In this document: piece after piece, positions 1-64,000 of the stretch
How positions within the stretch are numbered: the first letter of the stretch is position 1
Layout of the letters: each line of letters starts with the position of its first letter
NCBI RefSeq assembly: GCF_006345805.1
Contig: NC_043023.1
Coordinates: forward strand, 17,546,001 to 17,610,000
Length of the DNA: 64,000 nt
Reading direction: 5' to 3'
Source of the DNA: Octopus sinensis
Taxonomy: Eukaryota
Program-made: the position numbers and the translations under genes
The notes under the pieces: model-generated
Database searches by the model: none
What the model saw: the letters and a program-made list of their open reading frames with translations, nothing else
What the model was told of the DNA's origin: nothing

Positions 1-12
1 ACAAGTAAAAGA

Positions 13-256
13 GTACTATTTAAGAAGAGTGGTCCCGGTGCGCGCACTCGTGTACTCGCGCATCCGCGATAGCTAGTCGTGACTAGTCGATCCTACAACG
101 ACTACCTAGCGAAGTAAATAAAACACAAAATAAATAATTTTTTTACACAAAGTAAATAAAACAAATACAGAGTACGGATCGACTAGTCACGACTAGCTAG
201 CGCGGATGCGCATGTACGCGAGTGCACGCACCAGGACCACTCTTCTTAAGTAGTAC
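13..256. mobile_element. Foldback/MITE-like element with ~81-bp GC-rich inverted arms
   Basis: 13-93 (GTACTATTTAAGAAGAGTGGTCC...GACTAGTCGATCC) is a near-perfect reverse complement of 176-256; the spacer is AT-rich. Confidence 0.75.
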
Positions 257-298
257 CACCATTTCATTTAATCTTTCGAAGTCGATAAAATTAACGAT

Positions 299-700
299 AG
301 GCGCAGGAGTGGCTGTGTGGTAAGTAGCTTGCTTACCAACCACATGGTTCCGGGTTCAGTCCCACTGCGTGGCATCTTGGGCAAGCGTCTTCTGCTATAG
401 CCTCGGGCCGACCAAAGCCTTGTGAGTGGATTTAGTAGACGGAAACTGAAAGAAGCCCGTCGTATATATGTATATGTATGCGTGCGTGTGTTTGTGTGTC
501 TGTGTTTGTCCCCCTAGCATTGCTTGACTATCGATGCTGGTGTGTTTATGTCCCCGTCACTTAGCGGTTCAGCAAAAGATACCGATAGAATAAGTACTGG
601 GCTTACAAGGAATAAGTCCCGGGGTCGAGTTGCTCGATTAAAGGCAGTGCTCCAGCATGGCCGCAGTCAAATGACTGAAACAAGTAAAAGAGTAAAAGAG
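299..700 (+). mobile_element. tRNA-derived SINE, family A (full length)
   Basis: A-box-like TGGCTGTGTGG, B-box-like GGTTCAGTCC, internal (TA/TG)n, tail GAAACAAGTAAAAGAG; other copies at 9927/13550, 41817 and minus-strand fragments. Confidence 0.85.
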
Positions 701-840
701 AGAGTCGAGGTAAAAGAGAAAGTGTTAATATCATCCGATATCCAGCAATAACAGAGAAACTGTATAAGCTAGAGAAGAGAGTCAAACAATTGAAATTTAG
801 CTGGGGAAATTTCAATACATTTCTCTACTGATTGTGTGTA

Positions 841-1319
841 CCGTAAATCCTCGAGTATAATCCGCATTTTCCCCCCAAAATTTAAAGGTCAAAATCCCTA
901 GTGCGTACTATATACGAGGTTAAAAATGAAGATTATTTTCTAAGCAATGTCCGAGTCTCTATTTGCTGTCCGGCAATGCTTATTCAGACGCAATTTGTGA
1001 TGTCGGGCGTGAAAATACCTTAAGCTAAGCCTGAAAGCAATGAAGTCATAAAAGAATCATCCATAACTTGCAGTAATCAACATTTATTAAACGTTATTAC
1101 TGTTATTTCTTTATTTTCTGCAAACAAAATGCACAAAAAAAGCTACACGTTTGCATTATGATATATATACAATACTAATAAAGGACGTTACCGTATACAT
1201 TTTATATAGACCTCCTTGACTCAAGTTAGAGAAGGGGTGCGTATTATACACAAGGTTTAGGTTTTTCAGAGGTACAGCCCGTTAAAAATCCCCTACGTAT
1301 TATACTCGAGGATTTACGG
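841..1319. mobile_element. pogo/Tc2-type MITE
   Basis: Perfect 21-bp TIR CCGTAAATCCTCGAGTATAAT (841-861 / 1299-1319); TA on the left flank only; no ORF. Confidence 0.8.
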
Positions 1320-1867
1320 AGGTTACAAACATTAATGTGAACAACTGGAATTTATCTTGAAAACTACGCGCCTTCACTAGTCAGTAAAGGTGAGACAGTG
1401 TCACGTGACAACTTGCTGGGCCTGCCTGCTGGAGCCTAGCGGCAGGTATTTAAAGGGTAAAATTTGACAAGTCAAACAGTCACCGGCTGACACTCGCTGA
1501 CGATACATCGAAGAGGCCAGGGAACAGAAGGAAGAAGACATGCACCCAACACCAGAGCTGAACACACACCCGGAAGATGGGGGGTCACGCCACGTCAAAA
1601 CGGTAGAGGGGTAGGGGCCGAAACCGGACGTGGTTCTTCCTGATGATGTCTTGAGCTAACTGGATCCTATAAAGGAGCTGTTGTGGTAGCAGACCACGAA
1701 ACACGGTTGTATCATGTGTTGTCTACATATTTACAGACCTCAGCTACACCTCTATAATGTCTAAAACCTTTCGTGTAAAACTACAAAGAAATTGACGATA
1801 ACACTTTTACAATACAGTAAAGTGTGAGTGTAAATCTATCTCTAGCAGACGGAGCAACTTTCTAAAG

Positions 1868-2065
1868 CAGTGATTTTCAAACTTTTTGCTGGAGCGGAAC
1901 CCAAAAGGAAACATTCCACTGGCTCGAGGAACCCCTGTGCAATAATTTAATAGTCTTATGCACACATATCTGCACAGGAGAATTAAAAATTACTGCCGAT
2001 TTTAACAGTTTTGTAACTTCTTGCGGAACCCTAAGGTTCCGCGGAACCCTGGTTGAAAACCACTG
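1868..2065. mobile_element. hAT (Charlie-like) MITE, copy 1
   Basis: Termini CAGTGATTTTCAA...TTGAAAACCACTG; near-identical to 2221-2440. Confidence 0.8.
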
Positions 2066-2220
2066 ATCTTATGTATAATATTGTAGATAGTATTACTGGC
2101 TGTTGTTGCTGTTCAGCCCCGGGTCAGTCTAGATCTAACAGATGTATGCCCAGATATTCCAGCTGTGACCATTCCATCTTTTATTCAGGCATAGTGTATC
2201 TAGGAGTACATTATCTAATG

Positions 2221-2440
2221 CAGTGCTTTTCAAACTTTTTGCTGGAGCGGAACCCAAAAGGAAACATTCCACTGGCTCGAGGAACCCCTGTGCAATAATT
2301 TAATAGTCTTATGCACACATATCTGCACAGGAGAATTAAAAATTACTGCCGATTTTAGCAGTTTTGTAACTTATTGCGGAACTCCTGCACTGTACTGGCG
2401 GAACCCTAAGGTTCCGCGGAACCCTGGTTGAAAACCATTG
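2221..2440. mobile_element. hAT (Charlie-like) MITE, copy 2
   Basis: Termini CAGTGCTTTTCAA...TTGAAAACCATTG; followed by TTCTAAAG, identical to the 8 bp preceding copy 1. Confidence 0.8.
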
Positions 2441-2823
2441 TTCTAAAGGGTTTCTCGGTGGCTTAATACTCCTGTTTAGCCGTAGCTCAGCTGTGACTGA
2501 CCAGGTCAACAGTCAGAGACAGCAAAGGAAGTAAAGAAGAGAGTCGAATGAAAAATAAAGTCTCAATTCAATGATTGTACATCAGATGAGAGGGTCATAA
2601 ATGGATTACGATGTAAATTATAGAAAACTAGGAGTGTTTAGATATGAAAGAATTCAGACACCACAAAAAACGTGTTAATGAACACTTACAAGGGATTTAT
2701 TTTATGAAAGGCTCCAAAAGGGAAAGCTGATACTTTATAATTTGCTACAGTTTTGTGGTTTATTTCGTCACCATAGTGACGGTCCAGGTAATAATTCCGC
2801 AGTAAATAAATCTCATTTGTGTT

Positions 2824-3414
2824 GGCGGAACTGGCAGGGATGTTAGCACGCCGGGCGAAGTGCTTCGCAGTATTTCGACCGTCGCTAATTTCTGAGTTCA
2901 AATTCCGCCGAGGTCGAGCCTTTCATCCTTTCGGGGTCAATAAATTAAGTACCAGTTAAGCCCTGGGGTCAATGTAATCGACTTAATCCGTTTGTCTGTC
3001 CTTGTTTGTCCTCTCTGTGATTAGCCCCTTGTGGGTAGTAAAGAAATAGGTATTTCGTCTGCCGTTACGTTGTGAGTTCAAATTCCGCCAAGGTCGACTT
3101 TGCCTTTCATCCTTTCGGGGTCGATTAAATAAGTATCAGTTACGCACTGGGGTCGATGTAATCGACTTAATCCGTTTGTCTGTCCTTGTTTTCCCCTCTG
3201 TTTTTAGTCCCTCGTGGGTAATGAAGAAATAGGTATTTCGTCCGCTGCTACGTTCTGAGTTCAAATTTCGCCGAGGTCGACTTAGCCTTTCATCTTTTCG
3301 GGGTCGATAAATTAAGTAGCAGTTACGCACTGGGGTCGATGTAATCGACTTAATCCGTTTGTCTCTCCTTGTTTGTCTCCTCTATGTTTAGCCCTTTGTG
3401 GGTAGTAAAGAAAC
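2824..3414 (+). mobile_element. SINE family B, head plus three tandem ~185-bp bodies
   Basis: B-box GAGTTCAAATTCC, core GCCTTTCATCCTTTCGGGGTCGATAAATTAAGTACCAG (resembles the Deu/Nin SINE domain), tail GCCCCTTGTGGGTAGTAAAGAAATA; units restart at ~3049 and ~3232. Confidence 0.85.
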
Positions 3415-3446
3415 AGATACTCGAACGAGAATTCAATAAAATTAAA

Positions 3447-3484
<38 letters not shown>

Positions 3485-3974
3485 ACACACACCTATACAC
3501 AGAGAGAGGGAGCGAAAGAGATCGTTTTGAATCATGGCGCAATTGAACCGGAATCTAAATCAAAAAAAGGTATTTTCAAACACAAACTCGGAAAGGCAAA
3601 TGACTAAATGTACTAAGGCTCCGAATATTTGCTGATAAAAGAAATGAATGGATTATTTTTTTTTTCATTTATAATAATATTGAGAGTTTCGTACAAAGCA
3701 CATATCTTTACAGGTTTCAATTTATGCGATCAGACTTTAGCTTCGGTTAATTCGCGACCGAAAGAAATAGATTGACTACACTTTATAAAGCAAAATATTA
3801 TGAGTTTCCGAATGTCGAAGAACGAAAATAACGGAGAAACAAAATAAAGCAAAATGAAAGGGAACTATAAACAGAACTAGTGCGCATTCACCAGAAAAAA
3901 ACCCCCCAAAAAACACGGACAGTAACTCTTATTACATCCCTTTATTCGTAAATAATTTTATTGTCTGTTGGTAA

Positions 3975-4451
3975 CCGCGAGCTGGCAGAAACGTTAGCAC
4001 GCCGGGCGAAATGCCTAGCCGTATTTCGTCTGCCGTTAAGTGTTCTGGGTTCAAATTCCGCCGAGGTCGACTTTGCCTTTCATCCTTTCGGGGTCGATTA
4101 AATTAAGTACCTATTACTTTACTACCCACAAGGGGCTAAACACAGAGGAGACAAACAAGGACAGACAAAGGGATTAAGTCGATTCCATCGACCCCAGTGC
4201 GTAACTGGTTCTTAATTTATCGACCCCGAAAGGATGAAAGGCAAAGTCGACCTTGGCGGATTTGAACTCAGAACGTAACGGCAGACGAAATACGGCCACG
4301 CATTTCGCCCAGGGTGCTAACGGTTATGCCAGCTCACGGCCGATTAAATTAAGTACCAGTTACGCACTGGGGTCGATGTAATCGACTTAATCCCTTTGCC
4401 TGTCCTTGTTTGTCCCCTCTGTGTTCAGCCCATTGTGGGTAGTAAAGAAAT
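3975..4451 (+). mobile_element. SINE family B interrupted by an inverted family B copy (4112-4340, minus strand)
   Basis: 17-bp TSD CGATTAAATTAAGTACC at 4095-4111 and 4341-4357. Confidence 0.85.
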
Positions 4452-4502
4452 TTATATACACAGAATCTCAGACAGTGTTTCAGGGAGAAAAAACAACAAA
4501 GT

Positions 4503-4712
4503 ATTCTCTTTTATCTCGAACTTGTTTCAGGCAATACACTGCGGCCATGCTGTGGCACCGCCTGAAGAATTTTTAGTCGAATAAATCTACCGCCGTACTT
4601 GTTTGTTTTTCTTTTTTGTCCTTTCTTAGTAAGGCTGATACTTAATCTCTTTGCTCAATCGCGATACGATGGGGGCGTAAACACACCGACAGCTGCTGTC
4701 AAGCGGTGGCAT
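4503..4712 (-). mobile_element. Decayed SINE family A 3' half
   Basis: Reverse complement of the family A tail (CTTGTTTCAG...GCGGCCATGCTG...GTAAACACACC). Confidence 0.6.
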
Positions 4713-5164
4713 GTTGCAAACACTGAAATGCACACACGCATACACACACAAACAAACATACACATATAAAGATACACATCCATACATACACACATGGTAC
4801 ATAGTTACATAACACGCACACACACAGACATGCACACACAAGGAGACGGAGGTGCATACATATACAAACACATGCTCACACACACACACATACATAGAAA
4901 ATACACACACACAGACATGCACACACATGAATATGCAGGATACATACATACAGATGCACACACATACATATATACATATGCATACACACACATATATACA
5001 TACATAAACATGCAAACACACACACATACATACAAACGTACATGCATGCATGTATAGGCACACACACATTCTGACCCACTGACCCCCACACATGCGCACA
5101 AACAAGCAAAAGGGAGCGCAGTGTAAATAAGGGACAGAGTCAAAAACTATTGAAACGGTTGCAA

Positions 5165-5378
5165 GACGCAACGAAAATTTTAGGAAAATAAAAAAAAGGA
5201 CAACAACGCGAGGACGTGGAACAAATACAGTATTATTGGACGCTCAGGAAAGAAGGAAAGAAGGAGGGTTTAATGTTTCGAGCGGAGCTCTTCGTCGGAA
5301 ACATAGGAACAGGAAAGATCCAGAGAAGGGAAGACAGAGGAAAAAAAAATCGCCAACGGTACACACGCGGTCACATTA
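5165..5378 (-). repeat. Interspersed repeat of Penelope pseudo-LTR type with a degenerate hammerhead core
   Basis: Reverse complement of the 24130-24340 and 24539-24737 segments; minus strand reads CCGACGA-AGAGCTCCGCTC-GAAAC. Confidence 0.5.
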
Positions 5379-5529
5379 ATGAGGGTTCAGCAAAGATTTG
5401 CTGAACCCTTATTAATAAGTATTACTTAAGTTTACCGTGAAATGGTCCTTTTTTCATACCGAATTCTACTTGGTGAAATTATTGATTACTTCTTAATTAA
5501 TTAATTTTACCCTTTGTAAGGGTTTGTAA

Positions 5530-5970
5530 GGGAAATAACTATATAAGCATTTTTAGAGAGTTACTTCCCTTATAGATGCCAATTCGGGCTTTCTTAGCCA
5601 GTTCTGTTTTGGTGTCTTCAAGCCATGAAGTCGTTGTTCTAAAAGAACGCTGGTCTCCTTGACAACGCTTTACGACGTTGATTTCCTTACACTCCCTTCC
5701 CCACAGGTGCAGCTGTGAGCGTGGACGCCAACTCCGCCGCCATCGACACACGAAAAATTATGCATTAAAATGGAATAAAAAATGATGTTAAATTATTTTT
5801 AAAATCGTAGACTCATCGTAGATGCGCGCTATTACTCAGACGGGCTCGATATTAATCACGACTATAAGATACCCGAATTTGGTTAAACTGCACCGCAAAA
5901 TGTAAGAGTAGTTAGGAATCTAAATCGAAGGGGACAGACACTCACACAACTACAGTTTTATATATATAGA
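5530..5970 (-). mobile_element. Possible non-autonomous Helitron/Helentron end
   Basis: Minus strand starts TCTATATATATAAAACTGTAG, a Helitron-like 5' terminus; the extent is approximate. Confidence 0.35.
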
Positions 5971-6621
5971 TATGTATATATACATACTGTCGCAATGATT
6001 ATGATGATTATGATATATAATCCTTTTGCATTCACGCCTCAACTCCTACCGCAACACTCGTTGCTCAATAGAATATATGCTTGGGTATTTCGATAGGTTT
6101 GAGACGTAATTCATTGCACAATTGTGAATATCTTTTGTATCTTATCAATATGGTGACCATCCCACATATAGACACATAGAAACGCACACACATTCGCAAA
6201 CACGTGCGTGTGCGTGCGTGTGCGTGTGTGTTCGTACATACATATGCGTAGGCATTATATAATTGTATAAAATCATACACTATATAAAACTTTGTAAACT
6301 TTATTGCATTTGAGAACAAATGAAATTAGAGACTTTTCTGCTTAACATCCCAAGAAATCTCCGCCTCACACTTACTCGCACACAAACACACACATGCACA
6401 CAGATGTATGTGTGCGTATGTATCTGTGTGCGTACAGTTTTATTCTCTCATATTTTGTCTTTGGTCAGTGACCTAGAGGTTTGTTATCGCAGCAAATCGA
6501 AGTGTTTTACTCAAACTGAATACTGTATGTGATTGAAGCCTTCTGTTTATTGTTTCTTTACCTTTTGCCTAACTGCTAACTTACATGTACACACACACAC
6601 ATACATACACACGTACACACA

Positions 6622-6657
<36 letters not shown>

Positions 6658-6709
6658 CCTAAATCTAATTTTTCCCTGTAAGTTTGGATTTATTCCCTAT
6701 TATATATAT

Positions 6710-6743
<34 letters not shown>

Positions 6744-7093
6744 ATATATATATAGATATATATATATATATATATATATACAATACATATAAAGGGTGAA
6801 ATATAATTAATAAAATCAATAAATTTCACCTCGTAGACTTTCGGTATGGAAAGGACCATATTCGGTAAAAAATATATATAATTATAATAAAGGGTTATTT
6901 GCAACAAGTTGGTGGTTTAAGCAACTTGTTGTAAATAACCTTTATTATAATTATATATATATATATATATATACAGACACACACGCACATGTATATATAC
7001 ATCTACATACATACACATACCTACAAAACATACATACATACATACATAAATATATATGTATACATATATGTATATACACACACAGACAGACAG

Positions 7094-7127
<34 letters not shown>

Positions 7128-7358
7128 GCGGCGAGCTGGCAGAAACGTTACCACGCCGGGCGAAATGCGTAGCCGTATTTCGCCTGTCGTTACGTTCCGA
7201 GTTCAAATTCCGCCGAGGTAAACTTTGCCTTTCATCCTTTCGGGGTCGATAAATTAAGTACCAGTTACGCACTGGGGTCGATGTAATCGACTTAATCCCC
7301 TTTGTCTGTCCTTGTTTGTTCCCTCTGTGTTTAGCCCCTTGTGGGTAGTAAAGAAATA
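7128..7358 (+). mobile_element. SINE family B, single full-length copy
   Basis: GCGGCGAGCTGGCAGAAACGTTA...AAGAAATA, inserted in a (TA)n tract. Confidence 0.85.
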
Positions 7359-7589
7359 TATATATATAAAGACATATCTTCACATCAGGTTAAATATATA
7401 CATCGTAACGTATATACACAAACATTTAAAAAAAAACTGTCCGATTTACATAATATTAAAAATGTTAAAATGAGGAAATTACACAATAATTTAATATGTG
7501 TGTATGTATATGTGTATATATGTATTTATGTATGTATGTATGAATGTATGTATTATGAATGTATGTGTATGTGTGTGATTTACTGAGTC

Positions 7590-8200
7590 ATCACAAGCTT
7601 AAATTTGTAAATCAGTCAAAGGCTTTTTTAAAACTGAAGTCGAAATAAACAATAGCATTCTTTGGGAGAAAGCAATCAAATTCTTCCAATGTTTTTCTAA
7701 CTTACGGCCGTTTCACTTATGGATGACTATAATACCGTCATCAATGTATAATCCTACTTCTATTAAAGGGCATTTTAGATGCAGGTTAAGCACAATATCA
7801 GTTCCTATAACCATACACAACTCCGCCGCATCATATTTCCCCATCGGCACCTCGAACAGAGAATCCTCACTCTTTTTGACACAGGTGGAAACATCGTAAA
7901 GAAGGGATTTCCTTGATTGCAGGAGAATATTTTCTAGCTACCGATATTGACATACTGCTTGTCGAAGTCTATGCTTTAGAAGCAAAGGCCTAGATTTTGA
8001 CAGGTAAATAGCGACTATATCGAACTGCGTAAGTCTACCATTATGATTATGGCTAATTCCATTGGACCAAGGTATCACTGACTGGCTATTTTTCCAAATC
8101 TGTAAGTTTAATTCCGAATTTAACTTGCTTAAAATACGATATAAAATGTATTTGCTAATAATGTCTATATCAGTTTTAGCTGGGTTATATATTCTACATT
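7590..8200 (-). mobile_element. Penelope-like reverse transcriptase fragment (decayed)
   Basis: Minus-strand translation gives LFEVPMGKYDAAELCMVIG and YIDDGI, resembling Penelope RT motifs. Confidence 0.7.
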
Positions 8201-8211
8201 AAGAGTTTTCT

Positions 8212-8274
8212 ATATGTGTATATTTCAAAACAGATATATATATATATACACGCATATAATATATATATATATAG

Positions 8275-8309
<35 letters not shown>

Positions 8310-8470
8310 ATATATGATATGTATATATGTGTATATATATATATATATTATTATATATATATATGTATGTATATTATATATATATATATAATATATATAA
8401 TATATATATGTATGATATTATATAATATGTATTATAATAATATATATATATATATAATATTATATATCTG

Positions 8471-8501
<31 letters not shown>

Positions 8502-8521
8502 TATATATGTATATATATAAT

Positions 8522-8552
<31 letters not shown>

Positions 8553-8608
8553 TATATACATATATATATACATATATACATATATATATACATATATACA
8601 TATATATA

Positions 8609-8659
<51 letters not shown>

Positions 8660-8694
8660 TATATACATATATACATATATATATACATATATAC

Positions 8695-8731
<37 letters not shown>

Positions 8732-8771
8732 CATATATATATACATATATACAGTATATATACATATATAC

Positions 8772-8804
<33 letters not shown>

Positions 8805-8826
8805 CATTTATATATACATATATACA

Positions 8827-8857
<31 letters not shown>

Positions 8858-8962
8858 ACATATATATATTATATATACATCTATATATACATAATACATA
8901 TATATACATATATACATATATATATACATATATACATATATATATATATACATATATAATAC

Positions 8963-8993
<31 letters not shown>

Positions 8994-9273
8994 ATATATA
9001 ACATATATATATATATATATATTACATATATATATATATATATTACATATATCTATATATATATACATATATATATATATACATATATTATATATATACA
9101 TATATATATATATATACATTATAATATATATATATTATACATATATATATATATATATATATACATATATATTATATATATAGAATATATTATACATTAC
9201 ATATATTATAACATAATATATATATACAATATATATATACACATATATATATAGTACCTATATATATATATAC

Positions 9274-9304
<31 letters not shown>

Positions 9305-9320
9305 CATAATATATATATAC

Positions 9321-9367
<47 letters not shown>

Positions 9368-9382
9368 CATATATTATATAAC

Positions 9383-9413
<31 letters not shown>

Positions 9414-9481
9414 ACATATATATATATATACATATATATATATAACATATATATATATATACATATATAATATATATATAC

Positions 9482-9514
<33 letters not shown>

Positions 9515-9533
9515 CATATATAATATATATATA

Positions 9534-9587
<54 letters not shown>

Positions 9588-9637
9588 CATATATATATAC
9601 ATATATATATATATATACATATATATATTATATATAC

Positions 9638-9690
<53 letters not shown>

Positions 9691-9775
9691 CATATATTAT
9701 ATACATATATATATATATATATAACATATTATATATAATATACATATATATATATATACATATATATTATATATA

Positions 9776-9824
<49 letters not shown>

Positions 9825-9850
9825 CATATATATATATACATATATATATA

Positions 9851-9926
<76 letters not shown>
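8212..9926. repeat. ~1.7-kb imperfect (TA)n/(TACA)n microsatellite
   Basis: Directly visible; source of the spurious YIYI ORFs. Confidence 0.95.
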
Positions 9927-9961
9927 GCGCAGGAGTGGCTGTGTGGTAAGTAGCTTGTCTA

Positions 9962-12017
9962 ACCTCTGAACTGTTCGGACGTGTTATTTTGCTGCTCCGA
10001 TTGCCACGTTGTTTCAACGTGAATTGTTGAACTTTCGAGTCGACTAAAGGTAGGAATTTTGTATTTTTGCGGGCGAAGTGAAGTTTTATTACTTGCATTA
10101 ATGTTTTTTAGCATTAAATATTTTTTTGGCAGATAATAAGGCTCCACTTTGCTCCGGATATAATTTTTCTGCCTGTTGTCGGGTGTGAAGAAAATTGTGT
10201 TTTTTGAGGCGGCGTAGTCCGTCTACAAAAATCATTTTGAAATTGTCGTTGTGTCATCCACGGATTTACCAAGGATTATTTACCAAGGTGTTTTACCAAC
10301 AGTGTATTTGGCCTGGAATACAATTTTTGGCCGAAAAAGTGAACAAAAAAAAAAGAAAAATTAATTCCTTTGTCTGAATTTGAACTCTCTTTCTCCGTCT
10401 ATCATTCATTTGTAAAAAAAAAAGAACTTTCTTTGAACTGCCATTTTAATTTTTTTCTTCCCTTCTGTTGCTTGTTTTCATTCTCCTTTCTGTGTCTAAT
10501 TTATTTTGTAACATGTTTGAACTGTTTTTCTTAAGTTATGGCAAGGAATTTCACAGTGTGGGAATTAAACACCTCCCAAAAAATTTGAACGAACTTGAGA
10601 AAAGACAGTGGCTGAGGAGATATTCGAAGTCACTCGACACCATAATGGTCTTTCCGAAAGACACAATTATGAACGAGCTGGCAGGACTATATGCCAGCCG
10701 TTAAAACATATTCAACGGGGAGCCAAATACGCAACGATTTGGTTGCGTTTGACTCCCCTAAAGCAGCTTGCGATTTCGCGAGTAAGCCCATTGAAGGCAA
10801 AGAGATTCTGTTTCTCCCAAGCTATAAGGGGGAAAAATTGACACGTTTATGGGTCTGCGGCCTGCCGCCCGGCTTTGAGCCCGAGTGGGTGGAAGATTCC
10901 ATCCGCCGGGGTCTGAGTGGTGGTAGCGCCAAGATCCTGAACGTGAAAATGCAGCCTGCGGCTGACTGGGAAGGGGCAAAGGCTACTTTGACTCTGTGGA
11001 CCCAGTCGGCCAAGAGTCTGGTTTTGCCGGACTTCCTGAAGATGGCCGGGTCCAAGTATCCGGTGATGCTAGAGGGACGCGCCCCCAAGTGTCACCTGTG
11101 TTCGGAGACCGGCCATATTAAGAAAAACTGCCCCAGGAACCAGAGTAGGATCCTGGAGAAGTTAATATCAGAGCCTCTCCCTGCCCCACCAATGGAGGGA
11201 GAGAAACAAAGTGAGAAGGGGCAAAAATCCTCCTCCAAAAGAAAAAGAAGAGTGGGGAGCAATGGCGACCCACCAAAGGAACCGGAGGCTGCGGAAGTAA
11301 AAGAGGACCCGGTGCGTATAGCACCGGAACCTCAACCTCCCGAGGCCCATCGTAAAAAGAAAAAGAAAAAGAGGAACGGGACGCCACCAGCGGACTGTAA
11401 CACCCAGAGGGCGTCTTCCAGGTGTCCTCCGGCGATTGTGATGCCGGAGAAATTTTATGTAGTCCTCTTCCATAAAGGAGGCACTGTAGAAAATGAAATA
11501 CGTAAGAGGAGGAAGAGAAACGAATGGGAGGGACTTCGGTCCTGCATGGAGTATCCCGAGTGGCCTTCGCAGCTGGCTGCGGAGGTCCTACTCGAAAATG
11601 ATATGTGCAGGATCGAGAATTCTTTCCCGGAGGATCTCTTGCAAGTCATACCTGTATGCGGAAGCCTGACGATGGACGATTGCGTCATTAAAGCAAGAGA
11701 GTTCATCGGTCGGGTAACGTAAAATTGTAATTGTGTTACATTGTGACAGAGGTTTATTGCCTCTGAAGAGACTTTTTAAAGTGTAAATTGTAAATTGGAA
11801 TTTTTGTGAAAATTTTTTGAAATTTTTGTAATTTTTGAAATTTTGTAAATAATTGAAAAAAAAAAAAAAGAACATTGTTTTAGAGAAGCAAAAGTCGGCG
11901 GGCGCTTTCTGACTTCTCCCATCACCATATTCATCAATCACCACCATCATCCATTAATGTCCTTGTCCAGCCCGTAGCTACTCTTTGTGCTGCCCTTGTG
12001 GCAAATTAAATGAAATA
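9962..12017 (+). mobile_element. ORF1-only non-LTR retroelement 1 (HAL1-like, L1/Tx1-type)
   Basis: Bounded by AAGTAGCTTGTCTA (9948-9961, 12018-12031); 5' UTR, gag-like ORF1, no EN/RT, 3' end TGCCCTTGTGGCAAATTAAATGAAATA. Confidence 0.8.
10691..11722 (+). CDS. Retroelement ORF1 (gag-like nucleic-acid chaperone, CCHC zinc knuckle), 343 aa
   Basis: CHLCSETGHIKKNC = CX2CX4HX4C at 11090-11131, preceded by an RRM-like segment LWVCGLPP; Lys/Arg-rich tracts. The true N-terminus may lie in the overlapping frame ending at 10704 (frameshift). Confidence 0.8.
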   Translation: MPAVKTYSTGSQIRNDLVAFDSPKAACDFASKPIEGKEILFLPSYKGEKLTRLWVCGLPPGFEPEWVEDSIRRGLSGGSAKILNVKMQPAADWEGAKATLTLWTQSAKSLVLPDFLKMAGSKYPVMLEGRAPKCHLCSETGHIKKNCPRNQSRILEKLISEPLPAPPMEGEKQSEKGQKSSSKRKRRVGSNGDPPKEPEAAEVKEDPVRIAPEPQPPEAHRKKKKKKRNGTPPADCNTQRASSRCPPAIVMPEKFYVVLFHKGGTVENEIRKRRKRNEWEGLRSCMEYPEWPSQLAAEVLLENDMCRIENSFPEDLLQVIPVCGSLTMDDCVIKAREFIGRVT

Positions 12018-12031
12018 AAGTAGCTTGTCTA

Positions 12032-13549
12032 ACGCGCATGCGTCGAGTTGTTTACTGTGTCGAGTTTTGACTAGGCGGACAGAATCCTTTGAGCTGCTCG
12101 CCAGCGGTTTGTTGGCGAGTGGAAAATAATGTATTCGGACCTTAGCGAGTACGAGCTGTCCACATCTGAGGAGGAGCTCGTTAAGGCGGTGAACAGGATG
12201 GACCAACATTTGGAGAAAATGAAGAGTTTTGCTGACGCGGCGGGAGTGAAGAGAAAGGAAGTGGACCTGACTGAACTGAAGGAGCTGTATAAGATGACAC
12301 AGAAGGTGGGAAGTGACGTAAAGTTACTACCCCCGAAAACGGTCATGGTGAATATGGAAAGGAAAACCATCACCTACAATGTGCACTCAGTGGAGAGTAG
12401 GAGAGTGGAGCAGATGAATGTATGGAAAATAGGAAAAAGCTCTCAAGGGGCTTTCGAACGAGAGTAGTACATACATAGCAAACGGAAGCGGGGATATGGG
12501 ACGGTGGTTCCCAGTTTAAAACAGCAGGAGGAGGCGGAGGCTGGCAAGTGCAACCGTAAAAGCTGAGGACTGGTGCTTCTACCCTCTTATCTTGGAAGAA
12601 AAAATTCTAAGGTGAGGGTAGAAGGAATTCCACCTGACATAAAGGTGGCTGGGTTGCGGCAGCCGTCCTCGTTGGAAGTGAGGAGGTGACTGTCCTCCAA
12701 GCCACAGAGACACAGAGGAAAGAAGTTACAAAGGAAAATTACTGGAAATGACCATACAAGCGGAGGCGAAGGAGCTGGAAAATTTGGCGGAACAGTAACC
12801 GTTGTCAGTAGGGAGAAATGGTACTGAGAGTATGGGTAGAAGGCAGAACCCCGCGGTGCTTTAAATGTGGCCAAAAAGGCCACATTAGAGCACACTGCCC
12901 CTACAGAAGAAAAAGAGCACACTGCCCCCTACAGAAGAAAAAGAGGAAAACATAGATGAACCAGTTGCGGAGACAAAGAAGAGAAAAGAGGACGAAGACA
13001 AAAGACGGACGAAAGGAGGAAGAATGGATAGTAGCAGAGAGCAGAAGTAAGAAGAGGAAGAAAAGAAAGAACACTGAGTGTGAAAGGTACCCCAGTCCAA
13101 CTCCATCCCACCCAAGACCACTCAGACCCACCCGCCCATACAGACACCAGACCCACCCACTCCTTTCCCCACAAGAAAAAAAGAAAAAGAAAAAAGAGCA
13201 GACACCAAAGAATTCAGAAAAAAACCCCTCCCAGGTGAAAAAAGGTTGCGAAAGAAAGTTGTCTTTAAGCGATAGCGAGAGTGGAAAAAGAAGGACTAGA
13301 CCAGAGATTAGAGAAGAATTCAGACTCAAAGGCAGCGAGTGGTGTTGCTCAAAGTGGGGTGAGTAGCACACTCGTCATATTTCATACTTCATTTTCAGAT
13401 ATCATGCATGTTATCATAAACTTAATCTATTTTCTCACGTTCATTTTCATGTCACTCACAGTATCATTTTATTCTTGATTGTTATATGTCTCCACATGTT
13501 TTGTAGTGTCCCCTCTGTGTAATGCCTTTATGGCAAAATAGTTGAAATA
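12032..13549 (+). mobile_element. ORF1-only non-LTR retroelement 2 (frameshifted ORF1)
   Basis: Bounded by AAGTAGCTTGTCTA (12018-12031, 13550-13563); encodes PSYLGRKNSKVRVEGIPP and VWVEGRTPRCFKCGQKGHIRAHCP (CCHC 12857-12898); 3' end TGCCTTTATGGCAAAATAGTTGAAATA. Confidence 0.8.
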
Positions 13550-14013
13550 AAGTAGCTTGTCTACCAGCCACATGGTTCCGGGTTCAGTCCTACTGCGTGG
13601 CACCTTGGGCAAGTGTTTTCTACTATAGCCTCGGGCCGACCAAAGCCTTGTGAGTGGATTTGGTAGACGGAAACTGAAAGAAGCCCGTCGTATATATGTA
13701 TATGTATGCGTGCGTATGTATGCGTGCATATATGTATATGTATGCGTTGCTTGACAATCGATGCTGGTGTGTTTATGTCCCCGTGGCTTAGCGGTTCGGC
13801 AAAATAGACCGATAGAATAAGTACTGGGCTTACAAAAGAATAAGTCCCGGGGTCGAGTTGCTCGATTAAAGTTGGTGCTCCAGCATGACCGCAGTCAAAT
13901 GACTGAAACAAGTAAAAGAGTAAAAGAGTAATATATTTACACATAATCTCAAATGCAGATAGATACGTATGTACACATAAATACGTAGATACATATATAA
14001 ATGTATATATATA

Positions 14014-14787
14014 CGAGGGGCATTCAATAAGTAATGCCCCTGACCCACTTCCCATAGCAGTAGAGCAACGACACTTGGCACAGTTATTGGTCTTCTTTTA
14101 CATAGGAACCACCCAGAGTTACGCATTTCTCCCATCGTTTGATGCAGCTCTGGAGACCGTTTTTGTAGAAGACCCCAGCTTGGTCCTCCAGCCACGACGT
14201 GACTTCAGAAATCAAGGCTGCATCATCTGGGAAACGCTTTCCTTTCAAAAACAACTTCATGGCTAGGAAGAGGTGAAAATCCGAGGGTGCAAGGTCAGGA
14301 GAGTAGGGGGATGGGGGATGAGTTCATCGCCATACGACTGTGCTTTGATCTGGCGACAAGCGAGTTGTGGACCGGAGCGTGTCCTGCAGGAGGAGGATGC
14401 CTTTGCTGATCTTGCCCCGCCTCTTGATTTTGATAGCTTCTCTTAATTTCCTCAAAGGTGAAGCATGATAGGCTCCTGTAATTGTGGTACCGTTTGCCAG
14501 GAAATCTGTCATCACTACTCCGTCCTGGTCCCAGATGACTGTGAGCATGACCTTGCCAGCGGAGGGCTGCACCCTTGCCTTCTTTGGAGGAGGTGAGTCA
14601 CGGTGTTTCCACTGCATTGACTGGGCTTTGGTCTCTGGATCATGGTGATGGACCCAGGTTTCATCCTGTGTAATCAGTCTTTTGAAAAATTTTGACTCAT
14701 CTTCATGGCACATCTCCTCGAGCACTCGACGCGTTCTTGCTTCTGGAAAGGGTGTGAGCAATATGGGAATCCATCTGGCAGACACCT
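14014..14787 (-). mobile_element. Mariner transposon, 3' part with transposase remnant, cut by assembly gap
   Basis: ARWIP, LITQDETWVHHHDPETK, SAGKVMLTVIWD and LLLQD motifs; terminus TA|CGAGGGGCATTCAATAAGTAATG. Confidence 0.9.
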
Positions 14788-14887
14788 NNNNNNNNNNNNN
14801 NNNNNNNNNNNNNNNNNNNNNNNNNNNNNNNNNNNNNNNNNNNNNNNNNNNNNNNNNNNNNNNNNNNNNNNNNNNNNNNNNNNNNNN
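14788..14887. other. Assembly gap (100 N)
   Basis: Run of N. Confidence 1.
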
Positions 14888-15599
14888 TAACATACTAAGA
14901 AATATTGACTTAATTTTAAAAATTGAAACTATTTTAAAATATTAGGAAGATCAAAAGTATTATATATTAAAAATAGGAAATAAACAAAAATAATAGATTC
15001 TACTATTTCTCAATTTCATAAAGTCTCAAAACAATTAACACACACATTAGAAAAATGTTGGCAATAAAACCAAAATTTTATTATTAAATGTTTATGTGAA
15101 AGATATAGTAAACACGTGGTAAGAAAATAATTATAATATAAAGCCAAATGTTAAACTAAATCAAACTTAAATATTACAGAAAGTACTATGTAAAACTAAA
15201 ACCTATGCAAAATGTTTCTTTTCTCAAGAAACATTTTTTTTTATTTTCGTACAAAAACTACAACATTTTATTGTACAAATGTTTCGTATAAACTGTTCTT
15301 TTACTCCAAACATTAAAATAAAATTTCAGAACTTTTTACTCAAAATGTTCCATCTTGGTCCTTGAGATAACCTTACGCGTGTCTTACCTTTTGTTCACAT
15401 ATTTCTGTTGTCCACTGCACATGAAATAATTCGCAATGAGTGCAGAGTAATCGAAGTATCTTGAATATATTTCGATTTGGATTCGTGTCCCTCCAAAACG
15501 GTGTGACACAGAAGTGCCCCAGTGTGTGGTATGTTACAAAATCTTTGAGCATGATGGAATGCGACCCTCACGCTTGGAATGCCACTTGAGGATAACACA

Positions 15600-17074
15600 T
15601 CCTGCTCTTGCAGACAAGCTCAAGACATTCTCTGAAACAAAAAAGAATTTTCTTGAAGCAAGCTAGGTTTGAAAGTAGAGGGGCATTTCGGCAACAAATT
15701 TCAATAATTGTCGAGACTTCCTATGAGATCGCCATGTGATTGCAAAGAGCAAGAAGAGCCATAATATCGGAGAGTCTCTCCGAAAACCAAGTCTACTACC
15801 TGTAGCAGAACTCGTTCAGGGGAGAGATGATGCATACAAGCTTTCCCCATTTCACTATCAAATGATACAGTCAAGTGAAGGATCGATGACTTGTCTGGAA
15901 AACATTAAAGATCAAATTCTCGACCAGGTAAAAGTGTGTACTGATGCGCTTCCGGCCATGCTTGGTCTGCAGTCAGGATTCATTGCTAGAGTGAAGGAAA
16001 ATACTTCATCTGTTGTAGTACACACCGCATACCTCATCGTGAAGCCTTACTATCCAAAACCTTCCCTACTGAAATTAGAAAACTCCTGAACGTGGCTATC
16101 AAGTTTGTCAACTTTGTTAAAGGTGGAGCCTAAACAGTCGTCTTTTTAAACTGCTGTGTAAAGATATGGATTTTGAAAGGAAGCATCGATTATTCACATG
16201 CATGTGCGAAGGCGATCAAAAAGGGAACATGCTTGGACAGCTTAATAAACGACGAGAAGTAGTGATACTTCTAGATTTACAACCGAAGGCAGATCTCCAT
16301 GACAATTTCTAGTCTGAAGACTTTCAGCTATCTCTAGCTTACCTGGCGGACAGGTATGCTAGAGAATGCTCTCGACTTTAAACTACAACGGTAAAACTTC
16401 AACATTCTCACACACCACGACATCATTGGAACCTTCATGATGAAACTCGATCTCTGAAACTATCGAATTCAGCGAGGAAATACAGCCAGTTTAGTTACTT
16501 GGATTTTGCTCTCATCCAGGGTAACTTTGATTCTGAGTTAAAGAAACAAATAATCACTCATCTAACTTGAAAATTGAATCATCAAATGCTTCTCAGATGT
16601 AGATGAAAAGGGTGAAGCTTGGATATTCATCAGGAACTTATTTCAGTGTGAAGTGACTGATGATTTGCATGAAGTGCAAGAGGACTTTCTTGAGCTGAAG
16701 TTCAACCCCTGAGCTAAGGGGTATCTTAAAACGTTATGGATCAAGTACCTTCTTACTTAGCCTCTAATCTCACATCAGATTCTTAGGATTTTAGCTATGT
16801 GTAGATCCACGAGGCTATGTGAGACTGCATTTTCCAGGCTGGTTGCAGTCAAGGCCAAGTACAGAAACAGGCTGAACGTCGAAAGAAACTTTCGTTGTGA
16901 ACTCCCTGGTATTCAACCAAGCATTCAAGAATACTAATACCAATCGTATTAAAGAAAATCGCTAAAAACATAGTTTATATTTTATTTAAAATCTGGGTGG
17001 GACTTTAATCATAGATGCAGGGGGTTCGTGGAAAGAATGACTAATCCTGGTAGTATAAAGGTTAAGGGACACTG
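15600..17074 (+). mobile_element. Decayed hAT (Buster/Charlie) transposase and right terminus
   Basis: IAKSKKSHNIGESL, VCTDALPAMLG and LCETAFS...KAKYRNRLNVE remnants; terminus AAAGGTTAAGGGACACTG followed by CTCTAGA. Confidence 0.8.
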
Positions 17075-17917
17075 CTCTAGATCAAAACTGATTGACATTC
17101 CAGACTTTCTCTAATACAAGTATATTTTGAATACATAATTCATTCTCTATTTTTAAACACATTCTTTGTTATCTTCTCTTCTCTTCTCCCTCTTCTTTTT
17201 CTTCTTCCTTTCTTCTCTCCTCCTTCCTCTTCTTCCCCTTGTTCTTCTCCTTCCTCTTCTCTCGTTACCTTCTTTCCGTTTGCTGCTGTTTCACTTTCTG
17301 TTTTACATGCTTTCTTCATAATTTACAAGTTTCCCCATTCACTTAATATCTCTAAAATTTTCATCACCCCCAATCCCACCACTCTCATTATTGACGTCTT
17401 CGTCCTTCTTGTCATCACTGTCATCATTGTTGTCTTCATTTTATCTTCCTCAATCTTCAACATCATCAAGTTCTTCATCGTTCTCTTCATTATCAACATC
17501 ATTCATTACCATGAAACATGGCGATCAGATGCAACATCTTCAACATCATCGTCATCAACACCAAGAGAAATATCACCACCAACATCATCAGCATCAATGT
17601 CATACTCCTTATCACTATAAACATGCTAATCACCATCATTAAAAGAGTAATCAACATTAACAACATCACCCCCATTCAACAACATAACATCTTCATCATC
17701 AAAACTAACGCCATATTTTCTTCACTTCTACCTAATCATCATATTAATCACTTCTCCGCAACATTATCACCATCATCATCATCATCATCATCAAGTTCAT
17801 CATGATCGTAATTTCCTTTCCCTCTCTACCTTTATCTAATTGATAAGCCATAATATTATAAATTTTGTCAAATCTTTTACATAAAATTTCTTCTTTCCTC
17901 AATTTTATGTTCCGTGT

Positions 17918-17989
17918 GGGTTTGTGGAATAATAAACTCCAGGAAATCAAAATAGGAACCTTCAGTAATCTTTCCAGGTTATCATATCT
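17918..17989 (+). pseudogene. LRR exon copy with a lost splice acceptor
   Basis: GLWNNKLQEIKIGTFSNLSRLSYL, donor GTAAGT intact; upstream reads TTTTATGTTCCGTGT where paralogues read TTTTATGTTTCAG. Confidence 0.7.
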
Positions 17990-18890
17990 GTAAGTTGAAT
18001 CAATGTTCTTTTCTAGTATTTCATTGACGGTATATTCCTAAATATGCAACATCTTCTCATCCTTCCATTTAAGCTCCCAATTCCGTCTTTCCAAAGATGT
18101 ATTTCATTGTTTATGAATGTCGGTGATTGTGATTGTGGGCCCATTTCTGTGATATGGGATATATGAGAGCATGATACATCAGGGAAAACACTGACTGCAT
18201 GCATATGTATATCTCTTGGTATGCGAGAATATTGACACGTACGAACTTTATTTCTAGATGGACGCTAAATAACATCCTTGTATAAGCGTTGTAGCTGCTT
18301 ATTCAGAACTAAATTATCATCTTTACTACTTATTTTTCCATGTTGTTGTTGTTGTTGTTTTTTCTTCTTCTTCTTCTTCTTCTTCTTCTTCTTCTTCTTC
18401 TTCTTCTTCTTCTTCTTCTTCTTCTTCTTCTTCTTCTTCTTCTTCTTCTTCTTCTTCTTCTTCTTTTTCTTCTGTCCTTTTCCTTCTAATTATCATCGTC
18501 AATTTTCTCACCGTCCGTTTCATCATCAAAATCATTAATTATCATAAAACACCGCGATCAGATGCAGAATCTTCAACACAAACATCGTCATCGCTAACAG
18601 TAACATCCCCACCAACAATATTATCATCATCCATATTATACTCGGCACCATCATAGACATACTAACCCCCATCATTATCAGAAGAATCGACATTAACAAC
18701 ATCACCTCAATCATCAGCATAATAACATCTTCGTCATCAGCACCACCACCATATTTTTTTCTCCTCTGCATCGTCAACATATTCATCATTACCACAACCA
18801 CCACCAGCACCACCACCACAATTATCATCATCGTCATCATCATCACCAGCGTCATCACCCTCATCATCATAGTCAACTTCATCCTCATGC

Positions 18891-18934
<44 letters not shown>

Positions 18935-19069
18935 TTCATCATCCAGTTTATCATCATCGTGATTTATATTCCATGTTTTCTTTTAATTGTTTAGTCATAA
19001 TTGATTAGCTATTCTGTTACACATGTGTCTTCCACACAAGTTCTTCTGAGCTAAATATTTATTTTACAG

Positions 19070-19141
19070 AGATTTGGATGGTAATGACATCAAGGAAGTC
19101 AAGGCAGAAACATTCCAAAATCTTTTGAGTTTAAGTACACT
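19070..19141 (+). CDS. LRR exon (72 nt, phase 2-2) of adhesion-GPCR-like gene
   Basis: TTTTACAG|A GAT TTG...ACA CT|GTAAGT; DLDGNDIKEVKAETFQNLLSLSTL. Confidence 0.85.
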
Positions 19142-19364
19142 GTAAGTTGAATCATTGTTGTTTATAGTATTTCATGGACGTTATATTTCTAAATGTTTAA
19201 GTCTTCCCATACTTCGTTTTATGCTCCTTCACACGTCTTTACCTTCACTATCTACCTATATCCAAAGTGTGTGCTATTTTGTATGAATGTCTTGGAATAT
19301 GAGGGCCAATTCCTGAGAATTGGGATTTATGGGTGTAAGAAAATTAACAGTAAATGTTACCCGT

Positions 19365-20274
19365 TAGAAAATAGTAAAAAGTGACAAAACTACAGAAGAC
19401 TTGTTTTAAAAGGTTAAAGAATATATATTTAAGTCAATATGTCTGAAGAATATTATAAGTTGTTTTCCTTACAATGACATAGTTTAGAAGAAAGACCGGT
19501 TTCGTGTTTAGCTTTTCAAATTTCTTACGTCGATATGTTTATGTTGAGAAGAGTTATCGTTATGTTTATGTGAAAAGAGTTCTAAATAAGGGGAGGTAAT
19601 AAGTGATTTCTTCCGTGTAAGGGAGATAATCGCTTAATTTTTTTTCTTTTCCTTTGGGGTGAATTTCTCTGTATAAGTATGTTGGAATGGTTAAGTCTGG
19701 GCTTGTACTTTTCAATGAAGAATGTTTCCTTGTTTAGTCTAGTTTGTGTTGATGATCCGATAGCACATTGGTAAAATGGACAGATTAAAAATTGTGGTAG
19801 TAGTTGCTTTGCGCATTTCTCAATGTGCTCACTAAAAGGTATCATTCTGTATTCTGGGAATGCAATCTGTTGTCGATGCAGTGTGCATCTACGTCTGAGT
19901 GATAGTCCCGTGGATCCCACGTAGTCTTGGTGGCAGCCCGAGCATTTTATGACATAAATTATTTTTGAGGCACAAGTAAAATTAGATTTGATCTTGAATT
20001 TCTGTCCCTCTTTGAAGAGGAATTCTGATCCTTCTAGCAGGTTTGGACATGTTGCACAGTTCGGTCTACATAAACATAACGATAACTCTTCTCAACATAA
20101 ACATAACTAAGTAAGAAATTTGAAAAGCTAAACGCGAAACCGGTCTTTCTTCTAAACTATGTCATTGTAAGGAAAAAAAATTATAATATTCTTCAGACAT
20201 ATTGACTTAAATATATATTCTTTAACCTTTTAAAACAAGTCTTCTGTAGTTTTTTCACTTTTTACTATTTTCTA
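19365..20274 (-). mobile_element. Truncated Penelope-like element with inverted terminal arms
   Basis: Arms 19365-19571 and 20068-20274 are inverted; minus strand encodes a GIY-YIG-like C-terminus (YVGSTG...RCTLHRQQI...RLNKETFFIEKYKPRLN). Confidence 0.8.
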
Positions 20275-20331
20275 TATATTCAACCACGTGCTTTCACAAA
20301 CCAACTTTCTTATCTATATCTATCTATCTAT

Positions 20332-20363
<32 letters not shown>

Positions 20364-20436
20364 ATATTATATATATATAATATATATATATGAATAAATA
20401 AATGTAGTTTAACGCATGTATAAATCAAATATTTTT

Positions 20437-20522
20437 ACTTTCGACACATGTTTCGAAAATTCCACTGATACCATTCAAAAGGATACACGGTATAAGCAAG
20501 GCAATTTTCTCTTCAGGGAAGT
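20437..20522 (-). ncRNA. Type I hammerhead ribozyme (inverted copy, one stem I mismatch)
   Basis: Minus strand: ACTTCC-CTGAAGA-GAAAATT...AATTTTC-GAAA-C-ATGT-GTC-GAAAGT. Confidence 0.65.
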
Positions 20523-22040
20523 GAAAAAACGAAACTCGTCAATACGACATTTTAGCAAAGAATGATGGATTTGTATAGTAATTAACTGAATGCTATTAAT
20601 ATTATTTAAAAAACGTTATCTGATATAACGTCAAAAGTAGCTTACAGAAAGAGCAGGGATATTAATAGTGAAGGTTAAATATAAAGGAAATTAAAGTTTA
20701 AATTATATATAATGATAGATACTACTTATACTTAAAGGTGTGTTTGCTTTACTTCCAAAATGTTTCCAACCAAAAGGTACAAAACGTTAAGAATAGTTTA
20801 GTTAAATTTGTCAGTAGAATGGGCTTAAAAATCGTTTTTCATGACGATATGATGAAGGCCAACTTTTTAGATATTACGCTTAATTTACACAGTGACTCTT
20901 ACTTCCCATATCGTAAACCGTTGACCAAATTTAAATACATTAGCAAATTTAGTAATCATCCTCGAGCAATTACTAAGAACTTAGTTAAGAATATATCATT
21001 TAGATTATCTAAATTATCTGCTAATGTTTATATTTTCAATGATAATGCTGAATTCTATAACTCTGCCTTAATTAAAGCAGGTTATACAGAGAAAATTTTC
21101 TACATTGATTCTACTCAGTCTAATTGTAAATTCAATAATGTAGATAAGATTTCTAGTCGTAAAAGAATTATTGATAACAATCATAACTTATGTACCGCTA
21201 CAAAGCGAATGAAGGGTTATAACCCTTATATAATCCCCTATTATCGTTCTAAAAGTAAATATAACACTTTCAAAAACAATTACGCTATAAATACTAGTAA
21301 AAATATTTGGTTAATAATTCCGTACGGGAGACAAATTAAATCTAATCTCCCACTGCTGTTTCGTCAAGATATTGTTAGGAATTTTCCAAAAAATTCTAGT
21401 TATTACTCTATTATCAATTCACATACGGTTAGGATCGGTTTTCCAACACATTGGAAGCACATCGTTAGAGTTATCTAAAAGAATTTCTATCTATTACTCA
21501 ACATTTAGAGATAGAAATAAGCGTAATAGTCTCGGCAAACTGATTTGGGATCTAAAAGACCACAATGAACAATTTCTTTTAGAATGGTTGATTCTCTCAA
21601 TCTCGATACCTTATGACAAAGGCAAGGAATTCTTTCTTCTCTGCAATTCTGAGCTAGTTTTCATTATTTTTTCTATAAGTACTCTAGTAAACACGGTTAT
21701 AGAGCGAGCATACAGATGTAAGCATTGGCAAAAACACACATTTAGTGCATATAAGTAGTCTCTATCATTATATATAAACTTTAATACAGATGTAAGCATT
21801 GGCAAAAACACACATTTAGTGCATATAAGTAGTCTCTATCATTATATATAAACTTTAATTATTAAACTTTAATTTCCTTTATATTTAACCTTCACTATTG
21901 ATATCCCTGCCCTTTCTGTAAGCTACTTTTGACGTTATATCATATAACGTTTTTTAAATAATATTAATAGCGTTCAGTCAATCGCTATACAAATCCATCA
22001 TATTTTGCTAAAATGTCATATTGACGAGTTTCGTTTTTTC

Positions 22041-22126
22041 ACTTTCCTGAAGAGAAAATTGCATTGTTTATACCGTTTATCCTTTTGAATGGTATCAGTG
22101 GAATTTTCGAAACATGTGTCGAAAGT
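22041..22126 (+). ncRNA. Type I hammerhead ribozyme in the Penelope pseudo-LTR
   Basis: Stem I ACTTTC/GAAAGT, core CTGAAGA 22047-22053, stem II GAAAATT/AATTTTC, GAAA 22109-22112, minimal stem III, GTC cleavage triplet 22118-22120. Confidence 0.75.
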
Positions 22127-22311
22127 AAAATATTTGATTTATACCTGCGTTAAACTCCATTTATTTACTCATATATTATACAAAGAATTGCACGTAAACA
22201 TGAAGTTTTTACCTTTATAAACAAGGAGTTACAACCTCTTTAATTGTGAGATTTTTGCTACCCTGGTAAATATTTATTTTTTCCGTGTTAATTGTTAACA
22301 AGGTAAAAAAA

Positions 22312-22346
22312 CACTCATTCCTTAATCTGTCCTCTTTAAGAACTCT
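22312..22346 (+). pseudogene. 3' half of an LRR exon (5' half lost)
   Basis: HSFLNLSSLRTL|GTAAGTAGAAT followed by the paralogous intron start; lies next to the Penelope insertion. Confidence 0.6.
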
Positions 22347-22906
22347 GTAAGTAGAATTATATGATTTTATAGAATTACATCAAGGTAATATTTCTAAACG
22401 CCGTAATTTCTTCCCATCATTCATTGTCGGAATCTGCGTGTGCGTGGGTGTGTCTTTTTGTTAGAGGTGGGGTATATGAGAGTGTCATATATCAGCAGCA
22501 TCCCCACCAGAATCCTTATAATCAATATCATAATCAGCATCACCACAGAAATGCTCCTCACGGTTATTATTACAAGAATATTCAACATTAACACAATCAT
22601 CTCCATCATCACAATGATAAAATCTTCTACAAACCATTCACTCTTCTCTTTTACATTATCACCATAAACATCACTACTGCAACCACAAAGTCCACTGCCA
22701 AAACACCTACCCCCTATGTTTCCCTCCTCTTCTCGCCCTCCACCTTCTCATAATCATTAACATGATGAATATTATCATCGTAACCATTATCTTCATGGCC
22801 TCTTCATCGTGATCTACATCCACCCACCATCATCCAATATTTTAGCCAAACTTCTGTCGCAGATGTGTTCTATACAATTCCTTCTTAACCCATTTTTATG
22901 TTTCAG

Positions 22907-22978
22907 ATATTTGAGTTATTATGACATCAAAGAAATCAAAGTAGACACCTTCCGAAATCTGTCCAGTTTCACATATCT
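22907..22978 (+). CDS. LRR exon (72 nt, phase 2-2), possibly degenerating
   Basis: TTTCAG|A TAT TTG...TAT CT|GTCAGC; YLSYYDIKEIKVDTFRNLSSFTYL; the LRR Asn is replaced by Tyr and the donor is weaker. Confidence 0.6.
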
Positions 22979-24135
22979 GTCAGCTAAATCATTGTTTCTT
23001 ATAGTATTTCGTTGACGATATATTTCTCAATAAGTAATGTCTTTCCATACTTAATTTTAGGCTCGCTCACCCGTCTTTCTAAGGATGTGTCTTTTTGTTT
23101 GGAAATCTGTGATTGCTAGTAGAACCCCATTTCTATGACTGGGATTATGAATGCATGATAATTCAGAGGAACCATTGAGTGAATGCAGGTGAATGAATCA
23201 GTGTGTGTGTAAAATTATGTCTCTGTCCGAAATGTGTGTTAATGTTTGTTAATGTATATAACAATGATTTATAATCCAAATCCACAGATTCGGATAATTA
23301 AGGGGAGGGGGGCAAAATACTGCACACAGCTTTATATATATATATATATATCATACTCCCATGGGCACAAACACACACGCACATACATGCACATGCGCAC
23401 GTAAGCACATACACAAGCACTCGCACACGCATTACGCCTACACAAACTCCACCAAACCACCTCCCAGACACACACACACGCACTCACAAACATGCGCACA
23501 CATACGCACGCACACGAATGCACACACCTGACACTCACAATCCCACGGATACACGTATATACTCACTAATACGCATACACGCACACACACACACACACAA
23601 CATGCACGCACACACAACAACACGCACATACACACACAAATGAGCCCACACATAGCTCCCATACACACAGCACACACTCATACATACACTCACACCATTA
23701 TACATACAGGTATACACCCATACGCACATACAAGCACACACGCATACATACACAAAGTAAAGCAGTTATGTTCCCCACACACAACCCCTACGCATACACA
23801 CACTAACACACACATACATACACACAGACACACACACACACTACAGACAAAACACACACACATACTTCAAACTACCAGTACCTGCCACTGACCATTCTTC
23901 CACGCCCATGGGTAGGTAGACACAAGAGCCACTCCTACTTCATTCTTCCTTGACCTTAAACGATACTAAGCCCAGCCACAACCACATACACACGTGCTAT
24001 CGTTACACACATACACACACACAGACCTGCGCGCATGCACATATCCACACTTACACACACATACCTCCTAATGCACTCTCCTGTCTTTGAAATAACTTTT
24101 TCTTCACCCATTCCCTTCCGGTCATTCAAAATGTA

Positions 24136-24341
24136 ACCGCGTGTGTACCGTCGGCAATTTTTCCTCCGTCCTCCCTTCTATGGATCTTTCCTTTTCCTAT
24201 GTTTCTGACGAAGAGCTCCGCTCGAAGCGTTAGATCCTCCTTCTTTCCTTCTTTCCTGAGCGTCCAATAACGCTTTACTTGTTCCACTTCCTCACGTTGT
24301 TGAGTTTTCTCTTTGTGTTTTCATGTTTGGATTAAATTTAA

Positions 24342-24420
<79 letters not shown>

Positions 24421-24742
24421 GTGTATGTGTGTGTATTCAAGTACAGGACATTGCCAATATTCATCTCTTATACTTAAATGGATGTGAATGTGAGTTTGAG
24501 GACATTTTTTGAAAGGGGATATACCGTCGGCAAGATATACCGCGTGTGTACCGTCGGCAAGTTTTCCTCCGTCCTCCTTCTATGGATCTTTCCTTTTCCT
24601 ATGTTTTGACGAAGAGCTCGCTCGAAGCGTTAGATCCTCCTTCTTCCTTCTTTCCTGAGCGTCCAATAACGCTTTACTCGTTCCACTTCCTCACGTTGTT
24701 GAGTTTTCTCTTTGTGTTTCATGGTGGATTAAATTAAATTGT

Positions 24743-24821
<79 letters not shown>

Positions 24822-24908
24822 TCAAGTACAGGACATTGCCAATATTCATCTCTTATACTTAAATGGATGTGAATGTGAGTTTGAGGACATTTTTTGAAAG
24901 GGGATATA
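24136..24908. repeat. ~390-bp tandem duplication
   Basis: 24136-24523 repeated at 24539-24908, including the same (TA)n(TG)n tract; differences are mostly small indels. Confidence 0.85.
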
Positions 24909-25429
24909 TGGGAGGTTGATAATTGAGGGGAATCATCTACAGCATGCACGTGTCTTGGTCTATGCACAAATATATGCAAGTGTATTAATATATGTGTATA
25001 ATATGTACGGCATTTACCTTTAGATGGAAGCTAAATAACTTTCTTGATTCACCGTTCTAATTGTGTATTTAGAGCTGCATATTTTAGACGATCGTTTTTA
25101 AACATGTCCTTTAATTGTTGCTCTTCTTCCTTGTACTTCTTCGTCTCCTTCTTCTGTTCCCTTCAATTTTAAATCGTCGCCCAAATCATTATCATTAATT
25201 CTATCTTCATTTAGTTCATCGTTATCCTGACCACAATCTTCATGATTCCTTCAATATTTCTTCTAAATTTTTATCCGGCACAATTTCTTCTTCTTCTTCT
25301 TCTTCTTCTTCTTCTTCTTCTTCTTCTTTTTCTTCTTCTTCTTTCTTCTTCTTCTTCTTCTTCTTCTTTTCTTCTTCTTCTTTCTTATCTTCTTCTTCTT
25401 CTTCTTCTTCTTCTTCTTTCTTATCGTTA

Positions 25430-25497
<68 letters not shown>

Positions 25498-26248
25498 CAG
25501 CGCTTCTGCAATTCATTCTGACAGTAACTTCCACATTAACGGGAGGCAGGAAATTCGTCTGCATTTCCCTTTGATGCATCCTTCAGGCACAACACCCTTC
25601 TTCTTCTTCTTCTTAGCCAGCCTGGGATTTATTCTTTTCCATTAATCAATGCATTTAATTGCTCTCCGTTCAATTTACGGCAACTACTGAACTATTGTAA
25701 CTAAAATCCCTGTACACCATCAGGCTTTGATGCTTTCCTATTGCATATATTTTTACTCATATTTCTAATAATGTCTTCTATGAAGTGAGTGGCCTCTTGC
25801 TGAGGATAAGCTGTTTACTTCAGGTTGCAGAGTCATTCAGCTGTAGTATTATGCTATACATGCTTACACCATACCTTATCCCAGAAAAGTCGAATTTTAT
25901 CAGCATCAGGGACTAATCTTGTACGTTTTTTATCGTCATTATTCTCTGGTCAAAATCTTTTTTTGGTCACTTCTAAATAATTTGTTTGGCTGGTATTGCT
26001 TAATCCATTATTCAAACCTATTCAAAACTTTGCTTATTTTGCATCTATGGGCTGCTTCAGTTCTTCAATTCCATTCTTCCTAACGTTTTCGAATTTCCAT
26101 TCATATTTAAGTTTTCCATTTCTTTTCAATGTCAATTATTGACGCTACTCTGCTCACAGAGTTTATATCATCAGAAATGTCTTTCCCTCCACTACCAAAT
26201 ATGGTTGAGAATGAGAGGAAGAATAGCAGCAGCAACAACACCACCACC

Positions 26249-26281
<33 letters not shown>

Positions 26282-26399
26282 GCATCAACACAATGAACAA
26301 CGATGGAAACATGAAGGCGGAGGAGAACACTAACACCGCTACCATTACTACCGCCAGGAGGACCAACCAGAGTAACAACAATAAGAAGGAAAGTGAAGA

Positions 26400-29115
26400 G
26401 GAAACGTGAAACACTAGTAAAGTTGGACACTGCCACCATTTCCGTGTCAAACAGAGGAGAAAAAAATTATTAAAGCAACAACATTGTTTGCTTCTATTTA
26501 TTTCCGTGTTAGAATGGAATGGGAGGTGGAACTGCTGTGTTGCCTCGGAGAATTTGGATCTCGAGATAAACACTATCTTCCTTGACTCAGACGGAAAGTT
26601 AGTCGTCCAGGATGTGATGAGGAGTGACAGGGGTGGCTTCACGCTGGTGGCTGTCTATCCTCCTACAGGAACATGGCACCCGGACTACTTCAAACTCCTG
26701 GAAGTTGTTTTCTCAGAACGTTTCGTCCTTTAGAGCTTATGGGCAACTGGAACGCTGTCTTACAGTCACGTTTGGACCGTTTAGAGCTAGCGGATAGAGT
26801 AGGTGGGTGCAAAAGTCTCGCAAAACAGGTCAGAAGTTTTCAACTGTCTGACAAGTACCGGCTGGATTTCCAGAACGCACCAGTATGGACTTGGGCTAAC
26901 CGCAGTGGGTCATCCAGGTCGTATTTAGATACAATTCCAGTAGGCCAGTGGACAGAAATAGTATAAGTTGACTAATTTTCAAAATCGTCACCTACACATA
27001 CCACACATTTGTGATCTGGGCAGGGATCCAGTTACTGCAATCTGGACGCCTCACTCCTGGTGTGCTCAGCTGACTGAGACCACATTACTAAATTAGGTAA
27101 GCGTGTACTAACAGGGTCAATACATAACGATAAATGGGGGTACGCTCTAAAAGGGCAATTGGAATAGAATCGATTATGTTTAGGAAGGGACTCGCGAATT
27201 AAAGCCGCTCGATGGGAACGACTTACAGAGGCTCAACGCAGAAACAGATCCACAATTCAGTCTTTGGTGGATCCAGGTGACCGAACGATACTCGAGCCCA
27301 AGCGGATGTGTGCCGGATTCAATCAGCAGGGATCCGGTTACTGGAATCTGAATGCGTCACACCGGGATGTGATAATGGGCTGCATGGCAGGCAAATCGCT
27401 TGATTTGGATAGTCTGCGTATTGGGCTTTACTATTATATGCCAGATTTGTTTGGCGAATTCTTAGCAGACTTCTACCGCCACTGACAGCAGAATGGAGAA
27501 AGCCGAGTTCTATGAGCCGAGGAATTGGAGAACTTTCAAGAAAGAACTCTAAGAAGAGGGATCGAATAGAAACTTTTCGGCCGGTAACTCTGCTGAACGC
27601 GGACTTCAAAATTTTGGCCAAGGTACTTGCGCAATCCCAATCAGATCCATCCACAACAATATCCACCTCATGAGACATATCATAGACAGTGTTGTTAATG
27701 AAGCTGGCATGAGTGGGACGTTGAACAGTTTAGATCAGCCTAAAGCATTTGTTAGGATCGCAGCAATGTACCGTGGTATCTCGTCGTAGTTTGGGTGAAT
27801 CATTACATTTTGGAACCATTCAACATCAGGAGATCGGCCCGTCAAAGCTATCCTCTCTCGCCTCTCCAGCAGATGATCAGTCTAACGCTATTAGAGCGAA
27901 ATTAGAGGTGGTGAGAGGTATCCCGCCCAAACTGAGACATGGAAGAACCGTGTCGGCATATGCAAACGACTTCACCGCCATAGGTTCAACGCTAAACATT
28001 CGGACCTGGTTGACACCTTTCTAAAAGAACTCGATGATGTGACATGAGCAACAATTAACTTGAAGTTAGTGGGCCTGCAACTCGGCGCTGGGAGAGACAG
28101 ATCTATGACTTCCAATAGCATTGTGGGACGCTGGACGGAATAACCTGTTAAATTGATCGGCGCCTGGCTCGGTCCTGAAATCCAGATGAAGAAAATGGAC
28201 GAGAGAGCGAGAAGGCTATCCCTGAAAGGTCGGGTGGAGTTTGCAAATGCATCCATCGAATTCGTCATCTACTACCGCCTCAAGACTGACCAATCTTCAG
28301 CGCCTAGTGTTCCGCTTTCTGTGGAAGGAATGTAATCCGCTGGTCAGGAGCTCCATTTGCTGTCAACACCCGCTAGCTTGCAGCAACTCCAGCGATTCTT
28401 AGAAGGTTACCAAGTGTTGTCGCCGTTTGTCAGAAGCGTTTTCTCACTACTTTTCCTTTTCACTGATCAAGCTTAGACCGAGGAAGGGAGACGGCCACCT
28501 ATAGTGTCGTCATGCGCCCACACTCCTGTGTCAGTCAGGCAATGCGGTCGTGGAAATTCCGTTATGGCGTCCTATAGAGGGTTAATGGCGGGTAAGTACG
28601 ACGATGTTCTCATGGAGTCACTTGGCGTCGACAAGAACGTGTTGGCTGGTCTGTTCCGGACAACTTTCGGGCCAAGGACTATGCATAATTTCTAGAAAAC
28701 CTTTTGGCTGGAAGTGATACCGTAGGGCACTGCTCGTTCGAGGTAAACTCTAGAAACAGAAGAACATTCATCCCGGCATACCCAGATACGCAGAGAGCGA
28801 CGAAATTGTTCTTCTCACTCACTTTTAGTGCCCTTATTTTTCTGAATTGCGGGTTTATGTCGAATATCTGCTGTCGCGTGGAAGACGAATCCAGATATCG
28901 ACTCAGTCCATTGTGAGGATAGTTTCGCTGCCTTTCTTCGCACCGAAATAGCAGGGTGTTTTTCGTTGCCTGGTATATTTATTGAAAGACGTTGTATGGT
29001 GGACCAGGTTGAAAGGGCTGAAGACAGATGTGAGTGTCACTGTTGATGTCACTTGTGCAACTAACATTTGGAAACTGTGAATAGGATGCAAGCTTCGAGT
29101 ACTTGTAGGTAACAT
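26400..29115 (+). mobile_element. Decayed L1/Tx1-type LINE ORF2 (APE endonuclease + RT)
   Basis: GKLVVQDV, LVAVYPP, MGNWNAVL, WTWANRSGSSRSYLD, FRPVTLLNADFKILAKVLA, SAYANDFT and LSLKGRV motifs with many frameshifts. Confidence 0.85.
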
Positions 29116-29314
29116 ATGTTTTCTCCTCCTCCTCCTCTAAATGTTATTACCCAACTTTCTAGGCTCTTCTCACAGATATCCAGCGTTCAAACTTTATAAA
29201 GGTATTTTTTTTAATCCTTCAATAAGTAATGATTTCACTTTATGATTATTCTTTCTTGTCAATCATTATCATCATCACCATCATCATTATCAACATCACC
29301 ATCATCATCATCAT

Positions 29315-29353
<39 letters not shown>

Positions 29354-29693
29354 AATCATCCTTATCGTCATTTTCACTTCTCTTTGATCTTACTTCTCAT
29401 ATTCTTCATTCTGTTCTTTCCTTATTTCATCCCATTTCTAGCGTTTGTATTATAGGCATTCGACTTCCTCTCTCTACTCCTTTTGCTTCTGTTTTGCATT
29501 TTGATGTTGCTTATCTTCCTCTGATCTCCTCCCCATCCAGACACCTCGTTCCTTCTGTCTCTTCCTTCTCTTCTTTGTATTCTCCTTCACCCTGGAAAAC
29601 TTTCTCCCACTCGTTTCCTCTTTATTCATTCTCTCCCAAATTTCACATAATTTTTCTACACTTGTTTTATACTTTCAATTCTTCATGTTACAG

Positions 29694-29765
29694 ATATTTG
29701 CAAAATAATGAAATCAGAGAGATTGAAGTAAGAGCCTTCCATGACCTTCCCAGATTAACAAATCT
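29694..29765 (+). CDS. LRR exon (72 nt, phase 2-2)
   Basis: GTTACAG|A TAT TTG...AAT CT|GTAAGT; YLQNNEIREIEVRAFHDLPRLTNL. Confidence 0.9.
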
Positions 29766-29970
29766 GTAAGTAGAATGCGTCTTGATGATAATATTTCATT
29801 TGTAATCATCAACATTTTCATCACTAGTATCATCATCAGTGACACGAAATTCGTAGAATTGATCATCATCGTGATCTGAAATCTTTTGCTTTCATCATCT
29901 AATTGCTCTGACAAATTCTGTCACAAATATATCCTATGCATTTGCTCATCAGCTCAGTTTTATGTTTCAG

Positions 29971-30007
29971 ATACTTGCGGTATAATGATATGAAAGAAAT
30001 CAAAGGA
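29971..30007 (+). pseudogene. 5' half of an LRR exon (3' half and donor deleted)
   Basis: TATGTTTCAG|A TAC TTG = YLRYNDMKEIKG, then a duplicated AATCAAAGGATTGA and a jump into paralogous intron sequence. Confidence 0.7.
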
Positions 30008-30729
30008 TTGATTAAAAATAATCAAAGGATTGAATAAAATTTCGTGACATATTTCTTAATATGTAATATCTTCCCCCGACCCCCTTTATTCTGAATTGTT
30101 TCTCCTTTTAATTTCTTCACCATTACTGAAGTTTTTCACTTTAGTCTTCATATTCTTCGTTCTCTGCTGCGACTTCATTCCATTCTACTTCTAGCATTTC
30201 TGTTTTTGCTTTTTATGTCTCCCTTCTATGCCTTTTGCTCTCGATGGGAAAATGTTAGTGGAAACTTATTTTTGCATACATATATGACTGTGTGAATGTG
30301 TATGGATGAGTGGAAGGGAGTGTATCAAAATGTATGTATATTTCGGCGTGTATATCATGTACGGTGCTTCCGTCGCCATAGCCACTAATTACTATCATCG
30401 ACTCTTCTTCTCCTTCCACATCTATTTCATCTTCTCTTTCTTCTTCTTCTTCTTCTTCTTCTTCTTCTTCTTCTTCTTCTTCTTTTCTTCTTCTTCTTCT
30501 TCTTCTCCTTCTTCTTCTTCTTCTTCTTCTTCTTCTTCTTCTTCTTTTTCTTTTTCTTTTCTTCTTCTTCTTCTTCTTCTTCTTCTTCTTCTTTTTCTTC
30601 CTCTTATTATTATTATTATTATTATTATGATTCTTTCTTCTATTTATTAATCGCCTTTTAATTTCAAGCTTTTCCTTATTTCATTTTACTTTCACGTCTT
30701 TCAATTCTCCAAGACTTTTCCTGCTCTCA

Positions 30730-31570
30730 TGAATAATCATGAATGAATTGGCGAAGATGAAATTCTATGTTTTAACATAGCTCAGGATTGGCAGCTCATG
30801 AAACATTGGAATAAAGTCCAAACGGAAGGTTTTAAAGTTATATTTGAAAGATTGAGGAAGAATTCTGGCCAAACCCCTGGATTTTAGGCATCATGAGTTA
30901 CTCCTTGTTTGACAAAGACTTTATCAACCCTTTTCCTGCCTTACCACAATATTTCTTATGGAAATTCTCATCAATGTCCTATTCCCACGTCCAGGTAAGT
31001 GCGGGGCTACTCACGAGCTTATTTTATGATCAGTTCATGCCAGATGCTCAAACCAGGTGATGAATGAGGCTAAGTGTTCTTATCCTAAAACCTTTTCGCA
31101 AACTCATCCATGGGAAACATTTGTCTCACTACACTTGTGTGACAAGGAACATCCTCTTACCATCAGAGATCATGCAGTTGAAAATTATCACTTAGACACT
31201 TTTGGTTTTCTCGAGAGCTGAAGCCAGACCTCAGCTGTCGCGTCAGTTTGTGCGCACATCTTGGGTGAATATCTTCTCACTCGAAGGTTGTGTTTCACTT
31301 TGTCGCAGATGAACTTCGCCCTCTCCAATCTTCTAAACTTTTCTCCTGGAGTATCAAAACTCCTCACAAGTTTCATATGCAATTTTGTTTTCACGTCTTC
31401 TATCACCAGATGCCAATAATCTTATGGATTGATTTGGATCTCTTCAGCTCCAGATTGAAATGATCCTTCTTGAGGTTATGACCTCCTTATGTAGCTTTCC
31501 TCTCCACTATTCCATCATTCTCAAACGTACACACAATTGTCTTGATAATTATTGAATGGACTTTGAAGAT
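30730..31570 (-). mobile_element. Possible decayed Tc1-like transposon
   Basis: Weak transposase-like remnants on the minus strand; no clear TIRs. Confidence 0.3.
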
Positions 31571-32379
31571 GGAATCTAGAGAATGAATTTCGGTACCATT
31601 ACTGAAGGACTGAATGATCTTAACCCACTCAACCTTGCTCAGTTGGGTGTGGCTGACACAAAACTATTTCATTCTGTTACCTTTCTAGCTAAATATCTCA
31701 AATGGTATTTCAACCATTCTTATAAAAACGTGTGTCAGTATGTCCAGCCAGCTTATGTGCAAAACATGTAACAAAAAGCAAAAAGTGTGTTAGTTTAAAA
31801 TTTTTCAAGAGTGTTTGAGTATGGCAGATTTGCTGTTACATATGTCTAAGTATATGTGCGAGTGTGTGTGAATGTATCAAATCTTAACCTATTCTCCATC
31901 ATCATCATTAGAAACTTCACTAGCACAAACGTCAACATGAAAATCATTATCTTCATAATTATCCTCATTAGAATCATTATCACAATCAGCACCAGCAACA
32001 TTTTCTTCAACACTACCACATTCTTCCTGACTCAAAACTATGTACGACGACGACGTCTGGCACCACCACCCCTCTTCCTCCTCTTCCTCCCCTTCACCAA
32101 CACCACCTTGTGAAAAGAAGCTGCGAAAAAGCGAAACCGAATCAGATGAAAATATAAAAACGAACACTAGTGACTTCTACAGATTTCAAAAGTATTTACC
32201 TTAGTGCGCTACAGCCTATGGCCAGGAGGATAAGCGAAATACTCAATTAACAATTCGCAAATGCTTTCAATTCCTCATTAGAAAATATGCAAATAAGCAA
32301 GCTTGATAAGTTCCTACAGAAAAGAAAGAAAACATCTGTTATTTCGATGTGAACTTAGTCACGGCTCTAATGGTTTTCT

Positions 32380-32730
32380 AGGAATACTTTTAAAGATTTG
32401 CAAGAAAGCCCTTCCAGAACTACTGCAGATACTTTTCCAGAGCTTCCGTACATTTGGGCAACCATTCCAAAGTGTTAGAAGAGGTTATATTGATTAAGAA
32501 GGAAGTAGAGAAAACTCTAAATATTACTGGTATAATTCTCTGATCTCACATATTAGGTAAGTTATGAGACTCGTTGTCGGAAAGTAGTTGATTACATTTC
32601 GAGAACAAAACCTATTCACTAACATACAGAATGGCTTCTGTCCAGGAAGGAGTTGTCTTACTCAGCAGCTACAGCAATGTGACTGGGTACTGAAACATCA
32701 GGTGAACTTTTCAAATATGGATGATATCTG
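32380..32730 (+). mobile_element. CR1-like RT fragment
   Basis: ILLKICKKAL...LFQSF and LFTNIQNGFCPGRSCLTQ motifs. Confidence 0.6.
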
Positions 32731-33289
32731 GGCATCAATATTCCAACATCAGCCATCTTTAACCAGTCTGCAATTAACATGTTAATGATTTTAATTTGTT
32801 GTGAAGTGTTTCAATGTGCGTAGATTTGTAATATTAACAGATTTTTATTGCAGTCAGAACCTTGTGGGCGTGACCAAATATATATTATATCATGATTGCC
32901 AGAGTAGAGGCTTCATTATTACGTTAAGAGTTTTGGAAGAACATCTGTTAATGAAACAATGTGGACATTAGTTAGTTCTATATGATACTTACTTTTGCCA
33001 TTAACCGAATGCCACAAAGTTTTTGACCATTTTTGACCAATAGCAGTACTGTGTATTGTATAACTAGAATTTAATTTGAAAATACTTTTTTAGTATGCTG
33101 GCATCCGGAATCAGTAAATGTATCATGTTTAACTAGTGTACTTTACGGGTAATTCATGATACTACATAGTATTTTGCACATTTTCCAATTTTCTAGAATT
33201 TAGATAAGATTTTAAAGTATTATTTCCCGTGAAGTAGAATTGAAGTGTCTATGGACTGATACTATTAAGTATCAAATTTGTAGTAAGGT

Positions 33290-34676
33290 ATACGGTAAAA
33301 TTTGACAGCTGCTCGTTTTGCGCCATTATTATATTTTGACAACCATTATTTTTTTTAGAAAGCTGATACATCTAGTTCTTTATTCTTTGCACTTTATAAA
33401 GTATTTATTAATCGATATTTGCTATTTTTGTTTAAGAATCGATAAGTCAGAAATTTGTACAGTTTTGAAATATGAGTTCTCTCACTGACAGCTCGGAATA
33501 TTAATGGGGAATTTCATTCTAATGTTATTACACAGCATACAGTATCAAATTGGTTTGCAAAATTTAGTTCTGGTAATTTTGATCTCACAAATGAGCAATG
33601 CGGTCGACCAGAAACAAAGTTGGATAATGTCGAACTGAAAGCAACCGTCGAGTCTGATCCATCTCAAAGTGCCTGTGAATTATCGTTGTTGTTTCGTGTT
33701 AGCAAGCAATTTTGGCTCTCCTAGTTCAAATCGGTAAAGTGAAAACGTTGGATAAGTGGCTTCGACATGTATTCAATGAAAATCAGAAATAGCAACGTTT
33801 GGAAGCCTACATTATGCTAGTTTCTCGTCGCAAAAATGAATTATTTTTGTATCGTATTATAATGTGATGAGAAATCGATCCAATGCCTCAACTGTAGAGG
33901 TTAACCACAATGACTGGACGAAGATGAGCCAACAAAACAGAGTCCAAAACGCAAAAGAAGCTGATGGTGTGTGTTTGGTGGTCTGGTCCAGGTGTGATCC
34001 GTTATGGTTTCATTACTCCTGGCTCATTAATCTCAGCCGAAGTACACTGCAGCCAGCTGGAACAAATGATGCAGAAAAGTACAAAAAACAACCTAGATTA
34101 GTCAACAGGGTCCCTTGCCAACAAAACAGAGTCCAAAACGCACAAGAGCTGATGGTTGTGTGGTTTGGTGGTCTGGTCAGGTGTGATCCGTTATGGTTTC
34201 ATTACTCCTGGCTCATTAATCTCAGCCGAAGTACACTGCAGCCAGCTGGAACAAATGATGCAGAAAAGTACAAAAAACAACCTAGATTAGTCAACAGGTC
34301 CCTTCTATTTTACTGCAAGACAACGCCGGATCACACAACGGAAAAATAACTTTGGCGAAACTACAGGTTTTCGAGTTGGACGCTCTCTTTCATCTACCTA
34401 CACACCCGATATTGCCCCCACTGAATACCACATCTTTCAGAATTTCACTAACTTTCTGTTAGGAAAAAAAACTTAATTGCGATGATACTGTAAAATAAGC
34501 CTTCCAGGAATTTATTGTTTCTAGACTGCCAGGCTTTTACAGTTCCGGTCCGCACAGGCTACCGCTGAAATGGCAAAAGTGTATTGAAAATATGGGTGCA
34601 TACATTGAAGAATAAAACTATTCCATGTATTTACAAAACATTGGTTTTTAATAATTTTCATACTTGACGACCTAAT
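33290..34676 (+). mobile_element. Mariner element, pseudogenised transposase, with an internal ~189-bp tandem duplication (33928-34116 / 34117-~34304)
   Basis: WFAKFSSGNFDL...GRP, LLQDNA and PDIAPTEYHIF motifs; terminus ...GACGACCTAATA. Confidence 0.85.
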
Positions 34677-35178
34677 ATAAAAGATATATATGTTTTTCAA
34701 AACAGTTTAGAGACAAACATTAATTCCTACATATATTTTGAATATGTTTCTTAAAGTTGTGAATTGGTGTTAAGATAAGTGTTTTAATTATTCATGATTA
34801 ATTTTTGCAATTTCGTCATTATATTGCTCCTGGAATATATAATATTTGTACATTCGATGAGAATGTGATGTAAAACCAACATCGTGCAGAAAACAATGTC
34901 TGATGGTCTATTCTTATAGGTTATCTTATAGCTTATTTTCGTCCATCTTTTGATATTCGGTTATCACAGAAACCTTCTCTTCCCTCAGGATATCTAAGTG
35001 AGATTAATGGAAACTTACTCTTGTCCAAACTATAGGCAGAAAACTCATAGATAAATAAATATCTTTGCAGTAAACATGAGCTTTTATTTGCTTAGTTTAG
35101 ACAGTATATTAACAGTAGAAAACAGACTTGTTAATTGTACATATTCTAACTTATAGAATACTTATTTCTTTTTTCCAG

Positions 35179-35250
35179 ATATTTGAGCAACAACCAAATA
35201 CAAAACTATGAGGATGGCGCGTTCTTATTCCTTCCCAGTATTAATTACAT
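35179..35250 (+). CDS. Last LRR exon (72 nt, phase 2-2)
   Basis: TTTTCCAG|A TAT TTG...TAC AT|GTATGT; YLSNNQIQNYEDGAFLFLPSINY(I). Confidence 0.9.
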
Positions 35251-35539
35251 GTATGTACAACAATTCTTTCTTTATTGGAAAACCAAAAGTCTTTGTAAAC
35301 CCATGAATAGATGCCATCAGACTAAACTCATGAAAACATGTCATCAGACTAAAATCATAAAAAATGATATCATCAAATTCACAGTTGTTTAATTCAGTTG
35401 ACAATAAATAGCAATGTTTTGGTTTTAATTTTAATGTGGCACCATGAATATTTCTGAGTATTGTGTTTTGTCATTGCAACGTCAGTGTTCAAACAACATG
35501 AAGATTGGTTTGATATAGTTTCATCCATGTTCGGAAATA

Positions 35540-36457
35540 CGAGCTGTATTCAAAAGGCGTCCAATATTTGGGTACACAAGCATCCAACCTTAGTCCATTT
35601 CATAAATTTTATTTAATCTTCTTCAAAATACTCCTCTTGGGATTTCACTCACTTGTCCTAAGTTTTGTCATCGTTTCTATCATTTCTGGAACACCTTCTT
35701 GAGAGTGTTATGCAGCTCTGCTGTCCTCTCTCCACTCGGATCGCTTCTCTTTCAGCGTCGTTTTTACTTTTGGAAAGAGCCAGAAGTCACATGGTGCCAT
35801 GTGGGGAGATTTGGGAGCCTATCGAAAAAGGGGTCTGTTACTATTGATCATGAAAGCTTGGATTACGAAGTGCATTCAAAATGTATCTGAATTTATTTTT
35901 TCGCTGATATTCTCTGCATGCACAAATCCTCCGTTAAAATATAATACACTGATCCTCTGCTTATTTCAACTTCGTGAATAATTCCCTGGATTGTTACATT
36001 ACGATCTTCGATGACTAATTACCGATGCTTCTCAATCAGCTCCTCGTTTCGCCTTCTTTATGGCCTGCCTCAGCGTGCTTCACTCGCCTCTGAGGTTCGG
36101 CCATGTTTGAAGTGGTTGTACCACTCTTTGTTCTACGTTTTTCCCATGGCATCATTAATAAGAGCCTGCCGAATCTTCTCGTTGGTGTCAGTTTGAGTAA
36201 CACTCAGCCTTCTTCGAAACTAAATGCAATATCTCTGCTCGATGTACCCCTAACACCCGGAGACTGGTGCAGCCTACTGGCGTGGTACACTGATGCGTCA
36301 TACCGGCGTGGTATACCAAGGCGTCAGGCTGGCGCGGCATATTAGCGAGGAAAGTTCCAGGCATATGCAGGAAGGATGGCGTCACATACCACCTAAAGGA
36401 TTTTGCCCACGCAGCATTAGTTTTGGCGAAAAAATCATACATTTTGGATACATTTCG
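35540..36457 (-). mobile_element. Internally deleted mariner-family element
   Basis: TA|CGAGCTGTATTCAAAA...TTTTGGATACATTTCG|TA imperfect TIRs; transposase remnants on the minus strand. Confidence 0.65.
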
Positions 36458-36502
36458 TACATATAATAATTTGAAGCTGGTTCAGAAGTATACAATACAA
36501 TG

Positions 36503-36535
<33 letters not shown>

Positions 36536-36975
36536 TTTAGGAGATTCAAAAGCTGGAGAATAGCTGTGAAAAGGTTAGAAGTTTGAGTGAAAATACCCTT
36601 TCAAGACGAGGAAAAGAAGCACAGTCAGCAGATTCAAACTGCACAATTCAAATTATACATGAGCAGTCAGTACTATTGAGCTAAATGATCACTGACACTA
36701 AACGGTGCCTTTAACAAGCTTAAATTTTAACGTTTGGAATTTGGAAGCATTTTTCATAAACAAACATCAAAGTTTTGAGTGTGTTCGATTCTATATATAT
36801 ATATATATACATACATATATGCTGAATCCCTCTTCGGTCATGACTGTCCATGGGATTGCACCTAGAATGTTACCCTCCCAGGGCAAGTCTGGGAGGCCAA
36901 GATTATTTATGTGTATATATATATATATATATAAATATATGTATATATATGCATATATATATATGTATATATATG

Positions 36976-37031
<56 letters not shown>

Positions 37032-38036
37032 ATGTATACTTATATGTATATATATATACATGCATAGATATATATATACATATATACATATATGTATATA
37101 TACATATACACACATATATATATACTTAACAATTCATAGGTTGCTGGCTAGGTGGGTGGATGTTTGTCTACTAGCTTGTTAGTCGCTTGCTAGCTGGCTG
37201 GTTGGTTGGTTGGTAACTATAGGGAAAGAGAATTACCAAGAGTTCCACGCTCTGGAAACAAATTCAAAATAACAGTTACAAAATCCTTAACCACACAGCC
37301 TTACTTGCGTCCACATATATTTTGTTTGGAATACTGAAACTTTAAATAGACGAAGCGAATGGTAGGTTGTGTTTTATGTCTACGGAACTGGGTTGATGTC
37401 CCACGATAAACATTGGTATTTTTTGTATCGAAAATCGTTTTTAACCCAATGTTCCAAATTTGAAGTAGGAAAAGATTCAGAAAGAAATATTTAGTCAATG
37501 CCCTCATCTAAGACATTTCCTACTTCAAACTTGGAATTCTCCATTCGTTGAATTGTCCTACCACAGTTCCTTCGAATATCGTCAAGAGCAAAGACGATGT
37601 ATGGAAACAACACAATCATGCTAATCCAGTCCTGCCCCCAGCATCGATAATTTATTTCTTCTTTACAAAACCAAGTAACCGTTGCGTATTTCTTCCTCCA
37701 GTTTCCAGAGAGGTTATGCGTCTTCAGCCATTTGACACGGACGAGTTGACATTGCTGCTAATCGCTTTGTAGGTGCGAAATTAATGGTGCTTCTCTTCCG
37801 TATACATGTACTTCAGACGATATATATATATATATATAAATTAAATTAGAGGTAAAACCACTATTAGGCAAATAAAACAATGAAAAACATAAACCAAAAC
37901 ATAAAAATATATATACAAAATATATAAAATTTAAAAATTTAAATTATTTAAATTTAAAATTGAGATTATTAATTTATTTATTTATCTTTTTATTTATTTA
38001 ATTATTTTTATATTAAATATATATAACTATCAAAAA

Positions 38037-38085
<49 letters not shown>

Positions 38086-39399
38086 TTCGTACATACATAC
38101 ACACAATAAAAATACACCAAACGGAAAATTCGCAGCTAATTCCTCATCACTGATCATCTAAGACATCATTAAAACTTTGTGCCTTTAACTATCATATTGT
38201 ACACTTTTGATGGAGCCAACGGCGAGGGGGAAAAGGAAATGGATGAGAGAGATGCGTCGGATCACCGGTTACGTGGTAGTGGGAGGAGAGACAAAGAATG
38301 GTTGAATGTAGAAGGACAAGAAGCAAACAGAGGAAAATGTTAGTAGTGGAAGGAGAAAACGACAGAAGGAAGGCGAGAAAAGAGAGACAAAGCAAACGGA
38401 AGAAACAGAAATAGATGCCACAATTAAAATGTTATATATAACGTTAGAGAGTAAAACAAAGTAAAACGTTACATATAACGTTCGAATGTTCAACCTGTCC
38501 ATCACAAACGTAATTTTGCTTACGTATAACCAACGTCCTCACAGTCGTATTCTGATGGGAAGTTTTCTGTGTATACACATTTAACTGGCTTCACATTTGT
38601 TGATTTTCAAAAGTGTAATTTATGAGAAACGTGGAGCTGTGTCGCGAAATATTCCTAGAAATTGTTTACTTTTATAGAAAGAATGCGTCTAAAATCACAA
38701 TCAGTCAAGTACAGATTGATTGGTTGAATCTGGTCAAGTGGTATTGTAAGGGGATCTTTGAGCTGTTATCTGTTGCGGCCGTCTATTACAATCTTGTGAT
38801 AGTCACGCGTAAAAGTCAGCTGAAAGATTTAGTCCTGTAGATTTGTCATGGGACAGAACAATAAGTGAATGGGTTGTTTTAGTCTGCTATTTGTGTCAAG
38901 CAGCTCTGTGTAAGTAGGCAGCTATAATCTTATTTATCTAAGTTGTGGTGACGGCTCGGTGCAACTCTAGTGAAGGATTCATTCCTTCGTACCATGTTCC
39001 AAGTGTCGAATAATATAAATTACTCTTAAACTGTTTAGAGTTTATAACAAATTTGAATCATTTGTAAAAATCACTGTAAAACATGAATTATTTACGCGCG
39101 TGAAAGTTAGATCAAATGTTTAATTAGAAGATATGTCATATGGCAGTTAATAGCTTTGAAAGATAAAAGCCACTTCCGAATCTAGGTCTGTTTATCCTTT
39201 TGGTTGTGTCCAGTAGCTGTGTGAGCAGCTGTTATCTTATTTCACTAATGCATGTTGATATTTTTTGTGTTACACATAGAGTTTTAGTGAATGATTTAGT
39301 GTCTCTCACCAAATGCGATGAAACGGGTGAGAAAGTAAAGTTACTTTTAAACTAGGTTAAAAATTTGCCGAAAAATATCAGGGGAATAGTATATAATTA

Positions 39400-39857
39400 C
39401 ACCCTGTCCTCGACTTACGACAGACGGTAAGTCAATCTGGTCGTATTTCGGATTTATTTGTCAACACTATTTTCATTGCAACGGATTATAAAGCTATAAA
39501 ACACAAATATTTCATCCATAATTATTGTGCATAAAGTGAAAAAGGCATTTGTACTCTATTGTACTTTAAAGAAAAGTACAATCTAAAATTAATGTAAAAA
39601 TTAATACAAAGGAAATTCCGCATATATACAATGGCAAAAAACTTGTTTCTGTGAAAAAAGTTTAACTGACAAGAAATGTTCATTCTTCACAGTTTTGTTC
39701 TTGGATTGAGGTCGACGGTGTTTCGAGGAACATGTTGAGCTTTGAATAGTTCTTTTCTTTTTTCGTCATATATCTTACGATAACAACAAACATCTTGAAT
39801 GATGCATTTACTTTTTGTGGTCGTATGTGCGGATGGTCGGACGTCGAGGTGAGGGTG
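39400..39857. mobile_element. Tigger/pogo-type non-autonomous element
   Basis: TA|CACCCTGTCCTCGACTTACGAC...GTCGGACGTCGAGGTGAGGGTG|TA. Confidence 0.65.
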
Positions 39858-41278
39858 TACTTAGTTCTTAAAGTTTTACGATATCTATTAAACATTCTAG
39901 TATTTATAGATTACATAAAAATATAGTATGCCATCAACATTTTGTATATCACCTATAGTAAATATATCATCTATAGTAAATATATCATCAAGCATGTCTT
40001 CTACGTCTGTATATCGTCTGTCATCTGCAACTTGTATATTTTCCATATCTAGTATATCACTTATATCCACATGTCATCTATACTATGTATGTCATCTATA
40101 TACAGAGATGTACTTTCACAGCAAGTGATTTGATCTGAGATCGTGTGCTGAAACGGAAACAATTGCAGCGTGGAAGGTGTTTGTAAGCCATTTAAGAAAC
40201 ACACAAAAGCCGTTCGATTCACTTCAACATTTAAGTTTAATTTGTCAAAATATTTTCGTCGCTTTAAGACCGCAACGTGTTCACTGACAAAAATCCGTGC
40301 TGCATCTATATACAGTATGCCATTTATAACCAGTATGTCGTCAATATCCAACATGCCATCTATATCAGCTATATACAGTATTTTATCTATATCGCATGCC
40401 ATCTATATTTTGTATATCCTCTATATTCTCTACATCTCAAAACTTTCGAATATGTCCGCTGTCTACTGATTATGTTTTATTATATTACGCATGTCTTAAA
40501 AGTTTCAATTGTCTATCATCTAAAGAAGATACTCTCTCTGTATTCTACGTAGATTTAATTAATTCCCTGATGATTTAGAAATTGATATTCCTTCAAAATA
40601 ATAACAGGAATTCTTATTTTTGAGCAAGTTTTAATATTTTCTATCAAAGTAACATTTGTATATTTATCGCCGTATTTAAATAAGAAGAAAAACTAAAACC
40701 AAAAGAATAAGATATATATGATTACCTTATGTTTCACTCCTGGTGAAATACATTTTTTTAGCGTCAACGATTTTTAAAGAAATTGTGATTTACTCAGTTC
40801 TTCTCTCTATTACACAGGATGGTGAGTTAAGTTTACTTTAATGCCTTCCTGTTATAGGTTCAAATCTCCCCCTGATTCATCTTGACTCAAGGCTTTAGCG
40901 ACAGAAAGTTGCGTCTAAAATGTTTTACTCAATAACCGAGGCACCAAATTGCCCCCATCTAATTTCTGGCACCAAACCGCCCCTAATCCATCATTTAAAG
41001 GGATCGGTTTACGTGGTTCCAAATATTCTCCTTGTTTAAATTAACTTTTATTATTCAAGACATAAGCTATAAGAGAGTAGGAACTTAACATATTTTCGGT
41101 TTCCACCAGAAACCACATCAATTTATTGCTGTTATCAACACCTTCTGGCACGAAATATGAATGTCGTTATTTTTATATTCTTGCTGGAATTATATTATCC
41201 TTCTTTCTTGTCAAATACAACAGCGGCTTCTCTTTACCTCTCAAGTACATTCACTTAGGGTTTTGTTTATAATTTCAG

Positions 41279-41448
41279 CGAACTCGGTTCCAATAAAGAT
41301 ATGATGTGTGGATGTCACCTGCCAGCCTTGGTAAATTATACTAAATCAACATTCAACAGAACTGTGAGTGTCCTAGGCGTGTGTCAGACAGATCCAGGCA
41401 ATATCCAAAGCAACATTATACCTATAATTAAATACTCGCAATGTCAAA
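41279..41448 (+). CDS. LRR C-terminal cap exon (170 nt, phase 2-1)
   Basis: ATTTCAG|C GAA...CAA A|GTTAGT; ELGSNKDMMCGCHLPALVNYTKSTFNRTVSVLGVCQTDPGNIQSNIIPIIKYSQCQ, with CxC plus two more Cys; in frame with both neighbours. Confidence 0.85.
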
Positions 41449-41499
41449 GTTAGTAAAATCTTCCTTGCTTCTGTTGTTATGTTATTACCTCTGACAAGG

Positions 41500-41700
41500 T
41501 CGGCGAGTTACCACAATCGTTGGCCCGCCGGACAAAACGCCCAGCAACATTTCGTGCAACGTTACAGTCATAGTTCAAACTCCGTCCAGAACGATTTTGC
41601 TTTTAACCCACTCGGGGTCGATAAAATAAGTATCAATTGAACACTGTGGTCGATGTAATAAACTAAATCTCTCCACACACTATTTCAGGTCATGTGCCTT
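41500..41700 (+). mobile_element. Old SINE family B-like copy
   Basis: GGCGAGTT...GTTCAAACTCCG...TCGGGGTCGATAAAATAAGTATCA. Confidence 0.6.
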
Positions 41701-41816
41701 ATTGCCATAAAGAGAACTCCGGGATAGTCTCTCCTGCTCATAATATCAGGAGAGACTGTATGTAAATATATACATGTACACATACATACCCCCACACAAT
41801 ACACACATACATATAC

Positions 41817-41943
41817 AGAGTGGCTCTGTGGTAAGAAGCTTGCTTTCCAACCAAATGGTTCCGGCTTTAGTACCACTGCATGACACCGTCCGACTAAGGC
41901 CTTGTGAGTAGATTTGGTAGAGCGAAACTGAAAGAAACCCATC

Positions 41944-42025
<82 letters not shown>

Positions 42026-42240
42026 TCTATCTGGACTTGTCCCACTCACCGTCGCTTAATAGCCGATGCTGGTGTGTTTACGTCCCCGTAACCTGGCGGT
42101 TCGGCAAAGTAAACGACCGAATAAGTACTAGGCTTACAAATAATAAGATATGGGGTCGATTTGTTCGACTAAAGGCGGTACTTTAGCATGGTCGCAGTCA
42201 AATGACTGAAACAAGTAAAGGAATGAAGAATAAGAGAGTA
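41817..42240 (+). mobile_element. SINE family A (diverged)
   Basis: AGTGGCTCTGTGGTAAGAAGCTTGC...GACTGAAACAAGTAAAG. Confidence 0.8.
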
Positions 42241-42331
42241 TAACACACACAGGTACACATGTCATATATATATATACATACATACATATATATATTTATA
42301 TACATATATACATATATATATATATACATAC

Positions 42332-42443
<112 letters not shown>

Positions 42444-43520
42444 TGTTACGTACCTGCCGTCTCTCAAACTCGAACCCGGGACCCTACTAAGTCGAGCGAC
42501 GACGATTAGCCAGCTCAGTCGAACGGGAATCCGCCACACCGAGAGGAAACGGTGGTGGGAGATGGCAGCGAACTCGAACCGGCGACCGGAGATAACAACA
42601 ACAACAACAGGGGGAAGAGAGACACGGTGGAAGGCAATTTGTTTACATTTAAGAACAGTTTATACGACTATTACGACATCAAATAAAATGTGATACATAG
42701 CAGATACATTAAAGAAAATAACATGCAACAGAATTAAAATGAAAAACAACCAATGCACTTAAATATAACACGTCGTTCGAAAACAATCAAAGGCATGCAC
42801 GATACACCAAGTCCGCAGACAATCAAAACAGTTCAAATTGATGCAATATAGTTCGAAAAAGTTAAACATTAAAGTCTTTCTCTTTCTTTCTTTTTCCCTT
42901 TAACATAATTCACAATGTTCTTTATAATCTCATTTCTTTTCTTCCTCTTTTCCTTCTCTTTTTTTGTCACAATTCTTTTTAGTTCTTTACAACAGATTGC
43001 AGCTTACGTCACAATCTCGTTTCTTTTACATTTCACATTAAAACATAAACAAAACATACCGTTACATTTTCTAGTTACAAACTCCTACTATACAGCAATC
43101 CATGCCTTCGCGCCGCAATCTCCCTCACCTCCTCAATCCTCTGTGTATGTCTTTCTCAACGTTGTCGTTGCCTCTCGCCATCACCACCCTCGCATCGACT
43201 GCTATCCCTTGCCAACTGACTGTCTCTCCCTGCTCTTTTGCTGTCTCAGGCAGAACTGCCAAAAGGCCTTGTTGCCATCTCACTGTCTCAGCCAGAACTG
43301 ACCTGTTGCCAAACTGATCCCGATGCCAACGGACTAACAAACCCAGCTCGTCGAATATTAAAGGGTGGTTTCTTAAACTTTCCTTGACAGGAAAAGGGTC
43401 AGATGTCTCTTCCAAACCCATTAATCTCTCTAGAAACCGACAGGACAAAGGCTTTATCCGTCTGCTTGGCGCCAACCCACGAAACCAGGCCACAAGCACT
43501 TGTTTCTCAACTGACCTCCA

Positions 43521-43525
<5 letters not shown>
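42444..43525 (-). mobile_element. Possible LTR-retrotransposon remnant
   Basis: Complex GC-richer insert between microsatellites, starting TGTTACG; no decisive protein motif. Confidence 0.25.
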
Positions 43526-43560
<35 letters not shown>

Positions 43561-43741
43561 TATATTTATATATACATTGCAAATAAGAAAATGACAAAGC
43601 ACATTAGTTGGTTCATCAACTTTAGGACATTAAAATGTTGACTATTTATGAAAACGACAACCAAAATAACATACATACATATAGTATATTATTCAATGCA
43701 TATAATAAGAGCAGTTATTAAAAAACGTGAATATAAATTAT

Positions 43742-43848
<107 letters not shown>

Positions 43849-43881
43849 CATACATACATACATACATTCATGCATACATAC

Positions 43882-43934
<53 letters not shown>

Positions 43935-44680
43935 ACATCATTTTGTGAGGAGGGAAGTTGTCGATTACATCGACGGCAGCGTTCAACTGATACTTATTTA
44001 TTGCCAAACTAATGAGGTAGTCCATAGATATAGGAGGAATTCTGCTGTTGATTAGCTATATAATGCACAAATCTGCGTCCATAAACCTTCGAACGGGATA
44101 GGTCATCAACTTCCCCCTGCTGGCTTGGCATCAACAGACCGATTTCGGGGTTGTTGCTCCTTATCAACGTGGAGCAGCCGAGGCCATCATGGGTCGCTGT
44201 GGACCTCTGTTCAGCATTCGTTCTATTTCTCTGGACTCCCAATTTAGTTTGGCAATATGTATTAATACCTCTTACTGCTGCGATTTTGAAATTATAACAT
44301 TTCTATGTGTTTCGGGGAATGTGTTTCACTGAATAGAATCTTCAAACAGAGGTCAAAAGTGACCCCTACTGAACCCTGCTGCTCCACATTGATTAATAGA
44401 AATCACCCCGAAACCGGTCAGTGAGTGTGAAACCAGCAGAGGGAAATCGACGACTTCCCCTCTTCGAAGGTTTATGCACGCAGATTTGTGCGTCATGTAG
44501 CTAGTTAGATGCGATCCCTTCTCGGAGCTCATCAACAGCAGCATTCGTCCTACTTCTCTAGACTACCACGTTTGTTTGTCAATAAATATTAATACCCAGT
44601 ACTGCTGTTGTATCTCTACTTTAGAGAGATTTAGACATTATAACATTTCTACTTTTGAATATCTGTGAAAGTTTCATTGA

Positions 44681-44716
<36 letters not shown>

Positions 44717-44754
44717 TAGCAGAGATATTAGCAGAGATAACCAGGATTAAAATA

Positions 44755-44852
44755 GATTTCAGTAATGTGATTGTGGCCAAGGTGGAGCATCACCTTTAGT
44801 CAAACAAATCAACTCTTTGTACTTATTCTGTCGGTATTTCGCCAACCGCCAA

Positions 44853-44899
<47 letters not shown>

Positions 44900-44926
44900 G
44901 TCTGTCCTCTCTGTGTTTGGCCCTTT

Positions 44927-45025
<99 letters not shown>

Positions 45026-45125
45026 TTTCTCCTGATGACCCCACAAGCCTGCTGGTTTCCAGTATTATCAGTGTCTTTTTCCGAACCGCTAGGTTATGGT
45101 GAGGTAAACACAGCAACATCAGTTG
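44755..45125 (-). mobile_element. SINE family A minus-strand fragments, with a + strand family B tail piece
   Basis: TTTCAGTAATGTGATTGTGGCCAAGGTGGAGCA...GTACTTATTCT; GTCTGTCCTCTCTGTGTTTGGCCC. Confidence 0.5.
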
Positions 45126-45509
45126 TCAGAAAATTTTAATGACATTCACAGATTTTATAAAGGAGTTCATTCTACAAAAGCATAAATCACCAGTTTTTAA
45201 TTATTTCCCTTTATTTGAGTTGTTCCACAATTTTCGCACTTTTTTGTGAGAGCAAAATACAAATAGAAAAGGCCATCAAATAGCTTCCATAGTATTCTCA
45301 GTTGAATTTCTAACGACTGAAATAATTGTAAATGAAAGTCGTAACATTCTCTTATAGTCTTCATTAATAATTTTCTTTTAATATCTCACATGTATTGAGT
45401 TCAACCTTAACACTTTTACATTTGGTTTACACCACAAAGTGTTTATTTCCTCTTATTCTTATACATTACATATTTCGTTCCTAAGTACGGATATTTTTGT
45501 ATTGTATAG

Positions 45510-45601
45510 ATTACTCGTTATTTCAACGCAATTTGCAGTGTCAAACATGTTCAAGTTTTACATGCAAGGAATCAGAAGTGACAAACTGTACAGGCGATGA
45601 G
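45510..45601 (+). CDS. Ly6/uPAR (three-finger) domain exon 1 (92 nt, phase 1-0)
   Basis: GTATAG|AT TAC...GAT GAG|GTAAGC; NYSLFQRNLQCQTCSSFTCKESEVTNCTGDE, with the typical LxCxxC start. Confidence 0.85.
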
Positions 45602-45729
45602 GTAAGCTGAAATGTTATATTCTTTATATTAATATACATTTAACCCTCACTTAAATCCAATATGGCTACATAACTTGTACCAAGATTTCGCAAATTGTCA
45701 TAGATGCCCATGAAATCGTAAGTGGATAC

Positions 45730-47230
45730 AGACACCCTCTCAGTCTTTCCATCCTTCAATCAGCAGAACATCATGGATCAGTGGAATGTGTGATCATGCG
45801 TGCCTTGGAGTCAATTTGGAAGCAAGGTCCGTTGTTCAGGGACCTCCGATCGCATGAGATATTCCTGTATCTTAGAATTTTCCCTTGAACGATGGCTATG
45901 TTATCAGGCAAGTCACTGAATTTCAAAGTATGGACAGTTATTCTCCACATCTGTGCTACCAGATGCTCCACAGCGATGTTCTGAAAGCAATGCATTCGTA
46001 TAGTGAAGGTGGTATTCTCAGTTTAGTAGTTGTGTGATACCACTGTGTCAAGGGGATCGATTTCTCAGGGCATCAGAAAGGTTTCCTAGGAAACCATCGA
46101 TCTCAATTAGGTGAATTTGAAACTGCACATTATACACAAGGCTCTGTGAGAGTAATGCAAAGAAGCGGCTACAAAGAACATCGAAATCCTGCTTTTACGG
46201 TTCCAGGGGTCTATAGATTTATGACTGGATTTTTCTGATGTAATTGTACAGACTCGGAGCATCCCAGATTGGTCATCTTAATCGTATCTTGAAAGAGTGT
46301 TAGGCCAGCAGATAAGGATAGTGTAGGATACCCTTAGTTTAAAGTGGATGTTGGACGTGTGTCTTCGAGCTTGCAAAGATTACAGGGGTTAGACTAATGA
46401 ATTTGTGAAGCAATGCAATAGTTGAGAGGGATTATTATCCACAACCAGTGGTAGTGCGTCGTTAAAGGGACGAAGAGGACATTTAAGTTAGAGAGCGTTT
46501 AGCGAAGTTCTATCCATAGGGTCCATGCAGAGATGTGAAGATTCCCCACAGCATTTCGTTTATGTGTTCGGGACAGGCAATGGATCGGAGACAGTAGTGT
46601 TCTGCAGTACTTATATCGATGGACTATCGACAGATGTGAAGTGTAGCGAGAATCCGATTACATCATTTGAAATATTGAGAGCAATATACTCTTGCACAAA
46701 GCGTAAATAGTCCGGTTTGGATGGTCTGCCTTTCGGGTTTTAGTAATACATGCCAGACGAAATCATTCTGCAGTCACTCGTTCAATGTCCTGATATTGCT
46801 TATTTGTGGAGTTATGATAAACAACTCCTGTCTGATGGGGGACGGTTCTGGCTATCAACCGAGTACATCATGATGAATGCTCCGCCACCAACCTTTATCA
46901 GAGTAGGGAAAGTAGTTTTCCTCTGTCTGGTGACTATAACGAAGGAGGTTGTGTGTAAGTTGTAAGTTATGAGTTCTAAGACATTCCTCTTTTGGTCGAG
47001 GCCTCATTTACCTCTTCAAGATTCAATTAAGAAATAAATTGTGTGGAGAGGAAGGTGCTGTCCATAAGTGAATTTATTGAAAGGTTGGTGAAAACGGTTG
47101 ACGTCGCAAGAGCGAATGGCACTGCTCTAAACGTATAGACCCGTGTGACGGAAGAAAATTAATTGGAGAGGGCAGTTGCCCTTAATATTCAGGGTGAGGT
47201 TGGATGGTGGGGTTCTTCGATTGGTTCTAG
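45730..47230. mobile_element. Decayed, rearranged Tx1-like LINE fragments
   Basis: SPGLDGLP-like remnant near 46710; 46790-46935 resembles the 3' part of the 26.4-29.1 kb element. Confidence 0.45.
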
Positions 47231-48417
47231 AGGTCCTCCTCCATTACGATGATCACATCTCCGTCATCTTTAAACTCGTATGCCATTCTCTTTTATACCG
47301 TGCATGCTTATTTCCATATATTTACAATTCCATTCTATGAGCTTCCACATACTTTATGTCTTTATTTGTATTGGCCACTCATCAGTCGCCCATTACCAAA
47401 ATACAAAAATTATTATTATAATCATTATTATTGGGATATATCCATCTTTACCAGAAATAATTATTTCATGTTTTTTTGAAGTTTATAAATTATTAAGACG
47501 TCAGCAACATAGAATTTCGCTGATAACAATAAAGTTTCTAAAACGAGTAGAGAGATTCGAAGGATTGCTTTGGTCTGATGTTACAACATCAATCATGATA
47601 ACAGGAGATGTGGGTTCGAATTCCGCAGGCAGCCTCCGACACCATTTTTATCCAAAGGGTTTTCTAAACCAATATTAACACTCTATTATTTATAGCTTGC
47701 CTAATTCATGATCCATCGTTTCAAGAAAGAATTATAAAGAAGTGTGATGTTCTTCAGTGATTCTTCAGAATCTGGGATATTTTCTCTCCAAATGTTATGC
47801 GAATATAGTGTCTCTTCATTTTATTGCAATAGAATATGCATGCTGATGAGAAATATATACTCTACCTTTTGAATCCATTTATGCATTTTCTGTTTTATTT
47901 GCAAAACCTGAGTGTTTAAGTCCAGCCCTTTATTTGATTACCCTTATTTACGGCAGTTACCGCTGCGCTTGTTTCCGTAGTTGCTGAGGTTCACACCTAA
48001 GATATTTCGTACACTTTCTAAGAAGACTTCACTGTGAAATACGCAAAAAGTATCGGTTAAATGATAAGGTTTTCAATGGAATTTATCATTTCTTTTTTTC
48101 TGCGTTTAGGGATGGGTGACAGAGCGGTGTTGATATGATTTCGTTACGTATCTCCAACGTATATCACACATCATTTACAAGCGATGAATATAAGTAAATC
48201 TCCACAACATTGCTTATACAGTTGTCTTTCAAGACTTCATCAGTTTGTATCGATCCAATTCGTTGCTTTTCGATAAGTTTTTGAATAATGATTCATTTAA
48301 CTTTCGCGCATACTAAATATTCCCTATGCTATTGCTGTTCCTTGCAGCAGCAGTAGTAGTAGTATCATCATCAGCAGAAGTGGTAGTAGTATATGATTTT
48401 TGTATTTATTGCAACAG

Positions 48418-48601
48418 CCTGTATGTGAAAATAAGATAACGATGAATGGTGTTACACTGGAGTTTGAAAAATCCTGCAGCACATACAGAAAATGTCTTGC
48501 AGCTCTGAGAAACAATACCTTTACATGCAATAAATGGACCAGTGGCGCTTCTTGTGTTAGTTGTTGCACCGGAAACTTATGTAACAGGAACTATTCCATT
48601 G
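48418..48601 (+). CDS. Ly6/uPAR domain exon 2 (184 nt, phase 0-1)
   Basis: GCAACAG|CCT...ATT G|GTAAGC; PVCENKITMNGVTLEFEKSCSTYRKCLAALRNNTFTCNKWTSGASCVSCCTGNLCNRNYSI, with the CCxxxxCN signature. Confidence 0.92.
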
Positions 48602-50550
48602 GTAAGCGATGTTTATTTTCTTATATAATTTAACCTGATTTATTAGACGTGGGTGATTAATAGGAAATTGTATAATAGTTAATATATGAAAAGGTATAAT
48701 CGCCGTAATCAGTTTTCAAAATTTATTGCGTTCCCATTGTAGGTGCGTACATCACTTGACCAATCCCAGAGAAACAAGAAACACAGCTGTTTATATAAAC
48801 AACAATTCTTGTAACGTCAGACACCTGGAGACACTAATTTGTATATTATTACTATATAACACTTTATTTAAAATCGGCGTCTATCAACAGAACTGTCAGT
48901 CGACAATGCACAACACATACACGCACGCACACACACGCATACACACACGCACACATAACACACACTCACACATATACACACATATATATTTATGTGTGTG
49001 CAATGTAAGTTGATGTCTCGGCTGCGTTTTAGGTTTAGGAGAATATATTCTTAAAAACACCTGAACGTAAGTTAGAGGGAAGTGAAGCAACTTACATCAG
49101 GTCCCTTTTTCTGAGTGACAGACAACGATGTATGGTCATTGTTGTGACTTTCAATATCACGTACCGAACAAGATCTGCTGCAAGCTATATCACTGACTAT
49201 AACTATATGTTAAATGGCTTAAACTCTAATCCATAATTGAATCCTTTTCCGTGGTATCAAATGCTGGGAACTGCCAAGAGAGGATATTAATCTTTATATG
49301 AAACAGAATATTCAAAAGTGAAATAGAAGCAGCACTCGTGTTATAAGCTTCATCGATCACATACTTAATGTGTTGTGTGTTTGAAGGAAGACTGCGATTC
49401 AACGAAGGGGGTATCATCCTGTCAAAGTACAAGTTGTTAAGCATCGACCCCCATCCCAACTGAATGGAATTTGGGGCGAGTTGTCTAGCCTGTCCATGAC
49501 TTTCAGGTGCTTAAAAAACCCGGTAGTTTGTGGTAGTAATACACATCACGCAGTTTCGGAGCCTACTATGCAACAAATCGTCTTCCTTAGGTATGGTCGA
49601 AGATATATGTAATTTAGAGATGTTTCGACCAAAGATGGGTCCAGGTAATGTCTAACTTAATAGTGCAACCGAATGGGATTTGCTAAATCCTTCTTATGTC
49701 ATATTTTGTGGTATCATGGCCCATTCGAGTAAGGAGTTCTTGTTGATTCATTTGTATCCAGGAATATGTGGTTTACTGACATCCCTTGAAGAAAATTTCT
49801 CCAGATTCCCTTCAAATGTTATGGGGTCCTTTCCCTCATTGATCTGTTTTGAGACAATGTTAAATAAGGCTGTGGTTGTTGAGGAAAAGAATTTGTGTCA
49901 CAGTGTATCTATGTTTTGTGATTCTAAATTGTGGGGGGGACGTACGACTAAGGGTCCTAACCTTGGATGGATGCTGAAACTAAATTTGAGGTCGTTGGGG
50001 GAATGCTGATGGATTATTCTCTATATCGTTCAAATGATGTATCGGTCACGGCGGCGCTGGAGAAAATAGAATCTATATATATATCTATATATATGCATAT
50101 GTGTGTGTGTGTGAGCGCACGCGCGTCTGTGTGTGTGAGCGCGCGTGCGTGTGTGTGTGTGCGCGTGTGTGTGTGTTTGTGTATTAAAAATGTAGCATTT
50201 GATAAACAAGACGAAAATCGAGAGTATATAGATATAATCTAATTTATTAACTTATAGATAATTAGAATACTTACAAGTGTTTCAGTTTTACTCAATATCG
50301 TTACAAATTTATAAAAAATAAATGAAATTTGCAGTTAGAATATTATATGAGCAAAATCTCAACCGGGCTAATTGACATAAAAAGATTAGATGTTGTTTCA
50401 TTGAGATTTTAAATCCAACTGAACCAAATAAAAATAAATAAGACAATTTATCCTTTATAAATGTGTACGTGTATATATTTTAGTACACCTGTCGTGTGTG
50501 TCTTGTTCCTAATCTCAATGATACACTTCTATTTTTCTATCATCCCATAG

Positions 50551-50645
50551 GCTGGACCAATTTCTTTCTGTTTCATCTAATTTACAATTCCCCATTAAAG
50601 AAATCCAGCGAATCCAAACCACCTGCTGTAAACGTATCTAGAGCC
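50551..50645 (+). CDS. Exon (95 nt, phase 1-0), start of SEA-like domain
   Basis: CCCATAG|GC TGG...AGA GCC|GTGAGT; GWTNFFLFHLIYNSPLKKSSESKPPAVNVSRA; phases match neighbours. Confidence 0.8.
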
Positions 50646-50887
50646 GTGAGTATATATTAATTCCCTGGTGCTGTTTGTCTCTCTGCTTCACTCTCTTCAC
50701 AAACTTACTCATACGTATACGTGTGTATATATGTATTCTCTCTCTGTGTTTTAATTTCCTCGTTCTGTTGAAGAGCGTAGGCTCTAAACGTAAGAGACTT
50801 CCTTATCTTCCCGAGCGATAAACTGATACACCAGTTTGTTCATTATACACCTGTCTTCGTCTTTCATGTTTCTGTAAATTTCAACTG

Positions 50888-50928
<41 letters not shown>

Positions 50929-51044
50929 CTACACTGACACACACAAAATATGTAACACGAATACGAGGTAAAAAAAAAGGTGTAAGTTTTACACTAAGGA
51001 AAGAGAAAAAAATAACAGGAAAATGGGAGGAAAATGTTGAGAGA

Positions 51045-51930
51045 AAAATACGTTGGAATGTTGGACTACATCTCCGCTAAGTTTTCTTATTCGTTCATCT
51101 TACGATGTCTTGCCATCGCCTACAAACCTAGTAAGAAGGAACGTCTCAGAAAATGATATATGCAAATACGGAAAAGTTGGAACCCTGAAACATATTCTTT
51201 CCAACTCTTCATTGGCATTCAACAGATATAAATGGGGACATAAACTGCTCCTTAAGTTTATCTTCAATGTTATAAAGAAGCAAATTGTTCTTATCAACAG
51301 TGGAAGAAAATCATTGAAAAACTAACCAGAGATTTTATTACCTTTGTGCTCTCAGGACAGCAGATCCGTTTCCTGAAAAAAATTCCTGTGAGTGATGAAA
51401 ATGGCATGGCTAATGCAAGGTGGCTGTAGATTTATCAGGGTGCTAAGGATTCTTTTCCAACACAGTTACGGAAAAGAAAATGGATATCATAATGCGGTAT
51501 GAAAAAAATAAAGTGGAGACTCTAGTCGAGTTAACGGTTCTTCGCGAAGATAACACGGACGCCGCCCGGGCTCGAAAGACTGACCGTTGTGTAAACCTCC
51601 TCAACGAATGTGAAGATGGAGGCTGGAAAACTGAGCATTTTCCAATTGAAGTCGGATTCAGACGATTCCTTGAACGCAGTGCCAGGCGTCTCTTGTTATC
51701 GTTAAAGCAAACTCGTCATAAAGTAAATACCACCATGAACGACATCGAAACTACAGCGGATTTGGTTAAAAAGAGACGATGGCTAGAAGAATATTGAGCT
51801 ATATTTGATAACCAGATGATCTAGCCAACGGGGTCTCATGTCAGTGAGTGGTGGTGCGCAATGATGTCGACAGGTAGGCCTCGAAACGGCGCGCATTCTC
51901 TCCTGATGACGCATACACTTGCTGGCTTCT
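51045..51930 (+). mobile_element. 3' end of an RLE-type non-LTR retrotransposon (HERO-like), decayed
   Basis: CKYGKVGTLKHILS...RYKWGH and DII...LVELTV...GWKTEHFPIEVG restriction-like endonuclease motifs. Confidence 0.75.
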
Positions 51931-52076
51931 GGTTCGCATAACTTTCGACTGGTAGCATTCGCATCTGCAAATTGTTTGTAAAACGTCTTCCTATATGGTG
52001 AGCTGTATTTTTACCTCATAATTTTCTTCTACATTTATTTGTAGCACTACATACAAATATGTGTATGTTTGTGTGT

Positions 52077-52138
<62 letters not shown>

Positions 52139-52279
52139 ATAATACTGTCTTCTATCTATTCATTCATTTCTACACATCTGAGTATGAGCATATAAACATT
52201 TATGCATGTGTGAATATACTCAGAGCGAATAGAAAAGAAAATGTATTAAGAAAATGACACTTAAGTAATGAACTCCTTT

Positions 52280-54070
52280 ACTAATATTAACCCACCTCAA
52301 AGTGAGATGATGTCCTGTGATATTTTCGTTGGAAATGTGAGCTTTGATTCATGAGCACTATCTTTTGAATTTTTGTCATTCTGGGGTGTCCTGGTATCTC
52401 AGCTGGGTAGCAATCAGCCCGTTTTGCAATCATTCCCAGGGCATTTATGTCAAGAGGTATTGTTTTAGTCTTCAAGTTCCATATTTTGCTACTTTCTATT
52501 TCAAAATCTTTATACTTGGTCAGTTTCTGGCAGGTCTTGACAGATACGTTTATATTAATTGTGACAGTCGTATCAATGAGGAGGCATGATTTTTGTCTGA
52601 AGTCTTTCAATATAATGTCTGGCCTATTTGTCTCTGTATTTCTGACATCTTGAATGAAGAAATTACTCCAGAGGAGTGAGATGTGATCATTTTCAAGCAC
52701 TGGCGGTGATTTGTGTTCCCACCGGTATTTATCATGGGGCAAGTCCAGGTTTTTGCAAATTATCCAGCGAATATATTGTGCTGCTCTATCATGCCTGTTG
52801 CACATGGAGACAAAATGATCAATGGTTTCATTTTGTTGTTGACATACACCACATGTTGTCTACTGCCGTTCTCTAATATGTTGACCTGGTAGTTCCTTTG
52901 TAGGTAGGAATTGATCTCGGGCTGCTATGAGTAGCCTTTCTATTTCAGATTTTAAGCCAGAAGCCATTAACCATTGATGGGTAAGGGCTTTGCCAACATC
53001 TGCATTATTCGATCGCTTTGGATATTTACCATCAAGAGGATTTTCGTGCCATTTATGAGTCAGAATATCTAAGGCATCAGTTTTACCACAGATTTTCATA
53101 CGCTTAGCTTTTTCTGCGCTTCTTTCTAATACGTCTAATTCCGGAATTTGTTGTATTTGGATTTCTCTTAGATATACCTTTGCCTGTTTTGTTACTGAGT
53201 ATGATGCTTTCTTGTTTCCATGTTTTGAGACAAGCTTTTAACATCCAGTTCTCAGAGTTTTTCAGGTAGGTGTTTAGACCAATTGTGGCAATCTTCATTG
53301 TTAATACCAGTTGTAAAAGTCCACAGCCTCAATCTTTTCTTGGCAGACAAAGTTGTTCTATATTTGCCTTAGGGTGGTGCATTTTATGCATTTTCAACAG
53401 TTTTTGTATTTTTCTGCCAAGATTACCTTACATATTTCAGTAATAATTGACCAGTTAAGGGTATTGAAAATGTAAGTCGCGACTGCTATGGATAAATCAT
53501 TGATCGCTTCGATCCTGTTTCTTGCATTCAGCTCTGTCTTAAGAATTTCTCTCACCCTGCGATAACATTCTCTTCTGATCCTTTTGTAGCTCTCCGCCGA
53601 TTGTATCTCTTTTATGATATTCTGCTGGTCAAGGTTAACGTTAGATGTTTCCGTCATTTTCCTTTGAGAAAAGTAGCTTTTGCACATTTATCGAGGCCAA
53701 ATTTCATTCTGATGACATCACTGAATTGTTTAACAATCGCTAGTAAGCCATTGAGTTGTTGGTCATTTTAGCAAAGAGCTTTAAATCAGCCATCTAAATG
53801 AGATGATTTATATTTTTATCAAACATTTTATATCCGTACTGTGCATCATTGAGCAAATTTAAGAGAGGCATTAAGGCTAGACAAAAGAGGAGTGGTGGAA
53901 TTGAGTCACCCTGGAAAATGCCACATGAAATTCTTACATCTCTAGAATTTAGAGATTCATTGTCACTGTTCAAAGTCAGTGTGGTTCTCATGATCTCATA
54001 CTTATAGAAAAAAAGTCCGCAGAGTCGGAACTATTTTATACATTTCCATACATTTCCTAATCCATACATT
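52280..54070 (-). mobile_element. R4/Dong-like non-LTR retrotransposon, decayed RT + RLE
   Basis: GIFQGDSIPPLLFCLAL, ILKTELNARNRIEAIN, RHDRAA...W and NRPDIILKD...CLLID motifs. Confidence 0.85.
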
Positions 54071-54466
54071 TCCTAATCTTTTGTCTTTTCGAAGAAAATA
54101 TTTTTCGCAGCGTTCACTATTTTCCTCTCGTCCTGGTCTAAGGACCCTCTTTCTTTGTTTTCGTTCGTTTGTTTTGTTTCCTTGTATGTCTCCACTGTTA
54201 TGTTTTTGTTCCTGACTTTGGCCCTCCATAATATCCAAAAGCTCATTTTGGAACTTATGGGAGCGACTTTCTTCGAATTCTCACATCGTCGGTGAATGAA
54301 CGAAATGAGGAGTAGATAGACAGCTGACAACTGATGAAGGGTCGTCCTCTCTGCTTACTTCTCCTGTTTTCCCATTTTTGTCTCTCATTGTTTTCAACTC
54401 GTCTGCTTTTCTACTTCGTTCCTCTTCGTTATTTCCATACTAATAATGTATATATGACTATTGCAG

Positions 54467-54519
54467 ATGGAGGATGAATTATCAAGCTTGACAGGAGCGT
54501 ATGAGGTTGAATATTGTGG
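54467..54519 (+). CDS. Exon (53 nt, phase 0-2), SEA-like domain
   Basis: TTGCAG|ATG GAG...TGT GG|GTAAGC; MEDELSSLTGAYEVEYCG; supplies the phase change needed between its neighbours. Confidence 0.8.
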
Positions 54520-55702
54520 GTAAGCAAAATGGCATTTAATGTTTATTGAAATTTTGTTATGGGTGGGATCGAAATATTCATTTGAATATGTATTCTCGTT
54601 TACAATAGTGCTGTAGAACATAAATAGAAATTCATACTTTCAGTCAACTGTTCATCTGTTTTGTATAAATGGCAAATAAACTCACATATAAATTGATATA
54701 TATATATATACAAAGAAAGAGAGAAAGAGGAGTGGTGAGAGAAAGAGAGAGAAAGGGAGAGGGAGAGAAAGATAAAGAGACTGAACTACATATATCTTCG
54801 TTACCATCACCATCATCAGCAGCATCATTATTATCATCGCATCATCATCATCGTCGTCATCATCATCATCATCATCATCATCACTCTCAACAGTTATGGT
54901 GTGGTTTCTATGGCTTTACAGAGTGTCCCATGGATAGAATACATTGAACAATGGAGAGAATCCGCCTTGCAATTTCAAAGAGTAAAGAGACTACAGAGGC
55001 TTCTATGACTGAAGATTAATAGACGAAAAATATCATACTTTAAGACATGATGAAGTTTGACGAATAGAAGACATTTAAAGTGGTAAGGTGGTGGTAGGGG
55101 AGAAAGAGAAAGAGGTTGGTCACTAATGTGAGAGGGAGTATTGGAGTTAGAGACAGAAGGGAAGGCATTCGTGTTAGAAGTTGATATAAAGGGGCCAGAG
55201 AAAGCTGTACAAGTGATAAGGAGGGACGCAGGGAGATGGATAAAAAAAGAGTACTTTAGCATGGTTACAGTCATCATGATAGGTCAATGTATTGTCCTAC
55301 ATTGTCCTATTGTCCTACCCAGTAAAGGATCGGAGGAGTTGTGGGATAAGGAGAAATTGGGGTAACCGTTCATAGATTGCGAGCTTCATAGGTGGGGAAA
55401 AGATGAATGAATTGAGACTAAACTACCATATTTGATAAGAATATCTGGCAATACGCAATTGTGTGATCCGTTATACTTTCTAAAAGGAACTCAGAAGTTC
55501 TAGTTGTTGATTTCCTCCATTTCGTGCTTGTAACAACTAGAGACATATTTTGTATGTAGATAAGACCTTCCTTAAAATATTATGAGTCCTTTCTTCCCTA
55601 GAACCGTAATTTCTCCCGATGAAGCACACAAAAAATGTGTCAGATTGTCGAAACTTATCTTCATTTAAGATAACCTATACATTACTAATACTACCTCTAT
55701 CG

Positions 55703-55778
<76 letters not shown>

Positions 55779-55782
55779 TATG

Positions 55783-55874
<92 letters not shown>

Positions 55875-55949
55875 TATTATATCTTATATTAGATAGATAT
55901 ATTATATATATATATATATAAACTAAATAAGGGTAGAAATTGATATTAA

Positions 55950-56545
55950 TAAATTAAAACCAGTGTCTTAGCATATTTAAAAACAAATCCGAAGATTAAA
56001 TTCTTTTACATACAAAATTTAGAGGACTGAACTCTAAAAGTGGACAGCCTATATGCTAAACATAGACGTCAAATCGCCATTACCAGGAATAATGTGTTCT
56101 CAAGGAAAATCTAAGCAAAAAACCAGCATGTAAAAATAAGCAAGACAAATGAAAATATACGAAATAAAAAGCGATTACCTATGTACCGTTGGTTTCACTT
56201 CTTAATATTTTTCGTATATGGACACGCAAACATCTGCAAGATCATCAGCATAGTCTGTCGTTTACAAAACAATTTCCAGAACTAGATACAGAATACTCAA
56301 CCGGAATCCAGCATGTATAAATATCTACAAAATTATATTGAGGTATATCTTTCAAATACCTTCACTTTGCCGTTCTCTGAGATTTTTCTTGAGAAAACAT
56401 TCTTCATGGTAATGGCGATTTGACTTCTATGTTTAGCATATAGGCTGTCCACTTTTAGTGGTCAGTCCTCAAAATTTTGTATGCAAAACCATTTTTAATC
56501 TTCGGATTTCTTCAAAATATGCTAAGCCACTGGTTTTAATTAATA
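55950..56545. mobile_element. Penelope-type inverted repeat with a hammerhead-like motif in the spacer
   Basis: ~55950-56111 is inverted relative to ~56380-56541; minus strand 56179-56253 reads CTATG-CTGATGA...GAAA-CCAACGG-TA-CATAG. Confidence 0.65.
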
Positions 56546-57197
56546 GCAATGTCTACCATTATTTAGTTTTAAATATAAAAATGTTCTCCAACCGGTAAAT
56601 TGACAGCTGTAGTTTATTAACTGCAGAGTAGTTTCCGACCTCAGCGCGCCAAAGTGAAGGCATTTGAAAGATGGTAAATACTGCAGTGAATGTGCTTCTG
56701 AGAGAATACCCATGTATACTTGAGAATAGACGTTTGCAATAAATCGTACGTCATAAATTGTATTTCAAATAGATCGTTACCTGTTAAAATGCATGTTATT
56801 AATATCTACACCGCATACATCCAGGAATAAAAATACACACACACATACAACAACAATAACAACACACATACATATGTGTGTATGCATGTATATCCTGATC
56901 TGTAATACAAGCACAGTCATGTACCCTAAATGGAGTAATGGCCTAGGCGCTTATAATGACGTCAGTAGGTAATAAGTTACTGTTAGAATCTCTACCGAAG
57001 TAGAGAATTTATTATTTGACACACATCACATCATATACATTAATATTCATTCTTGGTAAATAAAAGTTTATCTAGGTAAGCAGTACCAGAAAACCGTGGA
57101 ATTTAGATTCATAAAATTTTAATCTATTGAAATAAAGTTGTAGACATTGTTGAAACGAATTATATTGTTTTAATCGCTTTTTAATATCCTATTTCAG

Positions 57198-57355
57198 ATT
57201 ACGAGGGCAGAAAGAGATATTTAGTATTAATTGCTTAGTACCAGATGATGTCACTAAAGATGAAGTTTTGAAGCAAATCTTTGAAATTTTTAACACATCA
57301 CAGACATTACATAATTTGGGAATTCATGAAGATAAGATGGAATTGATTGGTGAAA
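57198..57355 (+). CDS. Exon (158 nt, phase 2-1), end of SEA-like domain
   Basis: ATTTCAG|A TTA...GAA A|GTAAGT; LRGQKEIFSINCLVPDDVTKDEVLKQIFEIFNTSQTLHNLGIHEDKMELIGE. Confidence 0.85.
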
Positions 57356-58504
57356 GTAAGTAGTAGTTTTCTCGCCATTTTTATAGCCATCACAATCACC
57401 ATCATCGCCATTGTCATCTACGACGACGTCGTCGTCCTCATCAGCCTCATGATAAGAAGGTGATACTATTGTGGATACTCACAAACACACTAATACAACA
57501 AATACACACACAGAAAAAACACACACAACGCCCACAAACACACACATTTTCACCCTTTTTCTCAAGTCAATAATGTGTTTCGTAATTTTATTTCTAATGT
57601 TCTTTTCTCCTTCCCACTGTCAGCTGAATCTCTTTACTCATTTTAGTTGGATTAATTACTATTTCTACAGAGGTATTTGTTTACTACCTATTCTGTGTCT
57701 AAGTCTTTTGGAGTCAAAGTAGGACAATACTGTACTACTGACGATTGGGAAACAAGGAACACACTATTCACAGCTGTCCTCTTGTCGCAAGAAAAGAAAG
57801 TGACTGGTTTTAGTTTCCTAATGTCATGTCAATTCATAAGAATTCTAGAGTTACTTTATCTCTTAATAGAGAGGACGATCAGTTCCCTTGAACCTTCACA
57901 GGATCTTCGAGGATGATGAGACAGTAGATGCGATGTATCACAAAACTGGAGACATGTTCTAAATAAGAAAATTCTCCTCCACTAATGGAATCAAAACTGT
58001 CAGGTGGGGGCCATTAAACCAGGTGACGGATTAATCCTTTCAGCCTAGATCGAGATGCTGAGATTTGAAATCAGAAAGTGAAATGTTGGAAGTAGAAACG
58101 CAAAGTACCCGGTTACGCCAATACCCCACGCTGACTCGTAATTTCTTTACAGAACTGGAAACGAGGAAACCCAAATTTGAAATCATTGCTCAGAATCGGA
58201 AGAAATATCATGAAGTAGTTTCGCATGACGTACTTTACAACTCTGCCAATTCATTGCCTACAGACTGTACGGGGCACTTCTGGTTTTAATTGCAAGTTAG
58301 TAGCAATCACCGCTAGATGTCTATTCATGTTTTTTTTCAAACGAAGAATAATTCTAAATATCAATAATTTATTTTGCATAATATTTGGTTATTTAATATA
58401 AGGGTTTTTTAATTTTGTCCTCCGAATTTATAGCTGTTCTCATCATCAGATTCTTCTCTTCAAACATTGTAAATTAATAATCTACCTATTCAATGTTAAG
58501 TGAA

Positions 58505-58795
58505 TGCGATCGATTCAGTGTCTAGAGCATCGGGCTCACAATAATTGTATACTGAGTTCGATTCTGAGACGACGGCGGATGTTGTGTTCTTGAGCAAACC
58601 AATTTATTTGACATTGACTCAATTCTTTCTGCTGTATAGATGAATCACGATGTCATTGTTGTCAAGTTGTATCGGCCTATGCCTATCCCTTGGAAAACAT
58701 TCGTGACATGGAAAGTGGAGGCTGGTATGAATAGGTGACTACTGCCCTTCCACAAACAACCATGCCCGTACTTGTACTTCGGAGGGCAATTTTCT
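58505..58795 (+). mobile_element. Old tRNA-derived SINE (third family)
   Basis: Degenerate A box, B box GAGTTCGATTC, then TTGTGTTCTTGAGCAA. Confidence 0.45.
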
Positions 58796-59114
58796 CTACA
58801 TAGTTTATTCACTGTTAATACTTCTTGGCAAATCTAAACGTAAAGTTGTGATTGTTGTTAATATTCGTCATCGTCATCCTTTCTTTAGATGGTGTGTCTC
58901 TGTAATAAAGGTGAATCACTAGTTCAAGGAGTCATTTTGATGAACCTAACAGACTTCAAGCATGAAGCATGCAGAACAGCAACGGTCTAAGCTATGACAT
59001 ATCTTTTCATTCTTTATAAATTCCTCCAGAGTTGCCACCCATGTCAGGTCATTAAACATTTATACATGGCTACGAAAGAAGCAAACAGCGCCGTACAAAA
59101 TCATCTATTACATT

Positions 59115-59987
59115 AGTATGAAAGTTCTTGGACAAGTCATTTTTGCAAGTAATTGAAGCCGATCTAATGCAAACTGCACGTCAACTTGCGGTACAGTTTG
59201 TCGTCTCCTATGTTACGATCATCAACCACCTTCATCGTCTTGGAAAGAACAGCAGGCTTGGGAAATGGGTGCCACATGAATTGACTGAAGCGAACAAACA
59301 AGCACGTGTGTCACTGCATGTGAAAGTCTGTTCTGGCGAAGCCGAAGATTCGATTGGTTGGAGTCATTAATCACTGTGGATGAAAAGTGGGCACTGTACT
59401 CCAACGTGAGGCGCAGATAATCTTGATGTAGCAAAGGTCAACTGTCAAAACCGTCACCAAAAGGACCCCTTCTTCAAAAGAAGGTTTTGTTTGGTGGGAT
59501 TGCCGTGGAATGATCATGTTGGATCTTCTTCCACGCAAAACCACCGTTTGGAAGGATGTCTACTAAGAACAAATCGACCGTCTAAATATCGCGCTGGCCG
59601 AAAAACGCTCAAATTTGAAGAAGATAATTTACCACCAAGACAACGCGCGAGCACATCGTGCAAAGAAGACGTCGGAGAAGCTGAAGGAGGCGGTGTGGGA
59701 GATTATGATACACGAACCTTAACCCTTCTGACTACCACTTATTCTCTGCCTTGCAACGCGATACAGAGTTAGAAAACGAAAAGGATATGAAATCTTTACT
59801 TTACGTCTTTATTGATTCAAAGCCACGCGATTTCTTGATGAAAGGATACAAAACTTTACCTGAAAGATGGCAAACGTTGATCGATAACGAAGGTGATTAC
59901 CATTTGGATTGATTGTTCTTTATTGCTTTTTTGATTGTTAATAAAATGATGTGTTAAAAGTGTCCAAGAACTTTCTTACCAAACTGA
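59115..59987 (+). mobile_element. 5'-truncated mariner remnant
   Basis: LGKWVPHELTE, LITVDEKW, HQDNARAH and LPERWQ motifs; terminus CCAAGAACTTTCTTACCAAACTGA|TA. Confidence 0.85.
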
Positions 59988-60519
59988 TAGAATGTGCAGG
60001 AACACGCTGACATATATCTGAAATGAAGTAAAAGCAGTCTTTGCTTGGCTGAAAGATTTATACCTTCCTATGCTTTCATAAGCTCAAAAAGCGAAATGTT
60101 TGGAAGATGCCCCCAGATACACAAGTTCATTTGGCAATATGGTCCAGTATATTTCTGAACTAGAGAGTAATCGACACCCATAAGAATGTTTCAAGTTCAC
60201 ACTAAGTGAAGACCAATTCAAGGGAAACACATCTACAAACTGCTGAATAATGATATAATGCCTTTCACTGTACATCGTTTCGTTTTTTATCAATAGATTT
60301 TACCACTGATGTCAGTTGACCAGTCATTGGCATTGCTTGTAATATTGCTCGACAATGTATAAAAATATAAACACATACGTATAGATATATGTGTATATAA
60401 ACGTATGTATATATGTATATCTTTGTGTTGAACAGAGTATCGTATGAGAGTCGAAATGGAAGAGCTCCGTTCAAGAGCAATGAAAGAATATTTGAAAGAT
60501 TCGAACTCTAACACAAAAT

Positions 60520-61085
60520 TGAACTTCACACAGTGAAAGAAACGCAGTGAACCATATTAAAAAATGGATTCTGAAGAAAAAGACGCTGACACAGAATTGA
60601 ACTACGCACGGTGAAAAGTAATATACACACAGTGAAAAATATATGAAAAACGATTCTGAAGAAACAATGTCAACGCAGAAGTGAACTACACTCAGTCAAT
60701 AATAATATGTCCGAATAATAATCCGAAGGATTGATAAATCAGTTCGTTATGTGTTAGTCGCACTAAAAGTAATAATATCGACTTGGTACTACCTGCGGAA
60801 TTTTGAAAAAACATATAATGATGTAGTGTGCAATACATAGATTTGAAAAAAGATAATAATAATTGCCGATAGGGGTATATCGGAGAAAACCAGGATATAA
60901 TTAATTGCTCTGTGATAAGGAAATGATAAAAGATTTTGTTGTTCCGTGTAAGACATAGATTTGAAAATAATAATAATTATTATTCCCGATAGGTGTATAT
61001 CGGAGAAATCTATGTAATAATTGCTTTCTCTGTGATAGGAAAATGAAAGAAAACAATTTTTGGTGAATTGCCGATATGTGTGTAT
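60520..61085. repeat. Diverged local tandem repeats (~80-90 bp and ~120 bp units)
   Basis: Recurring CAGTGAAA...GATTCTGAAGAAA...TGAACTAC and ACATAGATTTGAAAA...CCGATAGG..TATATCGGAGAAA. Confidence 0.6.
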
Positions 61086-61583
61086 CGGAATGCTGTGTAA
61101 ATTTTGAAAAACGATATAGGTTCTGTGGAACAAAAATAATTCTGGTTAGAAAAAACAAAATGAAACAGAATTAACGACATATTTATAGTAATACCAGATT
61201 TCAAACGTTAGCAAATATCCATCTGTCGATTCAGTTGCAAAGAAAGTTAGAATGGACAAATAAAACCCAAGCCGTTTTGTGATTGAGGATACTAAACAAG
61301 TGCTCTTTGAAAGGACTCCGGATGAAATGGAAGTGACTAGTGAAGAACACGTTGTAGAAAATTCTGAAATTATAGAATCTGAGCCGTCTGTTACAGGAAA
61401 AGGTCCTTCTACTGAAAATGCTTCGCCGGGGAATCATTTTAGTACAAACACTTTATTTTAAAGATAGTGAAAGTTTGCAGGTAACCAATACAGTTTCTGC
61501 CGAGAAAAGTGTAGCGAAAGGGAAATATGTAGAAATGAATTATACATGTATAATAATAGTGTGTAAATTTTGAACACACACAT

Positions 61584-61682
<99 letters not shown>

Positions 61683-61722
61683 TCTGGTTAGAAGAAATAG
61701 AAACAAACCTCAAAGTGGGAGG

Positions 61723-61892
61723 TGTTGTGGCGGACGCCTCCAGGTGCGAAGTGGGTTGCTCCACTACTAAGAAATACTGGACTAACACAGTCAGCAGTTT
61801 CAGGCGGCGAGGGCGCTGTTCGGGCTGGTCTCACAGACGCCGAAGTACGTGGTGATGAGGTGGGACAAATTAGTGTCGAGTAGGACACAACG
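61723..61892 (+). mobile_element. Possible short LTR preceded by a polypurine tract
   Basis: AAAGTGGGAGG|TGTTGTG...CACAACG. Confidence 0.3.
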
Positions 61893-62421
61893 ATATAGAA
61901 GGTACGGAAGGTATTTGAAAAGAGTTTTATAGATTACAGAGAAATGCTGAGACAACCCAAATCCCAATATCTTCTGATGACACTTAAAATTTGTTCAAAA
62001 GTATTTTGGATCGGATTAAATGATTTTGTTTTCTTTTTTTCCTGACATGAATTTAACTCTCCTTATGACGTAAGATTTGTATCTGATGTCTTCAAGCACA
62101 ACATTTCTGATTGTTGGTTTTTTTCTGATTCGAAACTTTTTGTAATTGGCTTCATTGATTACCCTGGCTTGTCTTCAACGTTTTACTTAGGCACCTGAAT
62201 ACATTCAGGCGTGCTGCTAGGATCAGTATCCTACTACTACTACTACTGCTGTTGCTTTTGCTGCTGCTACTACTACTGTATAGAGTAGTAGTTGTACTAT
62301 ATAGATTAGTACATTTACTTGCCCAGCCACCATCATCAATATCCATGTATTTCCAGGATATAATCCACACCAATGAATTCTCTGAGATATATCTCATACA
62401 AATGTTTTATTTCTTTTTCAG

Positions 62422-62536
62422 TGTTTTGTAAAGAAAGCACAACCTCAACAAGCAATGGTACTTTCTATTGGCCAATTACAAAAATAGGAACTGATGTGAC
62501 GATCCCATGTCATGCAAATGTAGCAACGAGACACTG
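62422..62536 (+). CDS. Hormone-receptor motif (HRM) exon of adhesion-GPCR-like gene (115 nt, phase 1-2)
   Basis: CTTTTTCAG|TG TTT TGT...CAC TG|GTTCGT; MFCKESTTSTSNGTFYWPITKIGTDVTIPCHANVATRH(C) fits the HRM pattern C...WPxTxxG...PC...AxRxC. Confidence 0.88.
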
Positions 62537-64000
62537 GTTCGTTTCTATTGTTTTACGTCTTCTCAAATTTGAAGTTTTCATTGTCATCGAAGTGTAAGAG
62601 AATGTTACATTGTATCTTATGATAATTCTGCCTGTCACTACGTTACTTAGCCCATCGGTAACGCCATCACGTGATTAGAGATAAAGAGTGAGAAAGAAAA
62701 GATAGGGAGAGTAAAAAGTGAAAGAAAAAGACAACGAGCGAAAAAGAGAGAAAAAGTGAGAGCATCGTGCATGACGTGCGGCAGAGGGAAAGGAATTGTA
62801 AGGCTTTTATGTGATTAGTTTAATGGAAAGAGAGAAGAGGAGAGATAAAGAAAGAAGAGGATAAGGTGGAGATTGAGGCAGAAATACGGAGAATGTAAAA
62901 GAGGGGGGAAGAAGTGTCCATGAAGTATGATAGAGCGAACCTAAGGGATATCATTTTTCATTTGTTTATGGAGGAAACGGGAAAATAAGAGTGAATATTT
63001 ATTTTGAGTGTTGTGTATTGAGTCTATAAAATTGTGAATAAATTATATAAAATATTTATATATAAAGTGTATTTCAATGAATAGCAGATTATCATTTGAT
63101 ACAAGCGAAGGCTAATCTTTCAGGATATTTCGATAAAGTTTTCAAAAATAACCCATTACGTTTACCGTTAATTCCGTGAACTATTCATCGGTGCCGCTAG
63201 TCTATAATATAAACTGGACATGGGCGATCGTTGTATTCTCTCTTGTCTTGAGGTTCACAGCTAAACGGTTGGGTGATTCGCGTGAAAAATGGCACACATG
63301 AGAAGACGGATGCATAGATTGGAATGCGGTTTGTATTTTCCTAGACCCCATAGTTACCGAGAAAATCGATTAAACCCTTTTCTAATGGAATTTCCCCCCG
63401 CCATTAAAACAACCAGTCGCTCACACAAATGGCATATACCATTTCGCTAGCAACAAGGGGAGTACAGGATGACAGCCAGCCAAAGCCATACATACAAACA
63501 TACATACATACATATATACATATATACATAACCTCTCCCTCTCCTTTTCTCTGTCCGTCACGCACACATTAACTCACTACAAAAAGTGAATAACAAAATT
63601 GCAGTTAACCTCTCTCTCTCGGCCATATATAGATACATGCATCTATGTATACATACATACATACCTACATACATACCAACATACATACATACATACATAC
63701 ATACGTGCATGCATAACAACCTGCATGCGTGTGTGTGTGTGTGTGTCACTGAAACCATTCATACATACATACATAACGTTTCTCTCTCTCTCGCTTTTTC
63801 TCTGTCAATTACTCATACATTCACTCACTACACTCTCTGTTATTTTCGATTTCACGCCGACTTTAAAAGATCCCCTGTCCACATAACCCCATATTAAAAC
63901 AATAAATATGTTTTATGGAGACCGACGATCCTCTTCAAAGATGTAAATAAACACACGTGCTTTATTAATGGTTTTGTGACAGTCGTGTGTTCCCATATCG

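Follow-up and report, generated by a model that had tools for sequence, protein, structure and literature searches.

The window analysed here, a 64,000-nucleotide stretch of the Octopus sinensis genome (contig NC_043023.1, positions 17,546,001 to 17,610,000), contains a SINE whose head is interrupted twice, raising the question of how two unlike elements came to lie at one and the same position. The scan of the window located exact copies of the 14-mer AAGTAGCTTGTCTA at 9948, 12018 and 13550; with up to two mismatches allowed, four matches were detected against 0.53 expected, a number reached by none of 100 shuffles. Joining 9927-9961 to 13564-13929 gave a sequence that aligned end to end with the uninterrupted SINE at 301-700 with 90.8% identity. 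The sequence-only reading of the locus, which placed three copies of the 14-mer around two inserts in a SINE head and held that their excision restores an intact SINE, was thus borne out. The inserts, E1 (2056 bp) and E2 (1518 bp), both within the one SINE head, were indeed unlike at the DNA level, as had been stated, except for the final 37 nt (78% identity) and short low-complexity words. As the alignment was confined to the 3' end, tandem duplication of one insert was ruled out.

All features of the locus lie on the + strand. The SINE head left of the site (9927..9947), recognized by its sequence and its alignment to the SINE at 301-700, carries the A-box-like motif TGGCTGTGTGG at 9936-9946. 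The first junction (9948..9961) consists of a target duplication of approximately 8-11 nt and the start of the E1 5' tag (CTAAC, 9959-9963). E1, a dispersed ORF1-only non-autonomous retroelement, occupies 9962..12017 with its true 5' end at approximately 9959. Its ORF1 (10538..11722), with two predicted RRMs and a CCHC knuckle starting at 11090, is broken near the N-terminus in the window copy, leaving an open frame at 10673-11722, and its 3' terminus (11991..12017) reads TGCC-CTTGT-GGCA...GAAATA without poly(A). The second junction (12018..12031) likewise combines the target duplication with the start of the E2 5' tag (CTAAC, 12029-12033). E2 (12032..13549; true 5' end at approximately 12029) belongs to a second dispersed ORF1-only family; its ORF1 (12129..13366) is frameshifted across three frames in the window copy, the intact relatives encoding 408 aa from Met, and its 3' terminus (13523..13549) is TGCC-TTTAT-GGCA...GAAATA. 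The original target and the remaining SINE follow at 13550..13929, again assigned by sequence and SINE alignment, with the B-box-like motif GGTTCAGTCC at 13581-13590. Both box-like motifs were picked by eye for their likeness to the A- and B-box consensus. Although the window copies of E1 and E2 are each disrupted by stops or frameshifts, the earlier description of them as ORF1-type coding inserts with one CCHC knuckle each and a common ending TGCC-n5-GGCAAA...GAAATA was correct, as was the statement that they lack endonuclease and RT, since neither matched the endonuclease/RT protein of the LINE described below.

The flanks of fetched copies of both elements were tabulated, as the sequence-only reading had proposed. 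Because only the best 40 candidates per search were scored, the samples are biased to young full-length copies. The 3' junction of E1 was at the site in all 30 fetched copies and the 5' junction in 29 by script, the head junction being present nonetheless at the one missed (L022); for E2, at least one junction was at the site in 26 of 30. Across the genome, the exact target start AAGNAGC followed 604 of 835 exact ends of elements, compared to 0 for the reversed-pattern control, so that the copies did not sit at random sites. Of the first 100 ends listed, 30 were not exact; sorted by eye, these comprised 24 mutated targets or stacked junctions, one antisense insertion, two insertions elsewhere and three unclear cases. 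The antisense insertion was located at the mirror half of the palindrome GGTAAG-n7-CTTACC. Copies truncated at the 5' end were also present at the same SINE site, and most of the E1, E2 and LINE copies found were full length, without poly(A). The two segments did not always occur together; each was found separately, alone and beside other neighbours, which ruled out E1 and E2 being a single element. These results supported targeting of the SINE site by both families.

The insertion site lies directly 3' of the A-box-like motif, inside the pseudo-palindrome GGTAAG-n7-CTTACC. Recognition between the A and B boxes, as originally suggested, therefore held as to the region, and the cut is now placed directly 3' of the A-box-like motif. 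The SINE head aligned weakly to tRNA genes, with tRNA-Lys(TTT) as the best among 25 sampled sequences, and Rfam returned no tRNA match in the SINE; the TGGTAAG core was absent from all 25 sampled tRNA sequences. The genome contains 28,393 + 35,184 exact intact SINE sites, and these 63,577 sites correspond by arithmetic to approximately one per 85,000 strand positions of 2.72 Gb. The heads upstream of 99%-identical LINE copies showed variable decay, indicating that they derive from the target; the SINE A box does remain upstream of the insert, as had been noted, but no support was obtained for any role of it. The SINE middle and the 3' UTR of the LINE have 20 of 23 nt in common, and a narrow search with one pattern only for LINE-tailed SINEs gave 0 matches.

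An autonomous LINE with the same 3' end and target was sought and found, namely a 5.4-kb element encoding ORF1 and an APE endonuclease/RT, with young copies approximately 99% identical. This candidate helper shares the site and the 3' end with E1 and E2 and is stacked with both families. All of the 20 fetched young copies ended at the site, and 19 were joined on their 5' side to a head or within a stack. In the copy L134, ORF1 is a 488-aa open frame and the ORF2 frame is intact (1137 aa), the latter containing Exo_endo_phos (PF03372), RVT_1 (PF00078) and zf-RVT (PF13966), and no recombinase was detected by Pfam in the two ORFs. The best PDB match of ORF2 was human L1 ORF2p (E 2.5e-65), with R2 at 6e-20; the endonuclease catalytic motifs aligned, and in the alignment the hairpin loop was no longer than that of human L1. 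The N-terminal APE, RT and C-terminal zinc domain, with L1 as the closest relative, place L134 in the L1 group (L1/Tx1). Four autonomous lineages with the same target, 65-82% identical in amino acids, formed a single clade (SH-aLRT 99) in a tree whose other members were only unlabelled or 'hypothetical' relatives.

The similarity of the two families to the helper at the DNA level was confined to the last 44 nt of E2 (84% identity) and the last 19 nt of E1 (95%). The 3' hairpin did not exceed shuffled sequences in stability (z -0.85 to -1.8) and was absent from the minimum-energy fold of E1, and AATAAA is complete only across the 3' junction of element and target. Judging from sequence, the 5.4-kb LINE is the probable helper of E1 and E2. 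With the common site and the common 3' end as the whole basis for mobilisation in trans, we consider it likely that this LINE lineage copies E1 and E2 by TPRT into one base of the SINE head.

A fixed length of the target duplication, anticipated by the sequence-only reading, was not seen; approximately 8-11 nt of the target were duplicated, and 7-16 nt in truncated copies. The last approximately five bases of the 5' copy of the 14-mer are part of the element and imitate the target, while the 3' copy of the junction sequence tracked the SINE subfamily and not the element. The 5' copy had CTAAC as its end at 21 of 23 junctions of the helper and at 24 of 25 of E1, and at 10 of 18 closed helper loci this end was unlike positions 11-15 of the target itself. 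A fixed 14-bp duplication was thereby ruled out, and insert boundaries drawn at 'AC' starts had to be abandoned, as these bases track the element family. The possibility that the 14-mer is the elements' own terminus proved right for the part at the element 5' end; this alters the junction mechanism and leaves targeting unaffected. The first 8 nt differed between the two copies in 5 of 49 junctions. On the helper tree, the class of extra junction bases required 9 changes, with a mean of 7.9 over shuffles (469 of 500 needed 9 or fewer). This class was not heritable, and for the helper it was thus ruled out that the donor passes on its 5' junction as a whole. The E1 tree gave a borderline result (14 changes against 16.5 shuffled; 30/500), one class being tied to a tag. 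The tag was CTTCC at all eight old AAGAAG-type junctions and CTAAC or CTTAC at 101 of 108 young AAGTAG-type junctions, and the old tag was nested within some young tags. 5' tags are known from HeT-A.

Serial stacking of independent inserts was corroborated by mixed stacks including the helper, E1 and E2, in which many unrelated families occupied the same site in differing orders; one stack had at least 13 junctions. The arrays were interstitial, within SINE copies, on many contigs. C at position 9 recurred upstream in 7 of 12 pairs, mostly from one array and thus not independent, compared to 15 of 118 otherwise, and the recurrence of an extra T (4/9 versus 24/121) was not significant (p 0.10). 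Nearest-neighbour ages in the stacks, subject to sampling bias, gave no clear 5'-young gradient. One E2+X pair was present at two loci, between which each of its units diverged by 1.1-1.3%, and may have moved together.

Pfam detected zf-CCHC in 16 and RRM_3 in four of the 17 ORF1 members, and Transposase_22 in none. In the structural model (pLDDT 84), two alpha/beta domains matched RRMs over 71-81 residues (rmsd 2.0-2.5) with a Z of approximately 8, a moderate value in VIA-align, and the predicted architecture is RRM-RRM-CCHC. The relatives found were octopod. The ORF1 of both families is under purifying selection, with dN/dS of 0.15-0.25 in all 10 E1 subfamily pairs and 0.16-0.43 across 10 E2 pairs. 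None of 20 sampled divergent E1-clade loci had ORF2 downstream, and 16 ended at the site within approximately 1.5 kb. The ORF1 core was only distantly similar to that of the young helper (E1 25-30%, E2 37-40% identity), so that the actual parents of E1 and E2 were not found among the four autonomous lineages examined; they may be extinct. Contigs from runs only guessed to be RNA covered parts of E1, E2 and the helper, which is neutral on expression.

In the mechanism we propose, the helper APE endonuclease would nick GGT|AAG in the bottom strand, immediately beyond the A-box-like motif, and the helper RT would probably grip the common 3' end TGCC-n5-GGCA...GAAATA without poly(A). As approximately 8-11 nt would be duplicated, every insertion would leave a fresh site, allowing mixed stacks to grow, probably in the 5' direction. 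At its 5' end every RNA probably carries a short target-like tag (CTAAC, CTTAC or CTTCC) taken from an earlier duplication, whose pairing with the cut top strand would favour full-length copies with precise 5' junctions, and the variable extra junction bases would be made anew at every insertion. The ORF1-only lineages likely retain their own RNA-binding protein under selection. By putting at least 1.5 kb between the A-box-like and B-box-like motifs, an insertion would silence the SINE copy. A wider reading, to which we give somewhat less than an even chance, is that of three-tier parasites, in which the LINE would live on the promoter head of the dominant SINE and disable its copies, at least two long-lived ORF1-only lineages would live on the LINE, and all would re-capture a few target bases as a 5' tag, updated with SINE subfamily turnover, as a microhomology guide to precise integration at full length.

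Targeting could also be real and yet depend on more than the endonuclease, by tethering to Pol III factors on the SINE promoter or by RNA running into the downstream target, and E1 and E2 could, in addition or instead, be moved by another sister LINE. We consider this unlikely, although the site adjoins the A-box-like motif, the endonuclease loop is no longer than that of human L1, the elements lack poly(A) with AATAAA completed only across the 3' junction, several autonomous lineages share one site, and the helper ORF1 is distant from those of E1 and E2. Against this, stack-internal junctions that lie kilobases away from A boxes seem to serve again as sites, decayed heads are also hit, and the antisense copy in the palindrome's mirror half fits reading of sequence; the endonuclease is, moreover, described as mainly setting target choice (PMC4494074).

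Amplification of the SINE and insert as a composite, by the SINE partner or by segmental duplication after one or a few chance insertions, would accord with the E2+X pair at two loci and with the great abundance of the SINE. It was largely refuted and is very improbable, as many unrelated families in different orders share one site that makes up about 1 in 85,000 strand positions, heads and bodies differ by SINE subfamily although helper copies are approximately 99% identical, and the site has also received insertions that are antisense or truncated at the 5' end. Equally little credence is given to the 14-mer being a terminal direct repeat used in recombination of a circular intermediate (DIRS-like or by a site-specific recombinase) instead of TPRT, even though the 5' copy is partly element-borne and most copies are full length without poly(A). 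The partner carries APE and an L1-type RT with no recombinase found by Pfam in its two ORFs, truncated copies have duplications of variable length, the extra junction bases are non-heritable, and the 3' copy goes with the SINE subfamily.

The system proposed here would add a SINE head, of which more than 60,000 sites are free, to the targets of L1/Tx1-type retrotransposition, and would combine such targeting with ORF1-only lineages that travel along and are themselves under purifying selection. With hundreds of natural junctions at a single base, LINE 5' joining, with its target mimic and de novo bases, becomes testable, as does the question of why non-autonomous LINEs retain ORF1. The near-intact young helper makes direct assays of endonuclease specificity possible, and the stacks form a record of the order of family activity and of SINE subfamily turnover.

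Among known systems, Tx1-clade LINEs include the target-specific Tx1L in Tx1D, Keno in U2 and Kibi/Koshi in microsatellites, and crocodilian Tx1-Mar and SINEU-3 are both found in Mariner-N4_AMi (Kojima 2015, PMC4494074). The criterion for target preference given there, more than 20% of flanks of one type, is exceeded by the octopus elements (604/835; helper 20/20, E1 30/30). In animals other than mammals, type I ORF1p (RRM and zf-CCHC) is described as compatible with Tx1 (PMC5203782), and the ORF1 proteins here are of this type, which is not unique to Tx1. ORF1 type and targeting make Tx1 membership of the helper system likely, with no Tx1-labelled reference among the relatives returned by searches. 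As described for Tx1, an L1-like APE/RT LINE favours a single position within a multicopy repeat, which may be another transposon, its non-autonomous partner uses the same site, and sequential tandem insertions sandwich the target duplication. In contrast, the described Tx1 targets are DNA transposons, LTR elements, snRNA/5S genes, satellites and microsatellites, with snRNA-headed SINEs as partners, whereas the octopus LINE inserts into a SINE head and is accompanied by protein-coding ORF1-only lineages, and stacks of many families and target-like 5' tags are present. TE-targeting Tx1 and ORF1-only LINEs are thus each known; in the full-text literature searched, neither a SINE-targeting LINE nor this octopod system, and hence no such combination, was found described, and a Repbase or Dfam entry may exist.

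HAL1 (half-L1), HeT-A and Ag-Sponge are ORF1-present non-autonomous LINEs (Kojima 2018, PMC5786205, PMC5753468). Like these, E1 and E2 encode only ORF1, would need an autonomous LINE for mobilisation and point to independent origins, and as ORF1-only replicating families with a 3' terminus common to an autonomous LINE they would work like HAL1. HAL1, however, has its origin in mammalian L1, and these sources do not call it site-specific, whereas E1 and E2 have an RRM and CCHC ORF1 and a single target base; HAL1 proper was ruled out by the absence of Transposase_22 in the 17 members and by the octopod relatives. HeT-A is Jockey-derived (PMC5786205, PMC5753468) and forms telomeric head-to-tail arrays, whereas the octopus arrays are built by target duplication; the L1-like partner and the interstitial arrays in SINE copies ruled out a HeT-A type. 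Dada DNA transposons likewise insert at the A-box region of a tRNA-type Pol III promoter (Kojima 2022, PMC8869645), but they are DNA transposons in true tRNA genes, whereas the octopus system is a retrotransposon in SINE copies, in which one mobile element likely serves another as a regular insertion site.

The 14-mer AAGTAGCTTGTCTA occurred exactly at positions 9948, 12018 and 13550, well above chance for the window, bordering the two ORF1-only inserts E1 (9962-12017) and E2 (12032-13549). When the inserts were removed, the SINE head (9927-9961) and remainder (13564-13929) aligned in order and without gaps to the uninterrupted SINE at 301-700, with 90.8% identity. The DNA similarity between E1 and E2 was confined to the last 37 nt, and in both copies the ORF1-type gene was broken and encoded a single CCHC knuckle. 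These results bore out the sequence-only reading, which had described a 14-mer present three times, a SINE restored by removal of the inserts, and two mutually unalignable inserts coding for ORF1. A relative of ORF1 was also present in Octopus bimaculoides. Elsewhere in the window, an older, insert-free SINE copy of the AAGAAG-type subfamily (41818-42222) was 66% identical to the young SINE, and the minus strand contained broken reading frames (14084-14941), which we take to resemble mariner-type transposase.

The E1 and E2 families were searched in their own genome, and the best 40 candidates were scored and the best 30 fetched for each. Many near-full-length copies were detected for both, indicating dispersed families. 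The 3' end lay on the target in all 30 fetched E1 copies, and the 5' end abutted either a SINE head or the end of another element in 29 of them by script; the head junction of the sole miss, L022, was seen on separate inspection. As for E2, 24 of 30 copies passed at each end and 26 of 30 at one or both; among the non-passing copies, the target was visible by eye at L056 and three were partial matches. An unbiased genome count using the element end alone as the query pattern gave 835 exact ends, 604 of which were followed by AAGNAGC, while the reversed-pattern control gave 0. Both families are targeted and their flanks are not random, the distinction by which the sequence-only reading had proposed to judge targeting. 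All 30 ends without the exact target among the first 100 listed were fetched and sorted by eye into 24 mutated targets or stack junctions (elements piled serially at the site), one antisense insertion, two with AT-rich DNA after the end, and three ambiguous cases. The site sits within the pseudo-palindrome GGTAAG-n7-CTTACC, and the antisense insertion in a SINE head at L099 was located at its mirror half. Exact intact SINE sites numbered 28,393 and 35,184 (both lower bounds), which corresponds to a site occupancy on the order of 1%. At L105 and L106, the end TGCC-n5-GGCA...GAAATA was followed by AT-rich DNA instead of a SINE, and no ORF match was found within 9.5 kb upstream; these loci possibly represent a related family with another target.

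An autonomous LINE with the same 3' end and target, the search for which had been proposed from the sequence alone, was found as a 5.4-kb element with APE and RT, the probable helper of E1 and E2 (hereafter the helper). Of 30 loci selected by a junction pattern (755 matches in all), four carried RT-type sequence on their upstream side, and one of these defined a family with approximately 99% identical copies. Most of the 20 fetched copies measured about 5.4 kb and carried two ORFs; the 3' end was on the site in all 20, and a 5' head or stack junction was present in 19. The ORF2 of the copy L134 was an open 1137-aa frame encoding APE, RT and zf-RVT domains, in which the endonuclease catalytic motifs were in place and the closest solved structure was human L1 ORF2p. 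The helper is a member of the L1 group and likely of Tx1 proper. Contigs from three independent runs, which bore differing organism labels, covered the helper in 30 of 30 bins, indicating that it is no assembly artefact. Three more diverged autonomous lineages occupied the same site and formed one clade with the helper in a C-terminal ORF2 tree. A relative of the helper ORF2 was present in Argonauta hians. In the limpet Patella caerulea, the P0015 cluster comprised eleven closely numbered ORF2 relatives on one contig (1153-aa or partial), which suggests a tandem, possibly site-specific, array. The window itself contained a decayed L1-group ORF2 (26709-29041, plus strand) that shared about 30% identity with the helper and clustered with the octopod clade, with a TTC repeat upstream near 25600, and a smaller fragment at 46534-46959. 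Window 491-513 (SINE positions 191-213) matched the helper 3' UTR just upstream of the common end at 20 of 23 nt; the one pattern tried for a LINE-tailed SINE gave no match.

All members shared the 3' end TGCC-n5-GGCA...GAAATA without poly(A), and the small 3' stem was conserved in sequence but was not exceptionally stable. ORF1 divergence and dN/dS argued against an origin of E1 and E2 as recent deletions of the young helper. The ORF1 core of the helper was 25-30% identical to that of E1 and 37-40% identical to that of E2, and the E1 and E2 cores were about 25% identical to each other; dN/dS ranged over 0.15-0.25 in ten E1 subfamily pairs (dS up to 1.4) and over 0.16-0.43 in ten E2 subfamily pairs. 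These values indicated that E1 and E2 are old selected lineages. Among 20 sampled divergent E1-clade loci, none had ORF2 downstream, and 16 of 20 sampled loci of the clade reached the site within about 1.5 kb. The model of the E1 ORF1 core (pLDDT 84) consisted of two tandem domains followed by the knuckle, and both domains matched RRMs with moderate Z of about 8 and rmsd of 2.0-2.5; the protein as modelled is a type I ORF1p by the definition in PMC5203782. In an E1 subfamily (L023-L029, L015), the 5' UTR contained tandemly repeated units of about 200 bp. Distinct 5' starts were spread over the E1 tree, and 5'-end swapping is suggested.

The 3' copy of the repeat tracked the SINE subfamily. The 5' copy tracked the element in its final five bases, which read CTAAC at 21 of 23 helper junctions and 24 of 25 E1 junctions and CTTAC at 6 of 6 junctions of one E1 subgroup. 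At 10 of the 18 closed helper loci, these five bases did not match the target. Positions 8-11 of the 5' copy had extra or changed bases (TTTG, TCG, TTGT), and the extra-T form was found in 0 of 92 SINE-proximal copies tallied. The extra-base classes showed no heritability on the helper tree and at best weak heritability on the E1 tree, and thus likely arise at insertion. The SINE heads upstream of near-identical helper copies were variably decayed, indicating that the head derives from the target, and truncated copies had duplications of about 7-16 nt by eye. We infer that about 8-11 nt are truly duplicated, together with a target mimic that the element carries; of the 14-bp site that the sequence-only reading took for a regenerated target, these 8-11 nt hold up and the final five or so bases in the 5' copy do not. 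The three 14-mers in the window are identical because the local target variant happens to match this element-borne tag. Old AAGAAG-type junctions had CTTCC (8/8), young AAGTAG-type junctions had CTAAC or CTTAC (101/108), and in some young 5' ends the new motif was followed by the old one, nested behind it. The tags would have been inherited from earlier landing sites. At L088/L089, an element 3' end in inverted orientation came directly after a SINE head, and a sense copy of this 3' end came next, an arrangement resembling twin-priming inversion.

Serial stacking, also claimed beforehand, was confirmed by the common occurrence of mixed-family arrays. The helper was directly stacked with E1 or E2 at several loci (L012, L037, L128, L143, L144 and L149). 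On contig G000:C7 (approximately 10,434,000-10,463,400; L148, L147, L146 and L185), one SINE head preceded an array of about 25-30 kb in which at least 13 junctions were clean and about 17 ORF1 units, from mixed families, were present; the 3' part of the array was more decayed and chimeric. Where a junction had C at position 9, the adjoining upstream junction had it too in 7 of 12 pairs, mostly from this single array, versus 15 of 118 otherwise (Fisher p 0.0007), a pattern that fits stacks growing as the preceding junction is duplicated. The corresponding test for the extra T was not significant, and element ages gave no answer on the direction of growth. L160 and L144 shared the same E2+X pair, both units being 1.1-1.3% apart, which may reflect co-mobilisation by read-through.

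The targeting system is real, genome-wide and well supported. From the sequences we infer endonuclease specificity, trans-mobilisation, a tag function and SINE silencing as its putative properties. No SINE-targeting LINE was found in the full-text literature searched, and Repbase, subscription papers or supplements may hold one. Among described systems, Dada transposons insert at tRNA A boxes (PMC8869645), HeT-A, HAL1 and Ag-Sponge are non-autonomous LINEs with ORF1 (PMC5786205, PMC5753468), and crocodilian Tx1-Mar and SINEU-3 represent Tx1 targeting of transposons with same-site partners and sequential tandem insertions (PMC4494074). As far as these accounts describe them, the octopus system operates in the manner of Tx1-Mar, and its partners are of the HAL1 type.

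Follow-up and report, generated by a model that had tools for sequence, protein, structure and literature searches.

An array of LRR exons in Octopus sinensis: candidate tip of an adhesion GPCR, likely rebuilt among sister genes

We analysed a window of 64,000 nucleotides of Octopus sinensis DNA (contig NC_043023.1, positions 17,546,001 to 17,610,000 of the forward strand), together with its flanks. It holds an assembly gap, seven copies of an LRR exon and the first part of the gene body, whose non-LRR exons start at 41279 and reach about 24 kb beyond the window end. The features are as follows, in window coordinates unless stated.

14788-14887, no strand: assembly gap of 100 N, at which sister alignments break
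17918-17989, plus strand: LRR exon copy without its AG acceptor (GTGT where intact sisters have AG)
19070-19141, plus strand: clean 72-nt LRR exon, phase 2-2 (AG-72 nt-GT)
19348-22318, no strand: intronic repeat pieces (GIY-YIG) with inverted copies, from self-BLAST, presumably Penelope-like
22319-22346, plus strand: 3' LRR exon remnant that includes the donor site, about 28 nt, fused to a transposon-like repeat end
22907-22978, plus strand: LRR exon with AG acceptor, weak donor (GTCAGC) and the ladder Asn changed to Tyr
29694-29765, plus strand: clean 72-nt LRR exon (AG-72 nt-GT), one close copy at C12047:25447
29971-30006, plus strand: 5' remnant of an LRR exon, about 36 nt, with a deletion and a 22-bp tandem duplication
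30723-30725, no strand: patchwork junction where C12047-like sequence gives way to A/C/D/E/F-like sequence, from sister alignments
35179-35250, plus strand: terminal LRR exon, a conserved family marker with 30-31 genome matches
41279-41448, plus strand: LRR C-terminal cap exon, with an excess of replacement changes here too
45510-45601 and 48418-48601, plus strand: two exons of a Cys-rich Ly6/uPAR-like module, from tblastn
50551-50645, 54467-54519 and 57198-57355, plus strand: three exons of a predicted SEA-like module, from tblastn
62422-62536, plus strand: next ectodomain exon; the gene runs on beyond the window
65057-79258 (extended window numbering), plus strand: HormR-like and GAIN-like exons, continuing the gene
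79748-79897 (extended window numbering), plus strand: GPS exon (PF01825, 58.4 bits, cut-off 22.5)
80605-88330 (extended window numbering), plus strand: 7TM, with the match to PF00002 (7tm_2, 35.5 bits, cut-off 20.6) in the last exon

An earlier note, made from the sequence alone, had placed seven LRR exon copies here, and a profile built from family exons recovered exactly these seven (E 1.5e-20 to 1.4e-5). For training, 107 of the 171 family exons were used, all of them differing from every window exon by 16 nt or more; the next real match reached E 0.21, and ten shuffled windows gave E 0.17 at best. Pfam LRR_8 matched four of the five full-length copies weakly (E 0.0015-0.028), under the curated cut-off. 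Sequence inspection confirmed that the copies at 19070-19141, 29694-29765 and 35179-35250 are clean as claimed, being AG/GT-bounded 72-nt exons with open frames and with one base ahead of the first full codon and two after the last, that is, phase 2-2. The copy at 22907 is indeed weakened: its GTCAGC donor, found in 3 of 171 family exons, is common to C12047 and C6355, and its ladder Tyr to C12047 only. The missing acceptor at 17918 was likewise found; AG is intact in all four close copies of this exon (2-9 nt different), and the 17918 exon type is joined to the 19070 type by splicing in contigs of run X3. The two supposed half exons are both real remnants, but the one ending at 22346 retains only about 28 nt and the one starting at 29971 about 36 nt. 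The former is in an equal state in C12047 (98%), and the counterpart of the latter is a whole exon at C12047:4177. The repeat at 19348-22318 matched GIY-YIG at E 0.004, under cut-off, and its contig depth is very high in X5. Of the motifs said to recur in the flanks, the upstream one occurs at 17521 and at 18554 rather than 18553, and the downstream one, GTAAGTTGAATCA, is exact after 17989 and 19141 but not after 22978. Flanks described as paralogous are so for 17918, 19070 and 22907 (74-81% alike downstream), but likeness is low for 29694 and 35179 (53-67%), all as raw values without a background control. No further LRR exons were found within 100 kb on either side of the window.

Hand splicing from the last LRR exon (35179) to the stop gave one open frame of 994 aa, all 19 exons keeping AG/GT, in which a long adhesion-type ectodomain lies in frame with the 7TM. 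GPS and 7tm_2 matches above cut-off in this open body agree with the earlier proposal of a receptor and specify an adhesion GPCR. The GPS sequence reads ...HL/TSFAL, whose HL/T motif we take to be the cleavage consensus, and the best solved relatives of the body are ADGRG2 (E 1.5e-12) and other adhesion GPCRs. The Cys-rich module matched UPAR_LY6_2 at E 0.009, under cut-off. The module at 50551-57355 may be SEA, a label given without a database match; in the predicted structure of paralogue P0017 it has the order strand-helix-strand-strand-helix. An LGR/GRL101 identity was rejected: a scan of 264 kb found neither LDLa nor 7tm_1 motifs, and the 7TM is class B. Judged from sequence, the seven exons encode an adhesion GPCR's LRR tip. 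In existing annotations the family's members go by unrelated names (slit-like, chaoptin, LRRC15, SLITRK, Ly6), so that the family stays hidden. No database protein identical to the window gene's cap exon was found, the best being 84%. The earlier sequence-only reading had missed the N gap and the remaining exons of the gene.

Sister alignments A, C, D, H and I all begin exactly at 14888, and the sisters have more LRR exons upstream. A search for a signal/LRRNT exon found nothing credible within 100 kb on either side (best E 0.08); such an exon is present at five places in sister stretches. The missing signal/LRRNT exon of the window copy probably sits in the gap at 14788-14887, which likely hides further LRR exons as well. 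An alternative, which we regard as quite unlikely, is that the window copy is decaying or 5'-truncated and serves at most as an exon donor to working sisters. The empty signal exon search would fit this, as would the broken or weakened state of four of seven LRR copies versus 0/17, 0/7 and 0/5 in complete sister arrays, and among the listed loose ends of the putative RNA runs none is specific to the window copy. Against decay stand the intact splice sites and single frame of the 19 exons that lead from 35179 to the stop codon, the break of the sister alignment exactly at the N gap, and the 21 broken LRR copies in other sister stretches.

Three gap-free sister arrays contain 5, 7 and 17 LRR exons. 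LRR exon number and order vary between sister genes, with one LRR per symmetric phase-2 exon, and duplication of exon-plus-intron units with gain and loss of LRR exons is upheld. Among 171 distinct clean family exons, 153 distinct six-residue concave words were counted. Unplaced contigs may be alleles or hold errors. The window array is a patchwork whose blocks are 86-96% like different sisters, and the penultimate LRR exon of sisters A/C/D/E/F is absent at the 30723-30725 junction. The birth-and-death mode proposed earlier holds, but because of this patchwork much of the turnover appears to be between-sister exchange and not only within-gene duplication. Some broken LRR copies may be assembly errors. 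It is very improbable, however, that the broken copies and the patchwork junctions stem mainly from consensus errors in long reads and from chimeric joining of near-identical sisters during assembly. This explanation would account for the acceptor change at 17918, a messy local multi-base difference in the window only, and for the garbled C12047 copy of the 19070 exon; many arrays terminate at gaps, and no contig among those listed (X1-X4) bridges the 30723 junction. But other contigs contain both the remnant at 22346 and the donor at 22907, exon ends specific to particular sisters appear in contigs of the putative RNA runs, and assembly error predicts stops and random changes, whereas stops occur in 0/171 exons and changes cluster on concave codons.

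The runs are putative RNA, none being recorded as RNA; X1-X4 were compared over 30640-36890 and X2-X5 over 18960-23300, so that copies 17918, 29694 and 29971 lie outside the compared spans, and contig depth is unable to rank exons. Loose contig ends coincide with predicted splice boundaries, at 19070 and 19141/19144 and at 35179 and 35250. Among the loose ends listed, none uses the window gene's own 29694 or cap exon, the partners being sister-type. No 19141-to-22907 joint and no end at 22907 or 22978 is among the listed joints and loose ends, which is no evidence either way. Database isoform models of two paralogues lack single 24-aa repeats, and those of a third differ by whole repeats. Exon skipping in the family is known only from these models, which suggest that single repeats may be left out.

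The claim of diversifying change at concave-face codons was borne out by counting. Over 500 random matchings of exon pairs (37-38 independent pairs; changes were counted, not fitted with a likelihood site model), pN was 0.241 (0.209-0.266) at concave codons, 0.052 at other and 0.010 at framework codons, versus a pS of 0.077 over all codons and an intron flank divergence of 0.043. At concave codons silent divergence was 0.086 (pN/pS about 2.8), and the ratio of concave pN to flanks was 5.6; greedy lowest-flank pairing biases flank divergence low (ratio about 9), hence the use of random-matching figures. As a control, the 7TM compared with two sisters gave pN of 0.017 and 0.042 with pS of 0.031; in sister C9305 pN exceeds pS, which means that the body is not everywhere under strong constraint. 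In the predicted structure of P0017, strands lie at residues 23-25, 47-49, 71-73 and 95-97 with pLDDT of about 90; the prediction is unreliable in the Cys-rich part (pLDDT <50 at 176-270). Silent divergence in LRR exons is about 1.8 times that of the flanks, so conversion tracts may inflate exon divergence, and this excess is also what speaks for neutral repeat turnover, with concave codons unconstrained or being hot spots of mutation or conversion. That reading is scarcely credible and already largely refuted: relaxed constraint predicts pN close to pS, not a threefold difference, and at the concave codons themselves silent change falls far behind replacement. The roughly threefold replacement excess over silent change at the predicted binding face suggests that these are likely fast-diversifying recognition receptors.

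By sequence likeness, the window gene belongs with the octopus-specific 'group 3' expansion of adhesion GPCRs (Ritschard et al. 2019, PMC6408891). P0012 matches most body exons, with 303/544 residues identical (56%) over GAIN and 7TM, and its cluster contains A0A0L8GYR2, which PMC6408891 lists in group 3. In the accessible parts of that paper, LRRs are reported in 5 of 22 members, and the receptors are described as orphans with a proposed role in neural wiring; positive selection is reported at branch level for group 3 and at no individual site, with expression peaking in the axial nerve cord, suckers, skin and gills. The LRR tips could accordingly mark the identity of neural or epidermal cells, with self-recognition of the protocadherin kind in arms and suckers, or act as chemotactile receptors rather than pathogen sensors, which we consider unlikely. 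The nerve cord, sucker and skin expression favours it, as does those authors' proposal that group 3 complements protocadherins (PMC6408891, as far as available). Foldseek rows listed were all LRR matches, and the top ones include the neuronal LRR adhesion proteins LRRTM2, Slit2 and NgR; TLR and VLR chains are among them too, so the fold is non-discriminating. Group 3 is also expressed in gills and skin, and a threefold replacement excess between copies only about 4% apart would fit an arms race better. Exon turnover, coupled with selection acting at the predicted binding face, points to an arms race, not to the proposed neural wiring.

We therefore favour, at a probability of roughly 0.6, the reading that the array encodes the LRR tip of an adhesion GPCR expanded in octopuses, a tip likely rebuilt among sisters under concave-face selection, whose ligands are likely fast-changing and foreign or non-self. 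Each phase 2-2 exon encodes one 24-residue repeat of the tip, which is likely rebuilt when sister genes undergo unequal crossing-over and conversion, and selection would favour new residues on the predicted concave face. Each concave strand is predicted to form across an exon-exon junction, from position 23 through a split Leu to position 1 of the next repeat. Because the strand spans the junction, gain, loss or skipping of an exon would give a new strand pair with frame and fold kept. By analogy with the receptor class, ligand binding, GPS cleavage and tethered-agonist signalling would be expected; microbial, parasite or allo-ligands are suggested by the selection pattern. Sister rebuilding and concave-face selection together make it likely that the family recognises fast-changing foreign or non-self ligands. 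More tentatively, and with the odds against it, octopuses might possess a VLR-like LRR repertoire on adhesion-GPCR signalling that is diversified by germline change and splicing without somatic rearrangement. Exon exchange between sisters, skipping and concave selection would then give skin, suckers and gills a large set of binding surfaces for microbes, parasites or non-self tissue. Exon turnover under selection at the predicted binding face is a candidate means by which a mollusc lacking antibodies, or an arm that has to distinguish self from non-self, could acquire a recognition repertoire.

Glycoprotein hormone receptors and LGRs are of the rhodopsin class, and their exon number is not known to vary. 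They share with the octopus family a GPCR with an LRR ectodomain built from phase-2 single-repeat exons (PMC11378527, in part). Group 3 shares GPS with an adhesion 7TM, LRRs, tandem clusters and human ADGRG6 among the nearest sequences, but the accessible text of PMC6408891 describes no one-repeat-per-exon arrays, exon turnover or selected sites. Our search, which covered literature outside subscription journals and the supplements of PMC6408891, turned up no study of octopus adhesion GPCRs that deals with turnover of their LRR exons, and neither did a term search of the available text of PMC9068888, PMC9795677, PMC10138644 and PMC13428168. The octopus receptor family and LRR exon shuffling are each already known; it is for their combination that we found no paper. 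Brown algal ROCO genes (Teng et al. 2024, PMC11378527) share phase-2 exons of 72 bp that each encode one LRR, as well as exon shuffling and diversifying selection, and have alternative splicing and a proposed immune role; ROCO proteins are algal GTPases, whereas the octopus repeats form an extracellular tip on an animal 7TM receptor. Tetrahymena LRR arrays (PMC6564038, in part) likewise consist of single-repeat exons of phase 2-2 whose number has grown by unequal crossing-over, but with 90-bp exons and 30-aa repeats, in thousands of genes of a ciliate and with no GPCR. Lamprey and hagfish VLRs share 24-residue LRR modules and concave-face variation (PMC13428168, in part). VLRs are assembled somatically from intronless cassettes, whereas the octopus modules are germline spliced exons, flanked by AG and GT, and family contigs break at their splice sites.

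The seven LRR exon copies claimed in the earlier note, five full-length at 72 nt and two remnants, were all located again in the window (G000:C27:17546001-17610000), and the state given for each was borne out. A profile built from 107 of 171 family exons, none of them close to a window exon, recovered exactly these seven copies, while the best E value in shuffled windows was 0.17.

LRR exon copies and LRR cap exon in the window
17918: LRR copy lacking the acceptor AG
19070: clean LRR exon
22319-22346: LRR fragment
22907: LRR exon with a rare donor (3/171 family exons), ladder Asn gone
29694: clean LRR exon
29971-30006: LRR fragment
35179: clean LRR exon
41279: LRR cap exon, placed by tblastn

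The remaining exons were placed by tblastn of relatives against the window and the adjoining DNA downstream. After the cap at 41279 come, in order, a Cys-rich Ly6/uPAR-like pair, a predicted SEA-like module, and HormR-like, GAIN-like, GPS and 7TM parts. Nineteen exons starting at 35179, with AG/GT boundaries chosen by hand, gave one open frame of 994 aa, and GPS and 7tm_2 domains scored above Pfam cut-offs. A query of 40 residues around the last LRR led to an 'ADGRG6-like' protein; all named relatives were Octopus proteins, and the nearest solved sequences were adhesion GPCRs. The window gene is 56% identical over GAIN+7TM to the protein P0012, which clusters with A0A0L8GYR2, a listed member of the octopus-specific group 3 (PMC6408891). 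The window gene retains its 7TM part. Its front has six close copies and its Cys-rich exon five, all at at least 92%, and its last 7TM exon has two at at least 95% among 38 matches, a difference that fits either truncation or assembly gaps. The upstream neighbour on the + strand (C27 ~17461700-17492100; window -84300 to -53900) is also an adhesion GPCR belonging to this family, with HormR-like to 7TM exons starting just past an N gap. In three close sister genes (C27:17792600-17795700, C8:71487300-71490600 and C9305:8100-12600) the three SEA-like exons are unmatched and the exons either side are kept, a whole-domain loss in the stalk. A GAIN-like exon pair is duplicated at C9305:15853-18756, two cap exons lie at C27:17804488 and 17818260 with an N gap in between, and the closest sister (C27:17768092, - strand) has a last exon with one stop within the compared stretch and an alignment gap at one acceptor.

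The signal/LRRNT part is a single exon present at five places in sister stretches, and it was not found in the 100 kb upstream of the window. Since five sister alignments begin precisely at an N-gap edge, 14888, with further LRR exons beyond it in the sisters, the window array probably has more than seven copies and is not complete in the assembly.

Eleven sister stretches were scanned for LRR exons. Three contain a complete array, running from signal exon to terminal LRR without a gap, with 5 (C9503, duplicated terminal pair included), 7 (C27:18.30M) and 17 (C27:18.67M) clean exons, in agreement with the birth-and-death array proposed earlier; in the other eight the array is cut short by a gap, by a contig end or by the boundary of the DNA compared. 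The penultimate and terminal LRR pair is duplicated at C9503:89775-102411, and two LRR copies (C27:17978141 and 17994948) are apparently one codon short (69 nt) with the frame kept. The window array itself is a patchwork of blocks matching different sisters.

Blocks of the window array and their matches
14888-19348: C6355 (96%) and two C27 sisters
19139-29242: C12047, ~95%
29281-29873: C12047, one other place, 95%
29758-30242: C12047, another separate place, 86%
30723 onward: five other sisters, mostly 91-94%

Exon 17918 is whole in 4/4 close copies; it is present in the 17.83M sister, which lacks 19070. The penultimate exon of five sisters is missing from the window. The weak 22907 donor occurs in three copies, two of which have lost the Asn, so 22907 would fit decay following donor weakening. 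Some LRR copy lesions may be assembly errors: the C12047 copy of 19070 appears garbled, contigs that are unplaced may be alleles, and no contig bridging 30723 was found among the matches listed.

Other elements in the window
2870-3413: a common short interspersed repeat in three tandem copies of 183 bp
10673-11722, + strand: ORF of 349 aa that includes a zinc knuckle (E 0.0009) and is likely the ORF1 of a retrotransposon
14003-14787, 33450-34650, 26600-28500: what we take, from translations and sequence, to be mariner-like transposase relics and a reverse-transcriptase-like relic

One mariner-like relic adjoins the N gap that ends just before 14888, and one has a 189-bp tandem duplication.

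The DNA compared holds 171 distinct clean LRR exons together with their flanks, all of them free of stops, beside ~21 broken ones. Concave positions (22, 23, 1, 3, 4 and 6) were assigned by the LxxLxLxxNxL rule and chosen after the variability of some had been noticed; in an AlphaFold model of the paralogue P0017, strands lie at residues 23-25, 47-49, 71-73 and 95-97, centred on exon junctions. From 159 exon pairs (84 exons) with flanks within 10%, 500 random matchings, each into 37-38 independent pairs, were used in a counting test that did not model recombination. Predicted concave codons carried 0.241 replacements per site, compared with 0.052 for the other variable codons and 0.010 for the framework; silent sites and flanks gave 0.077 and 0.043. 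The concave replacement/silent ratio was thus 3.1 (2.7-3.6), which supports the diversification at variable positions suggested by the earlier note; the signal came from positions 1, 3, 4, 22 and 23, with little from 6. Since silent sites exceed flanks, conversion may contribute to exon divergence. The cap exon (41279-41448) likewise displayed a strong excess of replacements over silent changes when set against sisters (e.g. 14 to 0 and 12 to 0), whereas in the 7TM pN was 0.017 and 0.042 with pS 0.031.

In contig runs that we guess to be RNA, loose ends at 35179, 35250, 19070 and 19141 run on into other family exons, and hence the family uses the predicted splice sites. Their partners among the matches listed are sister-type, save one 17918-type end common to the window gene and two sisters. 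Predicted isoform models of paralogues in the databases vary by whole repeats: five for a 1208-aa and three for a 617-aa paralogue each lack one repeat (24 aa in the former), and seven of a third gene span 477-525 aa.

Because the exons are symmetric and lie within look-alike introns, unequal crossing-over and conversion would add, delete and swap repeats with the frame unchanged; as each strand is divided between two exons, every such event would create new strand neighbours. Selection would hold the framework and favour new face residues. The LRR tip is predicted to bind a ligand, and the GAIN/GPS-7TM unit would pass on the signal, as it does elsewhere among adhesion GPCRs. The diversification is most likely driven by a ligand that is foreign or non-self. 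The published proposal for group 3 receptors (PMC6408891), a neural or sucker identity code, is a less likely alternative.

Exon turnover in this octopus family is real. The family itself is already described in PMC6408891; our literature search found no report of such LRR exon shuffling with selection for octopus adhesion GPCRs. Brown algal ROCOs (PMC11378527) and Tetrahymena (PMC6564038) are published cases of this exon design in combination with shuffling and selection.
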